From an uncultured Eubacteriales bacterium (GTDB lineage: Bacteria; Bacillota; Clostridia; Christensenellales; CAG-138), in NCBI GenBank assembly GCA_900549955.1, contig URQH01000006.1, positions 4,116-68,115 on the forward strand: a DNA stretch of 64,000 nt. The letters are read 5' to 3'. Below, piece by piece: positions 1-64,000 of this stretch. The number at the start of each line of letters is the position of its first letter. Within the stretch, counting starts at the first letter, position 1. Position numbers and translations under genes: made by a program. Under the pieces are notes generated by a model, which worked only from the letters and a program-made list of their open reading frames with translations, did no database searches and was not told where the DNA came from.

Positions 1-97
1 ATCGCCGGGGCCGGCAGTTGCCCGCGCAGAGCCGCGCGGCTTGCCCGTCCCCGCCCGGGAAAGGGTGTGCCGCCAAGGCGGCGCCGGCGCTTTTTCC

Positions 98-2386
98 ATG
101 GCTTTTGAGATACGGGATACCACGCTCATACGCTACCTGCCGGACACGGACGCCGCCAGCGTCACCGTGCCCGAGGGCGTGCTGCGCATTGGCGAAGAGG
201 CCTTTGCCGGTTGTGCCGGGCTGGAAGAAGTGATTCTGCCGCGCGGCGCTTTTGCGGTGGGCGCCTCGGCGTTTGCCGGATGCCCGGACCTCGTGTCGGT
301 CGTGCTGCCGGAGGAGATGCGCTCGATCGGCAACAAGGCGTTTTATGACTGTGCTTCGCTCCGGTCCGTCAACATGCCGGACACGCTGGAGGAGATCGGC
401 GACGAGGCCTTTGGCGGCTGCGTGTCGATCCGCGGCGCGGCGCTGCCGGGCGGGCTGGTGCGGCTGGGCCACAGCGTGTGCCACGGCTGCAGCGGGCTGC
501 TCGCCGCGCAGTTTCCGGACGGGATCTCGGACGTCGGAGACTATTTTTTCTGGGGTTGCTCGTCGCTGCAGTTCGTGCGCCTGCCGCGGCAGGCAAGGCG
601 CATCGGCGTCTATGCCTTTTACGGGTGCCGGTCGCTCCGGGATCTGCGCCTGCCGGAGAGTGTGCGGGAAATCGGCTACAGCGCGTTCTCCTACTGCGAA
701 TCCCTCCGCGGTATCGCCCTGCCGGAAGGCATCGAGCAGGTGGGCGACTACCTGTTCTGGAACTGCGCGTCCCTCCGCGCCGTCGCGCTGCCGGGCAGCC
801 TGCGCGCCGTCGGCACGCGCGCGTTCAACGGGTGCACGGCGCTTGCGGAGCTGCGCATGCACGACGGGCTGGAACAGATCGGCGACCATGCGTTTGACGG
901 CTGCGCCGCGCTGCGGGACGTCCGCCTGCCGGACAGCGTCGCCACCATTGGTGCGCACGCCTTTGCCGGCTGCCGCGCGCTCCGGCAGCTGCATCTGCCG
1001 GACCGCCTGACCGAGCTGCGCGACGGCCTGTGCAAGGGCTGCTCGTCGCTTACGGACGTGCAAATGCCTTCCGCCCTGCGCCGGCTTGGCCGCGAGGCCT
1101 TTGCCGGGTGCAGCCGCTTGGAGCGCGCAACGCTGCCTGCGACGGCCACGGAGGCCGGCCCCGCCGCCTTTTCCGGGTGCGCCTCGCTGCGCGCCATCGC
1201 GCTGCCGGCGGGCACGCAGGCCGTGAGCGAGCGGGAGTTTGCCCACTGCGCCGCCCTCGAGCGGATCGACCTGCCGCCGAGCGTCACGGCCATTGGCGAC
1301 GACGCGTTTTCCGGCTGTGCCGCGCTGCGGGAAGCGCCGCTGAGCGCGCACATCCGCCAGCTGGGCGCCGGCGTCTTCTCCGGCTGCACCGCACTGGAGG
1401 CGGCCGCGGTGCCGGCCGGCCTGCCGTCGCTGCCGGACCGCCTGTTTGAGGGCTGTACTTCGCTCCGGGAGCTCCGCCTGCCGGCGTCGGTAACGGGCAT
1501 TGGCGCGCGTGCGCTGGCGGACTGCACCGCCCTCCAAACGCTTTCGCTGCCCGCCGGGCTGTGCCGGCTGGACGAGGAGGCCTTTGCCGGGAGCGGGCTC
1601 GTGGAGCCGTCGCTGCCGCACGGCGTCACAGCCCTCGGCGACGGGCTGTTTGCCGGATGCGCTTCGCTCACGCGCGTCCACCTCCCGCCGGATCTGCGCG
1701 CAGTCGGCGCGCGCGCCTTTTTCCGCTGCCGCGCCCTGACGGAACTGCATTTGCCTGACAGTGTGGAGGCGGTGGGCGCCGGCGCGTTTTACGGCTGCGA
1801 CGCGCTGGAGCGGCTCTCCCTGGCAGACGGCATCCAGGAAATGGAACGCTCGCCCTTTTCGCTGCCCGGGTACGACCTGTTCTGGAAGGTGCCCATGCGC
1901 CGTATCACGATCCGCTTTGCCGCTGCAGCCGACGGCCTGCCGCTGGTGGACGTGCCCATCCCGGCCTGCGACGACATGCATCAGATGTTTGCCCTGGGCT
2001 ATTACGAACTGCTGGCCGCCTCGCCGCACGGGCCGTTCGACTTCCCGGCATACGACGAGCTGTTCCGGCACCGGGAGTCCGATCTGACACGGTGCGTCAT
2101 CGCGCTGTCGCGTCTCGCCTGCCCCAAGCACCTGCAGGAGGAGCCGCGCGCCCGGTACCTGGCCTTTTTGCGGCGCCACGGCGCCACGGCGCTCTCCATC
2201 ATCGGGCAGCTGCAAAAGCCCGGCTGGATGACGCTGCTGGAGCAGGCCGGCGCCATCCGGCCGGACAACATCGACATGCTGCTCGAGCTGGCGGCGCGGA
2301 TCGGCTCGGCCGAAATCACCGCCTACCTGCTCGAATACCAGAGCCGGGACATCGGCTTTTCGCCGTCGTCCCGCTGGTCGCTTTGA
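98..2386 (+). CDS. Leucine-rich repeat protein (BspA / LRR_5 type), cytoplasmic, with a ~190-aa non-LRR C-terminus
   Basis: ORF 41..2386. Roughly two dozen tandem ~23-aa units of the form LxxVxLPxxLxxIGxxAFxGCxxL. No signal peptide or TM at the N-terminus (MAFEIRDTTLIRYLPDTD...). I prefer ATG 98 over TTG 41, but neither has a clear RBS, so the start is uncertain. Confidence 0.8.
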   Translation: MAFEIRDTTLIRYLPDTDAASVTVPEGVLRIGEEAFAGCAGLEEVILPRGAFAVGASAFAGCPDLVSVVLPEEMRSIGNKAFYDCASLRSVNMPDTLEEIGDEAFGGCVSIRGAALPGGLVRLGHSVCHGCSGLLAAQFPDGISDVGDYFFWGCSSLQFVRLPRQARRIGVYAFYGCRSLRDLRLPESVREIGYSAFSYCESLRGIALPEGIEQVGDYLFWNCASLRAVALPGSLRAVGTRAFNGCTALAELRMHDGLEQIGDHAFDGCAALRDVRLPDSVATIGAHAFAGCRALRQLHLPDRLTELRDGLCKGCSSLTDVQMPSALRRLGREAFAGCSRLERATLPATATEAGPAAFSGCASLRAIALPAGTQAVSEREFAHCAALERIDLPPSVTAIGDDAFSGCAALREAPLSAHIRQLGAGVFSGCTALEAAAVPAGLPSLPDRLFEGCTSLRELRLPASVTGIGARALADCTALQTLSLPAGLCRLDEEAFAGSGLVEPSLPHGVTALGDGLFAGCASLTRVHLPPDLRAVGARAFFRCRALTELHLPDSVEAVGAGAFYGCDALERLSLADGIQEMERSPFSLPGYDLFWKVPMRRITIRFAAAADGLPLVDVPIPACDDMHQMFALGYYELLAASPHGPFDFPAYDELFRHRESDLTRCVIALSRLACPKHLQEEPRARYLAFLRRHGATALSIIGQLQKPGWMTLLEQAGAIRPDNIDMLLELAARIGSAEITAYLLEYQSRDIGFSPSSRWSL

Positions 2387-2411
2387 CATGGGACGGCACC
2401 AAGGAGGGAAC

Positions 2412-4250
2412 ATGGAGCACAACGATGAGCGGGACCGCCGGATCGACGCGCTGGCGCGGGACGTGCTGCTACTGTCGCGCAACACGCTGCTGGTCCATCT
2501 GCGCTTCCTGGACGCGGCGCTGAGCCGCTTCACCTTCGAGCGCAGCGACGACGGCCACATCGCCACCGACGGGCAGGTGTTCCGCTACAACCCGCGGCAC
2601 GTGCTGCTCTCCTACCGCGACGAACGGGAGGCGCCCACGCGCGACTACCTGCACCTGGTGCTGCACTGCGCGTTTCGCCACGCGTTTGTCGACCCGCGGC
2701 TGGACCGCGCCTGCTGGGACCTGGCCGCCGACATCGCGGTCGAGTGCGCCATCGACAGCCTCGCCCTCCCATGCGTCAACGCCGCCCGCCAGGAGCGGCA
2801 GCAGCCGATCGTGCAGCGGCTCACGCGCGAGGGCGTGCTGCTGACGGCAGAAAAGATCTACAGATATTTCAAAAACGAACGCTGTCTGGACGGCACCGCC
2901 CTGCAGGAGCTGCGGCAGGCCTTCTTTGCCGACGACCACGACCTGTGGTACCAACCCGTGCCCGAGAGCGAGGGCGACGCCGCGCGCGACGCGACAGACC
3001 CCGACGCGCCCGAGGCAGACGTGGACGGGGACGGCGGGCAGACGGACCCCGGCAGGGATGCCGACGGCACGGATGAGGACGAGGCCCCGGAGGAAGGCGC
3101 GCAGGAGACGCCGGACGAAGGCGGCGAGCAGGAGGACGGCGACGCCCCCCGGGATGGCAGCGATGAAGCGCCAGACGAAGGCGGCAAACAGGAGGGCAGC
3201 GACGCCCCGGAGGACGGCGGCGGCGAAACGCCGGACGCGGACGGCGAACAGGAGGACGGCGACGCCCCGGAGGACGGCGGCGGCGAAACGCCGGACGAGG
3301 ACAGCGAGCAGGAGGACGGCGACGCCCCGGAGGACGGCAGCGGCGAAACGCCGGACGCGGAAGATGCCGCCGAGGCGGGCGCGCAGGAGACGCCGGACGT
3401 GGGCGACGCGCCCGTGTCCGCCGGTTATGCCGGCGAGCAGGGCTACGGCCAGCCACAACCCGGCGGCGGCTCCGGCGCCGACAACGGCAGCCGCCCGCCG
3501 CTCACACGCGAGGAGCTGGAAGAGCTGTGGAGCGAAATTGCCCGGCACATGCAGGTCGATCTCGACACCGGCAAACAGCAGCGCGGCAGCGGCGCGGGCG
3601 CGATGATGCAAAACCTGCGCGCCGTCACGCGCGAAACCTACGACTATACCGATTTTCTGCGGCGCTTTGCCGTGCCGGGCGAGGCCATGCAGATCAACGA
3701 CGACGAGTTCGACTACATCTACTATACCTATGGCCTGCAGCTGTACGGCAACACGCCGCTGATCGAGCCGCTGGAATACAAGGAAGTGCGGCGCATCCGC
3801 GAATTCGTCATCGCCATCGATACCTCCGGTTCCGTCAAGGGCGACGAGGTGCAGCGCTTCATCCAGAAGACCTACAACATCCTGCTCGAGGAGGAGAGCT
3901 TTTTTACCAAGATCAACCTGCACATCATCCAGTGCGACGCGGCCATCCAGGAAGTGCAGAAGATCACCTCCCGCGAGGAATTCGACGCCTACCTGGCCGG
4001 CATGACGCTCAAGGGCTTTGGCGGCACGGATTTCCGGCCCGTATTCGCCTACGTGGACCGCATGCTCGCCGAGCGGGAGTTTGTCAACCTCAAGGGGCTC
4101 ATCTACTTTACCGACGGGCAGGGGGTCTATCCCGCGCAGCAGCCCGCCTATGAAACGGCGTTCGTGTTCGTGCGGGACGACTACGAGGTGCCGAAGGTGC
4201 CCGTATGGGCCATCCGGCTCGTGCTCGACCGCGACGACCTGCAGGCGTAA
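2412..4250 (+). CDS. DUF2201-type protein: N-terminal putative metallopeptidase-like domain, long acidic repeat linker, C-terminal VWA domain
   Basis: ORF 2388..4250. Start moved to ATG 2412, preceded by AAGGAGGGAAC. The C-terminus has a MIDAS-like motif (VIAIDTSGSVKGDE). The N-terminus resembles DUF2201_N (YLHLVLHCAFRH). A D/E/G/P-rich region of ~170 aa lies in the middle. It sits directly upstream of an AAA_5 ATPase, the usual MoxR/VWA pairing. Confidence 0.75.
   Translation: MEHNDERDRRIDALARDVLLLSRNTLLVHLRFLDAALSRFTFERSDDGHIATDGQVFRYNPRHVLLSYRDEREAPTRDYLHLVLHCAFRHAFVDPRLDRACWDLAADIAVECAIDSLALPCVNAARQERQQPIVQRLTREGVLLTAEKIYRYFKNERCLDGTALQELRQAFFADDHDLWYQPVPESEGDAARDATDPDAPEADVDGDGGQTDPGRDADGTDEDEAPEEGAQETPDEGGEQEDGDAPRDGSDEAPDEGGKQEGSDAPEDGGGETPDADGEQEDGDAPEDGGGETPDEDSEQEDGDAPEDGSGETPDAEDAAEAGAQETPDVGDAPVSAGYAGEQGYGQPQPGGGSGADNGSRPPLTREELEELWSEIARHMQVDLDTGKQQRGSGAGAMMQNLRAVTRETYDYTDFLRRFAVPGEAMQINDDEFDYIYYTYGLQLYGNTPLIEPLEYKEVRRIREFVIAIDTSGSVKGDEVQRFIQKTYNILLEEESFFTKINLHIIQCDAAIQEVQKITSREEFDAYLAGMTLKGFGGTDFRPVFAYVDRMLAEREFVNLKGLIYFTDGQGVYPAQQPAYETAFVFVRDDYEVPKVPVWAIRLVLDRDDLQA
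3121..3360 (+). repeat. In-frame 60-bp tandem repeat, 4 near-identical copies plus degenerate flanking copies (~3079-3400)
   Basis: Units starting at 3121, 3181, 3241 and 3301 align column by column (gcggcgAaCAGGAGGACGGCGACGCCCCGGAGGACGGCGGCGGCGAAACGCCGGACGNGG). They encode a 20-aa unit, DGEQEDGDAPEDGGGETPDx. Confidence 0.9.
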
Positions 4251-4295
4251 ACGACACGCCGGAACCACCACAACCGGCAGAGAGGGGGAAGCAGC

Positions 4296-5813
4296 ATGAA
4301 CATCAAACAAGCCAAGGAACAGATCAAAAACGCCATGACCGCCTACTTTACCAAGGACGCGTTCGGCAACTACGTCATCCCGATCGAGAAGCAGCGCCCC
4401 GTGCTGCTCATGGGCGCGCCGGGCATCGGCAAGACCTCGATCATGGAGCAGATCGCCTCCGAGCTCGGCGTTGGGCTCGTGTCCTATTCCATGACGCATC
4501 ACACCCGCCAGAGCGCGCTGGGGCTCCCGTTCATCACGCACAAGCTGTACGGCGGCAAGCAGTACGACGTGTCGGAATACACGATGAGCGAGATCATCGC
4601 CTCCGTGTACGACATGATGGAAGATACGGGCGTGCAGGAGGGCATCCTGTTCCTCGACGAGATCAACTGCGTGTCCGAAACGCTCGCGCCGCCCATGCTG
4701 CAGTTCCTGCAATACAAGGTCTTTGGCCGCCACCGCGTGCCGGACGGCTGGATCGTGGTGACCGCCGGCAACCCGCCCGAGTACAACAAGTCCGTGCGCG
4801 AGCTGGACATCGTCACGTGGGACCGGCTCAAGCGGATCGACGTGGAGCCGGATCTCGAAACCTGGCGGGAATATGCCTGGAAAAAGGGCGTGCACGCTTC
4901 CGTGCTCACGTACCTGGCCGCCAAACAGGATGACTTTTATGTGGTGGAATCGGCCGTCGGCGGCAAACTGTTCGTCACGGCCCGCGGCTGGGACGACCTG
5001 TCGGAGATGATCAAGCTGTATGAGCAGCACAACCTGCCCGTGGATGAACGACTGATCGGCCAGTATCTGCAGCATCCGCGCATCGCAAAGGATTTTGCCA
5101 TCTACTACGACCTGTATCGCAAATACCAGTCGGATTACCGCATTGCGGAAATCCTCGACGGGCAGGCCCCGGACGAGGTCAAAAACCGCGCGCGCATGGC
5201 CGGCTTTGACGAGCGGCTGGCGCTGCTGGGGCTGCTGCTGTCCGCCATCACGGCGCACCTGCGCATGAGCGTCGTGGAGGAGGACCGCCTGAGCGCGCTG
5301 CAACAGGCGCTGCGCGAGGTCAAGCAGGCCATACTGGAACGCGGCGCGGAGCCGGTCGCCGCGCTCGACCAGCAGATCGCCGCGCGCCACGACAAGCTAG
5401 ACCGCGGCGCACGCTCCGGCGCGCTTTCGCGCGAGGCGCAGGACGACCTGCGGCAGCAGATCGTCGAACTGCAGGCCTACCGGGACCTGCTGCTGCAGGA
5501 GCAGCCAGAGGATGCGCCCGCGGCGTTTGGCCTGATCCAGGTGCGCTTTGGCCGGCAGGTCGCCGCGTTTGAAGCCGGCGCCGCAAAGACGGGCGAGCGG
5601 CTGTCCAACCTGTTCCGGTTTGTGGAGGCGGTGTTCGGCGAAGGGCAGGAGATGCTGATCCTCGTGACAGAGCTGACGGCCGGCTACTACAGCGCGCGCT
5701 TCATCAGCCGCCACGGCTGCGCCGAGTACTTCGCCCACAACCGGGAACTGCTGTTCTATGAGCGGCAAAAAGAGCTCATCTCGCAGCTGAACGACCTGGA
5801 TATCGAATCTTAA
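4296..5813 (+). CDS. MoxR-like AAA+ ATPase (AAA_5 family) with a long helical C-terminal extension
   Basis: Walker A LLMGAPGIGKTS, Walker B GILFLDEIN, RBS GAGGGGGAAG upstream of ATG 4296. The C-terminal ~250 aa are rich in R/E/L/Q and look coiled-coil-like. Confidence 0.8.
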   Translation: MNIKQAKEQIKNAMTAYFTKDAFGNYVIPIEKQRPVLLMGAPGIGKTSIMEQIASELGVGLVSYSMTHHTRQSALGLPFITHKLYGGKQYDVSEYTMSEIIASVYDMMEDTGVQEGILFLDEINCVSETLAPPMLQFLQYKVFGRHRVPDGWIVVTAGNPPEYNKSVRELDIVTWDRLKRIDVEPDLETWREYAWKKGVHASVLTYLAAKQDDFYVVESAVGGKLFVTARGWDDLSEMIKLYEQHNLPVDERLIGQYLQHPRIAKDFAIYYDLYRKYQSDYRIAEILDGQAPDEVKNRARMAGFDERLALLGLLLSAITAHLRMSVVEEDRLSALQQALREVKQAILERGAEPVAALDQQIAARHDKLDRGARSGALSREAQDDLRQQIVELQAYRDLLLQEQPEDAPAAFGLIQVRFGRQVAAFEAGAAKTGERLSNLFRFVEAVFGEGQEMLILVTELTAGYYSARFISRHGCAEYFAHNRELLFYERQKELISQLNDLDIES

Positions 5814-5874
5814 CCCTGAAACATACGGCTCCCACAGGGGCAATCGGGCCACGAACCGGTTTTGGCGCATCAAG

Positions 5875-5902
5875 AGGCCGTCCGCATGTCTGCGGACGGC
5901 CT
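5875..5902. terminator. Hairpin between the convergent AAA ATPase and glyA genes (putative bidirectional terminator)
   Basis: AGGCCGTCCGCA-tgtc-TGCGGACGGCCT, a perfect 12-bp stem. The flanking T-tracts are weak. Confidence 0.5.
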
Positions 5903-5929
5903 GCTGATTTCGCCTGCCTAAGCGAAGGG

Positions 5930-7183
5930 TTATGCATAGATCGGGAAACGGTCCGTCATCTCCGTGACGATCCGGCGCACCTCCTCGGCGCTGTTGTCAT
6001 AGTCCGTGGCCGTGCGGTAGATGCAATCCGCGATCACATCCATCTCCGCCGTGCCGAGGCCGCGCGTCGTGACGGCCGGCGTGCCGATGCGCACGCCGCT
6101 CGTGACAAACGGCTTTTGCGGATCGTTCGGCACGGTGTTCTTGTTCAGCGTGATATAGACGGTGTCGAGCCGCTTTTCCAGCTCTTTGCCCGTGAGCCCC
6201 AGCCGCCTGAGGTCGAGCAGCAGCAGATGGTTGTCCGTGCCGCCGGAGACCAGATCCATCCCGCGCCGCAACAGCCCCTGTGCCAGCGCCTGCGCGTTTT
6301 CTACAATGCGCCGCTGGTAGTCCGCAAACGCAGGCTGCAGCGCCTCCCGGAAGCAGATGGCCTTTGCGGCGATGACGTGCATGAGCGGCCCGCCCTGCGT
6401 GCCGGGGAATACCGCCTTGTTGATGGCCGGCCCGAGCGCCTCTTTGGCCAGGATCATGCCGCCGCGCGGCCCGCGCAGCGTCTTGTGCGTCGTGGTGGTG
6501 ACCACGTCCGCATAGGGCACGGGGCTCGGATGCACCCCCGCGGCGACCAGGCCCGCGATGTGCGCCATGTCCACCATGAGCAGCGCGCCCACGCCGTGCG
6601 CAATGGCGGCAAACCGTTCGAAGTCGATCACGCGCGGATACGCCGACGCGCCAGCGACGATGAGCTTTGGCCGCACGCGCTCGGCAATGCGCTGCACCTC
6701 GTCATAGTCGATGCGGCCCGTCTCCGGGTCCACGCCGTAGGACTCGAAATGATAGTACCGGCCGGACAGGTTGACCGGCAGGCCGTGGGTCAGGTGCCCG
6801 CCGTTTTGCAGGCTCATGCCCAGCACCGTATCCCCGGGATTGAGCAGCGCAAAATAGACCGCCAGGTTCGCCTGCGCGCCGGAATGCGGCTGGACGTTGG
6901 CAAACTCGGCATGAAACAGCTGTTTGGCGCGCTCAATGGCGAGGTTTTCGACGACGTCCACGTATTCGCACCCGCCATAATACCGCTTCCCGGGATATCC
7001 CTCCGCGTATTTATTGGTCAGCACGCTGCCCATTGCCGCCATGACCGCCGGCGAGGCCAGGTTCTCCGAGGCAATCAGCTCCAGGTTGCGCTGCTGCCGC
7101 TGCAGTTCCCCTTCCATCGCCTCGGCCACGGCAGGGTCGTGCTCCGCAATCAGGCGGAGCGTGTTCACAATGCTCTGTTCCAT
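5930..7183 (-). CDS. glyA: Serine hydroxymethyltransferase
   Basis: 417 aa. Hallmark SHMT sequence: [42 protein letters not shown] ... [16 protein letters not shown] (PLP-binding lysine motif). Confidence 0.97.
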
Positions 7184-7212
7184 AGGCGTCCGCTTTCCTT
7201 CCGTCCTTCCCC

Positions 7213-7472
7213 AAAAAATGCGGGAGCCGCGCCACGCGGGCGCCGCTCCCTTTTACAGGGCCTATACGGCCCGTTGTTCCGTCCGGTACTCTGTCCTTTC
7301 GCCTGAGAGATTCGGCATGCGCCGCGCCACCCGCCGCACACGCCTTGCACCTTCGGCCCCCGCCACGCCGGCGGGCTTCTCCAGAGTCCCCTCCGATTTC
7401 AGTCCTGCCCCATGCGGGGCGCCTGAGAGCGTCATTCCTTCGGCGGGCCATGACGGCCGCTTTCCTGAAAAC
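7213..7472 (-). promoter_or_regulatory. Tandem glycine riboswitch (two aptamers) plus intrinsic terminator in the glyA 5' leader
   Basis: Minus-strand RNA. Aptamer 1: UUCAGGAAAGCGGCC..GGCCCGCCGAAGGAAUGACGCUCUCAGGCG..GGCAGGACUGAA. Aptamer 2: ACUCUGGAGAAGCCCGCC..GGCGGGGGCCGAAGGUGCAAGG...GCCGAAUCUCUCAGGCGAAAGGACAGAGU. Both carry the glycine-riboswitch core (CUCUGGAGA / CCGAAGGxGCAA / CUCUCAGGCxAAAGGACAG) and closing P1 helices. The terminator GGGAGCGGCGCC-cgcgu-GGCGCGGCUCCC + GCAUUUUUUGG (plus 7213-7250) lies ~30 nt before the glyA start. Confidence 0.8.
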
Positions 7473-7500
7473 TTCAAAGGGAGTGTTGTAATATGACCAT

Positions 7501-7529
7501 ATTATATACGGTTCGTGCAGGGAAGTCAA
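7501..7529 (-). promoter_or_regulatory. Sigma-A type promoter for the glycine riboswitch-glyA transcript
   Basis: Minus strand: TTGACT (7529-7524), 17 nt spacer, TATAAT (7506-7501), immediately upstream of aptamer 1. Confidence 0.55.
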
Positions 7530-7671
7530 CGCCATTGCGCGGATCGGCCCGAATCGCGGGCATCCCATCCGGCCTCCGGGCCCACCCGGCAGTCCCCCGC
7601 CATGCCCTGCGGCAGGCGTCCGCCGCCAGGCAACGGAGACGTTACAGGGCGTCGCGCGCGCCGTGATCGCT

Positions 7672-9294
7672 TCAACCGGCTGCCCCTGCCTCACGCTCGA
7701 GTGCCGCGCGGACAAAGCCCACAAACAGGGGATGTGGCCGGTCAGGCCGGGAACGGAATTCGGGGTGGAACTGCACCGCGATATAAAACGGGTGTCCCGG
7801 CAGCTCCACGATCTCCGCCAGATGCCGCTCCGGGTTGTAACCCGTAAAGCGCAGTCCGGCCGCCTCCAGCGCCGGCACAAAGTCGTTGCGGATCTCATAG
7901 CGGTGGCGGTGGCGCTCCCGGATGTGCGTCTCCCCATACAGCCGGTGCGCCAGCGACCGCGTCTGGATGTCGCAGGCATACCCGCCCAGCCGCAACGTGC
8001 CGCCCAGATGGTCGAGGTTCTGCGCCTGATCCGGCATCAAATCGACGACCGGGTGCGTGGTCTTGGGGTCGGCCTCGGAGGAATGCGCGTCTGCCCAGCC
8101 AAGGACGTTTCGCGCATACTCGGCCACCGCCATCTGCATGCCGAGGCAGATGCCGAAAAACGGCACGCCGTTTTCACGCGCATAGCGGATGGCGCGCATC
8201 TTGCCCAGCAGGCCGCGGTTGCCAAAGCCGCCCGGCACCAGCACGCCGTCCACGCCCGAGAGCAGCTCCTCCGCCGGGCGCTCCTCCAGCGCCTCAGCAG
8301 ACACATAGCGCAGATTGACGCGCGCGCTGCAGGCAATGCCGCCGTGACGCAGCGCCTCGGCAATGGACAGGTAGGCGTCCTGCAACTCCACATATTTGCC
8401 CACGATCGCAATCTCACACGCCCGCTCCGGCACGAGATCCCGCTGGACGATCTCCTCCCACCGCGCCAGATCCGGCTGCCGGTCTTCGAGGTGCAGGTGC
8501 CGGCACGCGGCCGCGCACAGTCCGTTGGCCTCCAGCATGAGCGGCACCTCATAGAGCGAGCGCCCATTCAGGTTTTCGATGACATCGGAAGGCGCAATGT
8601 TGCAGAACAGGCCGATCTTGTTACGCAGCTCCTCCGGCACCGGGTGTTCGCTGCGGCACACGAGGATGTCGGGCTGGATGCCGATGCCCAGCAGCTCCTT
8701 GACCGAATGCTGCGTGGGCTTGCTCTTGAGCTCGCCCGCCGCGGCAATATACGGAATCAGCGTCACGTGCAGGAACGCACAGTTGCCGGCTCCCCACTCC
8801 GTCTTGAGCTGGCGGATGGACTCCAAAAACGGCTGCGACTCGATGTCGCCCACCGTGCCGCCGATCTCAACGATCAGCACATCCGGCCGGATCGTCTCCG
8901 CCACGCGCCGCACGCGCGCCTTGATCTCGTCGGTGATGTGCGGGATGATCTGCACCGTACCGCCGTGGTACCCGCCGGCACGCTCCCGCTCGATCACGCT
9001 CAAATATACCTGGCCGCTCGTGGTGTTGTTGGCCCGGGTCAGGTTTTCGTCGATAAAGCGCTCATAGTGGCCCACGTCCAGGTCTGTCTCCGCCCCGTCG
9101 TCGGTCACAAACACCTCCCCGTGCTGGTATGGGTTCATCGTGCCGGGGTCGACGTTCAAATACGGATCGAGTTTGCAGATGCTGACGGAATAGCCGCGCG
9201 CCTTGAGCAACCTGCCCAGGCTGGCAGCCGTGATGCCCTTGCCGAGCGACGACACCACGCCGCCGGTGACGAAGACGAGTTTTGTGGACTGCAT
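7672..9294 (-). CDS. pyrG: CTP synthase
   Basis: ORF 7672..9330. Start moved to ATG 9294 ([21 protein letters not shown]), preceded by GGGAGGAA. The glutamine amidotransferase motif GICLGMQ is present. Confidence 0.97.
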
Positions 9295-9334
9295 GTGTGT
9301 TCCTCCCTGGTACATTCTGTATCGCTGCACAAAA

Positions 9335-9421
9335 AATGAACGCCTCCTGCCGGGAGGCGTTCATTCCATATCACAACTGGGGTGCCCTTACTACTATATC
9401 GCAACCGGACGCCGAACGCAA
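9335..9421 (-). promoter_or_regulatory. pyrG promoter, GGGC initially transcribed sequence and leader terminator (reiterative-transcription attenuator type)
   Basis: Minus strand: TTGCGT (9421-9416), 17 nt, TATAGT (9398-9393), agtaa, GGGC (9387-9384). Then the hairpin AAUGAACGCCUCC-cggc-aGGAGGCGUUCAUU (9365-9335) followed by UUUUUG, ~40 nt upstream of the pyrG ATG. Confidence 0.6.
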
Positions 9422-9471
9422 GTATTTTTTATATATTATTTTGCGTCTGCGCGCCCCGCGGCCTCGGCGCT

Positions 9472-9816
9472 TCAGCCCGGCGGCCACTGCAGCGACCGGC
9501 CGCCCAGCAGGTGCAGGTGCAGGTGCTGCACGCTCTGCCCCGCGTCCGCGCCGATGTTCGTCACGAGCCGGTAGCCGCTTTCCGCCACGCCGAGCGCGCG
9601 CGCCACGCGCTGCGCCGCGGCGAACATGGCCATCACCGTGGCCGCGTCCTCCGCCGTCAGTGCGTCCGCGCTCTCGATGTGGCGCCTCGGAATGACGAGC
9701 ACGTGCACCGGCGCCTGGGGATCGATGTCGCGAAACGCCACGACCTCGTCGTCCTCATACACGCGGTCCGACGGGATGCGCCCGTCCGCGATCTTGCAAA
9801 ACAAACAATCGTCCAT
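9472..9816 (-). CDS. HIT family (histidine triad) nucleotide hydrolase
   Basis: 114 aa, CLFCKI..., with the histidine triad motif HLHLHLLGG. Confidence 0.9.
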   Translation of the reverse strand: MDDCLFCKIADGRIPSDRVYEDDEVVAFRDIDPQAPVHVLVIPRRHIESADALTAEDAATVMAMFAAAQRVARALGVAESGYRLVTNIGADAGQSVQHLHLHLLGGRSLQWPPG

Positions 9817-9837
9817 AGGGAAACTCCTTTCTTCTTG

Positions 9838-11154
9838 TCATTCCAAAGTGTTGCCCGCGCGCCCAATCGGCGCGCAACAGGGCGTCCCCACCGCCAGCGC
9901 GCCCTCGGCCCCGGCGATGCGGACATGCACCAGCTCGCCCTCCCGGCAGGGCGTTCCCGCCGTCTCGACGCGCGTGCGCACATAATTCTCCGTATAGCCC
10001 GTGCCGTCGCTCTCGATCAGCACGTCGGCCTCGCGTCCCACCAGGCCCGCCACATAGGCGCGCTCCAGCCGGTCGCCCAGCGCGATCAGCTCGGCCGCCC
10101 GCGCCTCGCGCACGGCGCGCGGCAGGTGCCCCGGCATTGCGTCGGCCTTCGTGCCCTTGCGGCGGCTGTAGGGGAACACGTGCATCCGCGCAAACGCCAT
10201 CTCCTCTGCAAACGCCAGCGTCTCCCGGTGCTCCTGCTCCGTCTCGCCCACAAACCCCGCAATCACGTCGGTCGTGATCGCACACCCGGGCGACGCCTGC
10301 CGCAGCAGCGCCACGGCGCGGGCATACGCCGCCGTGTCATAGCGGCGGTTCATGCGGCGCAGCACCGCGTCCGACCCGCTCTGCAGCGACAGGTGAAACT
10401 GCGGACAGATCTGCCGGAGCGCGGCGACCGCCCCGGCAAACCGTTCGTCGCAAAACTTCGGCTCGAGCGAGCCGAGCCGGATACGGCCGATGCCCGTCTC
10501 CCCCGCCATGCGCAGCACGTCCACCAGGTCGCCCTCTCCGCTGTCCAGCCCCCAGCTGGCCAGGTGGATGCCGGTCAGCACCACCTCCCGGTACCCGGCG
10601 CCGGCCAGACGGACGAGCTCCGCGCGGATGCTCGACAGCGGGCGCGAGCGGAGGGGCCCCCGCGCATACGGGATGGCGCAATAGGTGCAGAAATTACGGC
10701 ACCCGTCCTGAATCTTGAGCGTCGCGCGCGTGCGGCCGTCCGACACGGCGGACAACTCTTCAAACGTGCGGACGCCGCCCAGGTCGTGCACGGTGCTTTG
10801 GGCCGGCGCGCCTGCCGCAAGGGCCGCCTCCACGCGCTGCACGATCTCCCGCCGCCCGTCGGTGCCGATCACGAGCGACACGCCCGCAAGCGCGGCCACC
10901 GTCTCCGGCGCGGTCTGCGCATAACAGCCGACCGCCACGACCAGCGCCTCCGGATTGCGCCGGTGCGCGCGGGCAAGCATGTGGCGCGACTTCTGGTCGC
11001 TCACCTGCGTGACGGTACAGGTGTTGACCACATACACGTCCGCCGCCTCAGAAAACGGCACGCTCTCATGCCCGGCAGCCTCGAACAGCTCCCGCATGGC
11101 CTCCGTCTCATAGTGGTTGACCTTGCAGCCAAGGGTATAGAATGCAACTTTCAT
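9838..11154 (-). CDS. mtaB: tRNA (t6A37) methylthiotransferase, MiaB-like radical SAM enzyme
   Basis: N-terminal MKVAFYTLGCKVNHYETE (UPF0004 domain). Radical SAM CxxxCxxC motif (GCRNFCTYCAIP). Sits in the prmA-rsmE-mtaB order known from Bacillus. Confidence 0.85.
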   Translation of the reverse strand: MKVAFYTLGCKVNHYETEAMRELFEAAGHESVPFSEAADVYVVNTCTVTQVSDQKSRHMLARAHRRNPEALVVAVGCYAQTAPETVAALAGVSLVIGTDGRREIVQRVEAALAAGAPAQSTVHDLGGVRTFEELSAVSDGRTRATLKIQDGCRNFCTYCAIPYARGPLRSRPLSSIRAELVRLAGAGYREVVLTGIHLASWGLDSGEGDLVDVLRMAGETGIGRIRLGSLEPKFCDERFAGAVAALRQICPQFHLSLQSGSDAVLRRMNRRYDTAAYARAVALLRQASPGCAITTDVIAGFVGETEQEHRETLAFAEEMAFARMHVFPYSRRKGTKADAMPGHLPRAVREARAAELIALGDRLERAYVAGLVGREADVLIESDGTGYTENYVRTRVETAGTPCREGELVHVRIAGAEGALAVGTPCCAPIGRAGNTLE

Positions 11155-11885
11155 GCGTCCGCCATGTCCAGTTCGTACAGCACCTGCGCCAGCATGGCCA
11201 TGCCCGCCGTCTCCGTGCGCAGGATCCGCGCCCCGAGCGACACCGCGACCGCGCCGGCCGCCGAAAGCCCCTCGACCTCCGCGCGCTCGAGCCCGCCCTC
11301 CGGGCCGACGACAAGCGCAATGCGGCTGAGCGCGGCCGGTTCAAAGGCGCGTAACGCGGCCTTGAGCGAACGGGCGCGCTCCTCTTCGTAAGCGACGAGC
11401 ACCGCGTCGAACCCCGAAAACGAAACCTCCGAAAGCTTCCGCACCGACGCCACCTGCGGGATCATGCCGCGGCGGGACTGCTTGGCCGCCTCCGACGCCA
11501 CGCGCTGATACCGCACGCGCTTAAACTCAAAATCCCGCACCGGCACGGCGACGCAGCGCGCCGTCACCACCGGCACGACCGTATCCACGCCCAGCTCGAC
11601 GCACTTTTGCACGATCAGCTCCAGCTTGCCCGTCTTGGGCAGCGCCTGGAAGAGCGTCACCCGGCAGCGCGGCTCCGTCGGCGACGGGTGCGCGCCGGAC
11701 AGCGCGCAGCGCACCTCCTGCTCGGTGATGGCCTCGATCCGGCCGGTATAGTCCGTACACGCCCCGTCGCAGATTTCCACCGCGTCGCCCACGCGCAAGC
11801 GCAGCACCCGCGACAGGTGCCGCACGTCCTCGCCTGTAATGCGGGCGGTGTTTCCCTCGATCTGCTGTGTAAAAAACCTGCTCAC
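11151..11885 (-). CDS. rsmE: 16S rRNA (uracil1498-N3)-methyltransferase
   Basis: ORF 11151..12032. Start moved to GTG 11885 (VSRFFTQQIEGNTARITGEDVRHL), which forms a GTGA overlap with the prmA stop. The C-terminus is typical of RsmE (VVGPEGGL...E.....G). ATGA overlap with mtaB. Confidence 0.85.
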   Translation of the reverse strand: MSRFFTQQIEGNTARITGEDVRHLSRVLRLRVGDAVEICDGACTDYTGRIEAITEQEVRCALSGAHPSPTEPRCRVTLFQALPKTGKLELIVQKCVELGVDTVVPVVTARCVAVPVRDFEFKRVRYQRVASEAAKQSRRGMIPQVASVRKLSEVSFSGFDAVLVAYEEERARSLKAALRAFEPAALSRIALVVGPEGGLERAEVEGLSAAGAVAVSLGARILRTETAGMAMLAQVLYELDMADA

Positions 11886-12847
11886 AACGGCCTCCTGACA
11901 CACATGGCGATCCAGCCCTCCGCCCGCCGCACCCGGTCGTCCGCAAAGCCGGCCTGCCGGAGCGCCCCGGCGACCTCGTCCTCCCGTTCGTCGATGACGC
12001 CGGACACGATGAACGGCGCGCCCGGCTTGCAACAGGCAAATGCAAACGGCGCAAGGCGGATGATGACGTCCGCCACGATATTGGCCACGACCACGTCGTA
12101 TTGCCGGGCGATACGCCCGCGCAGCGCCGTGTCGGTCAGCACATCGCCGATCTCAATGCGGTAGCCCGCCTCGCCGATGCCGTTCATCGCCGCGTTCTCG
12201 CGCGCAATGTGCTCGGCAATGGGATCGATGTCGACCGCGACGGCCTCCCGCGCGCCCAACAGCCGCGCCGCGATGGACAGGATCCCGCTGCCGCAGCCGA
12301 GGTCGAGCACGGCGTCGCCCGCCCGCACTGTCTCTTCGAGATACTCCAGGCACATGCGCGTCGTGTGGTGCGCGCCCGTGCCGAATGCCAGCCCGGGGTC
12401 AAGCCGCAGCACCGTGCGCGCCGTTTCCGGCTGCTCCTCCCACGAGGGGACGACCAGCAGGCGGCGGCCGATTTCGAGCGGCTTATAATACTGCTTCCAG
12501 TTGTTTTCCCAGTCCTCATCGTCGCGTACGGTGACGCACACGCTGAGCGGCCCCAGCGGCACGCCGGTTTGCAGCGTCCTGAGGCGTTCCACGGCGGCGC
12601 GGGCGGCTTCGAGATACGGCTCGTTTTCCGGCAGCGCGGCGAGATACGTCTTGACGCACGGCGTGTCCGTGCCAATCCGGTCCATGTCGGCAAAGTCCCA
12701 GTACAGCGCGCTCTCCTGCAAAAATGCCGCGGCGGTCTCCCGGCTCTCCTCGATGGAAAAGCCCTCGAGCCCCGCGCCCGTCAGCGCGCCGCAGACCAGT
12801 TCCGTGCCCTCGTCAGTGGTGTATACAGCAATTTCATACCATTTCAT
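11882..12847 (-). CDS. prmA: Ribosomal protein L11 methyltransferase
   Basis: Start moved to ATG 12847 (MKWYEIAVYT). SAM-binding motif VLDLGCGSGILSIAA. Confidence 0.9.
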   Translation of the reverse strand: MKWYEIAVYTTDEGTELVCGALTGAGLEGFSIEESRETAAAFLQESALYWDFADMDRIGTDTPCVKTYLAALPENEPYLEAARAAVERLRTLQTGVPLGPLSVCVTVRDDEDWENNWKQYYKPLEIGRRLLVVPSWEEQPETARTVLRLDPGLAFGTGAHHTTRMCLEYLEETVRAGDAVLDLGCGSGILSIAARLLGAREAVAVDIDPIAEHIARENAAMNGIGEAGYRIEIGDVLTDTALRGRIARQYDVVVANIVADVIIRLAPFAFACCKPGAPFIVSGVIDEREDEVAGALRQAGFADDRVRRAEGWIAMCVRRPL

Positions 12848-12987
12848 AGTGTCAGTATACTCGCTTTTGCCCGCCCGGACAAGTGGCAAGTGGCGGCGCG
12901 CGCGGGCGGCGCGCAGCAGAAAGCGCGGACTTTGCGCGCGCCGCGGCGTGCGTTGCGCGGCAGGGGACTTTGCGATATAATAGGATC

Positions 12988-13977
12988 ATGGATGAATTGC
13001 GCTTTTTTGAGGCCATCCGGCAATCTGCCACAGCGGATCCCCCTGCGCTCTCCGGCGCCTATCTGCTGCACGGCGAAGAAGAATACAGCAAGGAACAGGC
13101 GGTGCGGCAGGCGCTCGCGCTCGCGGCCGACGCGACGCGGACGCTCAACACGCAGCGGCTGAACGCCCCCACGTGCGCGGCCGTGCAGGCGGCCTGCGAG
13201 GCGCTGCCGTTTTTCGACCGGCTGCGCGTCGTGGTCGTCCAGAATCTCGATGCGGACGCCGAAAAGGGCCTCGCCGCCTATGTGCCCGGCGTGCCGGACA
13301 CGACGCTGCTGCTGCTCGTACAGCGCGGCAACGCGAAAGCCGCTTCCGAGCTGTACAAGGCGCTTGGCAAGCTGGAACGGGTCGTCGAGTTCCCCCGCTA
13401 CGACGAGGGGCGGGCCGCGGCCTTCCTCAAAAAGCGCGCGGCCTCGCGCGGCATCGCCCTGCCGCCCGCGGCGGCGCACAGGCTGATCGACATGGTCGGC
13501 ACCGACCTGGCCGCGCTCGAAAACGCGCTGTTCCGCGTGGCGGACTATGTGGGAGAGGGGCAGCCGGTCACGGAAGCGGCGCTTGCGGCCTGCGTCACGC
13601 CCAGCACGGAATACCGCGTGTTCGACCTGCTCTCGCGCCTGCTGGCCGGCAACCGGCGGCAGGGGCTCTCCATGCTGCAGGGGATGCTCAACAGCGGCGA
13701 GAGCGCGCTGGGGCTGGCCAGCTTTCTCGAGGGCCGCGTGAAACAGATGCTCGCCGCCCGGCTCATGCTCGCCGCCGGCATGGCGGAGCCGGCCGTCGTC
13801 AAGGCGCTCGGCGGCAACGCCTATGCCGCAAAGAAGACCATCCAGGCGGCGCGCCGCTGCAAAGAGGACTGGCTGCGGCACGCGGTGCAGGCCTTTGCCG
13901 GCGTGGATGCTCAGCTCAAGCAGGGGCTGCTGCGCGACAACGACGCGCTGCTGCTGGCCATACTCGAAGTGTTTTAA
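12988..13977 (+). CDS. holA: DNA polymerase III delta subunit
   Basis: ORF 12883..13977. Start moved to ATG 12988 (MDELRFFEAIR...YLLHGEEEYSKEQ). Length (~330 aa) and N-terminal pattern are typical of HolA. Confidence 0.8.
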   Translation: MDELRFFEAIRQSATADPPALSGAYLLHGEEEYSKEQAVRQALALAADATRTLNTQRLNAPTCAAVQAACEALPFFDRLRVVVVQNLDADAEKGLAAYVPGVPDTTLLLLVQRGNAKAASELYKALGKLERVVEFPRYDEGRAAAFLKKRAASRGIALPPAAAHRLIDMVGTDLAALENALFRVADYVGEGQPVTEAALAACVTPSTEYRVFDLLSRLLAGNRRQGLSMLQGMLNSGESALGLASFLEGRVKQMLAARLMLAAGMAEPAVVKALGGNAYAAKKTIQAARRCKEDWLRHAVQAFAGVDAQLKQGLLRDNDALLLAILEVF

Positions 13978-14052
13978 CCGCGATTGCCGGACAACCCGCC
14001 CGCGGGCGGGCGCACCCGCACATCAGACCACGCATCAGAAAGGAGAAGAGAG

Positions 14053-14352
14053 ATGCTCAAGTACATCGTCCTGTTCAAGTTCCGCGACCCCGAGGAGTGC
14101 CTGCCGACCGTCATTGAAAAACTCCACAGCATGGAAGGCGTCATTCCGGAAATACTTTCCATGGAGACCGGCGCCGACATCTGGCACAACGGCTCGCGCA
14201 GCTACGACCTGGCGCTGACGTGCACGTTCCGCGACATGGACGCCGTGGCCGTATACGACAAGCACCCGTTCCACGAGCAGATGCGGGAATACATCTACGC
14301 GCATCGCCTGGACGGGAAGACCGTCATCTACGAAGTGCCCGACGAGGCATAA
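14053..14352 (+). CDS. Dabb (stress-responsive alpha/beta barrel) domain protein
   Basis: Start moved to ATG 14053 after AGGAGAAG. Sequence MLKYIVLFKFRD...HPFHEQ, ~99 aa, typical Dabb pattern. Confidence 0.75.
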   Translation: MLKYIVLFKFRDPEECLPTVIEKLHSMEGVIPEILSMETGADIWHNGSRSYDLALTCTFRDMDAVAVYDKHPFHEQMREYIYAHRLDGKTVIYEVPDEA

Positions 14353-14423
14353 CCCCGGCAGGCGACGCGCGCGCCCGTCCCGGGCGGGAAAGCTGCGCCG
14401 TCCCCTCCTGAGATACAAGCTTT

Positions 14424-16454
<2,031 letters not shown>

Positions 16455-16558
16455 CGCTCCACGCGGCGGCAAGGCCGGCGTGCCCGCCCCTGCGGCCCGC
16501 ACGCCGGCACGGAAACGAAACGTTTTCCGTAACTTTTGGTGAACTCCGGCCCGGGCGC

Positions 16559-16648
16559 TTGACTTTGCCCGCCGGGCAGGGTATCTTCTAACGGGCATCG
16601 TCAAATTCCCGCAATTTTTCCCCGTCCCGCGCAAATGCGCGGGACGGG
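16559..16648 (+). promoter_or_regulatory. Candidate uvrA promoter and a very stable 5'-UTR hairpin
   Basis: TTGACT (16559-16564), 17 nt, TATCTT (16582-16587). Then CCCGTCCCGCGC-aaat-GCGCGGGACGGG (16621-16648), 15 nt before the uvrA ATG. Confidence 0.35.
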
Positions 16649-16663
16649 ACGCAAAGGAACCGC

Positions 16664-19489
16664 ATGAAGGACATCGTCATCAAGGGTGCCAGAGAGCACA
16701 ACCTCAAAAATATCGACCTCGTCGTGCCGCGTGACAAGCTCGTGGTGTTCACGGGCCTGTCCGGCAGCGGCAAATCGAGCCTTGCGTTCGACACGATCTA
16801 CGCAGAAGGGCAGCGCCGGTACGTGGAGAGCCTCTCCTCCTACGCGCGCATGTTCCTCGGGCAGATGGAAAAGCCGGATCTCGACAGCATCGACGGGCTC
16901 TCTCCCGCCATCTCCATCGACCAGAAGAGCACGAGCCACAACCCGCGCTCGACCGTCGGCACGGTCACGGAAATCCACGACTACCTGCGCCTGCTGTACG
17001 CGCGCTGCGGCGTGCCGCACTGTCCCAAGTGCGGCCGCGAGATCGCGCGCCAGACGATCGACCAGGTGGTCGACCAGGTGCGCGCGCTGCCGGAGGGCAC
17101 GCGCATCCAGGTCATCGCCCCGTGCGTGCGCGGCCGCAAGGGCGAGCACCAGAAGACGCTCGACGAGCTGCGGCGCGAGGGCTACGCGCGCGTGCGCATC
17201 GACGGCACGGTGTACGACCTCGCCGAAGCGCCCGCGCTCGACAAGAAGTTCAAGCACACGATCGAAGCGGTGATCGACCGGCTGGTCATCAAGCCGGGCG
17301 TCGAGGGCCGGCTGACCGACTCGCTGGAGACGGCGTTCCGCCTCGGCAAAAATCTGTGCATCGTACAGGTCGTGGGCGGCGAAGAGCTGCTGTTTTCGCA
17401 GAACTACGCCTGCCCGGACTGCGGCATCAGCATGGAAGAGCTGACGCCGCGCATGTTCTCCTTCAACGCGCCGTACGGCGCGTGCCCCACCTGCTCCGGC
17501 CTGGGCACGCTGCTCAAGATCGACCCGGCACTGGTCATCCCCGACCCGAAGCTGCCCCTCGCCAAGGGCGCCGTCAACGTGATGGGCTGGAACAGCGGCA
17601 GCCACGGCACGATCGCCTCCATGTACTTTACCGCCCTGTGCGAACGGTACGGCGCGTCGATGGATACGCCGTTTGAACAGCTCCCCAAGGCGCTTCAGCA
17701 CGCCGTGCTGTACGGCACCGGGGACGAAAAACTGCACATCCAGTACCAGAAGGAGTTTGGCAGCGGCACGTTCGACGCGGCGTTCGAGGGCATCATCCCC
17801 AACATGGAGCGGCGCTACCGCGAGACGCAGTCGGACTACAGCAAGCAGGAGCTCGAGGCGTTCATGTCCCAGACGCCGTGCCCGGCCTGCCACGGCAAGC
17901 GCTTCAAAAAGGAAGTGCTGGCCGTGACCGTCGGCGGCAAGAACATCTCCGAGCTGTCCGACCTGCCCGTGCGCGACGCACGCGCGTTTTTGCAGGGGCT
18001 CGAGCTGTCGCCCACGCACCGGATGATCGCCGGGCAGATCCTCAAGGAGATCGACGCGCGCCTCGGCTTCCTCGTCAACGTGGGGCTCGATTATCTTACG
18101 CTCTCGCGCGCGGCCTCCACGCTCTCCGGTGGAGAGGCGCAGCGCATCCGGCTCGCTACGCAGATCGGCAGCGGGCTGATGGGCGTGCTGTACATCCTGG
18201 ACGAGCCCAGCATCGGGCTGCACCAGCGCGACAACGGGCGCCTGCTCCAGACGCTCAAGCAGATGCGGGATCTCGGCAACACGCTGATCGTCGTCGAGCA
18301 CGATGAAGAGACCATCCGCGAGGCGGACTATGTGGTGGACATCGGCCCCGGCGCCGGCGCGCACGGCGGCTACGTGGTGGCCAAGGGCACGCCGGAGGAG
18401 ATCGCCGCCACGCCCGGCTCCATCACCGGGGACTATCTCTCGGGCCGCAAGCGCATCGACGTGCCGGCCGTGCGGCGCGCAGGCAACGGCAAATCGCTCG
18501 TGGTGCGCGGCGCGCGCGCACACAACCTCAAGAACATCGACGTGACGATCCCGCTCGGCATGTTCGTGTGCGTCACGGGCGTGTCCGGCAGCGGCAAGTC
18601 CAGCCTCGTCAACGAGCTGGTCAAAAAGACGCTGCTGCGCGACCTGAACCGCGCGCGCACGCGCCCGGGCGACTGCGACGGTATCGACGGCATCGACGCG
18701 CTCGACAAGGTCATCGACATCGACCAGAGCCCCATCGGCCGCACGCCGCGCAGCAACCCGGCCACCTATACCGGGCTGTTCGACCTCATCCGCGAAGTCT
18801 TTGCCGCCACGCCGGACGCCAAGATGCGCGGCTACCAGAACGGCCGCTTCTCCTTCAACGTCAAGGGCGGCCGCTGTGAAGCCTGCCGCGGCGACGGCAT
18901 TTTGAAGATCGAAATGCACTTTTTGCCGGACATCTACGTCCCGTGCGAGGTGTGCGGCGGCAAGCGCTACAACCGCGAGACGCTGGAAGTGCACTACAAG
19001 GGCAAGTCGATCCACGACGTGTTGGAAATGACTGTAGAAGAGGCGCTCGCCTTCTTTTCGCCGCTGCCCCGGCTCAAGCGCAAACTGCAAACGCTCTACG
19101 ACGTGGGCCTCGGCTATGTCAAGCTGGGCCAGCCATCCACCCAGCTCTCCGGCGGCGAGGCGCAGCGCGTCAAGCTCGCCACGGAGCTCTCCCGCCGCGA
19201 CACGGGCCGCACGCTCTACGTGCTGGACGAGCCGACGACCGGCCTGCACGTGGACGACGTGAAGCGCCTGCTGGAGATCCTCCAGCGGCTGTGCGACGGC
19301 GGCAGCAGCGTGCTCGTCATCGAGCACAACCTGGACGTGATCAAGTGCGCCGACTACGTCATTGACCTCGGGCCGGAGGGCGGCGAGCTCGGCGGCACGC
19401 TCGTCACAGCCGGCACGCCGGAACAGGTGGCTGCCTGCGAGAAGAGCTACACCGGCCAATTCCTGCGAAAGGTGTTGAACGGCCAATGA
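16664..19489 (+). CDS. uvrA: Excinuclease ABC subunit A
   Basis: 941 aa. [19 protein letters not shown], two ABC ATPase modules (GLSGSGKSS and GVSGSGKSS), zinc-finger cysteines. Confidence 0.97.
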
Positions 19490-20334
19490 CGAAATTCCGC
19501 ATCCTCATGCTGTGCCTTGCCGTGTGCTGCCTGGCCGCGGTATTCCTCGGCATCCATCTGCTCGAGCGGCACGGCAAGTTCCGCATGGCGCCGCTCAGCA
19601 AGGTGCTGCTGGGCGTGGGGCTGGTGCTCGTGCTCGACACGGTGGTGGTGTCGTTCCTGTCCAACTTCAATCTGGGCGTCATCCTGCCCGCGTTCTTCGG
19701 CGTGCCGCTGATCGCGCTTGCGTTCCTGCTGCCGCACATGCACCACGGCTTCCTGCTGTTTCTCAAGTGGTTCACCGCCGGCTGCTACGCCGTCGCCCTC
19801 TGCATCTTCCTCGTGTGCGGCATCCTCATGACGAACGCCGCCCACCGGGGCGACCACCGGGAGGCCGACGCGGTCATCGTGCTCGGCGCGGCGGTGCATG
19901 GCGACCGCGTCACCTGGGTGCTCTCCAACCGTCTGGACGCGGCGATCGACTACCTCGAGGCGCATCCGGACGCCATCGCGGTCGTCTCCGGCGGGCAGGG
20001 CCCGGGCGAGACGGTCACGGAGGGGTCCGCCATGCGAAAGTACATGATCGAGCACGGCATCGATGAAAGCCGCGTCTATGCGGAGGAGCGGGCCACCAAC
20101 ACGGGTGAAAACTTCCGCTATTCGATGGAGATCGTGCGCGACGTGCTGGGGCCGGACGCGGACATCGCGTTCGTGACCACGGGCTTCCACGTCTACCGGG
20201 CGGGCGGCGTAGCCGCCGCGCAGGGGATCGACGCCTTCGGCATCCCTGCGGACGACGTGTGGTACCTGGCGGTCAACAACTTCATGCGCGAGTGCGTGGG
20301 CATCTGCGTGTACGCGCTGACCGGCGCCATCTGA
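19486..20334 (+). CDS. DUF218 (YdcF/SanA/ElyC-like) membrane protein
   Basis: N-terminal TM helices followed by the DUF218 core ([15 protein letters not shown]...[10 protein letters not shown]...TNTGEN). ATGA overlap with the uvrA stop. Confidence 0.75.
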
Positions 20335-20358
20335 CCGCCGGACAATCGCAATGACAGC

Positions 20359-20388
20359 GGCGTCCCCCAGCGGGACGCCGCCATTTTT
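20359..20388 (+). terminator. Rho-independent terminator after uvrB-uvrA-DUF218
   Basis: GGCGTCCC-ccagc-GGGACGCC followed by GCCATTTTTAC. Confidence 0.6.
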
Positions 20389-20390
20389 AC

Positions 20391-20433
20391 ACGAAAAAAA
20401 CAAAACGGACGGCGCCCTGCCATGCCGGGCGCC
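20391..20433 (-). terminator. Rho-independent terminator of the permease-amidase operon
   Basis: Minus strand: GGCGCCC-ggcauggca-GGGCGCC followed by GUCCGUUUUGUUUUUUU. Confidence 0.55.
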
Positions 20434-20483
20434 GTGCACTGCGGCGATATCGGCCGCCGCGCCGGGGGGGAAAGCGATCGCGA

Positions 20484-20714
20484 TCAAAGAAACGCAATCA
20501 ACATACAATAGAACTCCGCAGCGCAGGAAAAGGCCTCGCGCTGAATGGGTTCGATGAATGTGCGCAGCGGCACCTCGACATCCCAATCCACAAACACCGT
20601 CCGGTCGCCGATCTGGCTGAGCAATGCTTCTTTGGTAATGGGGTATGTCACGTCCGCCATCCGCTTTTGTATGTAGTGGAACAGCGCCGGATAGGCAGGT
20701 TTTGTCATGCTCAT
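20484..20714 (-). CDS. Small conserved hypothetical protein (tentatively DUF2795-like)
   Basis: 76 aa. ATGA-coupled to the amidase stop. The pattern YPITKEALLSQIG...PLRTFIEPI..EAFSCAAEF resembles DUF2795. The family call is from memory only. Confidence 0.45.
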   Translation of the reverse strand: MSMTKPAYPALFHYIQKRMADVTYPITKEALLSQIGDRTVFVDWDVEVPLRTFIEPIQREAFSCAAEFYCMLIAFL

Positions 20715-21649
20715 GCGCGCTCCTCCTTCCGCGGTTCATAGGCAGCGTATCCGAGGCGCGGGTCCCCGTTGCCGCCGCAATCCGGGCAGCTTGCGCCGCG
20801 ATGATTAAACGAATACAGTGGGCTCGAATGCACGGCCTGTTCACGCATCTTGTCGATGATGCCCGGATACAGGTCCGCCTTGATGAGTCCCGGGCAGCCG
20901 TTGGACGCCTCGGTGATGATATTGCCGTCCGGACCGACGATCATGCTGCGGCCAAAGCAGGAACGCGCTTCATTCCTGGCCAGCCCGGAACAGTTGGCGC
21001 CCACGACATAGACCTGGTTAAAGTAGGCGCTGGCACGGTTGGTCAGTTCCCAGGCCTGGTACCACGGGTCCATATAATGCGTTGGCCGCACGATGACATT
21101 CGCCCCGCGATATGCCGCCTCGCGCCAGATCTCCGGATAATCGCCGTCGGCGCAGATGATGACGCCCAGGCGCGACCCTTTCGGCCCGTTGCACACGGTG
21201 CATTCCTTACCGGGCACCGCATTTTCAAACGGGATCCACGGGTTCATCTTTACATAGCGGTGCACGATTTCCCCGCGGTCGTCAATGACCATGGCAGTGT
21301 TTTCAAAACACTTTCCGGTCTTGCTCCGAATCAGCGGGTCAATGACGCTCCAGACGGAGAGCTTCTTGCAGCGTTCGCGCACGCGGGCGAGCTGCTCGCT
21401 CTGCTCCGTCATCAGCGCCTCATCGAAATTGACCGGCGCAAAGCCCTGGAAGCACGCCTCCGGGAACACCACGAGGTCCACGCCCGGGAAGGCGCTGACC
21501 GCCAGGTCGAGATAATCGAGCATGGTCTGCGTATTTTCGTCGAGTTCCTCCACTGTCTGCGCACCAATCGGGGCAAACTGCACGCAGCAGACGCTGAGTA
21601 CTTCCGTTTCAATCTTCCCGTTCAGCGCAAACAGATTGCCGATGTTCAT
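20711..21649 (-). CDS. Carbon-nitrogen hydrolase family protein, aliphatic amidase/formamidase-like
   Basis: 312 aa, strong RBS GGAGGGAGGAAG. E-K-C triad context: VVFPEACF (Glu), HRYVKMNPW (Lys), GVIICADGDYPEIWREAAYRGANVIVR (Cys). The Cys context closely resembles the AmiE/AmiF active-site region. Confidence 0.8.
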   Translation of the reverse strand: MNIGNLFALNGKIETEVLSVCCVQFAPIGAQTVEELDENTQTMLDYLDLAVSAFPGVDLVVFPEACFQGFAPVNFDEALMTEQSEQLARVRERCKKLSVWSVIDPLIRSKTGKCFENTAMVIDDRGEIVHRYVKMNPWIPFENAVPGKECTVCNGPKGSRLGVIICADGDYPEIWREAAYRGANVIVRPTHYMDPWYQAWELTNRASAYFNQVYVVGANCSGLARNEARSCFGRSMIVGPDGNIITEASNGCPGLIKADLYPGIIDKMREQAVHSSPLYSFNHRGASCPDCGGNGDPRLGYAAYEPRKEERA

Positions 21650-21685
21650 CCGTCTTCCTCCCTCCGTTTCAGGATGGAGACCGTC

Positions 21686-23017
21686 TCAGACGGTCTCCGC
21701 TCCCTCTTCAATCTGATGCCGGTCGTGCACGCCCATTGCGCTGAGCAGGCGGTCAAACAGCGGCACGCACACCGCGGACACGAGAATGCCAAACAGCGGC
21801 GGGATGCCGAAGGCCATCCGGTCGGTGATGAACGCGACGACCGCGCCCACGACGTACGCCAGCACCGGGCCGACGCGGAACAGCTTAAACTGGATGTACT
21901 GCAGCATCGGCAGGCGGCGCTTGTAGATGAAGAAGTAGTCGCCGAGCATGACGCCACCGAGCGGCGGAATGAAGATGCCCAGCAGCACGAGGAAGTTGAT
22001 CAGCTGCGCATAGATGCCGGTTACAGCCAGGATGATGGCAATGACCAGGCCGCCGATCAAAAACGGCGTCTTGCTCTTTTTGTTGAACATCTCCGCGCCC
22101 GCAACGCCCCACGCATACGCGCCTGCATGCGCCGTGGTCCAGATGTTGAGCGTCAGCACCACCAGAGCAAAGAAGATCAGCCCTGTGCGCAGCATGACGA
22201 CGATGAAGTCCGCCTCGTTGTAGGCAAGGCCGCCGATGATGCCCGCCAGCAGCATGATCGTGTTGCCGATCATGAACGCGACAAACCCGGCCCAGAAAGC
22301 GGATTTGGCGCTCTTTCCAAAGCGCGACCAGTTGCACGCCTGCGTGCCCATGCTTGCGAACGTGCCCACGATGGCCGTCATCGCCGTGGCGACGCTCATT
22401 TCCGCGCTTGGCACCACGTTTACAATGGCCGCGAAGCCGCCGTTGGCCTGCGCTGCCAGAATGGGGATGTAGATGACCAGCAGCAGAAGCGCCGGCACCG
22501 CCACGTAGGCGACCTTTTCCATGGCCTTGTAGCCCCAGATGGCCGTGACGCCAAAGACGATCGCCCAGCCGAGCGTGAACCAAATGGCCGCATCCGGCAG
22601 GTTGAACGCCGCGGAAAAGAGCTGGCCGGTATAGGCGCTGACATAGGCGTACCAGCCGATCTGCGTACCGCCGAGCAGCAGGCCGGCCCATTTGGAACCG
22701 CCTACCCCCAGGGTATAGCGCGAAAGCATGACGGAAGTCAGGCCGGTCTTGGCGCCGATGGCACAGTTGATCGCCACATATACGCCCAGCACGAGGTTGC
22801 CGACGAGCACGATCCACATCAGCTCCGAGAACGTGAACGCCGTAGCGATCTGCGCACCGGTCGACATCGTGGGCGCAAAGAACGTGATGCCGAGCAGCAC
22901 GGCCGCGATCGAGAAAAACGACCGGCGCGCTGACTGCGGCACGTGATCGATCGGATAATCCTGGTCGACCACTTTGTCTTCCGCCGTCGCAACTGGTTCT
23001 TTGGTCTTGGTTTCCAT
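21686..23017 (-). CDS. NCS1-family permease (cytosine/purine/uracil/allantoin type, CodB-like)
   Basis: ORF 21686..23035. Start moved to ATG 23017 (METKTKEP...), preceded by AAGGAGG. About 12 predicted TM segments. N-terminal ..IDHVPQSARRSFFSIAAVLLG.. is typical of CodB-like transporters. Confidence 0.85.
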   Translation of the reverse strand: METKTKEPVATAEDKVVDQDYPIDHVPQSARRSFFSIAAVLLGITFFAPTMSTGAQIATAFTFSELMWIVLVGNLVLGVYVAINCAIGAKTGLTSVMLSRYTLGVGGSKWAGLLLGGTQIGWYAYVSAYTGQLFSAAFNLPDAAIWFTLGWAIVFGVTAIWGYKAMEKVAYVAVPALLLLVIYIPILAAQANGGFAAIVNVVPSAEMSVATAMTAIVGTFASMGTQACNWSRFGKSAKSAFWAGFVAFMIGNTIMLLAGIIGGLAYNEADFIVVMLRTGLIFFALVVLTLNIWTTAHAGAYAWGVAGAEMFNKKSKTPFLIGGLVIAIILAVTGIYAQLINFLVLLGIFIPPLGGVMLGDYFFIYKRRLPMLQYIQFKLFRVGPVLAYVVGAVVAFITDRMAFGIPPLFGILVSAVCVPLFDRLLSAMGVHDRHQIEEGAETV

Positions 23018-23059
23018 GAGATACCTCCTTTTCATTGTGTCCCGTCTGTGGCTTTAGAA

Positions 23060-23103
23060 TTGTTACTGTAACAAAATTGATATTGCCATTGCTATTACTG
23101 TAA
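23060..23103. promoter_or_regulatory. Two copies of the palindromic core TTACTGTAA (candidate LacI-family operators)
   Basis: TTGTTACTGTAACAA (23060-23074) is a perfect 15-bp palindrome. A second core TTACTGTAA lies at 23095-23103. Both sit in the AT-rich divergent region between the permease operon and lacI. Confidence 0.45.
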
Positions 23104-23216
23104 CTATTATGTGCTTTGCTAGCAATTTTGTCAAGATGTTTTCAACAATTCCATATTTTCCGCCATATTGGGCAACATGCTTTTACAAATCAGCCGGCGG
23201 TTTTGTTTTTATGTGA

Positions 23217-23241
23217 TGTAACAAATTGACTGTTTGTTACA
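23217..23241. promoter_or_regulatory. Inverted repeat TGTAACAAA-N7-TTTGTTACA sharing the same half-site
   Basis: Arms at 23217-23225 and 23233-23241, ~50 nt upstream of the LacI-family gene start. Confidence 0.4.
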
Positions 23242-23288
23242 TTTGCCGTTTGTGATATACTGTCCACAAGCAGGTCCGTCTTGAAAGG

Positions 23289-24317
23289 GTGATCATCATC
23301 AATATTCGTGAAATTGCGCAATTGGCAGGCGTTTCCGTCGCGACCGTTTCCCGCACGCTCAATACGCCGGAACTCGTACAAGCGCAAACGCGCAAACGGG
23401 TGTTACAAGCCATCGAAGAAACCGGATATGTGCCGGTGCACACGCGCGCGGGAAAGGCAGATGCATTGCGCACGCTGGTGTTTCTATACAATTCGCCAGA
23501 CCACAGCTTTTATGAACCCGCCCTGTCCGGGCTGGAAAACGTTCTGCAGTCCCGCGGATATGCGGCTCTGCTCTGCCCCCTCAGCGCATCGGCCGAGCGC
23601 CGCGCCGTTCAGCTGGGCGCCATTCTTCAGCAAAAGCCCGCGGGCGTGATCTGGGCCTTGCGCGATTTTGACGCGGCGGAAGCAGAGCGTTTCGCTCGCA
23701 GCGATATCCCGCTCGTACTGGCGCGCAAGTACGACCAGGCGTCCCCCGCCTACCCGCACTGTTATACAGACTTTACGGTGGGCTCCTTTCGCATGACGCA
23801 ACACCTGCTCTCGCTGGGGCACCGCCACATCGCCCTACTTGTGGAAAAGGCCTCGTTCCAGTTTGTCGCCAGCTTCTGTGGAGGGTGGAGAAGGGCATAC
23901 TTTGAAAACAATCTCCCTTTTGATGAAAGCTGGATCGTACACACGCCCAACACCGCCGAAGGCGGCCACGACAAGGCGCGCGAAATGTTGCTCGCGCCGG
24001 ACGTGCCGGACGCCTTTTTCTGCGCGAGCAACGAGATGGCCTTCGGCGTGCTGCGCGCCGCACGCGAGCTGGGCATTGCCGTTCCCGGGCAGCTCGCCAT
24101 CGTCGGGTTTACGGATTCGCCGGTGGCCACGCTGTCGGAACCGCCGCTGACCACCATCCGCCAGCCCATTCAACAGCTAGGCGCCGTGGCCGCGCGCATG
24201 CTGATCGACCTGATCGAGTCCCCGCCGGACGCGGCCTGCCAGCCGCAGGAGATCGTCCTGCAACCGCAGCTCTGCATCCGCGGTTCCTGCGGCAGCCAAG
24301 CCCGCACAGAGCCGTGA
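23289..24317 (+). CDS. LacI family transcriptional regulator
   Basis: N-terminal HTH (NIREIAQLAGVSVATVSRTLN) and a periplasmic-binding-protein-like sugar-binding core. GTG start as in the ORF track (the exact start is uncertain). Confidence 0.9.
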   Translation: MIIINIREIAQLAGVSVATVSRTLNTPELVQAQTRKRVLQAIEETGYVPVHTRAGKADALRTLVFLYNSPDHSFYEPALSGLENVLQSRGYAALLCPLSASAERRAVQLGAILQQKPAGVIWALRDFDAAEAERFARSDIPLVLARKYDQASPAYPHCYTDFTVGSFRMTQHLLSLGHRHIALLVEKASFQFVASFCGGWRRAYFENNLPFDESWIVHTPNTAEGGHDKAREMLLAPDVPDAFFCASNEMAFGVLRAARELGIAVPGQLAIVGFTDSPVATLSEPPLTTIRQPIQQLGAVAARMLIDLIESPPDAACQPQEIVLQPQLCIRGSCGSQARTEP

Positions 24318-24327
24318 CGATATGAAG

Positions 24328-24375
24328 GCGCCGCCGGCAGATCTGCCGGCGGCGCTTTGTCGTTTCCCTTTTTGT
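24328..24375 (+). terminator. Rho-independent terminator after the lacI-family gene
   Basis: Perfect 14-bp palindrome GCGCCGCCGGCAGA/TCTGCCGGCGGCGC followed by TTTGTCGTTTCCCTTTTTG. Confidence 0.6.
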
Positions 24376-24483
24376 TGCCAAAGCAGCCGCGGGCCGCGGC
24401 AGAACGGCGCCCGTTGCGCCCCTGCCGCGGCCCACAGTCCATGTGTCCACGCTTCCATCCGCCCGGCGCCTGCCGGGCGCCGC

Positions 24484-25767
24484 TCACGCCTCGAAGCGGG
24501 AACGGTCGATCCAGAGCCCAAGCGCCGGGTTGGGGATGAAGTAGACCTCTTCCCCGTCCGGCATGGTGTTGTATCCATAGTGCAGCTTTTCCGGGTCATA
24601 CCGCCGCACCGTTTCGTCATAGTCTGCCCAGCCAAAGTGCACGCCTTCGATCTCCTCGCGCGTGATGTGCGGCCGGACGGCATAGGTGATGGAGAACCGC
24701 CCGTCGGACGAGCCGTGGATCAGGTGCGCGGCCGCGCCCATGTTGTCGCGCAGGTCCTGGTTGGCCGGGTCGCGGAACAGCTCCAGCACGCGCAGGCGGC
24801 CGCAGTAGCCGTATTTCCGGATGAGTTTATCGATCTCCGGGTCCTCGCCAAAATGGCTGACGCCCGGCGCAAGCACGAGCAGCTCGCCGCCGTCCGCAAT
24901 CGCCATGCGCGTGCGATAGACCGATTTGTTGCCCAGCCAGGTGGTGTGGAACTCCTTCGGGTCCAGATATACGATGCACTTTTTGATGCCGGTTTCCACA
25001 AAGTCCATGTTCTTCTGCTGCGCCAGCGCAATGGCCTCTTCGAGCACCTTGCGCGTGTCGCCGATGAACAGGCCGTGCGTGCGGATGTGGCCGCCCGGCG
25101 CAGTCGTGACCGTCAGGGCAAACAAAATGGGCCGCTCGGACAGATAGTGCGCAAGCGCATAGTCCAGGATCTTGCGCACGGGCGTGTGGTCGCGCCCCAT
25201 CATGCGCTCCATGCCATACACGGCGCCGACCATGTGGCTCTTGTTGATCATGTCGCTGCCGCCCACGCCGACAAACAGGTTCTTCGAGTGGTTCGCCATG
25301 CCGATGACCTCGTGCGGCACCACCTGCCCGACGGACAGGATCAGCTCGTAGGCCGGGTCCATGACGCGGCGGTTGATCTCCACGCTCACGGGATCGTTCC
25401 ACAGCCCCTCCGTGATCTTCGTCAGGTAGCTGGCAGGTACCTCGCCCAGGCGCACCACGTCCGTGCGCCAGTTGTGCGGGATGAATTTTTCAAACGGGAT
25501 GTCGCCGAACATGTCGGCCGCTTCCGCCTCGGTGACCGGCACGTGCGTGCCAAGCGCAGGCAGGATGTCCACCTCGCAGCCCATGTCGGTCAGCAGGTGG
25601 TAGTAGATGTTTGTGATAAATCCGGCGTTGGAATGGTAACGCGTGTAGTCCGGCGGAATCAGCAGCGCCTTTTTGGGCGAACGCCCCTCGAGCGAGCGCA
25701 CCAGCGCGGCGCGCACGTCCTCGCGGCTCAGCCCCTCTTCCGTATCGGCACGATAAAACAGCTCCAT
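24484..25767 (-). CDS. LarA-superfamily (lactate racemase-like, DUF2088) protein; candidate nickel-pincer-dependent 2-hydroxyacid epimerase
   Basis: ORF 24484..25884. Start moved to ATG 25767 (MELFYRADTE) after AAGAGG. The motif VVPHEVIGMANHSKNLFVGVGGSDMINKSH gives H152-x9-K162-x15-H178, the same spacing I recall for H174/K184/H200 of L. plantarum LarA. Confidence 0.8.
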   Translation of the reverse strand: MELFYRADTEEGLSREDVRAALVRSLEGRSPKKALLIPPDYTRYHSNAGFITNIYYHLLTDMGCEVDILPALGTHVPVTEAEAADMFGDIPFEKFIPHNWRTDVVRLGEVPASYLTKITEGLWNDPVSVEINRRVMDPAYELILSVGQVVPHEVIGMANHSKNLFVGVGGSDMINKSHMVGAVYGMERMMGRDHTPVRKILDYALAHYLSERPILFALTVTTAPGGHIRTHGLFIGDTRKVLEEAIALAQQKNMDFVETGIKKCIVYLDPKEFHTTWLGNKSVYRTRMAIADGGELLVLAPGVSHFGEDPEIDKLIRKYGYCGRLRVLELFRDPANQDLRDNMGAAAHLIHGSSDGRFSITYAVRPHITREEIEGVHFGWADYDETVRRYDPEKLHYGYNTMPDGEEVYFIPNPALGLWIDRSRFEA

Positions 25768-25892
25768 ATCAGGCAACCTCTTTCTCTGAAAGTCAAATGC
25801 CGTCTCGTCCGACGGCAGGGGAATATGAAACGCATTCTGCGCCCGCGCCCGGAACCGGGCGCGGGCGCAGGCAGTATGCAGCATAAAACGGG

Positions 25893-27344
25893 TCAGACGT
25901 TGTACGTGGAAGCGGACGTGTTCCCGCCGTGCCCCGTCCAGTTGGTGTGGAAGAACTGGCCGCGCGGGCTGTCCAACCGCTCATAGGTGTGCGCGCCAAA
26001 GTAGTCGCGCTGGGCCTGCAGCAGGTTGGCCGGCAGCTTCTCGGTGGTATATCCGTCAAAGTAGCTGAGCGCGGAGGAGAACGCCGGCATCGGAATGCCA
26101 TGCCGCACCGCCTCGGCCACGACGTCGCGCCACGCGGGGACGAGCGCCTTGATGGTTTCCCCGAAATACGGGTCGAGCAGCAGGTTCCCGAGCTGTGGAT
26201 TCTTGTCGTACGCCTCTTTGATCTTGCCGAGGAACACCGAGCGGATGATGCAGCCGCCGCGCCACATGAGCGCGATGCCGCCATAGTTCAGGTTCCAGCC
26301 GTAGGTCTTGGCCGCGGCGCGCATGAGCGTATAGCCCTGCGCATACGAGATGATCTTCGACGCATACAGCGCTTTGCGCACCTTTTCAATGAACGCGGCG
26401 CGGTCGGCGCACTCGATCTGCACCCCAGCCTTGGGGAACGCCTTCGCCGCCTCGACCCGCTCTTCCTTCATGGCCGACAGGCAGCGGGCAAACACGGCCT
26501 CGCCGATCAACGTGAGCGGCACGCCCTCGTCAAGCGCGGCGATGCCCGTCCACTTGCCGGTACCCTTCTGGCCGGCGGTATCCAGGATCTTGTCGACGAT
26601 GGGCTGCCCATCGGTGTCCTTGTAGGCCAGGATGTCGCGCGTGATCTCGATCAAGTAGCTGTCCAGCTCCGTCTCGTTCCACGCCTTGAACACCTCGTGC
26701 ATCTCGTCCGCGCTCATGCCCAGGCCGTCGCGCATGAGCTGGTACGCCTCGCAAATGAGCTGCATGTCGCCGTACTCAATGCCGTTGTGCACCATCTTCA
26801 CAAAGTGGCCGGCGCCGTTTTCGCCCACCCAGTCGCAGCAGGGGGAGCCGTCCTCCACCTTCGCGCAGATGGCCTGGAACACGTCCTTCACAAACGGCCA
26901 TGCGGCCGGGGAACCGCCGGGCATCATGGACGGCCCCTTGAGCGCGCCCTCTTCGCCGCCGGACACGCCGGTGCCGATGTACAGCAGCCCCTTGGACTCC
27001 ACATACTGCGTCCTGCGGATGGTATCCGGGAAGTGGCTGTTGCCGCCGTCGATCAGGATGTCGCCCTTCTCCAGCAGCGGGATCAGCTGGTCGATCAGCT
27101 GGTCGACCGCGGCGCCCGCCTTGACCATCATCATCACGCGGCGGGGCTTCTTCAGGTTGGCCACCAGCTCTTCGAGCGAGTAGGTGCCGATGATGTTCAG
27201 GCCCTTGGCGCGGCCCTCCACAAAGTTCTTCACCTTGGACGTGGTGCGGTTGTACACCGCGACCGTAAAGCCCTTGGACTCCATGTTCATGACCAGGTTT
27301 TCACCCATGACCGCAAGGCCGATCAGGCCGATATCCGCTTTCAT
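25893..27344 (-). CDS. gnd: 6-phosphogluconate dehydrogenase (decarboxylating)
   Basis: 483 aa. MKADIGLIGLAVMGENLVMNMESKGF (NADP Rossmann fold) and conserved Gnd core motifs throughout. Confidence 0.95.
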   Translation of the reverse strand: MKADIGLIGLAVMGENLVMNMESKGFTVAVYNRTTSKVKNFVEGRAKGLNIIGTYSLEELVANLKKPRRVMMMVKAGAAVDQLIDQLIPLLEKGDILIDGGNSHFPDTIRRTQYVESKGLLYIGTGVSGGEEGALKGPSMMPGGSPAAWPFVKDVFQAICAKVEDGSPCCDWVGENGAGHFVKMVHNGIEYGDMQLICEAYQLMRDGLGMSADEMHEVFKAWNETELDSYLIEITRDILAYKDTDGQPIVDKILDTAGQKGTGKWTGIAALDEGVPLTLIGEAVFARCLSAMKEERVEAAKAFPKAGVQIECADRAAFIEKVRKALYASKIISYAQGYTLMRAAAKTYGWNLNYGGIALMWRGGCIIRSVFLGKIKEAYDKNPQLGNLLLDPYFGETIKALVPAWRDVVAEAVRHGIPMPAFSSALSYFDGYTTEKLPANLLQAQRDYFGAHTYERLDSPRGQFFHTNWTGHGGNTSASTYNV

Positions 27345-27414
27345 GATTCTACTCCTTTGATGTTTTATATAGTGGGATTTCCGTCGTCATGCCGCTCCCG
27401 TGCGGGAACGGGGT

Positions 27415-28473
27415 TCAGCGTTTCACACGGGCGTTGCCGCTCCAGACCGCCCAGACCTGCTCCTCGTCGGCCGGCTGCGCATAGTCGTTGAGCATGGTGG
27501 CCGCCAGCGCGCCGGTCGCCCAGCCAAAGTGCAGGCAGTCCTCGGCACTCCAGCCCTTGAGCACGCCGTACAGCAGGCCGCCCACAAACCCGTCGCCGCC
27601 GCCGATGCGATCCAGCACCTGGATCGGCCGCGGTTCGGCCACGTGCCACTCGCCGTCGCGCAGCAGGATGGCGCCCCAGAGGTGCTCGTTCGCGCTGACG
27701 ACCTGGCGCAGCGTGGTGGCAAACGTCGTAGCACCGGGATATTCCTTCTGCACGCGCAGGATCATCTCCTTGAAGCTGTCGAGCTTGGACGCGAGGTCCT
27801 TGCCGCCCGCCTCGGGCCCCTGGACGCCCAGGCACAGCTGGAAGTCCTCTTCGTTGCCGATCAGGATGTCGGACACGGACGCGATCTCGCGGAAGATCGC
27901 GGAGAGCTCCTCCTCGCGGCCCTTCCAGAAGGACGCCCGATAGTTGAGGTCAAACGAAATGCGCGTGCCATATTTCTTGGCGGCGCGCGCCAGCTCCAGG
28001 CAGAAGATGCCCGTCTCATGCGACAGCGCAGCGATCAGGCCGGAGAGGTGCAGCACCTCCACGCCCTCCTCGCCAAAGATACGCGGCAGGTCGAAGTCCT
28101 TCACGTTCAGCGTCCGCCCCACTTCCCCGGCACGATCGTTCTGCACGCGCGGGCCACGCAGACCAAAGCCGCTGTCGGCAATGTTGAACTGGTGCCGGTA
28201 GCCCCACGGGCCGCCCTGCGGCACTTCCTTGCCCTCATACTCCATGTTGCGGCTGCGCAGGTCGGCCTTGATGAACGCGGCGATGGGGGAACCCTCGACA
28301 AACGTGGTCAGCACCTTGACCGGCAGACCCAGCGCGGCCGGCACGGTGGCGACGTTGGTCTCGGCGCTCGTGGCCTGCATGTAGAAATTGTGGCTGATGT
28401 GTACGGGTTGACGGTCGACCGGCGTGATGCGCACGCCCATGCTGGTCGGGACGACGAGTGCGTAACGTTTCAT
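27415..28473 (-). CDS. kdgK: PfkB-family sugar kinase, 2-dehydro-3-deoxygluconokinase-like
   Basis: ORF 27415..28614. Start moved to ATG 28473 (MKRYALVVPTSMGVRITP) after AGGAGGAG. PfkB C-terminal motif DRIGGGDGFVGGLLYG. Substrate assignment is tentative. Confidence 0.75.
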   Translation of the reverse strand: MKRYALVVPTSMGVRITPVDRQPVHISHNFYMQATSAETNVATVPAALGLPVKVLTTFVEGSPIAAFIKADLRSRNMEYEGKEVPQGGPWGYRHQFNIADSGFGLRGPRVQNDRAGEVGRTLNVKDFDLPRIFGEEGVEVLHLSGLIAALSHETGIFCLELARAAKKYGTRISFDLNYRASFWKGREEELSAIFREIASVSDILIGNEEDFQLCLGVQGPEAGGKDLASKLDSFKEMILRVQKEYPGATTFATTLRQVVSANEHLWGAILLRDGEWHVAEPRPIQVLDRIGGGDGFVGGLLYGVLKGWSAEDCLHFGWATGALAATMLNDYAQPADEEQVWAVWSGNARVKR

Positions 28474-28492
28474 GTGTGGACTCCTCCTGAAC

Positions 28493-29914
28493 TTATTTGA
28501 TGATCTCGTCAAAGCGGAAATAGCGCAGCGCGTTGTTGTAGCTGATGTCGCGCACGATCTGCCCCAGCGCCTCGAGATCGGCCGGGTACTCGCCGTTTTC
28601 CACCAGCGTGCCAAATACGTTGCACAGGATGCGGCGGAAGTATTCGTGCCGCGTGTAGCTCAAAAAGCTGCGACTGTCCGTGAGCATGCCGACAAACGTG
28701 CTGACCACGCCCAGGTTCATGAGGTCGGTCAGCTGCTTTTCCATACCGGCCTTGTGGTCGTTGAACCACCAGGCGCTGCCCATCTGCACGCGCCCCGGCA
28801 GCTCTGCGTCGGTCTGGAAACAGCCCATGACGGTGCCGATGATGCCGTTGTCCGCAGGGTTGAGCGAATAGAGGATCGTGCGCGGCAACGCATTGGCCTT
28901 CTCGAGCAGGTCGAGGAAGCGGGCCAGCCGCGGCGCGTTGTTGCCCTCGTCGTTCATCGCGTCGAACCCGGTGTCCGGCCCCAGCCGCTCGAACATGCGG
29001 GTCGAGTTGTTGCGGATGCAGCCAAAGTGGAGCTGCATGACCCAGCCGCGCGCACGGTATTCTTCGGCGCAAGCCAGCAGCAGCGCCGTCTGAAACGCCT
29101 CCGACTCGCGGCGGCTGACCGGTTCGCCCGCGCGTCCCTTGCGGAAGATGTCCTCCAGCTCGGCCTCCGTGGCCAGCTCGCAAAGCGCCGTGTCGATGCC
29201 GTGGTCGCTCACGCGGCAGCCGTGCGCATCGAAATATGCAATGCGCTCCCGCAGCGCGTCCCGCAACCCGTCCATGCTCTGGATCGGGTGCCCGCACGCC
29301 GCCTCCAGGCGCTGGAGATATTCGCCAAAGTCGGGCTTGTCCGCGCGCATGGCCTTGTCCGGCCGAAACGCCGGCAGCACGGCCACCGGGCACGTCGGGT
29401 CTGCGGCGATGCGCTCGTGCGCCTTCAGGTCGTCCGCCGGATCGTCGGTGGTGCAGATGAGCCGGACGTCGCTCTTTTTGATGATGCCGCGCACGCTCAT
29501 GTCCGGCTGCTGCAGGATCTCGTTGCAGGCGCGGTAGACGGCCTTGCCATTGCACCCGGTGAGCGGTTCGTCAATGCCGAAATACCGCTGCAGCTCCAGA
29601 TGCGTCCAGTGATAGAGCGGATTGCCGACGAGCTTTGGCACCGTCTCCGCCCAGGCGAGGAACTTGTCCTCCGGGTCGGCGTCGCCGGTCACCAGGCGCT
29701 CCGGCACGCCGGCGGAGCGCATGGCGCGCCACTTGTAGTGATCGCCGCCCAGCCACACGTCGGTAATGGACGTGTAGCGGCGGTCGTCCGCGATCTCAGC
29801 CGGGTTGATGTGGCAATGGTAATCGACAATGGGCATACGCGCCGCATGCTCGTGATACAGTGTCTTTGCCGCGTCAGAGGTCAGCAGAAAATCCTTGTCC
29901 AGAAACGGCTTCAT
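28493..29914 (-). CDS. uxaC: Glucuronate isomerase
   Basis: ORF 28493..30046. Start moved to ATG 29914 (MKPFLDKDFLLTSDAAKTLYHEHAARMPIVDYHCHI, the canonical UxaC N-terminus). Confidence 0.95.
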   Translation of the reverse strand: MKPFLDKDFLLTSDAAKTLYHEHAARMPIVDYHCHINPAEIADDRRYTSITDVWLGGDHYKWRAMRSAGVPERLVTGDADPEDKFLAWAETVPKLVGNPLYHWTHLELQRYFGIDEPLTGCNGKAVYRACNEILQQPDMSVRGIIKKSDVRLICTTDDPADDLKAHERIAADPTCPVAVLPAFRPDKAMRADKPDFGEYLQRLEAACGHPIQSMDGLRDALRERIAYFDAHGCRVSDHGIDTALCELATEAELEDIFRKGRAGEPVSRRESEAFQTALLLACAEEYRARGWVMQLHFGCIRNNSTRMFERLGPDTGFDAMNDEGNNAPRLARFLDLLEKANALPRTILYSLNPADNGIIGTVMGCFQTDAELPGRVQMGSAWWFNDHKAGMEKQLTDLMNLGVVSTFVGMLTDSRSFLSYTRHEYFRRILCNVFGTLVENGEYPADLEALGQIVRDISYNNALRYFRFDEIIK

Positions 29915-30009
29915 AGATACCCTCTTTTCCTGTTGTTCGGTATGGTGTTCCAGATGGGTCAGGCACGCCGTAGCATGCCGCAAGAGGCCAAACGCCCCCT
30001 GTTGCAGCC

Positions 30010-30029
30010 AGTATATCACTAGTATATCA
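30010..30029. promoter_or_regulatory. Direct duplication of the 9-mer AGTATATCA (candidate GntR-family operator)
   Basis: AGTATATCA-ct-AGTATATCA at 30010-30018 and 30021-30029. The reverse complement TGATATACT recurs at 30139-30147, and a partial copy TGATATAT lies at 30108-30115. Confidence 0.4.
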
Positions 30030-30118
30030 GAAAAGCAATACGGCAAATGACTTTTTTCCGAAATCCAGAAAAATAAGGAGGTTTCCCGTAAAAACCGCCC
30101 GAAAATGTGATATATTTG

Positions 30119-30147
30119 TTTGACATTCCCGGCAATGGTGATATACT
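30119..30147 (+). promoter_or_regulatory. Near-consensus sigma-A promoter of uxaE-uxuB-gntR, overlapped by the 9-mer motif
   Basis: TTGACA (30119-30124), 17 nt, TATACT (30142-30147). The -10 box lies inside TGATATACT. Confidence 0.55.
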
Positions 30148-30204
30148 AGTCTCGTACGATTCTTTGCAACCGGCCCACAACATACTTGAGGAGGAAACTG
30201 TTCC

Positions 30205-31653
30205 ATGCACAGCACCATCGAGTCTCTCCTTGCCACCCTCCGCAGCCGCGGCGATCTGCGCGTCTATGACCGCTCTGCCGATGCGGCGGAGGGCACCGCA
30301 TGCGCCATCGTCAGCCGCGCCGGGCAGAAATACCTTGCGCTCGCCGGCGACCGCGCCGCCCGGTTTGCGGGCCACGATGAGGGCGGCGTACGGCTCTGCC
30401 CGCTCACCGTGGAGAATGCGCAGGCGCTGCAGGCGCTGTTCCCCTATGCCAGGCCTGCCAGCCACGCCGGCCACGCGTTCACCATGGGTCTTGGCGACCG
30501 GCTCGGCCTCGCCACGCCCGGCCACGTGCGCGCCATTGCCGGATACGGCGTCTATCCGGTGCTCGCGCAGCAGTCCATCCGGGAGCTGACGCTCACGAAT
30601 CGCACGTTTGCCGACGTGATCGCCGCCGCCACGTTCGGCGTGTTCCAGGAGGGCTACAAGGGCGGCTACGGCGCCGACGGCGACCACCTCAAAACGAAGG
30701 AAGAGATCCGCTATGCGCTCGAGAGCGGCTGCACGATGATCACGCTGGACTGTTCCGAGCACATCGACATCCACGCCGCCGCCAGTTCCGATGCGGAAGT
30801 GGACGCCGCCTATGCCGCGCTGCCGGCAGAAGTGCGCGACCACTATGAAGCCGCGTATCTGGGCAAGGAGCTGCCGGTCATCGGGCAGCTGAGCGCCGCG
30901 GAGCTCAAACGCATCGTCCTCGTATTCTGGAAGGCCGTCCGCCACGCGGAAAGCTGCTACCGTTATATCGACGAGATCAAGACCGCGGACGTGGACTTCG
31001 AGCTGTCCATCGATGAAACGCGCACGATCACCACGCCTGCCGAACACTTCGTGGTGGCGCAGGAACTCGCCGGGCAGGGCGTGCATCCGGTCAGCGTCGC
31101 GCCGCACTTCTCCGGCGAATTTGAAAAGGGCATCGAATACAGCGGCAACCTGAACGACTTTGCGCGCGACTTCATCATCCACCAGAAAATCGCAGATCAC
31201 TTCGGCTACAAGCTGTCCGTCCATTCCGGCTCGGACAAATTTTCCGTGTTCTCCACGGTCGGCCGCGTGACGCATTGCCACGTACACGTCAAGACCGCGG
31301 GCACCAACTGGCTGGAGGCCATGCGCGTCGTCGCGCTGCACGATCCGGCGCTCTACCGCCGCGCGCACAAATTTGCGCTTGAGCATCGCGCCGAGGCGGA
31401 AAAATACTATCACGTGTCCACCGACCCGAACGAGATCCCGAACATCGACCTGCAGAGCGACGCCTATCTGCCGGAATACCTGCAGCTGCCCGCCTCGCGG
31501 CAGACGCTCCATATCGCCTATGGCCTGCTGCTCAACGAAGCGTGGTTCAAAGAGGCGTTTTTCCCGTTCATGGCCGCGCACGAAGAAGAATATTACGCCG
31601 GGCTGGTGCAGCATATCGGCCGGCACCTGCTCTACCTCACGGCGGAGCGCTGA
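30205..31653 (+). CDS. uxaE: Tagaturonate/fructuronate epimerase family protein
   Basis: 482 aa. The motif FTMGLGDRLGLATPGH and the overall size match the UxaE family as I recall it from Thermotoga. Context with uxaC and a mannitol-dehydrogenase-family reductase supports the call. Confidence 0.75.
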   Translation: MHSTIESLLATLRSRGDLRVYDRSADAAEGTACAIVSRAGQKYLALAGDRAARFAGHDEGGVRLCPLTVENAQALQALFPYARPASHAGHAFTMGLGDRLGLATPGHVRAIAGYGVYPVLAQQSIRELTLTNRTFADVIAAATFGVFQEGYKGGYGADGDHLKTKEEIRYALESGCTMITLDCSEHIDIHAAASSDAEVDAAYAALPAEVRDHYEAAYLGKELPVIGQLSAAELKRIVLVFWKAVRHAESCYRYIDEIKTADVDFELSIDETRTITTPAEHFVVAQELAGQGVHPVSVAPHFSGEFEKGIEYSGNLNDFARDFIIHQKIADHFGYKLSVHSGSDKFSVFSTVGRVTHCHVHVKTAGTNWLEAMRVVALHDPALYRRAHKFALEHRAEAEKYYHVSTDPNEIPNIDLQSDAYLPEYLQLPASRQTLHIAYGLLLNEAWFKEAFFPFMAAHEEEYYAGLVQHIGRHLLYLTAER

Positions 31654-31677
31654 AATCAGAATCAAAGGAGAACGAGC

Positions 31678-33297
31678 ATGAAACTTTGCAATGACACCAT
31701 CCTGCAGCAGCGCGCCGCACTTGAAGCCAAGGGCTATGCGCTGCCCACGTTCGACCGCGCGGCCGTCACGGCCAATACCGCCGCCCGCCCGGAATGGGTG
31801 CACTTCGGCGCCGGCAACATCTTCCGCGCCTTTATCGCCAACCTGAACCAGTCCCTGCTGAATGCAGGGCTGATGGATACCGGCATCGTCGTGGCGGAGG
31901 GGTTTGACGCGGAGATCCTGGACGCGGCATACCGGCCGTTCGACAACCTCTCCGTGCTGGCCACGCTGTGCGCCGACGGGCGGATTGAAAAGACCGTCAT
32001 CGCCAGCGTCGTCAACAGCCTGGGCATGGACCGCGGCACGGAGGACTGGGCGCAGCTCGAAGCCGCATTCCGCTCGCCGTCGCTGAAGATGGCCAGCCTC
32101 ACGATCACCGAAAAGGGCTACAACATCAAGGACGGGCACGGGGACTATTTCCTCGCCGTACTCGCCGACATGGAGCAGGGGCCGGCGCAGGCCGGCAGCT
32201 ACATCGGCAAGATCGCCGCGCTGTGCCACGCGCGCTTTGCCGCCGGCGGCGCGCCGATCGCCCTGGTCAGCATGGACAACTGCTCGCACAACGGCTCGCG
32301 GCTCGAAGCGGCGGTGCTCGCCTTTGCCGACGCGTGGGCCGAGCGCGGCCTGTGCGCCGACGGCTTTGCCGCCTATGTGCGCGACCGCAGCCGCGTCTCC
32401 TTCCCGTGGAGCATGATCGACAAGATCACGCCGCGGCCGGACGATTCCGTACGTGAAATGCTGGAAGCGGACGGGCTGGAGGACATGGGCGTGCGCGTGA
32501 CCGGCCGCCGCTCCTTCGTCGCGCCGTTTGTCAACGCCGAGGAGGCGCAGTACCTGGTCATCGAGGACGCGTTCCCGAACGGGCGCCCGCCGCTCGAGCG
32601 CGCCGGCGTCATCTTTGCCTCGCGCGAAGTGGTCGACATGGTGGAGACCATGAAGGTCTGCACGTGCCTGAACCCGCTGCACACGTGCCTCGCCGTGCTC
32701 GGCTGCCTGCTGGGCTTTACCCGCATCTCCGCCGAAATGCAGGATGCGGACCTGAAACGGCTCGTGGAGATCGTCGGCTACCGCGAGGGGCTGCCCGTCG
32801 TGGTCGACCCCGGCGTCATCAGCCCGCGCGCGTTCATCGACGAGGTCATCGGCAAGCGCTTCCCGAACCCGTTTTTACAGGATACGCCGCAGCGCATCGC
32901 GACCGATACCTCCCAGAAGATCGCCATCCGGTTCGGCAACACGATCAAAAAGTACGCGGCGTCTGACACGCTCCACGTGCAGGATCTCAAGCTCATCTCC
33001 TTCGTGCTGGCCGCATGGTGCCGCTATCTGATGGCGGTGGACGACAACGGGCAGCCGTTCCAGCCGAGCGACGACCCGCTCCTGCCGATGCTCACGCCGC
33101 GCTTTGCAGCCGTCACGCTCGGGCAGCCGTGCGACGTGCACGCCGTACTCGAGCCCGTGCTCTCCGACGAGCGGATCATGGGCGTCGACCTGTATGCGGT
33201 GGGTCTCGGCGAGACGGTCGAGGCGCGCTTTGCCGAGCTCATCACCGGGCCGGGCGCCGTGCGCGCCGCGCTGCACCGTCACGTTTCTGAAGCATAA
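31678..33297 (+). CDS. uxuB: Mannitol dehydrogenase family oxidoreductase, fructuronate (mannonate) reductase-like
   Basis: 539 aa. N-terminal Rossmann fold VHFGAGNIFRAF, typical of long-chain mannitol dehydrogenase family enzymes. Operon partner of uxaE. Confidence 0.75.
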   Translation: MKLCNDTILQQRAALEAKGYALPTFDRAAVTANTAARPEWVHFGAGNIFRAFIANLNQSLLNAGLMDTGIVVAEGFDAEILDAAYRPFDNLSVLATLCADGRIEKTVIASVVNSLGMDRGTEDWAQLEAAFRSPSLKMASLTITEKGYNIKDGHGDYFLAVLADMEQGPAQAGSYIGKIAALCHARFAAGGAPIALVSMDNCSHNGSRLEAAVLAFADAWAERGLCADGFAAYVRDRSRVSFPWSMIDKITPRPDDSVREMLEADGLEDMGVRVTGRRSFVAPFVNAEEAQYLVIEDAFPNGRPPLERAGVIFASREVVDMVETMKVCTCLNPLHTCLAVLGCLLGFTRISAEMQDADLKRLVEIVGYREGLPVVVDPGVISPRAFIDEVIGKRFPNPFLQDTPQRIATDTSQKIAIRFGNTIKKYAASDTLHVQDLKLISFVLAAWCRYLMAVDDNGQPFQPSDDPLLPMLTPRFAAVTLGQPCDVHAVLEPVLSDERIMGVDLYAVGLGETVEARFAELITGPGAVRAALHRHVSEA

Positions 33298-33374
33298 ACA
33301 TCCCGCATCCGGCCCGCCGGCCCGTCGCCGGCGGGCCAGTCGCCATTCAGCGCTGGAGAACAGGAGGCTTCCCG

Positions 33375-34070
33375 ATGGTCCAGACCGCAATCCCCCCGAA
33401 AAAAGCGGGCGAGAACGCCCGGCAATACGCCTACCGCGTGCTGTACAACGGCATCATGACGCTGGACTTCCCGCCAGGCATGGTGCTTGTGGATGCAGAG
33501 CTGTCGCAGGCGCTGCAGATCAGCCGCACGCCCATCCGTGAGGCCATCGTCTCGCTGGTCGAGTCCAAGCTCGTGACCGTGTACCCCCAGCGTTCCAGCA
33601 CGGTGTCGCGCATCGACCTGGACGCGGTCGAAGAGGGCGTGTTCCTGCGCTACCACACCGAGCGCGCCATCTTCCGTGAGGCGGTGCAAAAGGCCGGCGG
33701 AGCCGACCTCGCGCGATTGCGGGAAAATGTGGAACAGCAGCGCGTGCATCTCGAGAAAGGGGATCTGGACCGGTACATGGAACTGGACAACGAGTTTCAC
33801 AAGCTGCTCTACCTCGCCGCAGGCAAGCCCTGGACCTGGGCGACCGTCATGCGCATCGTGACGCATCACGACCGCGTGCGGCGCCTGCAGGTGCGCCTTG
33901 GCACCGAGCAGCTCTGGCCGGCGCACGAGGAGCACCGCGTGCTCTTCCGCGCCGTCATGACACGTTCGGAACGGGATATGGACGACTTTCTGTATGAACA
34001 CCTGACCGCCGGCTACCGCGGCGCGCTGCCGGAGCTGATGCAAAAATATCCCGACTATTTTGCCATTTAA
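33375..34070 (+). CDS. GntR family (FadR/FCD subfamily) transcriptional regulator
   Basis: Winged HTH (LSQALQISRTPIREAIVSLVESKLV) plus a C-terminal FCD-like helical domain. Last gene of the uxaE operon. Confidence 0.85.
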   Translation: MVQTAIPPKKAGENARQYAYRVLYNGIMTLDFPPGMVLVDAELSQALQISRTPIREAIVSLVESKLVTVYPQRSSTVSRIDLDAVEEGVFLRYHTERAIFREAVQKAGGADLARLRENVEQQRVHLEKGDLDRYMELDNEFHKLLYLAAGKPWTWATVMRIVTHHDRVRRLQVRLGTEQLWPAHEEHRVLFRAVMTRSERDMDDFLYEHLTAGYRGALPELMQKYPDYFAI

Positions 34071-34121
34071 CGCGGCAGGGCCGCCGCCTGCCACACAAAA
34101 ATCTCAATTTGTGTCAACCAA

Positions 34122-34150
34122 ACAGGGAGCCGGAATATCCGGCTCCCTGT
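34122..34150. terminator. Bidirectional terminator hairpin between gntR and metH
   Basis: ACAGGGAGCCGG-aatat-CCGGCTCCCTGT, a perfect 12-bp stem. Confidence 0.6.
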
Positions 34151-34186
34151 CCGTCTTGCCCGTTCCCGTCCGTTGCCTCCCCGCCG

Positions 34187-36589
34187 TCACGTTTCAGAGG
34201 GCAGCGCGCCGTCCACCTCTTCGGCATAGCGCACCGTCTCCATCGCGTCCGCGGCATAGCGGTCCGCGCCGATGCGCGCGGCATACCCTTCGTTCAGCAC
34301 CGCGCCGCCGACGACGATCCGGCACCAGGGCGCGGCCGCCCGCACCCGGCGGATGGTCTCCTCCATGGCCGGCACGGTGGTCGTCATCAGCGCGCTGAGC
34401 CCCAGCAGCGGCGCGTGCAGGCGGACCACCTCTTCCGCGACCCGCTCCGGGGGCACGTCGCGCCCCAGGTCCGTCACGGCAAACCCGTAGTTCTCGAGCA
34501 ACAGTTTGACGATGTTCTTCCCGATATCGTGAATGTCGCCGTGCACCGTGGCGAGCACGACGCGACAGCGGGCGGCGCCGGGCGTCCGCTGCGCGGACAG
34601 GGCGACCCGGATGCGCTCAAAGGCGCTTTTGGCCGCCTCCGCGCTCATGAGCAGCTGCGGCAGATAGACCGTGCCGCGCTCAAACCCCTGCCCCACCACG
34701 TCCAGCGCCGGGATGATCTCGCCCTTGACAAGCTCCAGCGGCTCCGTCGTCTGCAGCAGTGCCTGCGTCAGCTCGCCTGCGCGCTCGCGCAGGCCCCTTT
34801 CGATCGCGCGGCGCAGCGTCGTCTCCGTCTCCTTCGCAACCGTGCCGGCGGCCAGCCGGGCAGGTTCGCCCGCCGCAAACGCGATATAGTCCGCGCAGTC
34901 GGCATCCTGACCGTGCAACGCGCGGAAGGCGTAATACACCCGGCGCATGTCCGCCGAGTGCGGGTTGAGAATCGCCGCGGACAGCCCGTTTTCCAGCGCG
35001 CACGCAAAGAACGTGGCGTTGACCGCGTCCCGCGCCGGCAGCCCGAACGAGACGTTGGAGATCCCGAGCGACGTGCGGCAGCCCAGCTCGCTCCCGATGC
35101 GGCGCACCGCCTCCAGCGTGACGAGCGCCGCGCCCGGGTCCGCGCTCACGGTCATGGCCAGCGGATCGAAGAGCAGATCCTCCGGTCCCAGCCCATACGC
35201 CGCCGCTGCGCGCAAAATCTTCTCCGCGATGCGCACGCGCCCGTCCGCCGTCGCGGGGATGCCGTCCTCGTCGAGCGTCAGCGCCACGACCAGCGCGCCA
35301 TATTTCCGGGCAAGCGGCAACACGCTGTGCAGGCTCTCCTGCTTGCCGTTGACGGAGTTGAGCAGCGCCTTGCCGTTGTAGCGGCGCAATGCCGCCTCCA
35401 TGGCCACGGGGTTTGACGTGTCGATCTGCAGCGGCAGATCGACGACCGCCTGCAATTCGCACACCACGTCGCAGAGCAGCGCCGGCTCATCCACGTCCGG
35501 CAGGCCGACGTTCACGTCCAGCACGTGCGCGCCCGCCTCCTGCTGGCGGATCCCCTCCTGCAGCACATAGCCGATGTCCCTCTCCCTCAGCGCCTGCTGA
35601 AAGCGTTTCTTGCCGGTCGGGTTGATCCGTTCGCCGATCAGCACGGGCGCGCCGCCAAAGCAGACCGCGTGCGTATAGGAGGAGATGCAGGCGGTCTGCT
35701 TGCGCGTCACCGGCGCCGGTTCAAGCCCGCCGCACCTGCGCACAAGCGCTTCGATGTGCGCCGGCGTCGTGCCGCAGCAGCCGCCCACCACACGCACCCC
35801 GCGCGCAACCAGCGCCGCCACCTCCTGCGCAAAGTCCTCCGGCCCCACGTCGTACACCGTCCTGCCGTCCACGCTGCGCGGCAGCCCCGCATTGGGCATA
35901 AACAGCACCGGCACCGACGCGCACGCGAGCAGCTCCTCCACGACGCCGGACAGTTGCCTCGGCCCGAACGAGCAGTTGGCGCCGATCGCGTCGGCATGCA
36001 GCCCCTCCAGCATGGCCACCATGGCGGCGGGCGTGGCGCCGGTCATCAGCTTTCCGTCCGCACCATAGGCGTTGGATACAAAGACCGGCAGGTCGCTGTT
36101 CTCCTTGGCGGCGAGCAGCGCGGCCTTGGTCTCATAGCTGTCGCTCATCGTCTCGATCAGGATCAGCTCCGCGCCGTGCTTCACGCCCAGCCGCACCGCG
36201 GCCGCAAACGCGCGCACCGCGTCCTCAAAGTCAAAATCGCCAAAGGGGCGCAGCAACCGCCCCGTTGGGCCGATGTCCAGCGCGACAAACTTCTCCTGCG
36301 CCGCGCGGCTCGCCTCCCGCGCCGCGCGCACGTTGTCGAGCGCCGCCGCCACGATGCGCTCCAGCTCGTCCGGCGCATACCGCAGCGCGTTCGCGCCAAA
36401 CGTGTTGGCCGACACCACGTGGCTCCCGGCGTCAAAATATGCGCGGTGGATCTCCTGCACTGCGTCCGGGTGCGTCAGGTTCCACCCCTCCGGCGCCTCG
36501 CCGGCGCGCAGGCCGCGCTGCTGCAGCAGGGTGCCCATGCCGCCGTCGAGATACAACATATGCTGTTTCAGATGGTCCAGAACGGTCAT
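34187..36589 (-). CDS. metH: Methionine synthase core (Hcy-binding, pterin-binding and B12-binding domains; lacks the activation domain)
   Basis: ORF 34187..37099. Start moved to ATG 36589 (MTVLDHLKQHMLYLDGGMGT) after GGAGGGA. The cobalamin motif GDIHDIGKNIV (DxHxxG) lies near the C-terminus. The N-terminal 170 aa of the track ORF overlap the upstream gene and are spurious. Confidence 0.9.
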   Translation of the reverse strand: MTVLDHLKQHMLYLDGGMGTLLQQRGLRAGEAPEGWNLTHPDAVQEIHRAYFDAGSHVVSANTFGANALRYAPDELERIVAAALDNVRAAREASRAAQEKFVALDIGPTGRLLRPFGDFDFEDAVRAFAAAVRLGVKHGAELILIETMSDSYETKAALLAAKENSDLPVFVSNAYGADGKLMTGATPAAMVAMLEGLHADAIGANCSFGPRQLSGVVEELLACASVPVLFMPNAGLPRSVDGRTVYDVGPEDFAQEVAALVARGVRVVGGCCGTTPAHIEALVRRCGGLEPAPVTRKQTACISSYTHAVCFGGAPVLIGERINPTGKKRFQQALRERDIGYVLQEGIRQQEAGAHVLDVNVGLPDVDEPALLCDVVCELQAVVDLPLQIDTSNPVAMEAALRRYNGKALLNSVNGKQESLHSVLPLARKYGALVVALTLDEDGIPATADGRVRIAEKILRAAAAYGLGPEDLLFDPLAMTVSADPGAALVTLEAVRRIGSELGCRTSLGISNVSFGLPARDAVNATFFACALENGLSAAILNPHSADMRRVYYAFRALHGQDADCADYIAFAAGEPARLAAGTVAKETETTLRRAIERGLRERAGELTQALLQTTEPLELVKGEIIPALDVVGQGFERGTVYLPQLLMSAEAAKSAFERIRVALSAQRTPGAARCRVVLATVHGDIHDIGKNIVKLLLENYGFAVTDLGRDVPPERVAEEVVRLHAPLLGLSALMTTTVPAMEETIRRVRAAAPWCRIVVGGAVLNEGYAARIGADRYAADAMETVRYAEEVDGALPSET

Positions 36590-37260
36590 GGTGTCCCTCC
36601 GTCGTGCTGTCCGGCCGGGTCGTGCCCGGGTTGCGTCCCGTCCGTGCCGCGCGCCGGGCCGATGCCAATGAGCGCCGTCACCGATTTGGTCGGGGACATG
36701 AGCAGGCTGCCGTTGAGCGTCAGGCCGATCCGGCGCTCCGGTTCCAGCGCCCGGAAGATCTCCCGCTGGAGCCCAAGCGGCAGGTCGCCGTACCCGGGGC
36801 TGAAACGCGGCCGGGCCTCCTGCCCCGCAAGCCGCGCCTCTGCGCGCACTTCTTCGTTGAACGCGTCGCACAGCCGCTCGATGCGCTCTGCGCCGATCGC
36901 CTGCAGGAGCAGCGCGCGCGACGGCGCGGTGCGGCTGTACCGCGCAATCAGCCGGTCGAGCCCCAGCCCCACGGTAGCGGCAAACAGCACGGCGCTGCCG
37001 CACCCCGTCAGGTTTTTGGCCAAATTCGACGAGTGGACCCTGGCAAACCCCAAATCGACCTCCGCCCCCTGCACCGCAACGGGGAAGGTATCGAAGCACA
37101 CCCGGCAGGCGAGCGCCGGCAGCGCCTCCCGGACGCAGTCGGCCAGCAGCGCCTGAAGTTCCGCCGGCGGCTCGCCCCGGCAGCCCGCATACCGCAGGGC
37201 CTCGCGCGTGTCGACCGCCCCAAGGGCATATTCGCGCATGCCCATGCGCTCCAGGCTCAT
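36586..37260 (-). CDS. Stand-alone methionine synthase reactivation (AdoMet-binding activation) domain protein
   Basis: 224 aa with ATGA overlaps at both ends (metF stop / metH start). The sequence ...RFSPGYGDLPL..Q...F.. is typical of the Met_synt_B12 activation domain. Confidence 0.75.
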   Translation of the reverse strand: MSLERMGMREYALGAVDTREALRYAGCRGEPPAELQALLADCVREALPALACRVCFDTFPVAVQGAEVDLGFARVHSSNLAKNLTGCGSAVLFAATVGLGLDRLIARYSRTAPSRALLLQAIGAERIERLCDAFNEEVRAEARLAGQEARPRFSPGYGDLPLGLQREIFRALEPERRIGLTLNGSLLMSPTKSVTALIGIGPARGTDGTQPGHDPAGQHDGGTP

Positions 37261-38135
37261 CTGCCCAAAATGGCCGACAGGTTGCCCTGGATCCGGCGCG
37301 CCACCTGCGGCTTGTTCATGGAATATACGTGGACGTTGTTGACGCCGTTGGCAAACAGGTCGATGATCTGGTCCGTCGCATACGCGATGCCCGCCTCCAT
37401 CATGGACGCCGGATCGCCGCCAAAGCGGTCGACGAGGCTCTTGAACCGCTGCGGCATGTGCGAGCCGGACAGGCGGATCGCCCGCGCCACCTGGTTCGCA
37501 TTCGTGATCGGCATGATGCCGGCCACCACCGGCACGGTGATGCCCGCCTCGCGGATCTTATAGAGAAAGTTGTAGAGCAGGTTGTTGTCGAAAAACATCT
37601 GTGTGGTGAGAAAGGCGCAGCCGGCCTCCACCTTTTCGCGCAGGAACCGGATGTCCTCGCGCTGGTTCGCACTCTCGGGATGCACCTCCGGGTAGCACGC
37701 CGCGCCGATGCAGAAGTCCGCGCCGCTCTCCCGCAGCTCGCGCACGAGGTCGGTCGCGTGGCGGTACTGCCAGGTCGAGCGGTCGGCATTCTGCAGCTCC
37801 GGCGGCAGGTCGCCGCGCAGGGCCATGACGTTCTCGATCCCGGCGTCGCGCATCTGCGCAATGCGGTCGCGCACGGTCTCCCGCGTAGAGGACACGCACG
37901 TCAGGTGCGCCAGCGTCTCCACCCCGTATTGGGTGCGAATGCCGCGCGCAATGTCGAGCGTATAGGCGCTGGTACCGCCGCCCGCCCCATAGGTCACGCT
38001 CATAAAGGCGGGGTGCAGCCCGGCGATCTCCTCCGTCGCGCGGCGCACGCTCTCAAACGCGGTGCCGGCCTTCGGCGGGAACACCTCAAAGGACAGCGAC
38101 GGCATGCCCCGGTACAGGATTTCGGTCAGTTTCAT
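37257..38135 (-). CDS. metF: Methylenetetrahydrofolate reductase
   Basis: 292 aa. SFEVFPPK...VTYGAGG...HLTC, typical MetF motifs. Confidence 0.92.
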   Translation of the reverse strand: MKLTEILYRGMPSLSFEVFPPKAGTAFESVRRATEEIAGLHPAFMSVTYGAGGGTSAYTLDIARGIRTQYGVETLAHLTCVSSTRETVRDRIAQMRDAGIENVMALRGDLPPELQNADRSTWQYRHATDLVRELRESGADFCIGAACYPEVHPESANQREDIRFLREKVEAGCAFLTTQMFFDNNLLYNFLYKIREAGITVPVVAGIMPITNANQVARAIRLSGSHMPQRFKSLVDRFGGDPASMMEAGIAYATDQIIDLFANGVNNVHVYSMNKPQVARRIQGNLSAILGR

Positions 38136-38162
38136 CGTTCCTCGCCCCTCTTGTGATGATAT

Positions 38163-38191
38163 AGTATATCATCTGCGTTGAATCTGCACAA
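38163..38191 (-). promoter_or_regulatory. Candidate sigma-A promoter of metF-(activation domain)-metH
   Basis: Minus strand: TTGTGC (38191-38186), 17 nt, TATACT (38168-38163), ~30 nt upstream of the metF ATG. Confidence 0.4.
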
Positions 38192-38373
38192 GTGGCGCGC
38201 GCCGGCTCGCACCGCCCGCCAGGCGAAATCGCCGGGCAACCTGGAGGCGCGGTTGCAACAACATGGCGGCTGCACCGGTCTCCCGGCGCGGCCGCCATTG
38301 CCCGGGAAACCGCGCGGCCGGGCCGGCTTCCTGCCGGCCCGGCCGCCTGTGCCGGTCGCCCGCCTGTGCTCCC

Positions 38374-39810
38374 CTACAGGGAAAGCAGCGAAATGGCGTC
38401 CGATATGGTCTTTTCCATCGCCTCTCGGCCGTATTTATTGACCTCTTCCTTGTTCTTTTCGCCATGCGTCAGGCAACCCGCGCCGCCGATACAGCCGCCG
38501 ACGCAAGCCATGCCCTCGATAAAGTTCCCGCCCAGCACCTTTTGCCCGGCGCGCGCCTTCAGCAGCGCCGCGCGGCACGCCTCGATGCCGTCGCACGCGA
38601 TGGGCCTCGCCTCGAACGTCGCATCCAGCCCCTGCTCCTTGAGCGCCTCCACCACCGCGTCGGACAGGCCGCCGCTGCGGGCAAAGATGCGGCCATAATA
38701 GGACGCATTGTCCAGCACGCCCTCGCCGAGCGTCGTGATGTCCACGCCTGCGCCGTCAAACAGCGCCTGCAGCTCCTCAAACGTGATGACACTGTCGATG
38801 TACGGGCGGACGCGCTCCTGCTGGAACTCCATCTTCTTGGCCGTGCACGGCCCGATGAACACCACGCGCGCGCCCGGTTCGGTCTTTTTGATGTACTGCG
38901 CAATGGTCGCCGCGGGCGAGAGGTTGTGGGAAATGTGCTCCACAAGCGTTGGGAACTGCTTGTGGATATAGTCCACAAACGCCGGGCAGCAGGAGCTGGT
39001 CAGAAAGCCCTTTTCAGCGAGCTCCGCGGCCTCGGCGTACGCAACCATGTCCGCGCCGAGCGCCGCCTCCACGACGTGATAGAAGCCGAGCCTGTGCAGG
39101 CCCTCGATCACCTGGCCAAGTTTCGCGTACACGAACTGGCTGGAGATCGACGGGGCGACGACGGCATAGACCTTGTACGCCTCGCCGCCCGCGCTGCCGC
39201 GCAGCAGGGCGATGACGTCGAGCAGGAAGGATTTGTCCGCAATGGCGCCGAACGGGCACTGGTACACGCACGCGCCGCAGGAGATGCACTTGTCGTTGTC
39301 GATGTGCGCGCTGCCATCCTCGTTCCTCGAAATGGCCTTGACCTTGCACGCGCGCTCGCACGGCCGCTTCTGGTCCGCAATCGCGCCATACGGGCACACC
39401 TTGGCGCATGCGCCGCATTCGACGCACTTGCTCTTGTCGATGTACGCCTTCTGGTGCGCGTCGAATGTGATGGCGCCGCGTTTGCAGGCGTCCTCGCACC
39501 GGTGGGCGATGCAGCCGCGGCACGCCTCCGTCACGACGTGGCCGCTCATCGGGCACTCGTCGCAGGCGATGTCCAGCACCTCGATCACGTTCGGATTGCT
39601 GCGGTCGCCGCCCATGGCCAGCTTCACACGCTCGGACAGGATGGCCCGCTCCTTGTACACGCAGCAGCGCATGGTGGGAATCTTGCCGGGGATGATGGTC
39701 TTGGGAATGTCCGTCACGTGCTCCAGCAGTTCGTCGGCATATGCCAGCCGCACGACCTCGCGCAGCACCTTGTATTTGAGATACTGTACCTTGGTGTCAA
39801 ACTTTCTCAT
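38374..39810 (-). CDS. [FeFe] hydrogenase, monomeric ferredoxin-type (group B-like) with an intact-looking H-cluster site
   Basis: 478 aa. Several CxxCxxCxxxCP ferredoxin motifs (CVECGACAKVCP, CISCGACVYQCP). H-domain motifs TSSCCPAF, GPCTAKKMEF and EGMACVGGCIGGAG. Confidence 0.85.
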   Translation of the reverse strand: MRKFDTKVQYLKYKVLREVVRLAYADELLEHVTDIPKTIIPGKIPTMRCCVYKERAILSERVKLAMGGDRSNPNVIEVLDIACDECPMSGHVVTEACRGCIAHRCEDACKRGAITFDAHQKAYIDKSKCVECGACAKVCPYGAIADQKRPCERACKVKAISRNEDGSAHIDNDKCISCGACVYQCPFGAIADKSFLLDVIALLRGSAGGEAYKVYAVVAPSISSQFVYAKLGQVIEGLHRLGFYHVVEAALGADMVAYAEAAELAEKGFLTSSCCPAFVDYIHKQFPTLVEHISHNLSPAATIAQYIKKTEPGARVVFIGPCTAKKMEFQQERVRPYIDSVITFEELQALFDGAGVDITTLGEGVLDNASYYGRIFARSGGLSDAVVEALKEQGLDATFEARPIACDGIEACRAALLKARAGQKVLGGNFIEGMACVGGCIGGAGCLTHGEKNKEEVNKYGREAMEKTISDAISLLSL

Positions 39811-39822
39811 GCCCTCTCCCCC

Positions 39823-40995
39823 TCAATAATACGTCACGGCGACGCGCTTGCCCATCTCGGTGAGGTCTTTGGCCACGCCCTCGACCAGCTGCATCTTGAT
39901 GTTGAAGCCGATCGGCAGATCGGGGTTCTGGTGCGCCGGGTTCACCGCGCGGCCGACGAAGAAATTCACGTCCGTCGCCTCTTCAAACAGCATCCGCGCA
40001 ATCTGCGACGCACCGTCCTTTTTATAGCTCCAGTCCGTATAGCGTTCGTTGTCCTTTAAATAGTCGTTGGCATATTCGAGCACGCGGCTGAACGTGATCA
40101 CGCCCTCGGTCACAAGATCGACCCCCTCGATGCGCGCCGTGGGCGGGATCTCCGGGTCGAGATACAGCGGCAGGCTCGTGTCGAGCGGCTTGTGCAGGTA
40201 TTCGGCGGCGAGCGTGCTCGTCGTCCCGCCGCACACGATGTGCCGCCCGGCGCTGCCGAAAAACGCCTGGTGCATCTCCGTCAGCCGCGCAGGGTCGGCC
40301 GGCGGGCCGATCATGAGGTTGACCGTCTTGCGGCGGCGGATGCGCACAGCGCACGCGGTGGTGTCGTCCCCCGGCTTGTTGCCGTACAGGCGCGTACATT
40401 CCCCCACGAGCATGGCCGCAAGCGTCTTGGCCGTAAACGAACCGTCGTACACCGTCTCGAGAAACGAGGCAATCTCCTCGCGCTGCCAGCCAAAGTTGAG
40501 CGACAGCCCCACGCCCGCGTGGATGGCCCCGTCGCTCATGGCCATGAACACGTCCCCCTCCTCGAGCGGGACGACGGACTTCAGGATGCGTTTGCCGTCG
40601 ATCGTCAGCTCCTGCTGCGGATAGTCCACGCTCCTGCCGCCGCGCAGCAGGATCACGCGCGGGTTGTCATACTGGATCAGCTCCGCCTCGCGGTTCTCCA
40701 CGATGTGGATGATCGTAAACGTGGAATAGGCGACCTTGCGCACCTCGCACACCGGCAGCGTGGCCGCGATGGTCTTGACGCAGTCCTCGACCGTAAGGCC
40801 GCCAGCGATCATCGTGGAGAGGATTTTGGACGTCAGTGTGGAGAGGATGTTTGCCTTCACGCCGCTTCCCAGCCCGTCCGCCAGCACGACGGTCACGCCG
40901 TTCTCCTGGTCGATGCGCTCCACGTGGTCGCCGCAGAGCTGCTCGCCGTATTTGTTGGCCGAGACAAAGCCAATGTCGGTGCAGAGCTCACTCAT
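39823..40995 (-). CDS. SpoIIE/PP2C-family serine phosphatase with an uncharacterised C-terminal domain
   Basis: 390 aa. N-terminal PP2C pattern (GDHVE...VVLADGLGSGVKA...MSDGAIHAG). 8-nt overlap with the upstream HydS-like gene. Confidence 0.8.
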   Translation of the reverse strand: MSELCTDIGFVSANKYGEQLCGDHVERIDQENGVTVVLADGLGSGVKANILSTLTSKILSTMIAGGLTVEDCVKTIAATLPVCEVRKVAYSTFTIIHIVENREAELIQYDNPRVILLRGGRSVDYPQQELTIDGKRILKSVVPLEEGDVFMAMSDGAIHAGVGLSLNFGWQREEIASFLETVYDGSFTAKTLAAMLVGECTRLYGNKPGDDTTACAVRIRRRKTVNLMIGPPADPARLTEMHQAFFGSAGRHIVCGGTTSTLAAEYLHKPLDTSLPLYLDPEIPPTARIEGVDLVTEGVITFSRVLEYANDYLKDNERYTDWSYKKDGASQIARMLFEEATDVNFFVGRAVNPAHQNPDLPIGFNIKMQLVEGVAKDLTEMGKRVAVTYY

Positions 40996-42664
40996 AGCGC
41001 AGAGACTCCTTGAGCTTGGTCAGCGCGACCTTCGTCTCCGCCGTCGTCTCGCCGAGCAGCGACGCGATCTCCTGCACGGCGCGCATCTGCTTTTCGATGA
41101 CGCGGTCGGTCACCTCGATGGTCGTGCGGCTGAGCGCCACGCGCGCGGCGCGCGCCGTCTCCTCCTCCGTCACGTCGCGGAGGATGCAGATGATCAGGTG
41201 ATGGCTGCGGTCGATGACGAGCGTCTCGTCGACATGTTTCTGGTATTCTTCCAGATACACCCGCTGGTGCGACTGGCCACGCCCGGTGCGCTGCAGCTCC
41301 AGGAACGGCGTCGGGTCGAGCAGGCGCAGGACCTGCTCCCCGACGAGCGAGCGCGGGTCTTCGATGTGCATGAGCCGGCAGGCGGCGTTGTTGAGCTGCT
41401 GGATCTCCAGCGCGTCGTTGAGCACGAGGATGGCGTTCGGGGTGCTGCGGATGATGTTCTCCGAAAACGACTGCGCGCGCTCGGCAAGATAAGGCAGGCA
41501 CATGGACAGCTCCGCCTTGCCCTGCAGCACCGCTGCCGCTTTCTCGCGGCAGGTGTTGTAGCCGCAGGAACCACAGTTGAGCTCCTGCTCCGGCGTGAAC
41601 TTGCCCATCTCGCGCAGCACTGCCTCGATCGCTGCCGTGCCGGGCATGACGCGATGCGTATCCAGCTCGCCCATGTGCTTTTGCAGCGCCTCCGCCGCCG
41701 GCTGCTCGACCGGGAAGTCTTCCCGGCCCGCATAGCGGTTGACCGCCACAAACTCGCTGACCGGCGCGCGGCGGTTGCGGTCCATCGCCGGGCCGCCGAT
41801 GCAGCTGCCCACGCACGCGGACATCTCGATGAAACAGTGGTCGAGCTTGCCGCCAATCACGTCCTCGAGCACCTGCATGCAGTTTTCCACGCCGTCGATG
41901 GCCAGATAGGTGTACGCCGGGTTGTCCGCCGCCATGCTGCGCAAAATACCGCCGGTCGTCGGGAACAGGCGCGCCTTGCCCGCCGCGCCGGTGTCCTCCA
42001 TCTGCGGGATGGAGACGTTCGCCTCGTGGAGCCATTCGGTCAGCTCTTCAAACGTCAGCGCGCAGTCCACGATGCCGGGATACCTCTCCGCCTCGTCCTT
42101 TTTCGAGATGCAGGGGCCGATGAACACCGTCTTGGCGTCCGGATGGCGGCGCTTGAGGTCGGTGCAGTGCGCCTGCATGGGCGAGAGCACGTGCGCCAGA
42201 TACGGCAGCGCCTGCGGGTAATACTTCTGGATGAGCAGGTTGACCGTGTGGCAGCAGGACGAGAGGATCACGCTGTGCGCGCCGTCGTACGTCATGCGGT
42301 CGTACTCGCGCTTGACCACGGTCGCGCCGAGCGCGGTCTCTTCCGCGCCGGCAAAGCCCAGCTGCCTGAGCGCGGCGTCCATGGAGGCGAGCGTCGCCCC
42401 CTCATAGTTGGCCACAAACGACGGCGCCAGGCTCACGTATACCGGCGCGCCGCCCGCAAGCAGCGCTTTGGCCGACGGCACGTCGTTTCGGATCTGCTTG
42501 GCGTTTTGCGGGCACACGACGAAGCAGTGCCCGCACAGGATGCACTCGTCCCCGACGATGTTCGCCTGGTGCCCGGAAAACCGGATCGACTTGACCGGGC
42601 AGTGCCGGATGCACTTGTGGCAGTCCTTGCAGTTGGCCGGCTTGAACTGGATACACTCGCTCAT
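40988..42664 (-). CDS. Sensory-type [FeFe] hydrogenase homologue (HydS/HfsB-like): 2x[4Fe-4S] + H-domain + C-terminal PAS
   Basis: 558 aa. CKDCHKCIRHCP and CILCGHCFVVCP. Degenerate H-cluster motifs SSCCHTV, GPCISKKDE and EMSACVGSCIGGP. The C-terminal ~110 aa are PAS-like (IIRSTPNAILVLNDALEIQQLNNAACRLM...). Confidence 0.85.
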   Translation of the reverse strand: MSECIQFKPANCKDCHKCIRHCPVKSIRFSGHQANIVGDECILCGHCFVVCPQNAKQIRNDVPSAKALLAGGAPVYVSLAPSFVANYEGATLASMDAALRQLGFAGAEETALGATVVKREYDRMTYDGAHSVILSSCCHTVNLLIQKYYPQALPYLAHVLSPMQAHCTDLKRRHPDAKTVFIGPCISKKDEAERYPGIVDCALTFEELTEWLHEANVSIPQMEDTGAAGKARLFPTTGGILRSMAADNPAYTYLAIDGVENCMQVLEDVIGGKLDHCFIEMSACVGSCIGGPAMDRNRRAPVSEFVAVNRYAGREDFPVEQPAAEALQKHMGELDTHRVMPGTAAIEAVLREMGKFTPEQELNCGSCGYNTCREKAAAVLQGKAELSMCLPYLAERAQSFSENIIRSTPNAILVLNDALEIQQLNNAACRLMHIEDPRSLVGEQVLRLLDPTPFLELQRTGRGQSHQRVYLEEYQKHVDETLVIDRSHHLIICILRDVTEEETARAARVALSRTTIEVTDRVIEKQMRAVQEIASLLGETTAETKVALTKLKESLRYE

Positions 42665-43059
42665 ACGCTCTGCCTCCCCTCCGCTTTCGCCAGAAAACGC
42701 GCCCCGTCTACGATGACGCGCTCGTGTTCCGCGCGGCCGATCTCGCCCGCGCCGTCGCAGGCGACGATTTCAAACGTCAGCCGCCTGCCCTCCGCCGCCG
42801 TCACCCGGCTTTCACAGCGCACCGCGCCCCCTACCGGCGTGGCCGCCGTGTGCTCGAGACTCAGGCGCACGCCCACGGTGGTCTGCCCTTCCGGGAGCAG
42901 CGGCTGCACGCTTGTAAACGCCGCGCGCTCCATGCAGGCGGCCAGCGCCGGCGTGGCCAGCACGTCCAGCCCGCCGCTGCCCACGGTACGCGCGGTATTT
43001 TCTACACAAACGGCGCACGCGGCTTCGCCGCGCACGCCCAGAAACCGGTTCTGTTCCAT
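42661..43059 (-). CDS. Hotdog-fold (thioesterase-like) protein
   Basis: ORF 42661..43290. Start moved to ATG 43059 (MEQNRFLGVRGEAACAV...). 132 aa. The pattern ...TVGVRLSLEHTAATPVG..V.....V....GRRLTFEI resembles the fluoroacetyl-CoA-thioesterase-like hotdog family. ATGA overlap with the HydS-like gene. Confidence 0.6.
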   Translation of the reverse strand: MEQNRFLGVRGEAACAVCVENTARTVGSGGLDVLATPALAACMERAAFTSVQPLLPEGQTTVGVRLSLEHTAATPVGGAVRCESRVTAAEGRRLTFEIVACDGAGEIGRAEHERVIVDGARFLAKAEGRQSV

Positions 43060-43064
43060 GCCGT

Positions 43065-43304
43065 TCACAGCCGGCTCATGACTTCGTTCTCGAAGAAGTC
43101 CTTCGCCGTGTCGGGCTTGACCGAGAACAGCTCGCCGTCGATCTTGACGCTCACGCCGTTCACACAGTTGCCCATGCAGAACGCGCCGGTCAGGTTGATA
43201 CGGTCTTCGAGCTTGCGCGCCGCAACCTGGCGCTGAATCTCCTCCACGACCTCGCGCGCCCCCTTGAGATGGCACGAACTGCCGATGCAAATGGTAATCG
43301 TCAT
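43065..43304 (-). CDS. Small thioredoxin-like [2Fe-2S] ferredoxin domain protein
   Basis: ORF 43065..43571. Start moved to ATG 43304 (MTITICIGSSCHLKGAREV...GAFCMGNCVNGV) after AGGGGAGGGAA. 79 aa with a four-Cys pattern C6, C11, C43, C47. Confidence 0.7.
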   Translation of the reverse strand: MTITICIGSSCHLKGAREVVEEIQRQVAARKLEDRINLTGAFCMGNCVNGVSVKIDGELFSVKPDTAKDFFENEVMSRL

Positions 43305-43362
43305 GGTGTTTCCCTCCCCTGTCAATTCGCTGCGGCGCGGCGCGCCGCGAGTTGCTGCAGCA

Positions 43363-44112
43363 TTATTGGTATTCCGCCACGTCCGCCCAGCGGAGCAGCA
43401 GCTCGCGCTCTTCGGGGCGGCCCTTGACCGACTGCGACGCGGCGACGATCGGGATCCAGCGCTGCACGTCGCCGCGCGGCACGCCGCTCTTTTTGCAGAA
43501 CAGCGCCAGATATGCCTCCGCCAGCTCGTGCTTGCTCTCCAGCGAGAACAGCAGGAACGTGCGCGCCGCATCCGCAGCGGGCGTGCCCTGCGTCACGTGG
43601 GACCAGTCGAGGATGTAGGCCGTGCCGTCGTCCGTCAGGATGATGTTGCTCGGGTTGAAGTCCCCGTGGCACACGCTCGCCCGCGCCGGCAGCGTCGCCA
43701 GGCGCTTGTGCAGCTCGAACTTCGTGGCGTCGGGCAGCTCCGACTCGGTGATCTTGCGGTACATCTTGTCGCCCAGGCGGTTCATGAGCGGCGAGCGCTT
43801 CTGGTGCACCTCCATCTGCAGGGCAACGAAACGCTCGAGATACTCCTCCCGCCGCTCCGGCTCCTCGTCCATGCGGCGCGCCAGCGTCTTGCCGGGCACA
43901 AACTCGGTCACAATCGCCCAGTTCCCCTCGATCTTGCAGACCTCGAGCAGCGCCGGCACCGGCAGGCCGGTCTCTTCTGCGCGCGCGTGGTTGAGCGCCT
44001 CGTTCAGGATGTCGGCCTTGCTGAAGCCCTCGCCGAACACCTTGACGGCGCGGCCGCCGTCGCGGTACACGGTCTTGTTGGTACGGACTGCCAATACCCG
44101 TTCAAATTCCAT
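43363..44112 (-). CDS. APH/choline-kinase-fold protein kinase-like phosphotransferase
   Basis: 249 aa. Catalytic-loop motif CHGDFNPSNIIL and metal-binding YILDWSH. The RBS GAGAGGAGG lies inside the adhE 3' end, with only 4 nt between the adhE stop and this start. Confidence 0.75.
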   Translation of the reverse strand: MEFERVLAVRTNKTVYRDGGRAVKVFGEGFSKADILNEALNHARAEETGLPVPALLEVCKIEGNWAIVTEFVPGKTLARRMDEEPERREEYLERFVALQMEVHQKRSPLMNRLGDKMYRKITESELPDATKFELHKRLATLPARASVCHGDFNPSNIILTDDGTAYILDWSHVTQGTPAADAARTFLLFSLESKHELAEAYLALFCKKSGVPRGDVQRWIPIVAASQSVKGRPEERELLLRWADVAEYQ

Positions 44113-44116
44113 GTGC

Positions 44117-46741
44117 TTACGCCTCCTCTCCGGTTCCGTAGTACGCGTTCAGATACATCTGCCGGATCTCGCGCATCAGCGGATAGCGCGGGTTCGCGCC
44201 GGTGCACTGGTCGTCAAACGCCTGCTCGGTCATCTCGTCGAGCCTGTTCAGGAAGTCCGCCTCGTCGATGCCGTAGTCGCGGATCGTCCTGCGGATGCCG
44301 ACCTTCTCCTTGAGCGCGTCGATCGCGGCGATGAGCCCGTCGAGCTTTTCCCGGTCGGTCGCGCCCGCAATGCCCAGCGCATCGGCCACCTCGGCGTAGC
44401 GCGCCAGCGTGTGCGGGTGGTCATACTGCGGGAAGGTGCCCATCTTTGCCGGCGCCTCCGCGGCGTTGAAGCGCAGCACCTCGTCGATCATCAGCGCGTT
44501 TGCCACGCCGTGCGGCAGGTGGTGGAACGCGCCCAGCTTGTGCGCCATGGAGTGGCACACGCCGAGAAACGCATTGGCAAACGCCATGCCCGCCATCGTC
44601 GCCGCATTGGCCATCTTTTCGCGCGCCACCGGGTCGTGCGGGCCGTCGTCATAGGCGCGGGGCAGGTACTGGAAGATCACCTTCAGCGCCTGCAGGGCCA
44701 GCCCGTCGGTATAGTCCGTCGCCATCATCGACGCGTACGCCTCCAGCGCGTGCGTGACCGCGTCGATGCCGGAAGCAGCCGTCAGCCCCTTCGGCGCGTC
44801 CATCATCATGTCCGCGTCCACGATGGCCATGTTCGGCATGAGCTCGTAGTCCGCCAGCGGATATTTGACGCCCGTGCTCTCGTCCGTGATGACGGCAAAC
44901 GGCGTCACCTCGCTGCCGGTGCCGGCGGAGGTGGGGACGGCCACGAAATACGCCTTTTCGCCCATCTTCGGGAACGTGTAGACGCGCTTGCGGATGTCGC
45001 TGAAGCGCATCGCCATGTCGAGGAAGTCCGCCTCGGGATGCTCGTACAGCACCCACATGATCTTGCCCGCGTCCATGGCCGAGCCGCCGCCCACGGCGAC
45101 GATGCAGTCCGGCTGGAAGGCGGCCATCTGCGCCGCTCCCTCCCTGGCGCACGCGAGCGACGGGTCGGGCGCCACGTCGTAGAACGTCGTGTGGCGGATG
45201 CCCATGCGGTCGAGCGCGTCGGTGATGGGCTTTGTATACCCATTATTATACAGGAAAGTATCGGTCACGATAAAGACCTTTTTCGCATTTTTCACGGTGC
45301 GCAGCTCTTCGAGCGCCACGCCCAGGCAGCCCTTTTTGATGTAGACCTTTTCGGGCGCGCGGAACCACAGCATGTTCTCTCTCCTTTCGGCCACGGTCTT
45401 GATATTCAGCAGGTGCTTGACCCCCACGTTTTCCGACACGGAGTTGCCGCCCCAGGAGCCGCAGCCCAGCGTGAGGGAGGGCGGCAGGCGGAAGTTGTAC
45501 AGGTCGCCGATGCCGCCGTGCGACGACGGCGTGTTGACCAGGATGCGGCACGTCTTCATCCGTTCGGAGAACAGGGAGAGCTTCTCCTGCTCGCGCACCG
45601 CGTCGAGATAGACCGACGAGGTGTGGCCAAAGCCGCCGTCCGCGACGAGCCGCTCCGCCTTTGCGACGGCCTCTTCAAACGTCGCCGCCCGGTACATGGC
45701 CAGCACGGGCGAGAGCTTTTCGTGCGCAAACTCCTCGGACGCTTCCACGCTCTCGACCTCGCCGATCAGGATCTTCGTCTCTTCCGGCACGTCCACGCCG
45801 GCCATGGACGCGATCGTGTGCGCGCTCTGGCCGACGATCTTCGCATTGAGCGAGCCGTTGATCAGGATCGTCTTGCGCACGCGTTCCGTCTCCTCCGGCG
45901 TCAGGAAGCGGCAGCCGCGCGCCTGGAACTCGGCGCGCACGGCGTCGTACACGTCGTCCAGCACGATGACGGACTGCTCGGACGCGCAGATCATGCCGTT
46001 GTCAAACGTCTTGGAGTGGATGATCGAGCTGACCGCCAGCAGCAGGTTTGCGCTCGAGTCGATGATGGCGGGGGTGTTGCCCGCGCCCACGCCGATGGCC
46101 GGCTTGCCGGACGAATACGCCGCGCGCACCATGCCCGGTCCGCCGGTGGCGAGAATGATGTCGGCCTCGTGCATGACGCGGTTGCTCAGCTCCAGCGTCG
46201 GCTGGTCGATCCAGTCGATGATCCCCTCCGGCGCGCCGGCGGCCACCGCCGCCTCCAGCACCAGGCGCGCCGCGGCAATGGTGGAACGCTTGGCGCGCGG
46301 GTGCGGGCTGATGAGGATGCCGTTGCGCGTCTTGAGCGCGAGCAGCGTCTTGAAAATCGCGGTGGAAGTCGGGTTCGTCGTCGGGATGACGGCCGCGATC
46401 ACGCCCAGCGGCTCGGCAATGCGCCGGATGCCGAACGCCTTGTCCTCCTCGATGACGCCGCAGGTCTTCGTCTCCTTGTAGGCGTTATAGATGTATTCGG
46501 CGGCATAGTGGTTCTTGATCACCTTGTCCTCCACGACGCCCATGCCCGTCTCCTCGACGGCGAGCTTGGCCAGCGGGATGCGCGCCTTGTTGGCCGCCAT
46601 CGCCGCCGCGTGAAAGATGTGGTCTACCTGCTCCTGCGAATATGTCGCATAGGTCCGCTGCGCCGCACGCACGCGCTCGATGGCGACGGCCAGCGTCTCC
46701 ATGCTGTCCACGACGGCGGGTCGTTTCATTGCCTTTTTCAT
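44117..46741 (-). CDS. adhE: Bifunctional acetaldehyde-CoA/alcohol dehydrogenase
   Basis: 874 aa. N-terminal ALDH domain (catalytic ...GMICASEQS...) and C-terminal iron-ADH domain (GGGSAMDAGK, HxxxH metal site). RBS GGAGGT. Confidence 0.97.
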   Translation of the reverse strand: MKKAMKRPAVVDSMETLAVAIERVRAAQRTYATYSQEQVDHIFHAAAMAANKARIPLAKLAVEETGMGVVEDKVIKNHYAAEYIYNAYKETKTCGVIEEDKAFGIRRIAEPLGVIAAVIPTTNPTSTAIFKTLLALKTRNGILISPHPRAKRSTIAAARLVLEAAVAAGAPEGIIDWIDQPTLELSNRVMHEADIILATGGPGMVRAAYSSGKPAIGVGAGNTPAIIDSSANLLLAVSSIIHSKTFDNGMICASEQSVIVLDDVYDAVRAEFQARGCRFLTPEETERVRKTILINGSLNAKIVGQSAHTIASMAGVDVPEETKILIGEVESVEASEEFAHEKLSPVLAMYRAATFEEAVAKAERLVADGGFGHTSSVYLDAVREQEKLSLFSERMKTCRILVNTPSSHGGIGDLYNFRLPPSLTLGCGSWGGNSVSENVGVKHLLNIKTVAERRENMLWFRAPEKVYIKKGCLGVALEELRTVKNAKKVFIVTDTFLYNNGYTKPITDALDRMGIRHTTFYDVAPDPSLACAREGAAQMAAFQPDCIVAVGGGSAMDAGKIMWVLYEHPEADFLDMAMRFSDIRKRVYTFPKMGEKAYFVAVPTSAGTGSEVTPFAVITDESTGVKYPLADYELMPNMAIVDADMMMDAPKGLTAASGIDAVTHALEAYASMMATDYTDGLALQALKVIFQYLPRAYDDGPHDPVAREKMANAATMAGMAFANAFLGVCHSMAHKLGAFHHLPHGVANALMIDEVLRFNAAEAPAKMGTFPQYDHPHTLARYAEVADALGIAGATDREKLDGLIAAIDALKEKVGIRRTIRDYGIDEADFLNRLDEMTEQAFDDQCTGANPRYPLMREIRQMYLNAYYGTGEEA

Positions 46742-46806
46742 GTGGTACCTCCAATTCTGCCCTTCGGGCGGTATCGGTAAAAATTTATCGTTATTTTTAT
46801 ATCGAT

Positions 46807-46835
46807 ATCATAATATTTATTTTGTGCTTTGTCAA
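46807..46835 (-). promoter_or_regulatory. Sigma-A promoter upstream of adhE, in an AT-rich island
   Basis: Minus strand: TTGACA (46835-46830), 17 nt, TATGAT (46812-46807), ~65 nt upstream of the adhE ATG. Confidence 0.5.
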
Positions 46836-46963
46836 TAGTCTGTGCACAATTCTTTTTTGCACCATGGCGCTGCCGCGCATCAAAAAGACGGAACGCCGGA
46901 AGTCTTGTCGCATCCGTGTCCCGTCAGCCATATTTTCGATTTACACGCCGCCCCCGGCGCCGT

Positions 46964-47668
46964 TCAGCCCTCGGCGATCAGCAGCGGCCGGAATTGCAGA
47001 TAGTCCGCCGCCACCAGCGCATAGCGGATGCCGTTGTGCACGCCGTTGAACGCGCCCCGGTGCGCCGGGCCGTGCAGATGGCCGTAGACCGCGACCTCCA
47101 CGCCGGCCTGCTCCAGCAGCGCAGTCACCTCCGTGTCCCTGTGCTGTGGGTCGAGCGGCGGGTAGTGCAGCATGGCAATCCGCCGCTTCCCCGTCTCCAG
47201 TTTGGAAAGCGACAGCGAGAGCCGCAGCAGCTCGCGCCGGTAGAGCCGGGCGTCGTCGCTCTCCCGCGCCCCCGCCTGTGCGTCCGCCTGCGCCGGCAGC
47301 GTCCAGCCGCGCGTCCCGCCGATGGCAAACGCGCCCACGGTCAACGCGTCGTTTTGCAGCGCGCGCACCGAAGGCGGCAGCGCGCGGCGCACTTGCACAA
47401 GCGAGCTCCACCAATAGTCGTGGTTGCCGCGCAGCAGCAGCTTTTGCCCCGGCAAACCGCCGACAAACGCAAGATCGGCCGCAGCATCCTGCAGCCGAAT
47501 CGACCAACTGATATCACCCGGGATCAACACCAGGTCGTCCTCGCGCACGGTCTCCCGCCATGCAGCCGACAGGCGCTCCACGTGGTCGCGCCACGCCTCC
47601 CCAAACAGGTCCATGGGCTTGTCGGCGGCAAAGGACAGGTGCAGATCGCTGATGGCAAATACGCGCAT
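46964..47668 (-). CDS. Calcineurin-like metallophosphoesterase
   Basis: 234 aa. Motifs ISDLHL, GDISW, GNHDYWW and GHLH. Confidence 0.8.
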   Translation of the reverse strand: MRVFAISDLHLSFAADKPMDLFGEAWRDHVERLSAAWRETVREDDLVLIPGDISWSIRLQDAAADLAFVGGLPGQKLLLRGNHDYWWSSLVQVRRALPPSVRALQNDALTVGAFAIGGTRGWTLPAQADAQAGARESDDARLYRRELLRLSLSLSKLETGKRRIAMLHYPPLDPQHRDTEVTALLEQAGVEVAVYGHLHGPAHRGAFNGVHNGIRYALVAADYLQFRPLLIAEG

Positions 47669-47692
47669 GGGGCCTCCGTTTCCGGCTCGGGT

Positions 47693-47983
47693 CTACTCCT
47701 CTTCTTCGTCGTCCGCGTCTTGGAAGTCCTCGTCCTCGTCGTCCAGCGCAATGGCGCTCTCCAGCTCCGCCTGGCGCTTCTTCTCGCGCAGGCAATCTGC
47801 GCACAGATCCGACCCATGTACGGCGGGCGCCTCTCCACACTCGCTGCAGAGCGTTTCTTCTTCCTCGGCCGCCGGCTCTGCCTGGATGCGCCCGTTCTTC
47901 ATGGCGCGCAGGCACACGTTGCAATATTGTTCGCCCTCGCGAATGTAGTTCAGTTCACACTTGGGGCACTTTCTCAATGCCAT
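47693..47983 (-). CDS. Small double zinc-ribbon protein with an acidic C-terminal tail
   Basis: 96 aa. CPKC..x11..CNVC and CSEC..x11..CADC, ending DDEDEDFQDADDEEEE. Codon usage is consistent with its neighbours. Confidence 0.55.
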   Translation of the reverse strand: MALRKCPKCELNYIREGEQYCNVCLRAMKNGRIQAEPAAEEEETLCSECGEAPAVHGSDLCADCLREKKRQAELESAIALDDEDEDFQDADDEEEE

Positions 47984-48073
47984 AGTTCCGTTCTCCTCGA
48001 CGATATCGCTTGCGGCACGCAGCAGGCGCGCCGTCTGATTCAGTGCATATTATGCAGAACGGATGGCAACATG

Positions 48074-48685
48074 TCAAGGGCTAACCGTGACTTTTTCGAC
48101 ATCCTGTAAAATTTGGCCGATCCGCTGGAGCAGCGCTTCCCGCCCGTCGTGCGTTTCGGAGGAATACGGCACGGCAAACGGCGGCGCGCCCAGCTGCTTT
48201 GCCGCGGCATTGGCTGCCTGCTGGCGTTTGGACTTTGCAAGCTTGTCCGCCTTGGTGGCCACGAGCGTGAAGGGCACGCCATAGTAGAGCACCCACTCGA
48301 ACATCTGCCGGTCCTCCTGCGTCGGGGCGTGGCGGATGTCGAGCAGCAAAAACAGGTGCGTCACCCTGCCGCTGCCCAAGTAACTTTCGATCAGCTCGCC
48401 CCAGCCGCGCTGCTCTTCCTTGCCGGCGCGGGCAAATCCATAGCCCGGCAGATCCACGAGATAAAAGTCGCGGTTGAGCAGGAAAAAATTGATCAGCCGC
48501 GTCTTGCCCGGCGTCTGCGAGGTCTTGGCAAGCTTGAAATTGTTGCACAGGCTGTTGATCAGGCTCGATTTCCCCACGTTGCTCTTGCCTACAACGGCGA
48601 TCTCGCAGCGGGCGGCGGGCGGGTACGGCGTGCCGCGCCCCACGCTCGTCAAAAACGCGGCCTGCTTAATGGCAAACGGCTGCAT
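48074..48685 (-). CDS. engB: Ribosome biogenesis GTPase YihA/YsxC
   Basis: ORF 48074..48907. Start moved to ATG 48685 ([15 protein letters not shown]...). G1 [13 protein letters not shown]3 DLPGYG, G4 TKADK. Lies downstream of lon, as in Bacillus. Confidence 0.9.
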
Positions 48686-51035
48686 TCCCCGTCTCCTCGC
48701 CCGGCAATACGGGCGCATTGCCCTGGACGGGGCGCTGCTCGAGCGCATGCTCGAGCACCGCGTCCGCCTCGTCCACAAATACGATCTCCAATGCCTCCAG
48801 CACCGATTCTGGCACGTCGTACAGGCTCTGCCGGTTTTTCTCCGGCAGCAGCACGGTGGTGATCCCTGCGCGCACGGCAGCCAGCAGCTTTTCGCGCAGC
48901 CCGCCAATCGGCAGCACGCGGCCGCGGAGGGTGATTTCGCCCGTCATGGCCACGCCTGCGCGCACCGGGATGCCGGAAAGCGCGGAGGCAAGCGCCGTCA
49001 TCATCGCAATGCCGGCGGACGGCCCGTCCTTGGGAACCGCCCCCTCGGGCACGTGGATGTGGATGTCGATCTTGTCGAAGCAGTCCGGCTCCACGCCGAG
49101 GCACGCCGCATTTGCGCGCACATAGGTCATGGCCGCCTGCGCGCTCTCCTGCATCACGTCGCCGAGCTGTCCGGTCAACTGCAGTTTGCCCTTGCCGGGC
49201 ATGACGCTGACCTCGATCTCCAGCGTCTCGCCGCCGACCGGCGTCCAGGCCAGCCCCGTCACCGCGCCGATGCGCGGCTCGGCCGCGACCGATTCGTGGC
49301 GGTATTTTGCCGGCCCCAGCCAGTCCGCAATGCGCGAGAGCGAGAGCTGCACGCGCTGTCTGCCCTCGACGACCTCGCACGCGGCCTTGCGGCACACGCT
49401 ACCGAGTACCCGTTCAAGCTGGCGCACGCCGGCCTCGCGCGTATAGCCCTCGATCAGGCGGGCCATGCAGCGGTCGTCCACGCGCAGGTTGGTGCGCTTG
49501 AGGCCGTTCTTCTCCATCTGGCGCGGCAGCAGGTGACGCTTGGCGATCTCCATCTTCTCGTCAAACAGATACCCCGGCACCTCGATCATCTCCATGCGGT
49601 CGCGCAGCGGCCCGGGAATCCGGTCCGCGTCGTTGGCCGTGGTCATCAGCAGGCACTGCGACAGGTCGTATGGCAGCTCCAGGAAGTGATCCGCAAAGCT
49701 GTTGTTCTGCGCGCTGTCCAGCACCTCGAGCATCGCCGCGGACGGGTCGCCATGGATGTCGGACGCCAGCTTGTCAATTTCGTCAAACAGCAGCAGCGGA
49801 TTGACCGTCCCCGCCTGCTGCATGGCGGCGATCACCCGGCCAGGCCGCGCCCCGATGTACGTGCGGCGATGGCCGCGGATCTCGGCTTCATCGTGCACGC
49901 CGCCCAGGCTCATGCGCACAAACCGCCGCCCCATGGCCTTTGCAATCGCCGACGCGATGGACGTCTTGCCCACGCCCGGCGGGCCCACGAGGCACAGGAT
50001 CTGCCCCTGCGGGTTGCCGGTCAGCTTCTGCACGGCCAGCATTTCAAGGATGCGCTTCTTCACGCGCTCCATGCCGTAGTGGTCGGCGTCGAGCACGGCC
50101 CGCGCGTTTTCCAGGTCGAGATTGTCCTCCGTGCGCTCGGTCCACGGCAGGTCGAGCACGCACTCGATGTACGCCTGCGCCATGGGCTGCTCGTGCGAAC
50201 CGCGCGGCAGGCTGGCCAACCGGTCGATCTCCTTGGTGAGCTTCATGCGCACCGGTTCCGGCAGCGCCTTCTCCTCCATGCGCGCGCGATAGCCCGCGGC
50301 CAGGTCCTCCTCGCCGCCGCCCAGCTCCTCCTGTACCGCGCGCAGCTGCTCGCGCAGCACAAACTCGCGCTGGTTCTGCTCCACCGCCGCCTTGACCTTG
50401 CCGGCAATGCGGCGTTCCATCTCCATGATCTCCATCTCTTTTTGGAGCAAGGTCAGCAGCTTGACGGCGCGCAGTTCGGCGTCCGGTTCCTCGAGCAGCC
50501 CCTGTTTGTCCTCCAGTTTGGCCGCCACGTTGCGCCCGACCGCATCGGTAAACGGGCCGAAGCCCTCCGTCTGCAGCACGCTCTCGCGCTGCTCCGACGT
50601 CAGGCGGTTCTGCGCCACCGCAAACGCGGCAAAGCCCGCGCCAAGGCTCCGGCGGAGCGCCTCCGCCATCGGCGCGTCCGGCTCGCGCTCGGCCAGGTAG
50701 CTGATCTCGGCCAGGAAACACGGAGACTCCTGCACCACCCGTTCCACCCGTGCACGCGCCACGCCCGTGACCAGCAGGCGGACCGTATCCCCCTGGATGC
50801 GGAACACCTGACGGATACGGCAGACCGTACCGACGGATGCAAAATCGTCCGGATGCACGTCGACCAGCTTCGGGTCGGCCTGCGCACAAAAGCACGCCAA
50901 CCCGTCGGCGGACAGCGCCTGCTCGATGGCGCTGAGCGTCTTCTTCCTTCCAATATCGCAATGGATCACCTCGCCCGGCAGCACGGCAATGCCGCGCAGC
51001 GGCACAATAGGCATTCTGATTTTTTCTGATACCAT
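48666..51035 (-). CDS. lon: ATP-dependent Lon protease (LonA)
   Basis: 789 aa. Lon N-domain ([15 protein letters not shown]), Walker [10 protein letters not shown], protease site [20 protein letters not shown]. Confidence 0.95.
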
Positions 51036-51096
51036 ATGACTCTCTCCTTCAGGTTGTATCAGTATACAACCTTAGGATATAGTATAATGGTATCTG

Positions 51097-52770
51097 TCAG
51101 TTTGTGCAAACAGTGATCGTAACCACGTCGTGTTTTTCTTGTGACACTTTTTCGTCAAATGCGATGGCGAACGCCTCTTCCAGCGTAGAGACGGGGCAGA
51201 CCGCAGGTTGGGCGGCAAATTCGGCGTCGTCGTTCTCCAGCGGGATCAGCACGCGCACCGCCCCCGCCCCGAGCGCCGCCTCCAGCTTTTCCCGCACCCT
51301 GCCGACCGGGCGCACCTCGCCGTGGATCGTCACTTCGCCGGTCGCGGCCGTCAGCGGCAGCGGCGCGCGCCCGTTCACGGCGCTGTACAGCGCAATGGCG
51401 ATGGCAATGCCGGCCGATGGCCCGTCCGTAGGCAGGCCGCCCGGGATGTTGAAGCGCACCTCGTATTCGCCAAAGTCCACGCCGGTGATGTCGCCCACGG
51501 CGCAGAGCACGTTTTCTACCGAGCCGCGCGCGGTGCTCTTGCGCCGCAGTTTCTTGCCCCGCAGGTCGATCTCCTCTTCCTCCACGATGCCGCCGAGCAC
51601 CAGGCCGGGCTTCCTGCTCTTTTTGATCATACACTCGATCTCCATGGCCATGCCGCCGCCCATGCCGTTGACCGCGAGCATGTTGGCCACGCCCACGCAC
51701 GGTTCGGCGCGCAGCCGCTGCACCGGCATCGGCGCATAGTTGCAGGTGCGCGCGACCCAGGCCACGTCGTCCTCCCGGATTTCGCTGCGATGCTCGCCAT
51801 AGGCCACGCCCGCGGCCAGCTGCACGATGTTCACCGCGTCGCGCCCGCTCGACGCATAGCGCGCGCAGGCCAGCGCGGCGTCGTGCCCCATGGCCATGCC
51901 CGCGCGCGACGCGGCCCCCTCCGCCACGCGCATGCGCTCCGTCGGGCCCAGCGGCTTGAAATACAGCTCTACGCACCGGGACCGCAGCGCCGGCGGCAGC
52001 TCCTCCGGGCGGCGCGTCGTCGCGCCGACCAGGCGGAAATCCGCCGGCAGGCCGTTTTGGAAGATGTCGTGGATGTGCGCCGGGATGCTGGTGTTGTCCG
52101 GCGCGTAATACGCGCTTTCAAAGTGCACGCACCGGTCCTCCAATACCTTGAGGAGCTTGTTCATCTGCATCGGATGCAGCTCCCCGATCTCGTCGAGAAA
52201 CAGCACGCCGCAGTGCGCGCGCGTCACCGCGCCGGGCTTTGGCTGCGGCACGCCCCGGCTCCCGAGCGCGCCGGCGCCCTGGTAAATGGGGTCGTGCACG
52301 GAACCCAGCAGCGGGTCGGCAATCGCCCGCTCGTCAAACCGCACGCACGTGGCGTCCATCTCCACAAACTTCGACTCCTCCGTAAACGGGGAATCCGGGC
52401 GCTTTTTCGCCTCCTCCAGCACGAGGCGCGCCGCGCACGTCTTCCCGACGCCCGGCGGGCCATAGATCAGCACGTGCTGCGGATTCGGCCCGCACAGCGC
52501 CGCCATCAGCGCGCGGATGCCGGCCTCCTGGCCCACGATGTCCTCAAAACGCATGGGCCGCGCCCGTTCGGACAGCGGCTCGTTCAAATGCCGCGCACGC
52601 AGCGCCGCCAGGTTGCGCATCTCCGCAGCGCCCTGGCGCGCCGCGCCGGCGCGCCCCTGCGACCCGGACTCCGGCTGCACCGCCGGGCGCCTGCGCCGCC
52701 GCCAGAGCACGAACACCAGGCCGCCCAGCGCGAGCGTTTCCAATACGATGATCCAAATCAAATCCTTCAT
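51097..52770 (-). CDS. lonB: LonB-type ATP-dependent protease (membrane-anchored)
   Basis: 557 aa. N-terminal TM helix, Walker [10 protein letters not shown], protease motif [10 protein letters not shown]. lonB-lon-engB order as in Bacillus subtilis. Confidence 0.85.
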   Translation of the reverse strand: MKDLIWIIVLETLALGGLVFVLWRRRRRPAVQPESGSQGRAGAARQGAAEMRNLAALRARHLNEPLSERARPMRFEDIVGQEAGIRALMAALCGPNPQHVLIYGPPGVGKTCAARLVLEEAKKRPDSPFTEESKFVEMDATCVRFDERAIADPLLGSVHDPIYQGAGALGSRGVPQPKPGAVTRAHCGVLFLDEIGELHPMQMNKLLKVLEDRCVHFESAYYAPDNTSIPAHIHDIFQNGLPADFRLVGATTRRPEELPPALRSRCVELYFKPLGPTERMRVAEGAASRAGMAMGHDAALACARYASSGRDAVNIVQLAAGVAYGEHRSEIREDDVAWVARTCNYAPMPVQRLRAEPCVGVANMLAVNGMGGGMAMEIECMIKKSRKPGLVLGGIVEEEEIDLRGKKLRRKSTARGSVENVLCAVGDITGVDFGEYEVRFNIPGGLPTDGPSAGIAIAIALYSAVNGRAPLPLTAATGEVTIHGEVRPVGRVREKLEAALGAGAVRVLIPLENDDAEFAAQPAVCPVSTLEEAFAIAFDEKVSQEKHDVVTITVCTN

Positions 52771-52978
52771 GCCGTTAGTATGCGCCGATCGGCCGCGGCA
52801 TGCGCTGCAAATTGCGCGTTTCCACCATTTTCCCTGCGGCAGCCGCGCGGCGCGGCCGCCGGCACGCGCGCACCGTTCATAAAACCTTCAAAGACTGGAC
52901 AACTCCATGTCACATCCGGCGCGCATACTAAAAAGAACCAACTTGGTAGGTACTGATCGACGAGGAGCGTGTTGCGTC

Positions 52979-54178
52979 ATGAAATTTTTGCTGGCCGCCG
53001 CCACCGGCGTGCTGCTGCTGCTGAGCGGCTGCACATGCAGCCCCGCTTCGCCATCCGGCGACGCGGCAACCGCCGCGCCGTCCGCCTCCCCGACCGGCGA
53101 ACTGCTGCAGGTCCTGGACCCGCTGGCCAGGCTGACCGGGGCGCACGTCCTCATGGGAGATGCTGAAACGGTCAACGGCGGCACCTATGACAGCTTTTTT
53201 GAAGATGAAGTGGCCGTGCTCATCTCGAGCGGCGCACTGGAATCCACCGGCTTGCAGATCGACAAGACCGGCGACACGCAGAACCTGGAAGAGGCGCTTT
53301 CCTATGGGCTGAATGCGGCCGTACACGTGCGCGACGCGAGTATTGCCACGCTCACGGACACGCTGCTCACGACCAACGGCCTGGGCGCGGCAGGCGTGTT
53401 CTGCACCGGCGACGGTTCCTCCGCCATCCTGAGCGGCGGGCTGCTGTCCACCGCCGGCGAGGCCTCCCCGGCCATCGCCGCGCTCGACGGCGCCGCCGTG
53501 CAGCTGCAGGACACGGAGCTGCTCACCGATAGCCTGCAATCCCCGTGCCTGCTCGCCCGGGGCGGCGCGCACATCGAGGCCGCCGGCATCCGCGCCAACG
53601 CGTCGGAGGCGGGCCTGCTGGAGCTGGAGGACGCGTCCCTCACGCTCGACAACTGCACGCTCAGCGGCGCGGGCGCGCGCCTGAGCGGCGCAGCCTCGCT
53701 CACGGCCACGGGCGGCGCCCTGACCGCCAGCACCGCCGACGCGCTGTTCACGCTGACGGGCGGCGAAGCCACCGTCTCGCTGACCGGCGTGGCGCTGACC
53801 CGGTCCGAGGGCGGCGCCCTGCTCTCCGTCCTGTCCGGGCGCCTGTCGCTGCTGTGCGACTATCAGGCGCTCGAGGGCGAGCTCTCGGTCGCGGACGGCG
53901 CAACGCTTTCCGTCACGCTGCAGAACAACAGCACCTTTACCGGCAGCGTGAGCGCGGACGAGCGCATGCGCCTCTCGCTGTCGCTCGACGCGACGAGCCG
54001 CTGGTTCGTCACGGGCGACTCCTACATCGAAGCGCTTTCCGACGCGGACGCCACGCTCCAGAACATCGAAAGCAACGGGTTCACGATCTACTACAATTCC
54101 GAGAATGAAGCCAACGCCTGGCTGGACAGCAAGCCGTATGCGCTGCCCGGCGGCGGCTACCTCTCGCCGTTGATCTGA
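52979..54178 (+). CDS. Secreted lipoprotein with G/A/L/T/S-rich beta-helix-like repeats
   Basis: ORF 52907..54178. Start moved to ATG 52979 (MKFLLAAATGVLLLLSGC, with lipobox LSGC). Repetitive segments such as LSGAGARLSGAASLTATGGALTAS. Function unknown. Confidence 0.65.
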   Translation: MKFLLAAATGVLLLLSGCTCSPASPSGDAATAAPSASPTGELLQVLDPLARLTGAHVLMGDAETVNGGTYDSFFEDEVAVLISSGALESTGLQIDKTGDTQNLEEALSYGLNAAVHVRDASIATLTDTLLTTNGLGAAGVFCTGDGSSAILSGGLLSTAGEASPAIAALDGAAVQLQDTELLTDSLQSPCLLARGGAHIEAAGIRANASEAGLLELEDASLTLDNCTLSGAGARLSGAASLTATGGALTASTADALFTLTGGEATVSLTGVALTRSEGGALLSVLSGRLSLLCDYQALEGELSVADGATLSVTLQNNSTFTGSVSADERMRLSLSLDATSRWFVTGDSYIEALSDADATLQNIESNGFTIYYNSENEANAWLDSKPYALPGGGYLSPLI

Positions 54179-54227
54179 CGGGAAGGCGCGACTGTAGCGC
54201 TCCATGGCATGCATTTCGTCGCCGCAC

Positions 54228-54262
54228 GGGGGACGGGCAGACGCCCGCCCTCCGTTTTTTGT
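54228..54262 (+). terminator. Rho-independent terminator after the lipoprotein gene
   Basis: GC-rich imperfect hairpin GGGGGACGGGC-agac-GCCCGCCCTCC followed by GTTTTTTGTTG. Confidence 0.5.
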
Positions 54263-54357
54263 TGCATTCCGGCCGGCAGATGAACGGCATTTGCCACGAT
54301 TTTGCCAAAAACGGGGTGCATTCTTTTAAATAGAGAACGTACCCAAAGGAGGACCCC

Positions 54358-56031
54358 ATGGAACAGACTGACCACACCTTTGCCGCCGCACAGCAGAAGA
54401 ACCAGCGCAAAAAGCGCCTCCGCACGCTCGCTGTGCTCGCCGCGGCCATCGTCGTGCTCGCCATCGCCGCCGCCGTGCTCGTGCCACTGCTCGCCACGGA
54501 CGACGCGGCCACGAGCGTACTGACCTGGCAGGTCACCACCCTGTCGGAGGGCGAGATCAGCACGAGCGTCAGCGGCAGCGGCACGCTCACGGCGCTGAGC
54601 GCCGCCACCTTCACCGCCCCGGCCGACGCGGTCGTCGAGGAAGTGCTGTTCCGGGCAGGCGACCACGTGAGCGCGGGCGACACGCTGCTCACGCTGTCCT
54701 CCGACGCGCTCGACGAGGAGCTGGAGGCGCTCGAACAGGAGCTCGACACCCTGCAAAGCTCCCTTGCCACCGCCAGCCAGGAGGCCGGCAGCCTGTACAT
54801 CACCGCGCCGAAGGCGGGCGTCGTCAAGCAGCTCACGGCTGCGGCGGGCGACGTCGTCGAGGACGCCGGCACGCTGTGCCTGATCTCGACCGACGGGCGC
54901 ATGAAGCTCGTGACCGAGGTGCCGGAGACGGTCAAAAAATATGACGTCGTGTCCGTCGTGATCGGCGACGAGACGGAGTCCGGCCTCGTCACCGGCCTCG
55001 AGGACGGGCAGGCCACCATCGTCATCGAGGAGAACAGATATGCCATCGGCGCGGAGGCTGCCGCCTATGACGCGGACGGCAACCTGCTCGGCAGCGGCGC
55101 GCTGGCGCTCAACGAATGCGTCGCCGTCACGGGCACCGCCGGGCGCATCGACACCGTGCTGACCGAGGAAAACAAGAGCGTGTCGCGCGGCGGCCGCCTG
55201 TTCCTGCTCGAGGAGGGCGCGCCCAGCGCCTCGTATCTCGAGAGCAAGGAAGAGGAGGCGGACCTGCTGGAGCAGATCGCCGAGTGCCGCGCCAAATACA
55301 GCGTCGTCGCGGAGTGGGACGCCACCGTGACCGCGCTGCCGGTGTCCGCGGGCGATGAAGTGCTCTCGGGCGACACGCTCTGTTCGCTCGCCGGCACGGA
55401 CGGCTACACGATGAGCGTCTCGGTCGACGAGCTCGACATCGGCGGCGTCGCCATCGGCCAGAGCGCGACGATCACGCTGGACGCCATCGACGGCACGTTT
55501 TCCGGCGTTGTATCCGACCTCTCCTATGAGGGCAGCGGCAGCTATGTGACCAGCTACACCGCCACGCTCGACATCGACCCGATCGAGGGCGCGCTGCCGG
55601 GCATGAGCGCCTCCGCGGAGATCGTCACCGAGACGAGCGGGCAGACGCTCATCGTGCCGGTGGACGCCGTGCAGTACGAAGGCGACGAGACGTTCCTCTA
55701 CCTCGCAGGCAGCGACACCGCGGTCGGCACCGTCTATGCCGAGACGGACCTCGACCTGACGCAGCTCACGCGCGTACCGGTGGAGACCGGCATGTCCGAC
55801 GGCAGCTACATCGCCGTGTCGGGCAAGCTGAGCGCGGGCGAGCTGATCCTCATACCGCTGCGCACGACGACCAGTGTCTATGAAGAGGAGGAAAGCAACG
55901 CCCTGTTCGCCATGCCCGGCAGCATGGGCAGCGGCAGCTTCGGCGGCGACTTTGGCGGCGACTTTGGCGGCGCCATGCCGGAGGGCGGGTTCTCCGGCGG
56001 CGGCCGCGGCGGCGAGCGGCCGAACGAGTGA
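54358..56031 (+). CDS. Efflux transporter periplasmic adaptor (HlyD/MacA family)
   Basis: 557 aa. N-terminal TM anchor, coiled-coil segment (LDEELEALEQELDTLQSSL), beta-barrel/lipoyl-like regions, G-rich tail. RBS AAAGGAGG. Confidence 0.8.
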   Translation: MEQTDHTFAAAQQKNQRKKRLRTLAVLAAAIVVLAIAAAVLVPLLATDDAATSVLTWQVTTLSEGEISTSVSGSGTLTALSAATFTAPADAVVEEVLFRAGDHVSAGDTLLTLSSDALDEELEALEQELDTLQSSLATASQEAGSLYITAPKAGVVKQLTAAAGDVVEDAGTLCLISTDGRMKLVTEVPETVKKYDVVSVVIGDETESGLVTGLEDGQATIVIEENRYAIGAEAAAYDADGNLLGSGALALNECVAVTGTAGRIDTVLTEENKSVSRGGRLFLLEEGAPSASYLESKEEEADLLEQIAECRAKYSVVAEWDATVTALPVSAGDEVLSGDTLCSLAGTDGYTMSVSVDELDIGGVAIGQSATITLDAIDGTFSGVVSDLSYEGSGSYVTSYTATLDIDPIEGALPGMSASAEIVTETSGQTLIVPVDAVQYEGDETFLYLAGSDTAVGTVYAETDLDLTQLTRVPVETGMSDGSYIAVSGKLSAGELILIPLRTTTSVYEEEESNALFAMPGSMGSGSFGGDFGGDFGGAMPEGGFSGGGRGGERPNE

Positions 56032-56041
56032 GGGCAACGCC

Positions 56042-56728
56042 ATGCTGACGCTTTCGCACATCTGTAAGACGTATCTCGTCGGGGACGAGCCGGTACACGC
56101 GCTCGTGGACGTGTCGCTCGACGTGCAGGAGGGGGAATTCGTGGCCATCTGCGGTCCCTCCGGCTCCGGCAAGACGACGCTCATGAACGTCATGGGCTGC
56201 CTCGACCTGCCCGATTCCGGCTCCTACCTGCTCGACGGCATCGACGTGGCCGCCTGCACCGACAGCGCGCTTTCAACCATCCGCAGCCGCAAGATCGGCT
56301 TCATCTTCCAGCAGTTCAACCTGCTCGACCAGATGAGCGCGCTCGAAAACGTGGAACTGCCGCTCATCTATCAAAAGCTCCCGCAGCGCGAGCGGCTGGA
56401 GCGCGCGCGGGAAGCGCTCTCGCTCGTAGGGCTTGAAAAGCGCATGCGCCACCGCCCAAGCCAGCTTTCCGGCGGGCAGCAGCAGCGCGTGGCCATTGCG
56501 CGGGCGCTGGCCTCCCGTGCCCGCGTCATCCTCGCCGACGAGCCCACCGGCAACCTCGATTCCCGCTCCGGCGACGACGTGATGCGGCTCATCTGCGGCC
56601 TGTCCGAGCAGGGCAGCACGATCGTGCTCATCACGCACAACCAGCGCGTGGCGGACATGGCGCAGCGCACGATCTATGTACACGACGGGCGCCTGTACAG
56701 CGCCGAGGAGGAGGCGAACCGGGCATGA
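56042..56728 (+). CDS. ABC transporter ATP-binding protein (MacB/LolD type)
   Basis: ORF 55874..56728. Start moved to ATG 56042 (MLTLSHICKTY). Walker A GPSGSGKTT, signature LSGGQQQRVAIARAL, Walker B ILADEPTGNLD. Confidence 0.92.
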   Translation: MLTLSHICKTYLVGDEPVHALVDVSLDVQEGEFVAICGPSGSGKTTLMNVMGCLDLPDSGSYLLDGIDVAACTDSALSTIRSRKIGFIFQQFNLLDQMSALENVELPLIYQKLPQRERLERAREALSLVGLEKRMRHRPSQLSGGQQQRVAIARALASRARVILADEPTGNLDSRSGDDVMRLICGLSEQGSTIVLITHNQRVADMAQRTIYVHDGRLYSAEEEANRA

Positions 56729-57891
56729 CCATGCTGTTCAACACCCTGCGGCTCGCCGTGCGGGCGATGCTCGCCAACAAGATGCGCTCGTTCCTCACGA
56801 TGCTCGGTATCATCATCGGCGTAACGAGCATGGTCATGCTCGTCTCCATCGGGCAGGGCGCGACCGGCGCCGTCACCGGCGCCATTGCGGACATGGGCTC
56901 CAACCTGCTGACCATCACGGTAACGGACGAGGACGTGTCGCTCTCGCGCGAGGACTTTGAAACCCTGGAGGCGTACGACGCCATTTCCGGCGTCGCGCCG
57001 TACGTGACCACGTCGAGCGTGGCCCGCGCCGGCGCCGGCTACACAAACGTCACCGCCTACGGCGTGACCGAGACGTTCCTCGAGGTGTCCGACCTCGGCG
57101 TGCAGGCAGGGCGCGGCATCGTCCCCTCCGACCTGACCTGGCGCACCAACGTGGCCGTGATCGGCGTGGAAGTCGCGGGCGAGCTGTTTGAAAGCTACGA
57201 CGTGATCGGCGAAACGTTTACGATGGACGGGCGCACGTTCACGATCGTCGGCCTGCTCGAGGAGAGCGGCTCCGATATGACCGGCTCACTCGACAGCCGC
57301 GTGCTGATCCCGCTGACCATCTGCCAGCGCATCGCAGACAGTAGCGCGATCAACACCTGTTACGTCGCCGCCGCCTCCACCGAGCAGGTCGAGCTTGCCC
57401 AGGCGCTGGCCGAAGGGCAGATGCTGCTGCTCACGCGCGACGAAGACGCCTACAGCGTATACAACATGTCGTCGCTGCTCGATACGATGGACGACGTTAT
57501 GAGCACGCTGTCGCTCATGCTCGGCGGCATTGCCGCCATCGCGCTGCTGGTCGGCGGCATCGGCATCATGAACATCATGCTCGTGTCCGTGGCCGAGCGC
57601 ACGCGCGAGATCGGCATCCGCAAGGCGGTCGGCGCGCGGCGCGTGCACATCCTGCTGCAGTTTTTGATCGAGGCCTGCTCGCTCTCCATCCTGGGCTGCG
57701 GCATCGGCATCGCATCCTCCGCGCTGGGTCTTTCCATCTTCTCCGCCATCGCCGGCACAGCCATCGCCATCGAGTGGCGCGCGGCCATTGCGGCCGTGCT
57801 GTTCAGCGTGGCCATCGGCGTGCTGTTCGGCAGCTATCCGGCGGCCAAGGCCAGCCGCATGCCCCCCATCGACGCGCTGCAGCGGCGGTAG
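56725..57891 (+). CDS. ABC transporter permease (FtsX/MacB-like)
   Basis: 388 aa. N-terminal TM, large extracytoplasmic MacB_PCD-like domain, C-terminal FtsX TM bundle. ATGA overlap with the ATPase gene. Confidence 0.88.
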   Translation: MTMLFNTLRLAVRAMLANKMRSFLTMLGIIIGVTSMVMLVSIGQGATGAVTGAIADMGSNLLTITVTDEDVSLSREDFETLEAYDAISGVAPYVTTSSVARAGAGYTNVTAYGVTETFLEVSDLGVQAGRGIVPSDLTWRTNVAVIGVEVAGELFESYDVIGETFTMDGRTFTIVGLLEESGSDMTGSLDSRVLIPLTICQRIADSSAINTCYVAAASTEQVELAQALAEGQMLLLTRDEDAYSVYNMSSLLDTMDDVMSTLSLMLGGIAAIALLVGGIGIMNIMLVSVAERTREIGIRKAVGARRVHILLQFLIEACSLSILGCGIGIASSALGLSIFSAIAGTAIAIEWRAAIAAVLFSVAIGVLFGSYPAAKASRMPPIDALQRR

Positions 57892-57958
57892 CTCCGCCGG
57901 CGCGGCAAAAGGCAACCAGCTGCGGCCGCGGACGTCCCGTCCGCAGCCGCAATTCTCT

Positions 57959-57987
57959 TTGACATTGTACAGGCAATCGTGTAGAAT
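57959..57987 (+). promoter_or_regulatory. Near-consensus sigma-A promoter
   Basis: TTGACA (57959-57964), 17 nt, TAGAAT (57982-57987), 35 nt upstream of the YcxB-like gene. Preceded by an imperfect long hairpin (about 57919-57950) after the permease gene. Confidence 0.5.
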
Positions 57988-58021
57988 AGAGACAACTTCA
58001 CAGAGGGGGATTCATTGCCGC

Positions 58022-58546
58022 ATGCAATTCCATGGCGTCTTCAAAATCGGCCGTAAAGAGAACATCCGCTACAATCTGTTCGTCTCCCAGACCCGGTTGA
58101 TCGTCATGACGGTCGTCGTGTTCGTGCTCATCGCCGTCATGCTCGGCGTGACCGACTTTGTCCGCACCCGGTCCCTCGGCGATACGCTGCTCTTTGCCCT
58201 GCCGCTCGCGCTCGGCGGCTCGGTGCTGTTCATCGTGCTCAACACAGTCATGCTCATCTTCCGCGTGAACAAGAGCTATAAGGAAAAGACGGCCTATGAA
58301 TTCACCCAGGACATTACCATCGACGAGAGCGGCGTCCACGCCGCGTCCGAGCGCGGCAGCGCCCTGCTGGAGTGGAGCAAAATTGAAAAGGTCCGTGAAG
58401 CGGGTCACGCCTTCTACCTGTTCCTGTCCAAGACACAGGCCTACGTGCTGCCCAAATACCAGCTTGCCAACCGCAGCGAAGACGCGGCGCAGATCCGCGC
58501 GCTGCTGCGGCAGCACCTCGACGCCAAGCTCCTCAAGCTCAAGTAA
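58022..58546 (+). CDS. YcxB-like membrane protein
   Basis: ORF 57788..58546. Start moved to ATG 58022 (MQFHGVFKIGRKENIRYNLF). Two TM helices followed by a small soluble domain ending ...AFYLFLSKTQAYVLPK, the pattern of YcxB-family proteins. Confidence 0.6.
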   Translation: MQFHGVFKIGRKENIRYNLFVSQTRLIVMTVVVFVLIAVMLGVTDFVRTRSLGDTLLFALPLALGGSVLFIVLNTVMLIFRVNKSYKEKTAYEFTQDITIDESGVHAASERGSALLEWSKIEKVREAGHAFYLFLSKTQAYVLPKYQLANRSEDAAQIRALLRQHLDAKLLKLK

Positions 58547-58582
58547 CGGCGGAAACCCGGACGGAGATGGGAGATTGACGAT

Positions 58583-58705
58583 ATGGGAAGTCTCGGCGCG
58601 CCAAAGCTCGTTGCATTGCTCGGCCAGCTCCTGACGGTCGTGCAGTTTGCCTTTTACATCCTCGGCATCGTGTGTTTCATCAAGTACCTGCGGACCAGGC
58701 GATGA
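58583..58705 (+). CDS. Possible 40-aa hydrophobic small protein (not in the ORF track)
   Basis: ATG 58583 preceded by GGGAGA. Encodes MGSLGAPKLVALLGQLLTVVQFAFYILGIVCFIKYLRTRR (one TM helix, basic C-terminus). A terminator hairpin follows 25 nt downstream. No homology evidence is available to me. Confidence 0.3.
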   Translation: MGSLGAPKLVALLGQLLTVVQFAFYILGIVCFIKYLRTRR

Positions 58706-58729
58706 CCGCGCCGGGTTCCATAAACCAAT

Positions 58730-58765
58730 AAACAGCGGGACCGTCCTTCCGGATGGTCCCGCTGT
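58730..58765. terminator. Bidirectional terminator hairpin between convergent genes
   Basis: AACAGCGGGACC-gtccttccggat-GGTCCCGCTGTT, a perfect 12-bp stem. On the minus strand it is followed by TTATTGGTTT. Confidence 0.55.
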
Positions 58766-58780
58766 TTCACCGTTTACAAG

Positions 58781-59926
58781 TCACTGCTGCCCGCCGCCAA
58801 ACAGGCGCACAAAGAAATCGCCAATGGCCGCAAAGAAGTTTTTCACGCTCTCATACACGCGCGAGATGGTCTCCGACACGGTGTTGACCGACTGCGCCGT
58901 CTTGGCCAGCCCGGTCAGCCGCTGCTGCAGCTGGTCGGTATCGAGCCCTTCCAGCTTGCGCGTGAGCGTCAGCAGCTGCTCCACCTGCGTATCCGTCACG
59001 GTGACGTTGTACGCGGCGGCAATGCTGCGGATCTCGTCGCGCACCTCGGCGTCGCTCATCTGCTGCGTCTGGTCGAGGATGTTCTTGAGCTGGGCGACGA
59101 TCTCCGTCGCCTCTGCGCTGCCCACATACTCGGCCAGCTCGCCCGTGACGACCAGTTCCTCCGCGCCGACGAGCTTGGCCAGGTCGTTCAGCGCCACGCC
59201 CGTGAGCGACTCATACGCCTTGTACGCGCCGGTCAGCGCGCCGGTGCCGGACACCGGGAACGGCGCCGACACGACCACCCGCGCGTCCGTGATGCCCGCG
59301 GTCGTGAGCGCATTTTTATACATCTGCTCGGTGCAGTAGTTGATGTTGTAAATCTGGATATCCAGCCCCGCGCCGGGCTCGAGCAGCGTGATGTAGATGC
59401 ACGAGAGCGCCACGCTGCCGATCTTACGATCCGGCACCAGCCCCTCCAGATACTCGCGCTCCTCCTGGTTCGTGACCTTCAGCTCCTGCACGCTGCCGGG
59501 CTCGATGCCAAAGTCACGGTAGACCGCCTCGCGCTGCGCCTCGGTGAGGTCCGCGCCCATCGTCACGCACTGCTGGCCGATCTGGATCGGGGTCGCAGTG
59601 GGCGTCGCGGTGGCAACCGGCTCCGGCGTCGTACTGGGCTCCGGCGTCGCGCTGGGCTCCGGCGTGGCGCTTTGCTCCGGCGTCGCGCTTTGCTCCGGCG
59701 TCGCGCTTTGCTCCGGCGTCGCGGAAGTCTGCGGCGCCTGCGTGGGGGTCGTTCCCTCCGGGGTGCCAGCGCCGTCCACCGTTCCGGACTGCTCCGTCCC
59801 TTCCGTCGTCGTGTCCCCTTCCGTCAGGACGGCTGGTTCCGCCCCGGCCTCCTCCGCAAGCGCGGCGGCGGGCACCGTCGCAAGTAACAGGATGGCCAGC
59901 AAAGCCGCTCCAATCCTTCTGTTCAT
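58781..59926 (-). CDS. Secreted DUF1002-like protein with a P/T/E/A-rich repeat linker
   Basis: ORF 58781..60175. Start moved to ATG 59926 (MNRRIGAALLAILLLATVPAAALA signal peptide) after AAGGAGGGAG. The core ...YITLLEPGAGLDIQIYNINYCTEQMYKNALTTAGI... matches my memory of DUF1002. Confidence 0.7.
   Translation of the reverse strand: MNRRIGAALLAILLLATVPAAALAEEAGAEPAVLTEGDTTTEGTEQSGTVDGAGTPEGTTPTQAPQTSATPEQSATPEQSATPEQSATPEPSATPEPSTTPEPVATATPTATPIQIGQQCVTMGADLTEAQREAVYRDFGIEPGSVQELKVTNQEEREYLEGLVPDRKIGSVALSCIYITLLEPGAGLDIQIYNINYCTEQMYKNALTTAGITDARVVVSAPFPVSGTGALTGAYKAYESLTGVALNDLAKLVGAEELVVTGELAEYVGSAEATEIVAQLKNILDQTQQMSDAEVRDEIRSIAAAYNVTVTDTQVEQLLTLTRKLEGLDTDQLQQRLTGLAKTAQSVNTVSETISRVYESVKNFFAAIGDFFVRLFGGGQQ
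59619..59726. repeat. 18-bp tandem repeat, 6 copies, in-frame within the DUF1002-like gene
   Basis: Plus-strand units (g/t)GCTCCGGCGTCGCGCT(g/t), starting at 59619 with an 18-nt period. Encodes (SATPEQ/SATPEP)n on the minus strand. Confidence 0.85.
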
Positions 59927-60346
59927 TTCAGAACTCCCTCCTTTATCGTTCGCCCGGCCGCCGTCAAACGCACCGGGACTGCCGGGCGCGCAAGGCGTGC
60001 CGACTGCACACGGGCGCAACCACACCGATCGGCATGCGCGCCCACAAAGGCGCATCGCGCCCTTGCATGGTGGGTAGTATAGCACACTTCTGTGAAAAGA
60101 TTGTGCGGTTTCCTGTAAACTTTGTGTGACGACGGGCGCAACCGCGTCGATTTTTATCGTGTTTTTGATCTGCACCGGCCTGTTTTCAGCCGGTAAGCAC
60201 CGGGTTGATGTCCCGTATTTTTCAATCCCGCCGGGTGTTTTTCATCACAGGCGACAGGCAAATGCAAAATTTTCGTAAAAGGGCTTGCGCTTTAGTATGA
60301 TAAAGTGGTAAGATAGCAGCAATGTAATACGAAGGAGTGTTCAGTT

Positions 60347-61258
60347 ATGAAATTGACAAAAGCCCTGTTTGCTCTGTTGACCGCCAGCCTGTTGCTGTGC
60401 ACCGCGCTGCTCGGCTGCACCACGCAGCCAGCCGCAGACCCCGCGACCGATCCCACCGAGGCCCCGGCAGCCGATCCCACCGAGGCCCCCGCGGCAGAGC
60501 CCACCGAAGTGCCCGCCACGGATACCGAGGCCGACCCGGACAGCGACCTGGCCTACATTCTGGACAAGGGGACGCTCGTGATCGGCATCACGGAATATGC
60601 GCCGATGAACTACTACGACGAGAGCGGCAAGCTGATCGGCTTTGACACCGAGTTTGCCGAGGCGCTGTGCGCCGAGCTGGGCGTGACGCCGGAGTTCATC
60701 GTCATCGACTGGGACACTAAGGAGCTCGAGCTCAAGAGCAAAAAGATCGACTGCATCTGGAACGGCCTGACCATCAAGGAAGACCGCCGGGAGAACATGG
60801 ACTTCTCCACCGCGTACCTGAAGAATGAGCAGGTCGTCGTCATCCGCGCGGAGGACGCGGCGCTGTACACCGACCTGGCGTCGTTCGACGGCGTATCGGT
60901 CGTTGCGGAGGCCGGCAGCGCGGGTGAAGACACCGTCTATACCGACATGCCGTCCGCCGTCTTTACCGGCGTTGCCGCCCAGAGCGACGCGCTGCTCGAG
61001 GTGAAGGCAGGCACCGCGGATGCCGCCGTCATCGACTACACGATGGCCACCGCCATGACCGGCGAAGGCACGGACTACAGCGAGCTGATGATCGTGGCCG
61101 GCATCGACCTGATGGATGAGGAATATGCCATCGGCTTCCGCCTTGGCAGCGACATGACCGAAAAGGCCAACGAGATCATCGCGTCGTTCCTCGACGACGG
61201 CACGCTCGCCGCGCTGGCGGAGAAATACGAGCTGTCCGACCTGCTCATCACCGACTGA
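60347..61258 (+). CDS. Amino acid ABC transporter substrate-binding lipoprotein
   Basis: 303 aa. Lipobox LLGC, then a repeat linker, then a type-3 SBP core (GTLVIGITEYAPMNYYDESGKLIGFDTEFAEALC). Confidence 0.88.
   Translation: MKLTKALFALLTASLLLCTALLGCTTQPAADPATDPTEAPAADPTEAPAAEPTEVPATDTEADPDSDLAYILDKGTLVIGITEYAPMNYYDESGKLIGFDTEFAEALCAELGVTPEFIVIDWDTKELELKSKKIDCIWNGLTIKEDRRENMDFSTAYLKNEQVVVIRAEDAALYTDLASFDGVSVVAEAGSAGEDTVYTDMPSAVFTGVAAQSDALLEVKAGTADAAVIDYTMATAMTGEGTDYSELMIVAGIDLMDEEYAIGFRLGSDMTEKANEIIASFLDDGTLAALAEKYELSDLLITD
60449..60520. repeat. 24-bp tandem repeat, 3 copies, in the SBP linker
   Basis: GATCCCACCGAGGCCCCGGCAGCC / GATCCCACCGAGGCCCCCGCGGCA / GAGCCCACCGAAGTGCCCGCCACG, encoding DPTEAPAA x3. 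Confidence 0.8.
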
Positions 61259-61335
61259 CATCGGCAAACCAGTTCCCGGGCAGGGGGTGACGCCTCCCCT
61301 GCCCCATTCTGTCTTTACGAAAGGGACCGATCTCC

Positions 61336-61986
61336 ATGCAAACCTTTCTGACCGTCACCGGCAAGCTGCTCGAGGGCGCATCGCAGGCGGCAATCATCTT
61401 TTTTGTCACGCTTGCGGCGGCGCTGCCGCTCGGGCTGCTGATCGCGTTCTGCTCCATGAGCCGGTTCAAGCCGCTGCGCGCCATCTCCCGCACGTTCGTC
61501 TGGATCATCCGCGGCACGCCGCTCATGCTGCAGATCATCATCGTGTTCTACGGCCCCGGCCTCCTCTGGGAGGTGCAGGGACTGGATCGCATGCCCGCGG
61601 TCATCGTGGCCTTCATCATCAACTACGCGGCCTACTTTTCCGAGATCTACCGCGGCGGCATCGAGAGCATCCCCAGGGGGCAGTATGAGGCCGCGCAGGT
61701 GCTGGGGCTGACCAAGACGCAGACGTTTTTCCGCGTCATCCTGCTGCAGGTCGTCAAGCGCATCCTGCCGCCGATGAGCAACGAGATCATCACGCTCGTC
61801 AAGGATACGTCGCTCGCCCGCGTCATCGCCATCAGCGAGATCATCATGGAGGCGCAGGTGTTCATCAAGACGCAGTCGCTCCTCTGGCCGCTGTTTTACG
61901 CCGGCGTGTTCTACCTGGTGTTCTGCGGGTTGCTGACGCTGCTGTTCGGCTATCTCGAGCGCCGGCTCAGCTATTTCCGGGCGTAA
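61336..61986 (+). CDS. Amino acid ABC transporter permease (HisM/GlnP type)
   Basis: 216 aa. The EAA-like loop region ...QYEAAQVLGLTKTQTFFRVILLQ... is typical of polar amino acid permeases. Confidence 0.9.
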   Translation: MQTFLTVTGKLLEGASQAAIIFFVTLAAALPLGLLIAFCSMSRFKPLRAISRTFVWIIRGTPLMLQIIIVFYGPGLLWEVQGLDRMPAVIVAFIINYAAYFSEIYRGGIESIPRGQYEAAQVLGLTKTQTFFRVILLQVVKRILPPMSNEIITLVKDTSLARVIAISEIIMEAQVFIKTQSLLWPLFYAGVFYLVFCGLLTLLFGYLERRLSYFRA

Positions 61987-62005
61987 CGCGAAAGGACGGT
62001 TGCAC

Positions 62006-62785
<780 letters not shown>

Positions 62786-62807
62786 TCGCATTGCTCCGCT
62801 TTTCTTT

Positions 62808-62841
62808 ACGGGCGGCAGGGCCGGACGGCCCTGCCGCCCGT
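62808..62841 (+). terminator. Terminator-like hairpin after the amino acid ABC operon
   Basis: ACGGGCGGCAGGGCC-ggac-GGCCCTGCCGCCCGT, a perfect 15-bp stem with a weak U-tail (CTGTTG). A second hairpin CTGTTGC-acggccc-GCAACAG follows. Confidence 0.5.
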
Positions 62842-63034
62842 CTGTTGCACGGCCCGCAACAGACGGCCTTCGGCGCACGCCGGGCGCGGGGCGGACGTAT
62901 TCTCCCGGCGCCGTCCGCGCTTGGCGTGGACAGGCGCTGAACGCTTGGAGGCGGCGACACGCCCGCCGCGCAACCAGGCGTCCGTTCGCGCCGCGCTGCA
63001 AGGTTTCCCGTCTTTTGGAAAACGGGCGAAAAAA

Positions 63035-63100
63035 TTGTCATTGACAAGCGCACCGTTTTGTGGTTTAATTGCGCTGTTCGAGTTTAGTAACTCTAAACTC
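63035..63100 (+). promoter_or_regulatory. Promoter and two palindromes upstream of the XRE-cupin regulator
   Basis: TTGTCA-T-TGACAA palindrome (63035-63047) overlaps the -35 box TTGACA (63041-63046). After 17 nt comes TTTAAT (63064-63069). Inverted repeat GAGTTTAG-taact-CTAAACTC at 63080-63100. Confidence 0.45.
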
Positions 63101-63124
63101 AATGTTTAGGAGGGAGTGATTCCT

Positions 63125-63661
63125 TTGGAGATCGGCGAGAAGGTCAAACGGCTGCGCCTGCAACGCGGGCTGACGCAGGAAGAGCTTGCCGCCCGCACCG
63201 AGCTGAGCAAGGGATTCATCTCCCAGCTCGAGCGCGACATCACCTCCCCGTCCATCGCCACGCTGATGGACATTCTGGAGGCGCTGGGCACAGACATCGC
63301 GGCGTTTTTCAACGAGGAACAGAACGAGCGCGTGGTCTACCGCAGCGAGGACATGTTCATCAAGGAGGCGGACGACGGCAGCGCCATCTGCTGGCTCGTC
63401 ACCAACGCACAGCGCAACGCACTGGAACCGATCCTCGTGACGCTGCCCTCCGGCGCCGGCACGGAGCCGGACGACCCGCACGAGGGAGAGGAGTTCGGCT
63501 ACGTGTTGCAGGGCACGGTATGGCTGCTGCTGGGCGAACAGCGCCTGCGCGTGCGCCGGGGCGACAGCTTTTATTTCCGCCCCACCGCCCCGCACTGCCT
63601 GCGCAACGGCGGCAAGTCGGAAGCGCGCGTGCTCTGGGTCTCCACCCCGCCGTCGTTTTGA
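63125..63661 (+). CDS. XRE-family HTH plus cupin domain transcriptional regulator (PuuR-like architecture)
   Basis: ORF 63116..63661. TTG 63125 preferred because of its spacing from TAGGAGGGAG. HTH (LRLQRGLTQEELAARTELSKGFISQLERD) and C-terminal cupin (GEEFGYVLQGTVWLLLGEQ...GDSFYF). Confidence 0.8.
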   Translation: MEIGEKVKRLRLQRGLTQEELAARTELSKGFISQLERDITSPSIATLMDILEALGTDIAAFFNEEQNERVVYRSEDMFIKEADDGSAICWLVTNAQRNALEPILVTLPSGAGTEPDDPHEGEEFGYVLQGTVWLLLGEQRLRVRRGDSFYFRPTAPHCLRNGGKSEARVLWVSTPPSF

Positions 63662-63703
63662 CGGCCCGCCGGCGGACAGCATTCACATTGGGAGGGAAAC
63701 GGC

Positions 63704-64000
63704 ATGAACGACAAGCACCTGATCGAGCTGATCGACGTTTCGAAGGATTATGCGGGCGACGTGGCGCTCGAACACGTCAATCTGTACGTCAAGGACGGCG
63801 AATTTATCACGCTGCTGGGTCCCTCCGGCTGCGGCAAGACGACGATGCTGCGCCTCATCGCCGGGTTCATCATGCCCACGTCCGGCCGCATCGAGATGGA
63901 CGGCGTGGACATCGCCTCCGTCCCCCCTTACAAGCGCCGCATCAACACGGTGTTTCAAAAGTACGCGCTGTTCCCGCACCTCAACGTGTTTGACAACATC
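63704..64000 (+). CDS. potA: Spermidine/putrescine ABC transporter ATP-binding protein, 5' partial (runs off the window)
   Basis: My own translation from ATG 63704: [55 protein letters not shown]...[20 protein letters not shown]. Not in the ORF track because it has no stop within the window. Confidence 0.85.

Follow-up and report, generated by a model that had tools for sequence, protein, structure and literature searches.

Do the three co-directional genes at the start of this 64-kb window (the whole stretch of DNA that was analysed) form a functional unit, or does a repeat-protein gene merely lie beside an unrelated pair, and what might such a unit do in the cell? The original prediction had described a cassette of a cytoplasmic leucine-rich repeat (LRR) protein, a DUF2201/VWA protein and a MoxR-type AAA ATPase. 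The ORFs are indeed found on the + strand at 98–2386, 2412–4250 and 4296–5813 (762, 612 and 505 aa), with the short gaps described there, 25 nt (2387–2411) after gene 1 and 45 nt (4251–4295) after gene 2. The features recognized in and around them were as follows.

98..2386, + strand: gene 1, a 762-aa leaderless repeat protein that opens the operon (ORF list).
149..1831, + strand: BspA-type LRR_5 repeat array, approximately residues 18–578 (Pfam LRR_5, E 1.2e-123, five stretches).
2084..2356, + strand: T domain, helical, approximately residues 663–753, consensus end ...ELIxxA..G..EITA.LLEYKN (iterative HMM search, 80 loci).
2401..2408, + strand: Shine-Dalgarno sequence AAGGAGGG of gene 2 (sequence read within the 25-nt gap).
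2412..4250, + strand: gene 2, a DUF2201_N, acidic linker and DUF2201 VWA protein of 612 aa (Pfam; 612 aa in contigs L002 and L003).
2652..2681, + strand: zincin-like metal-binding motif H81-L-V-L-H85-C-A-F-R-H90 (alignment of 69 VWA proteins).
3080..3357, + strand: 60-nt tandem repeat, 4.6 copies, encoding an Asp/Glu/Gly/Pro-rich interdomain linker (TRF).
3807..4226, + strand: VWA domain with complete MIDAS, DTSGS at 3819–3833 (Pfam DUF2201, residues 466–605).
4282..4289, + strand: Shine-Dalgarno sequence GAGGGGGA of gene 3 (sequence read within the 45-nt gap).
4296..5813, + strand: gene 3, AAA_5 (MoxR-like) ATPase of 505 aa with a long helical C-terminal half (Pfam).
5875..5902, no strand assigned: 12-bp G+C-rich hairpin, mostly G-C stem (RNA fold).

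Each gap holds one Shine-Dalgarno site that was graded strong on reading the sequence, and neither the terminator consensus scan nor sequence reading revealed a terminator-like site in the 25-nt or the 45-nt gap, the first of which had been singled out as a place where a terminator would speak against the cassette. Contig L002 has a T-run and an extended -10 element (TGnTATACT) just upstream of window position 1. The expected hairpin after the third gene was recovered between the convergent AAA gene and glyA, where the intergenic RNA (5805–5935) folds at -60.4 kcal/mol (z = -4.96 vs. shuffles); a U-tract after the hairpin is absent, and the consensus scan did not call it because the T-run is missing. 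The genes flanking the operon in the window are housekeeping genes, with no defence island.

The 762-aa product of gene 1 was called identically in six metagenome contigs of the same species, in which an intergenic stretch of ~230 nt and an in-frame stop lie upstream, and no hydrophobic N-terminal segment, signal peptide or transmembrane segment was detected in it. The start therefore lies inside the window and the protein has no signal peptide; a secretion signal encoded further upstream, raised beforehand as a possible objection, was looked for and not found. The predicted intracellular location also agrees with the family at large, as a hydrophobic N-terminal segment occurs in only 3/118 LRR/T ORFs, all three without a T domain. 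Likewise, the protein is almost wholly composed of BspA-type repeats, as had been read from the sequence, with PDB relatives among BspA-like LRR structures (4fs7, 1.2e-71; 4gt6, 2.2e-51), a further match to 6mlx (TpLRR) and a partial match to the NCBIfam HupY model; the repeats end near residue 578 and are followed by a tail of ~185 aa (estimated at ~190 aa before) without any Pfam match. Gene 1 is the sole LRR_5/T-domain ORF within the window, and its product is 99.8–100% identical between strains of the species. It shares its LRR_5 repeat type with the BspA-type surface adhesins (HupY/LrrG, TpLRR), but unlike these it has no signal peptide, anchor or transmembrane segment, carries a T domain and shares its operon with the genes of a cytoplasmic ATPase and VWA protein, whereas neighbouring LRR proteins with a leader lack the T domain.

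The T domain, a name coined in this analysis, is a helical C-terminal domain of ~95 residues (HMM score of gene 1, 71.6 bits) that has no Pfam match. Its AF2 model from single-sequence input has six helices (pLDDT 70–89), and no PDB match was found below E 0.1. Relatives are ~15–30% identical to the window copy in this domain and fuse it mostly to LRR_5 repeats, otherwise to ankyrin, DUF6273 or DUF4132 modules; a database-wide phmmer search with the T domain alone returned 110 cluster representatives, with LRR_5 in 68 of the 84 scanned. Some LRR genes adjoining the pair have no detectable T domain (e.g., at loci L020 and L052).

For gene 2, both Pfam models scored above their cut-offs (DUF2201_N 30.8 bits, DUF2201 58.4 bits), which agrees with its earlier assignment, and the MIDAS recognized from DTSGS proved complete (D470-T-S472-G-S474, T539/D540 and D568), each residue being at least 90% conserved in 69 relatives. 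The three histidines of the zincin-like motif are invariant in the alignment of 69 VWA proteins, as are D107, E111, D174 and H176, and the Glu of HExxH is replaced in all of them, position 82 being I, M, V, L or T but never E (69/69 relatives). The product is 592, 611 or 612 aa long depending on the strain, and other species have a much shorter linker. Sequence search found no PDB relative of the VWA protein, no effector domain was detected on it, and neither its sequence nor that of gene 3 contains a signal peptide or transmembrane segment.

Walker A (GAPGIGKT, residues 40–47, 4413–4436) and Walker B (ILFLDE, residues 117–122, 4644–4661) are both intact in gene 3, as predicted. The protein matches AAA_5 with 30.4 bits (cut-off 22) and has the Midasin AAA domain as its closest PDB sequence match (1.4e-8); Foldseek returned generic AAA+ matches only, the NorQ-NorD structure 9qh8 among them, and the AF2 model (pLDDT 77) shows an AAA core, with residues 300–500 forming long helices. 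More than 8000 database clusters match this ATPase. Its designation as MoxR-type held only in part: the Pfam model bpMoxR was matched by 60/60 AAA homologues tested (best E 1.6e-7) and by the window ATPase with 22 bits, below the cut-off of 27, and AAA_3 was matched by only 1/60 relatives. Judged by these profiles, it is an AAA_5/MoxR-like ATPase that is only loosely MoxR and not a canonical member.

The recurrence of the trio was analysed in 80 loci from different Clostridia species, 44 of them with full flanks. All-against-all clustering of the flanking ORFs yielded AAA (80 loci), VWA (73) and LRR/T-type (67 loci, 117 genes) as the only recurrent families, and the VWA gene adjoins the AAA gene in 73/80 loci. 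A co-directional T-domain gene lies beside the VWA/AAA pair in 42 of the 44 fully flanked other-species loci (43 if a divergent copy in L026, spotted by eye, is included) and a co-directional LRR_5 gene in 36, so that the proposed conservation of the LRR gene as third partner is borne out. The T-domain copies are positioned upstream of VWA (22), between VWA and AAA (34) or downstream of AAA (37), thus content rather than synteny is conserved; up to 6 T-domain paralogues occur per operon, and neighbouring cluster genes are a median of 15 nt apart (80 loci). No glyA or pyrG synteny was seen at the other loci, the genomic context of the operon differing between species, and no transporter gene, secretion signal or anchoring signal was found in the clusters (80 loci; LRR/T ORFs). 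In the reverse direction, 10 T-domain proteins were chosen blind from the database-wide search: six adjoin DUF2201 and AAA_5 genes and a seventh, near the end of its contig, has the first part of a VWA gene beside it (7/10), while two lie in a Sel1/HIRAN context where neither a VWA nor an AAA gene is visible. The T domain, which marks the third component of the LRR-VWA-AAA system, thus also occurs outside it. Compared with the window, AAA reaches a median identity of 60%, the VWA domain 66%, the VWA N-domain 42% and the LRR part 30%; the core is present in at least 592 species genomes, and viral contigs gave only 4 matches in 2.9 million. From these neighbourhoods, the linkage of the LRR/T gene to the pair is not coincidental, contrary to what the original prediction had allowed for.

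No published description of the LRR-VWA-AAA trio was found. Characterised remodelling pairs of a MoxR-class ATPase and a VWA protein include CbbQ-CbbO, NorQ-NorD and RavA-ViaA, and the eukaryotic Midasin/Rea1 has its own MIDAS domain. The trio resembles them in that an AAA_5-type ring ATPase would act on a single defined partner through a VWA domain with a MIDAS, but sequence similarity is limited to the AAA core, the ATPase is extended by a helical C-terminal half of ~300 aa, and the partner is an interchangeable repeat-protein family instead of one enzyme or ribosome assembly factor. The E. coli yehI-yehK-yehL-yehM-yehP-yehQ cluster similarly encodes a MoxR-family ATPase (YehL) and a VWA protein (YehP) beside a large DUF4132 protein, together with the SWIM protein YehQ, and one Clostridia locus (L022) has a DUF4132-bearing T-domain protein beside the AAA gene. 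However, sequence comparison detected no similarity of the AAA protein to YehL beyond the P-loop or of the VWA protein to YehP, none of the Yeh proteins has a T domain, and the further conserved genes yehM and yehQ are absent from the trio loci.

The published MoxR-vWA ternary types are VMAP, iSTAND, iSTAND2, TERNS3, FtsH and beta-propeller (Kaur, Burroughs, Iyer & Aravind 2020, PMC7159879; Kaur et al. 2021, PMC8195603). They share with the trio an AAA_5/MoxR-kind ATPase, a vWA/MIDAS protein and a conserved third component with variable, fast-evolving recognition modules, and bpMoxR is a model built from those systems. The trio differs in its third component, which joins the T domain to LRR_5, ankyrin, DUF6273 or DUF4132; in its vWA protein, which lacks an effector or effector-associated domain at the C-terminus and instead carries a zincin-like domain, devoid of the catalytic Glu, at the N-terminus; in its highly conserved core; and in occurring in gut Clostridia, which are unicellular, rather than in multicellular actinobacteria or cyanobacteria. 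The suggestion that it is such a conflict type was not upheld: it matches no published third component, its VWA protein carries no effector domain, and no PADLOC model matches it.

Our preferred reading, for which we consider the odds about even, is that the operon as a whole is a self-contained, cytoplasmic, ATP-driven unit in which a MoxR-like AAA+/VWA remodelling pair serves interchangeable repeat-protein specificity subunits. The gene 3 ATPase would be the motor and gene 2 its partner, whose flexible acidic linker joins the VWA/MIDAS domain to the N-terminal zincin-like domain. In gene 1, the long LRR array is the variable, fast-evolving part and the helical T domain the constant one, a putative handle by which the pair may grip the repeat protein (which of the two binds it is a guess). 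The repeats, LRR here and ankyrin, DUF6273 or DUF4132 elsewhere, would bind a target protein or ligand, and ATP hydrolysis by the AAA ring, relayed via the VWA/MIDAS contact, may alter the conformation of the repeat protein or else strip or hand over what it holds, which would make the LRR protein a specificity subunit (adaptor or sensor) and paralogues within one operon several specificities. Kaur et al. 2020 (PMC7159879) outline a general MoxR-vWA model: a peptide caught by the vWA domain is let go by MoxR with its conformation changed.

Tentatively, the LRR/T proteins and their ankyrin/DUF6273 counterparts could instead be substrates of the pair, a dedicated chaperone that would fold, assemble, metallate, mature or prepare them for non-classical export, with the T domain as recognition tag. 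This fits the same data as a role as adaptors: each characterised MoxR/VWA pair has its specific client, encoded close by, on which it acts (Rubisco for CbbQO, nitric oxide reductase for NorQD), up to six paralogues suit multiple clients as well as multiple adaptors, and a constant tag on variable bodies has the look of a client-recognition signal. The MoxR-vWA pair has also been described as chaperone and co-chaperone (Kaur et al. 2020, PMC7159879). However, LRR, ankyrin and other solenoid repeats of this kind as a rule need no dedicated ATPase to fold, the clusters offer neither secretion or anchoring signals nor a transporter, and every one of the variable modules is a classic binding scaffold, suggesting recognition of something else.

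It is unlikely that the leaderless LRR protein and its paralogues are intracellular sensors of phage or plasmid proteins, with the MoxR-like/VWA pair as a threshold-setting switch, loosely a split NLR, and the zincin-like domain or an unlinked factor as effector. Such an immune role would share the logic of the ternary conflict systems (Kaur et al. 2020/2021), a conserved pair and a variable third component with recognition repeats, and is consistent with a third component that diverges far more rapidly than the core, often occurs in several copies and exchanges its binding modules, with the differing genomic contexts, and with the two Sel1/HIRAN-context LRR proteins, which adjoin HIRAN or HEPN_Swt1 genes common in conflict islands. 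Against this, PADLOC returned nothing for the LRR and VWA proteins and P-loop-level matches only for the ATPase, toxin and effector domains are absent, the catalytic Glu of the zincin-like motif is missing from all 69 relatives, the LRR protein hardly varies between strains, viral matches are very few, and the window flanks are housekeeping genes. The core, 60–66% identical across Clostridia families and so widely present, seems to have been retained vertically over a long time, whereas defence genes spread patchily. As the ATPase is not a STAND NTPase, the split NLR-like arrangement proposed earlier is an analogy only. Chance adjacency of an ordinary BspA-type LRR gene and an unrelated pair is very improbable: LRR_5 genes are numerous in Clostridia genomes and some near the clusters lack a T domain or have signal peptides, but the forward and reverse counts, the tight co-directional spacing and the single LRR_5 gene of the window being the adjacent one argue otherwise.

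For the remodelling pair with exchangeable recognition subunits, we favour a part in assembly or quality control inside the cell rather than dedicated anti-phage defence, given the strong conservation of the core and the lack of an effector; defence is a possible role without support, and a conflict or sensor role is speculation. With the same trio in hundreds of related species, the system looks like a widespread protein-recognition machine.

The three genes at the start of the window are read from the same strand and lie close together, with gaps of 25 nt and 45 nt that hold AAGGAGGG and GAGGGGGA, respectively, just 5' of the start codons.

98-2386, + strand: gene 1, leucine-rich repeat (LRR) protein carrying the T domain, ORF of 762 aa
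2412-4250, + strand: gene 2, VWA protein, ORF of 612 aa
4296-5813, + strand: gene 3, AAA protein, ORF of 505 aa
5875-5902: 12-bp G+C-rich hairpin without a U-tract, 3' of gene 3

This spacing and the trailing hairpin agree with the original prediction, which had also named a terminator between genes 1 and 2 as an argument against a joint cassette; no terminator-like element was found in that 25-nt gap or in the 45-nt one. AAA and glyA converge on the hairpin, and the RNA fold of the intergenic region 3' of gene 3 has a z value of -4.96.

Since the window starts inside the 5' leader of gene 1, the same locus was recovered from six metagenome contigs in order to see the region 5' of it. The start of gene 1 was called at the ATG at window position 98 in all six, each time with a 762-aa product, and an in-frame stop is present 5' of this ATG, which removes the concern that the true start, and with it a secretion signal, could lie outside the window. 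The preceding gene encodes a Nitro_FeMo-Co domain and is separated from gene 1 by an intergenic region of approximately 230 nt, which in contig L002 (4020-4118, immediately before the window) has a T-run after the upstream gene and an extended -10 element, TGnTATACT, 10-18 nt before window position 1. The position of this element would therefore give gene 1 a 5' leader of approximately 100 nt that is rich in G+C (window 1-97). A riboswitch or leader RNA in this 5' UTR was considered and dropped, as an Rfam search of it gave no match. A hydropathy scan found no N-terminal hydrophobic or convincing transmembrane segment in the products of genes 1-3. Based on the start calls, the upstream stop, the intergenic elements and the lack of a hydrophobic segment, gene 1 is taken to head a transcription unit of its own and its product to be leaderless, the latter as originally proposed.

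The genes flanking the trio are housekeeping genes (glyA, pyrG, miaB-like, rsmE, prmA, holA, and uvrB), and in other species the trio keeps no conserved gene order with glyA, pyrG or the NifX-like gene that precedes it here. The nearest sequenced genome, Candidatus Aphodomorpha intestinavium (Clostridia), encodes an AAA protein that is 82% identical. In one contig of the source species (L006, 2-1312) the LRR gene was called as two ORFs, a partial one of 308 aa and one of 72 aa, which hints at a frameshift or misassembly in the tail. Downstream of the trio, a glycine riboswitch aptamer (RF00504, 7281-7394, - strand, 54.2 bits, gathering score 32) immediately precedes glyA (serine hydroxymethyltransferase, 5930-7183, - strand); the usual target of glycine riboswitches is the glycine-cleavage (gcv) operon.

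A database search with the AAA protein scored more than 8000 clusters, the best 120 of which are 63-99% identical, and a genome scan with the AAA protein matched at least 592 species genomes, from which 80 homologous loci of different Clostridia species were kept and annotated by tblastn and HMMs. These loci belong to Oscillospiraceae, Lachnospiraceae, Acutalibacteraceae, Eubacteriaceae, Erysipelotrichaceae, Peptococcaceae, and others, the carriers of the AAA family being gut and rumen Clostridia. A phage origin was rejected, with only 4 matches among 2.9 million viral contigs. The VWA gene is co-directional with and adjoins the AAA gene in 73 of the 80 loci, the remaining 7 being truncated contigs or loci with the VWA gene beyond the flank, and most loci have one or more co-directional LRR_5 genes, whose positions vary (5' of VWA, between it and AAA, or 3' of AAA). 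All-against-all clustering of the flanking ORFs, with antisense shadow ORFs of the AAA, VWA and LRR genes set aside, left only three recurrent families, AAA in 80 loci, VWA in 73 and LRR-type proteins in 67 (117 genes), the next real family being present in 10 loci. The gaps within the clusters have a median of 15 nt and are ≤ 100 nt in 155 of 185 cases. The three families thus form a conserved and tightly packed gene cluster.

For the conservation of the third component, a subset of 44 loci with a VWA gene and at least 2.5 kb on both sides was used. A co-directional T-domain gene is part of the cluster in 42 of them, a divergent copy is visible by eye in a 43rd (L026), and LRR_5 is present in 36, so that a repeat protein is indeed the conserved third gene, as the original prediction had proposed to check. 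Relative to the window proteins, median identities in other species are 66% for the VWA domain, 60% for AAA, 42% for the N-domain of the VWA protein and 30% for LRR, with the T domain at approximately 15-30%; within the source species the LRR protein is 99.8-100% identical. An expanded cluster was seen at one locus (L101, 638-11653), in the order VWA, LRR-T, a small DUF4760 protein, AAA, LRR_5+DUF6273 (1146 aa), and LRR_5+BRCT (588 aa), the last two being further module combinations of the third component.

The T domain, as we call it, came out of an iterative search that started from the tail of gene 1 outside the LRRs, a stretch of about 185 residues with no Pfam match.

2084-2356, + strand: T domain, helical, approximately 95 residues, residues 663-753 of the gene 1 product

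Its consensus ends in ...ELIxxA..G..EITA.LLEYKN, and it is carried by LRR proteins of most loci, either C-terminally or inserted within the array; in loci without LRR its fusion partner is DUF6273, ankyrin repeats or DUF4132. The domain itself likewise had no Pfam match. An AF2 single-sequence model shows six helices (pLDDT 70-89), for which Foldseek returned only weak TPR-like matches in the PDB, all above an E value of 0.1, and we suspect from the sequence that it is an ankyrin-like helical repeat. It proved too divergent for word-index searches, which returned one fragment for a single T-domain sequence and nothing for a 68-sequence alignment. In the reverse direction, a phmmer search of 1.84 billion representatives with only the T domain as query retrieved 110 proteins of 105-2074 aa with the domain mostly at the C-terminus, and LRR_5 was present in 68 of the 84 that were scanned. 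Ten of these matches were looked up blind to genomic context: six adjoin DUF2201_N/DUF2201 and AAA_5 genes (one of them divergently), one is on a contig of 2.2 kb, at whose end a VWA gene begins, one was uninformative, and two are in a Sel1/HIRAN context with no VWA or AAA gene in view. These last two are T-domain LRR proteins without an adjoining pair:

L095, 7355-13312: 1985 aa, beside Sel1-repeat, HIRAN, and HEPN_Swt1 genes
L100, 3793-6882: 1029 aa, beside Sel1-repeat and HIRAN genes

The Sel1/HIRAN neighbourhood may be a second context for the domain. As the ten blind look-ups indicate, the T domain is tied predominantly, not exclusively, to the VWA/AAA pair. The coincidental linkage that had been allowed for at the outset is excluded by the T-domain gene in 42 of 44 loci together with seven of the ten reverse look-ups.

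The gene 3 product has a Walker A motif (GAPGIGKT, residues 40-47) and a Walker B motif (ILFLDE, residues 117-122), in which G40, G43, G45, K46, T47, D121, and E122 are invariant among 60 homologues, and the gene 2 product a complete MIDAS (DxSxS...T...D), the metal-ion site of the VWA domain, with D470, S472, S474, T539/D540, and D568 at least 90% conserved in 69 VWA proteins. By these residues both the ATPase motor and the MIDAS are intact, in line with the original reading. The assignment of gene 3 to the MoxR type held in part: the match to Pfam AAA_5 (30.4 bits, cut-off 22, model positions 1-138 of 139), shared by all 60 homologues, the Walker motifs and the pairing with a VWA protein speak for it, but no MoxR-specific model (AAA_3, PF07726, or bpMoxR, PF20030) was matched above its gathering score. 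For bpMoxR the window protein reached 22 bits against a cut-off of 27, with all 60 homologues matching at E < 1e-3 (best 1.6e-7), and AAA_3 was matched by only one of the 60. The protein is also above the Pfam AAA cut-off, and its best PDB sequence match is the Midasin AAA domain. An AF2 model (pLDDT 77), inspected for the helix-2 insert and pre-sensor-1 hairpin of the MoxR/dynein/MCM clade, places an AAA core before approximately 200 residues of long helices, with insert regions at pLDDT < 50 and a beta-hairpin at residues 82-91 after strand 2, where a highly conserved stretch, SYSMTHHTRQSALGLPFI, is also found; Foldseek with this model gave generic AAA+ matches only, including p97, ClpX, FtsH, dynein, and NorQ.

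The gene 2 product matches DUF2201_N (a "putative metallopeptidase" in Pfam) and the DUF2201 VWA-like domain, both above cut-offs (DUF2201_N, PF13203, 30.8 bits, cut-off 23.2; DUF2201, PF09967, 58.4 bits, cut-off 26.4), and a PDB sequence search with it found no relative. Its N-domain has the motif H81-[IMVLT]-x-x-H85-C-x3-H90, with H81, H85, H90, D107, E111, D174, and H176 invariant in the 69 VWA proteins. A canonical HExxH zincin peptidase was ruled out, because the catalytic glutamate is missing at position 82 in 69 of 69; judging from its invariant residues, the N-domain probably binds metal. An acidic linker joins it to the VWA domain.

3080-3357, + strand: 60-nt tandem repeat, 4.6 copies with 84% matches, encoding the acidic linker of the gene 2 product

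Among metagenome strains of the source species the product of gene 2 is 592, 611 or 612 aa long, and the AAA protein is 100% identical among strains whose linker length varies.

Gene 1 encodes almost entirely BspA-type LRRs (Pfam LRR_5, E 1.2e-123; PDB relatives 4fs7 and 4gt6) and is the only LRR_5 gene within the 64-kb window. It thus has the repeats of BspA-type surface proteins, with no secretion signal or surface anchor in the hydropathy scan. Across 118 LRR/T ORFs of the 80 loci, a hydrophobic 19-mer with a score > 2.0 was detected in four, N-terminally in three of them, and these three are LRR_5 proteins without a T domain at cluster edges:

L017, 12636-15497: signal-like LRR_5 protein without a T domain
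L043, 580-2796: signal-like LRR_5 protein without a T domain
L061, 8518-10536: signal-like LRR_5 protein without a T domain

Since N-terminal hydrophobic segments are confined to LRR proteins without a T domain, the T-domain LRR proteins are predicted to form a cytoplasmic class apart from the secreted BspA-type proteins. The three proteins of the trio are likewise predicted to be cytoplasmic.

These observations point to a new putative docking-type domain on interchangeable repeat modules. The VWA/AAA pair would hold the repeat protein via the T domain and, driven by ATP, remodel either this protein or the target bound to it, with the LRR array as specificity subunit. That the LRR proteins are instead substrates of the pair seems rather unlikely to us. 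Less probable still is that the trio is an immune sensor. The original prediction had linked it to published vWA-MoxR ternary conflict systems, which comprise VMAP, iSTAND, FtsH and beta-propeller types (Kaur et al. 2020, PMC7159879) and the later added iSTAND2 and TERNS3 types (Kaur et al. 2021, PMC8195603), are found chiefly in multicellular bacteria and have effector domains as part of the vWA protein (PMC7159879, PMC8195603). The likeness lies in a conserved pair with a variable third component and in the bpMoxR matches of all 60 AAA homologues; the trio differs in its third component, VWA architecture, host range and absence of effectors. None of the published third-component types (VMAP, iSTAND/iSTAND2, TERNS3, FtsH, or vWA-fused beta-propeller) appeared in the Pfam scan of the third component of the trio, which joins LRR_5 to the T domain, no effector or effector-associated domain was found on its vWA protein or third component, and its hosts are gut Clostridia; the trio is none of the published ternary types. 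PADLOC-DB 2.0 has no model for the trio and gave no matches for the LRR and VWA proteins; for the AAA protein it gave P-loop-level matches only, to IetA (E 6e-6, residues 30-62).

Also of low probability, in our estimation, is a reading of the trio as an intracellular immune receptor of gut Clostridia built like a split NLR, in which interchangeable cytoplasmic LRR, ankyrin or DUF6273 sensors, docked via the T domain, would detect invader proteins and a MoxR-like/VWA switch would turn binding into an ATP-dependent response, possibly via the non-canonical zincin-like domain. The NLR-like analogy drawn originally does not extend to the ATPase, which belongs to AAA_5 and not to the STAND NTPases (NACHT/NB-ARC), its nSTAND3 match covering only the first 40 model positions, i.e., the P-loop. 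If true, this reading would make the trio a seventh, very widespread MoxR-vWA ternary conflict system.

A cluster of uncharacterised MoxR/VWA genes beside DUF4132 is also found in E. coli K-12 (NC_000913, 2197410-2210944: yehH/yehI (DUF4132)-yehK-yehL (MoxR)-yehM-yehP (VWA)-yehQ (SWIM)), and one clostridial locus (L022) has a DUF4132+T protein adjoining AAA. Homology to YehL/YehP was rejected, as none was found beyond the P-loop, and the yeh cluster is therefore kept only as an architectural parallel.

We found no description of DUF2201, COG3864 or the LRR-VWA-AAA trio in the literature, where DUF2201 is mentioned only in unrelated contexts, and no functional work on the ATPase family, despite its size of more than 8000 clusters and at least 592 species genomes. 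With the trio, the MoxR-vWA ternary theme reaches unicellular anaerobes and takes in a new kind of third component, and the T domain, as a newly defined domain, can be used to find other specificity subunits of the machine. Leaderless "BspA-like" LRR proteins, a large class for which annotation as surface adhesins is routine, thereby gain a concrete context, in which they would act in the cytoplasm as partners of an ATP-driven machine and not at the surface.

Follow-up and report, generated by a model that had tools for sequence, protein, structure and literature searches.

A divergent Clostridia locus predicted to carry hexuronates through mannonate and 6-phosphogluconate to ribulose-5-phosphate

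Introduction

How would D-mannonate be consumed by a hexuronate locus that holds neither a mannonate dehydratase nor an aldolase? The window, the whole stretch of 64,000 nucleotides analysed here, carries such a locus in an uncultured Eubacteriales bacterium. With the Ashwell pathway (UxaC-UxaB/UxuB-UxaA/UxuA-KdgK-KdgA) it has the upper half in common (UxaC and the reductase), and its kinase is a distant relative of KdgK; the dehydratase and the aldolase, in contrast, are absent from the locus and not recurrent beside the corresponding genes in relatives, and the kinase has diverged from KdgK. A preliminary description of this DNA suggested that mannonate is epimerised, phosphorylated and fed to Gnd. 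Our analysis supports this suggestion at the sequence level through the group-18 model and signature of the LarA homologue, the conserved kinase-gnd-LarAH cassette, and the fact that UxuA and aldolase are not recurrent neighbours. We consider it likely that the locus converts glucuronate and galacturonate via mannonate and 6-phosphogluconate to ribulose-5-phosphate.

Results

Assignment of gene families with Pfam and NCBIfam models (Table 1) bore out the gene content and the divergent arrangement described earlier for positions 24484-34070. The minus arm consists of uxaC, a PfkB kinase, gnd and a LarA homologue, and the plus arm of uxaE, a mannitol-dehydrogenase-family reductase and a GntR/FCD regulator. 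The uxaC start in the public gene call is 29914, 9 bases further in. The reductase scores under the NCBIfam cut-offs for both UxuB (fructuronate reductase) and UxaB (tagaturonate reductase), and its predicted product is a fructuronate reductase yielding D-mannonate. By analogy, the regulator would be the counterpart of UxaR of Thermotoga maritima. No hexuronate transporter was found within the locus. The Pfam scan of the window's likely genes detected no UxuA, UxaA, KDPG aldolase, GntK, LarB, LarC or LarE, and the same seven families were absent from roughly 10 kb past each window end; the lack of uxuA/uxaA and kdgA/eda already read from the window thus extends to about 20 kb of flanks. The cofactor genes larB, larC and larE were found neither in ~84 kb of this genome nor around the cassette of 80 related loci.

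Table 1. Genes and control-region elements of the hexuronate locus (window positions)
Feature	Position	Strand	Evidence or remarks
LarA homologue, group 18 (gntE-like)	24484-25767	-	427 aa; Pfam Lar_N; NF052594 614 bits (cut-off 500); predicted nickel-pincer-nucleotide-dependent hexonate C2-epimerase
gnd, NADP-dependent decarboxylating 6-phosphogluconate dehydrogenase	25893-27344	-	TIGR00873 775 bits; PF00393 + PF03446
PfkB-family sugar-acid kinase, dedicated subclade	27415-28473	-	352 aa; PF00294; predicted gluconate or mannonate 6-kinase
uxaC, glucuronate/galacturonate isomerase	28493-29923	-	PF02614 667 bits; NF002794 621 bits
Divergent control region, 281 bp	29924-30204	.	Motif positions, repeats, promoter scan
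Tandem AGTATATCA	30010-30018 + 30021-30029		Control region
One-mismatch copy TGATATATT	30108-30116		Control region
TGATATACTAGT	30139-30150		Control region
uxaE, tagaturonate/fructuronate 3-epimerase	30205-31653	+	PF16257 551 bits, full length
Long-chain mannitol-dehydrogenase-family reductase (UxaD/UxuB-like)	31678-33297	+	PF01232 + PF08125
GntR/FCD transcriptional regulator	33375-34070	+	PF00392 + PF07729

Within the LarA superfamily, sequence places the LarA homologue on the hexonate-epimerase branch. It passes the group-18 equivalog "nickel-dependent putative hexonate epimerase" (NF052594), the next LarA model scoring 41 bits, and carries the full published signature. The Lar_N domain is PF09861 (E = 2.8e-11), and the best PDB match is 4NAR (TM0442; E = 7e-27, residues 13-358); identity is 50% to Acidobacterium ACP_2683, 45% to a diatom group-18 member and 24% to TM0442 GntE2. 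The equivalents of LarA H108, H174, K184 and H200 are H75, H152, K162 and H178, i.e., the catalytic His pair, the cofactor-tethering Lys and the Ni-ligand His; they are invariant in our alignment and keep the LarA-like spacing (H to K +10, K to H +16). Scored on an alignment with ACP_2683 and Acid345_4308, the group-18 signature from the Desguin 2020 table (D R H H E V K H V W L N K (S/G) A A L I H S) is matched at 20/20 positions, with G at the variable position as in Koribacter and S. thermophila. The conserved residues are D40, R43, H75, H152, E153, V154, K162, H178, W277, L278, N280 and K281, together with A345-A347, H348, L349, I350, H351 and S353. Among them, E153, V154, A347 and H348 occupy the positions of LarA F175, F176, W358 and T359, where E-V...A-H is the mark of D-gluconate 2-epimerases (PMC11770544). 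Interconversion of D-mannonate and D-gluconate has been measured only for GntE1, GntE2, LarAH10 and LarAH15 (PMC7583248, PMC11770544): GntE2 and GntE1 epimerise D-mannonate (Desguin 2020, PMC7583248), and the Phytophthora LarAH15 is a specific GntE (PMC11770544). Phytophthora and diatom LarAHs are placed in group 18. The mannonate Km of the GntEs is high (9-120 mM), with a kcat of up to about 200 per second (PMC7583248, PMC11770544), and so high a Km leaves room for another native substrate.

The motifs TSAE-N, NDR and PWGxRH mark the small, discrete PfkB subclade to which the kinase belongs. The enzyme passes no NCBIfam equivalog, no GntK model is among its NCBIfam matches, and it stays under the KdgK cut-offs (NF052444, 32 vs 400 bits; NF041332, 96 vs 440; NF040938, 49 vs 400). 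Its best PDB match is the T. maritima KdgK 2AFB (E = 2e-32). TSAETN and NDR are invariant in 38 cassette kinases, whereas G-G/A-E and Y-D/N-R persist in 2AFB, 4GM6 and representatives further removed; compared with KdgK-like relatives, the cassette kinases thus have TS for GG and NDR for YDR. The altered positions are presumably substrate-contacting in KdgK structures, and both Arg residues, which we take to bind the carboxylate there, are retained. The discrete subclade and the altered substrate-site motifs indicate that the enzyme is not a canonical KdgK. The preliminary description had allowed for a gluconate kinase, a dual kinase or an ordinary KDG kinase, and the failed cut-offs and lost GG and YDR motifs speak against the last of the three.

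The gene order is conserved well beyond this genome. In a related sample of 80 genomes or loci, with adjacency counted in loci with enough flank (42 for gnd and 44 for the kinase), kinase-gnd-(SDR)-LarAH forms a conserved cassette. The gnd gene lies beside LarAH in 37 of the 42 loci flanked on both sides. An orthologous kinase (61-87% identity) adjoins gnd in 37 of 44 loci, the two genes being separated by a median of about 28 bp. Companions in the related loci are UxaC (20), UxaE (12) and the reductase (9 loci, orthologues at 49-76% identity), and about 20 loci have an SDR inserted between the gnd and LarAH genes. Because some fructuronate reductases are of the SDR type, the SDR could act as the reductase in those loci. 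Neither UxuA nor KDPG aldolase recurs among 184 neighbouring ORFs in 50 loci, and FGGY kinases are absent from the families listed in the neighbour tallies of related loci. KduI is found near the cassette in 2 loci, and in Kiritimatiellae and Verrucomicrobia the LarAH is solitary amid housekeeping genes. LarAH is linked to gnd and one particular PfkB kinase across Clostridia, Spirochaetes and Acholeplasma, which rules out a local accident. Gut and rumen Clostridia carry the cassette in abundance, and public metagenomes hold >8000 close homologues.

The two arms share one control region, as the preliminary description stated, and its repeated 9-mer TGATATACT occurs there in three exact copies, two in tandem on the minus strand (30010 and 30021) and one on the plus strand (30139). 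At ≤1 mismatch the whole window holds 10 matches against 1.28 expected, a number reached in 0/100 shuffles; further copies lie 5' of a LacI gene (23253) and 5' of metF (38163). The reading of the motif as an operator fared less well: the promoter scan found a promoter-like TTGACA-16-TGaTATACT at 30120-30147, and copies of the 9-mer fall on extended -10 boxes. The repeat is a promoter -10 element at least in part and need not be an operator. In one related locus (L001) the motif islands are kept though the rest of the intergenic region has diverged. Both divergent operons would be driven from this single region, presumably under the GntR/FCD regulator, which we infer to pair with an operator.

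Discussion

Established family assignments, conserved residues and conserved gene linkage, together with predicted substrates for the epimerase, kinase and reductase, outline a five-step route. UxaC would isomerise glucuronate to fructuronate and galacturonate to tagaturonate, UxaE would epimerise tagaturonate to fructuronate, and the mannitol-dehydrogenase-family reductase would reduce fructuronate to D-mannonate. The group-18 LarA homologue would then invert C2 and the PfkB kinase phosphorylate C6, jointly giving 6-phosphogluconate, which Gnd would convert to ribulose-5-phosphate by oxidative decarboxylation. Such a route avoids UxuA, KdgK and KdgA and would be redox-neutral, as the reductase uses one NAD(P)H and Gnd yields one NADPH. 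Several observations form a counterpoint to the pathway: the LarA homologue is just 24% identical to the proven GntE2, the closest solved relative of the kinase is a KDG kinase, the GntEs have a high Km for mannonate, no hexuronate transporter was found in the locus and no larB, larC or larE in the DNA covered, and LarAH is solitary in Kiritimatiellae and Verrucomicrobia. The genome may also hold a parallel UxuA-KdgK-KdgA route, as T. maritima does.

Within the fourth step we favour the epimerase acting before the kinase. The reverse order, with the PfkB protein as a mannonate 6-kinase and the group-18 LarAH as a 6-phosphomannonate/6-phosphogluconate 2-epimerase, would supply the orphan activities of Lactobacillus suebicus and is the less likely of the two. 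In L. suebicus extracts mannonate was converted to 6-phosphomannonate and then to 6-phosphogluconate, with no direct conversion of mannonate to gluconate (Valk 2020, PMC6978723); the genes were left unassigned (PMC6978723), and our literature search found no later paper naming them. The same order is favoured by the millimolar Km of GntEs for free mannonate (PMC7583248, PMC11770544) and by the 44 loci, in which no conventional FGGY or P-loop gluconate kinase but one dedicated, co-inherited kinase clade occurs. However, the assayed relatives (GntE2, GntE1 and probably the group-18 LarAH15) turn over free D-mannonate with a kcat of up to about 200 per second, the candidate kinases of L. suebicus are GntK homologues rather than PfkB proteins and its candidate epimerase is aldose-1-epimerase-like (PMC6978723), and a search for group-18-specific phosphate-binding residues identified none.

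It is improbable that this is an ordinary Ashwell locus, in which the kinase would be KdgK, uxuA and kdgA/eda would lie elsewhere, and Gnd and LarAH would serve another hexonate or 2-hydroxyacid or a side branch. The best characterised relatives of the kinase are indeed KDG kinases, KduI is near the cassette in the 2 loci mentioned, and T. maritima has the kdgAK-uxuBA and gntEK routes side by side (PMC3750489). The kinase, however, fails every KdgK equivalog cut-off (32 vs 400 and 96 vs 440 bits), is without the GG and YDR motifs, and adjoins gnd, not an aldolase, in 37 loci, while UxuA and aldolase are not recurrent neighbours of the cassette. Least probable by our estimate is an inversion one step earlier, LarAH converting fructuronate (5-dehydro-D-mannonate) to 5-dehydro-D-gluconate for reduction by the reductase or SDR to D-gluconate and then phosphorylation: on chemical grounds fructuronate, too, would count as a 2-hydroxy acid at that carbon, 5-ketogluconate reductases are SDRs, and about 20 loci have an SDR separating gnd from LarAH, but the assayed GntEs accept mannonate, the window reductase is of the UxuB/UxaB family, whose substrates are fructuronate or tagaturonate, and we know of no keto-uronate substrate for a LarA homologue.

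The route via mannonate and 6-phosphogluconate has precedents. One is the aldH-pelB-gnd-uxaR-uxaE-uxaD-gntE-gntK operon of the T. maritima UxaR regulon, which is induced on pectin (Rodionova 2012; Rodionov 2013, PMC3750489); the route was proposed for this organism by Rodionova 2012, and GntE activity was demonstrated in 2020. Both loci hold gnd, a GntR-type regulator, uxaE, a mannitol-dehydrogenase-type reductase, a LarA-family epimerase and a kinase, and the logic by which hexuronate passes via mannonate to 6-phosphogluconate matches. They differ in the epimerase (group 18 here versus group 20 GntE2, at 24% identity), in the inclusion of uxaC within the locus, in the divergent layout and in the mesophilic gut Clostridia host. 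They also differ in the kinase, which is PfkB here and GntK in T. maritima, the latter presumably FGGY-type; no conventional GntK was found at the locus. The window protein fits LarAH group 18 with no essential difference (Desguin 2020, PMC7583248; NF052594). The 2020 supplement lists gnd (32%), COG0524 kinase (16%), UxaC (12%) and SDR (36%) among group-18 neighbours (PMC7583248); our denser sampling adds a linkage of 84-88% in loci with complete flanks and defines the kinase subclade. The isomerase-phosphoketolase hybrid pathway of L. suebicus (Valk 2020, PMC6978723) likewise runs over UxaC, UxaE and UxuB to mannonate, 6-phosphogluconate and Gnd, is redox-neutral and dispenses with UxuA, KdgK and KdgA. 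Its order of kinase then epimerase comes from extracts only, whereas here the genes are in hand and epimerase first is the order that we favour.

We regard the locus as one more well-supported example and not as a new pathway, since the route had already been proposed for Thermotoga and the concept has been published since 2012. It does supply candidate genes for mannonate or gluconate phosphorylation and C2 epimerisation, and biotechnology has an interest in these for fermenting galacturonate in a redox-neutral way (PMC6978723). If the conventional order holds, the locus would encode a gluconate kinase of the PfkB family; we found no description of this specificity in the literature. Should the less likely kinase-first order prove true, the LarA homologue would give its family a first member that acts on a phosphorylated sugar acid, and the PfkB proteins of the subclade would be mannonate 6-kinases. 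Both pectin and glucuronoxylan rank among the major components of fibre, and the cassette is abundant among the gut and rumen Clostridia. Pipelines seeking uxuA and kdgA would call such organisms unable to complete hexuronate catabolism; their exit is probably the redox-neutral one through Gnd.

Gene content of the hexuronate locus

The gene list that the preliminary description gave for the divergent hexuronate arms was checked by frame-specific G+C together with Pfam and NCBIfam scans; these upheld it, and independent public gene calls concur. Genes inside each arm are 19–125 bp apart, in keeping with two divergent operons. The 125-bp gap that separates gnd from the LarA homologue (LarAH) contains a terminator-like hairpin (25798–25817, minus strand) whose T-tail is weak; terminator-like matches in the region are not above those in shuffled sequence (7 vs 8.8). 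The reported lack of the dehydratases UxuA and UxaA and of KDPG aldolase (kdgA/eda) was likewise borne out: neither these nor GntK, LarB, LarC, LarE or a hexuronate transporter were found among all likely genes of the window and about 10 kb past each end.

The window has a G+C content of ~65% and also encodes SpoIIE, [FeFe]-hydrogenases, AdhE and Lon paralogues, a gene set indicative of an anaerobe of the Clostridia type. Many gut metagenome contigs and the MAG GCA_964329195.1 encode identical locus proteins, and the nearest named relative is Candidatus Aphodomorpha, whose LarA homologue is 88% identical. Immediately beside the locus, a LacI-family regulator diverges from the genes of a permease and a hydrolase, which are odd partners for a LacI regulator. 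Elsewhere in the window, a SpoIIE/PP2C phosphatase adjoins hydrogenase-like genes in a three-gene minus-strand cluster (38374–42664) that looks like a sensory-hydrogenase signalling module, and a large leucine-rich-repeat protein lies near the window start.

Features of the hexuronate locus and of other genes in the window
Feature	Coordinates	Strand	Evidence
uxaC	28493-29923	−	PF02614, 667 bits
PfkB-family kinase	27415-28473	−	PF00294
gnd	25893-27344	−	TIGR00873, 775 bits
LarA homologue	24484-25767	−	NF052594, 614 bits
uxaE	30205-31653	+	PF16257, 551 bits
Mannitol-dehydrogenase-family reductase	31678-33297	+	Under the cut-offs of the UxuB and UxaB models alike
GntR/FCD regulator	33375-34070	+	PF00392 and PF07729
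BspA-type leucine-rich-repeat protein	41-2386		PF13306, 407 bits, five repeat stretches
Carbon-nitrogen hydrolase	20711-21649	−
NCS1-type cytosine/purine/allantoin permease	21686-23035	−
LacI-family regulator	23289-24317	+
[FeFe]-hydrogenase-like protein	38374-39810	−	Ferredoxin domains
SpoIIE/PP2C phosphatase	39823-40995	−
Hydrogenase-like protein	40988-42664	−	PAS domain at C-terminus

The LarA homologue belongs to group 18

The LarA homologue passes NF052594 ("nickel-dependent putative hexonate epimerase"; cut-off 500), the NCBIfam counterpart of group 18 in Desguin et al. 2020 (PMC7583248), and all other LarA-family models gave ≤41 bits. The protein is 50% identical to ACP_2683 (group 18), 45% identical to a diatom group-18 protein and 24% identical to the proven T. 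maritima GntE2, whose apo-structure (4NAR) is its sole PDB match. When it is aligned with group-18 proteins from the literature, the complete 20-position group-18 signature is present; the catalytic histidines are H75 and H152, and K162, the cofactor-tethering lysine, and H178, the nickel ligand, are spaced as in LarA. Also present are the E-V...A-H residues, which are typical of gluconate 2-epimerases according to a 2024 follow-up study (PMC11770544). The same study showed LarAH15 of Phytophthora nicotianae to be a narrow-spectrum GntE (D-mannonate Km of 9.4 mM, kcat of 111 per second) and placed all eukaryotic LarAHs on the GntE branch (PMC11770544). Because the 2020 table assigns the P. infestans protein, along with diatom proteins, to group 18 (PMC7583248), the group probably already has one characterized member, the eukaryotic LarAH15, and no bacterial one.

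A conserved cassette in related loci

Scanning one genome per species yielded 80 loci with LarAH relatives at 57–88% identity, from Clostridia, Spirochaetes, Acholeplasma, Kiritimatiellae and Verrucomicrobia. Of the 42 loci with at least 3.5 kb on both sides, 37 have gnd adjoining LarAH. An orthologue of the kinase (61–87% identical) lies directly beside gnd in 37 of 44 loci that contain gnd and have space for a further gene; the kinase–gnd gap has a median of ~28 bp. The gap between gnd and LarAH is <130 bp in 27 loci and ~850–950 bp in about 20, where it is occupied by a short-chain dehydrogenase (SDR). Given this linkage across loci, kinase–gnd–(SDR)–LarAH18 is a mobile, conserved cassette. 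Hexuronate genes accompany it in part of the loci (UxaC in 20, UxaE in 12 and a long-chain reductase in 9). Among 184 further neighbour ORFs in 50 loci, a Pfam tally was dominated by AraC regulators, SDRs, xylose-isomerase-like TIM barrels and GntR regulators; UxuA, KDPG aldolase and LarB/C/E did not recur. In Kiritimatiellae and Verrucomicrobia, LarAH18 stands alone, with housekeeping genes as neighbours. The invariant partner is 6-phosphogluconate dehydrogenase, and the upstream steps would therefore end at 6-phosphogluconate.

Cassette loci without the PfkB gene contained no FGGY or P-loop gluconate kinase; in two of them (L066:1-2146 and L067:676-2858), gnd–(SDR)–LarAH is preceded by genes for a PFK-family protein (PF00365, ~410–426 aa) and a HAD phosphatase. 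Two other loci (L061:11256-12197 and L070:4071-4985) have a gene of the aldose-1-epimerase family as a direct neighbour of LarAH18 and gnd; for L. suebicus, an aldose-1-epimerase-like protein was named as a candidate 6-phosphomannonate epimerase (Valk 2020, PMC6978723). Near the gnd–LarAH18 pair of another locus (L054:2101-4586) is a further LarA paralogue, of canonical type (Lar_N and LarA_C), adjoining a D-2-hydroxyacid dehydrogenase gene.

A distinct PfkB kinase

In public sources the kinase is labelled just "sugar kinase" or "PfkB family". None of the NCBIfam equivalogs is passed, the KdgK models giving 32–96 bits against cut-offs of 400–440, and among solved structures T. maritima KdgK (2AFB, E = 2e-32) is the closest to it. 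At E ≤ 1e-30, 144 of 1.84 billion cluster representatives match it: full-length representatives with 42–67% identity score 294–531 bits, one further representative, P0262 (45% identity), scores 288 bits, and the remainder score ≤184 bits. Cassette-type kinases have in common the motifs T/C-S-A-E-[ST]-N and N-D-R and a P-W-G-x-R-H insertion. The general motifs G-[GA]-E-x-N and Y-[DN]-R are kept by P0262 and remoter relatives, and the KdgK structure retains GGAExN and Y-D-R. Both arginines (NDR and NYR) are kept in the cassette kinases. We take the corresponding arginines of KdgK to bind the carboxylate, and its glycine and tyrosine motif positions presumably touch the substrate at its 2-keto-3-deoxy end. 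If these contacts are right, the kept arginines and changed glycine and tyrosine motifs suggest a sugar-acid kinase re-tuned to a substrate hydroxylated at C2/C3, such as gluconate or mannonate.

Proposed route and the position of C2 inversion

A five-step route from hexuronates to ribulose-5-P is the best-supported reading of the locus. Both hexuronates would be isomerised by UxaC, tagaturonate would be converted to fructuronate by UxaE, and the reductase would make D-mannonate; C2 inversion by the LarA homologue and C6 phosphorylation by the kinase would then give 6-phosphogluconate, from which Gnd would form ribulose-5-P. For the C2 inversion we lean towards free mannonate as the substrate, a reaction with precedent in Thermotoga and probably in Phytophthora. 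Inversion at 6-phosphomannonate, which has its precedent in activities measured in extracts of L. suebicus, where the genes were not identified (PMC6978723), appears rather unlikely; we found no later paper naming the genes for these mannonate-kinase and 6-phosphomannonate-epimerase activities. In group 18, no clear signal of group-specific basic residues fit to bind a 6-phosphate emerged from sequence alone. The kinase could also be a plain KdgK, with uxuA and kdgA in another part of the genome, but its motif changes, its scores under the KdgK cut-offs and its operonic fusion to gnd argue against this; a uxuA–kdgA branch is possible as a parallel route, since T. maritima carries both. Inversion at fructuronate is chemically possible, the sole hint of it being the cassette variant with an SDR, and we consider it very improbable.

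Control region of the two arms

The single control region with a repeated 9-mer in the preliminary description holds, and the motif is real. Between uxaC and uxaE, TGATATACT occurs as a minus-strand tandem pair (30010–30018 and 30021–30029), as a single plus-strand copy (30139–30147) and, with one mismatch, at 30108; the 12-mer TGATATACTAGT forms a perfect inverted repeat spanning 109 bp. Over the whole window, 10 matches at ≤1 mismatch compare with 1.28 expected. A near-consensus promoter (TTGACA-16-TGaTATACT, 11 of 12 positions matching) has the plus-strand copy as its TG-extended −10. Exact copies also occur at 38163, within the palindrome TGATATAGTATATCA (38157–38171) 28 bp upstream of metF, a gene unconnected with hexuronates, and at 23253–23261, 36 bp upstream of the LacI gene. 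An operator role alone was dropped in view of the promoter overlap and these two further genes. The 9-mer is at minimum a promoter element, and its copies before metF and the LacI gene suggest the favoured extended −10 box of the organism rather than a hexuronate-specific operator. It may also be the binding site of the GntR/FCD protein: in L001, a related locus whose intergenic region has diverged elsewhere, the −35 box persists together with both the tandem and the inverted copy, so a dual promoter/operator role is possible.

Relation to published work

The proposed link from hexuronates to the pentose phosphate pathway is sound, yet it re-derives published work. The same scheme had been put forward for the T. 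maritima operon aldH-pelB-gnd-uxaR-uxaE-uxaD-gntE-gntK (Rodionova 2012, as cited in PMC3750489), which is induced on pectin (PMC3750489), and GntE activity was demonstrated in 2020 (PMC7583248). The 2020 supplement named group 18 "putative hexonate epimerase" and listed gnd (32%), a COG0524 kinase (16%), SDR (36%) and UxaC (12%) as its neighbours (PMC7583248), and a curated NCBI model exists for the group. Our analysis adds the strength of the linkage, 84–88% when flanks are complete, and a dedicated PfkB kinase subclade defined by diagnostic motifs. It also offers the kinase/LarAH18 pair as a concrete candidate source of the orphan mannonate-kinase and 6-phosphomannonate-epimerase activities.
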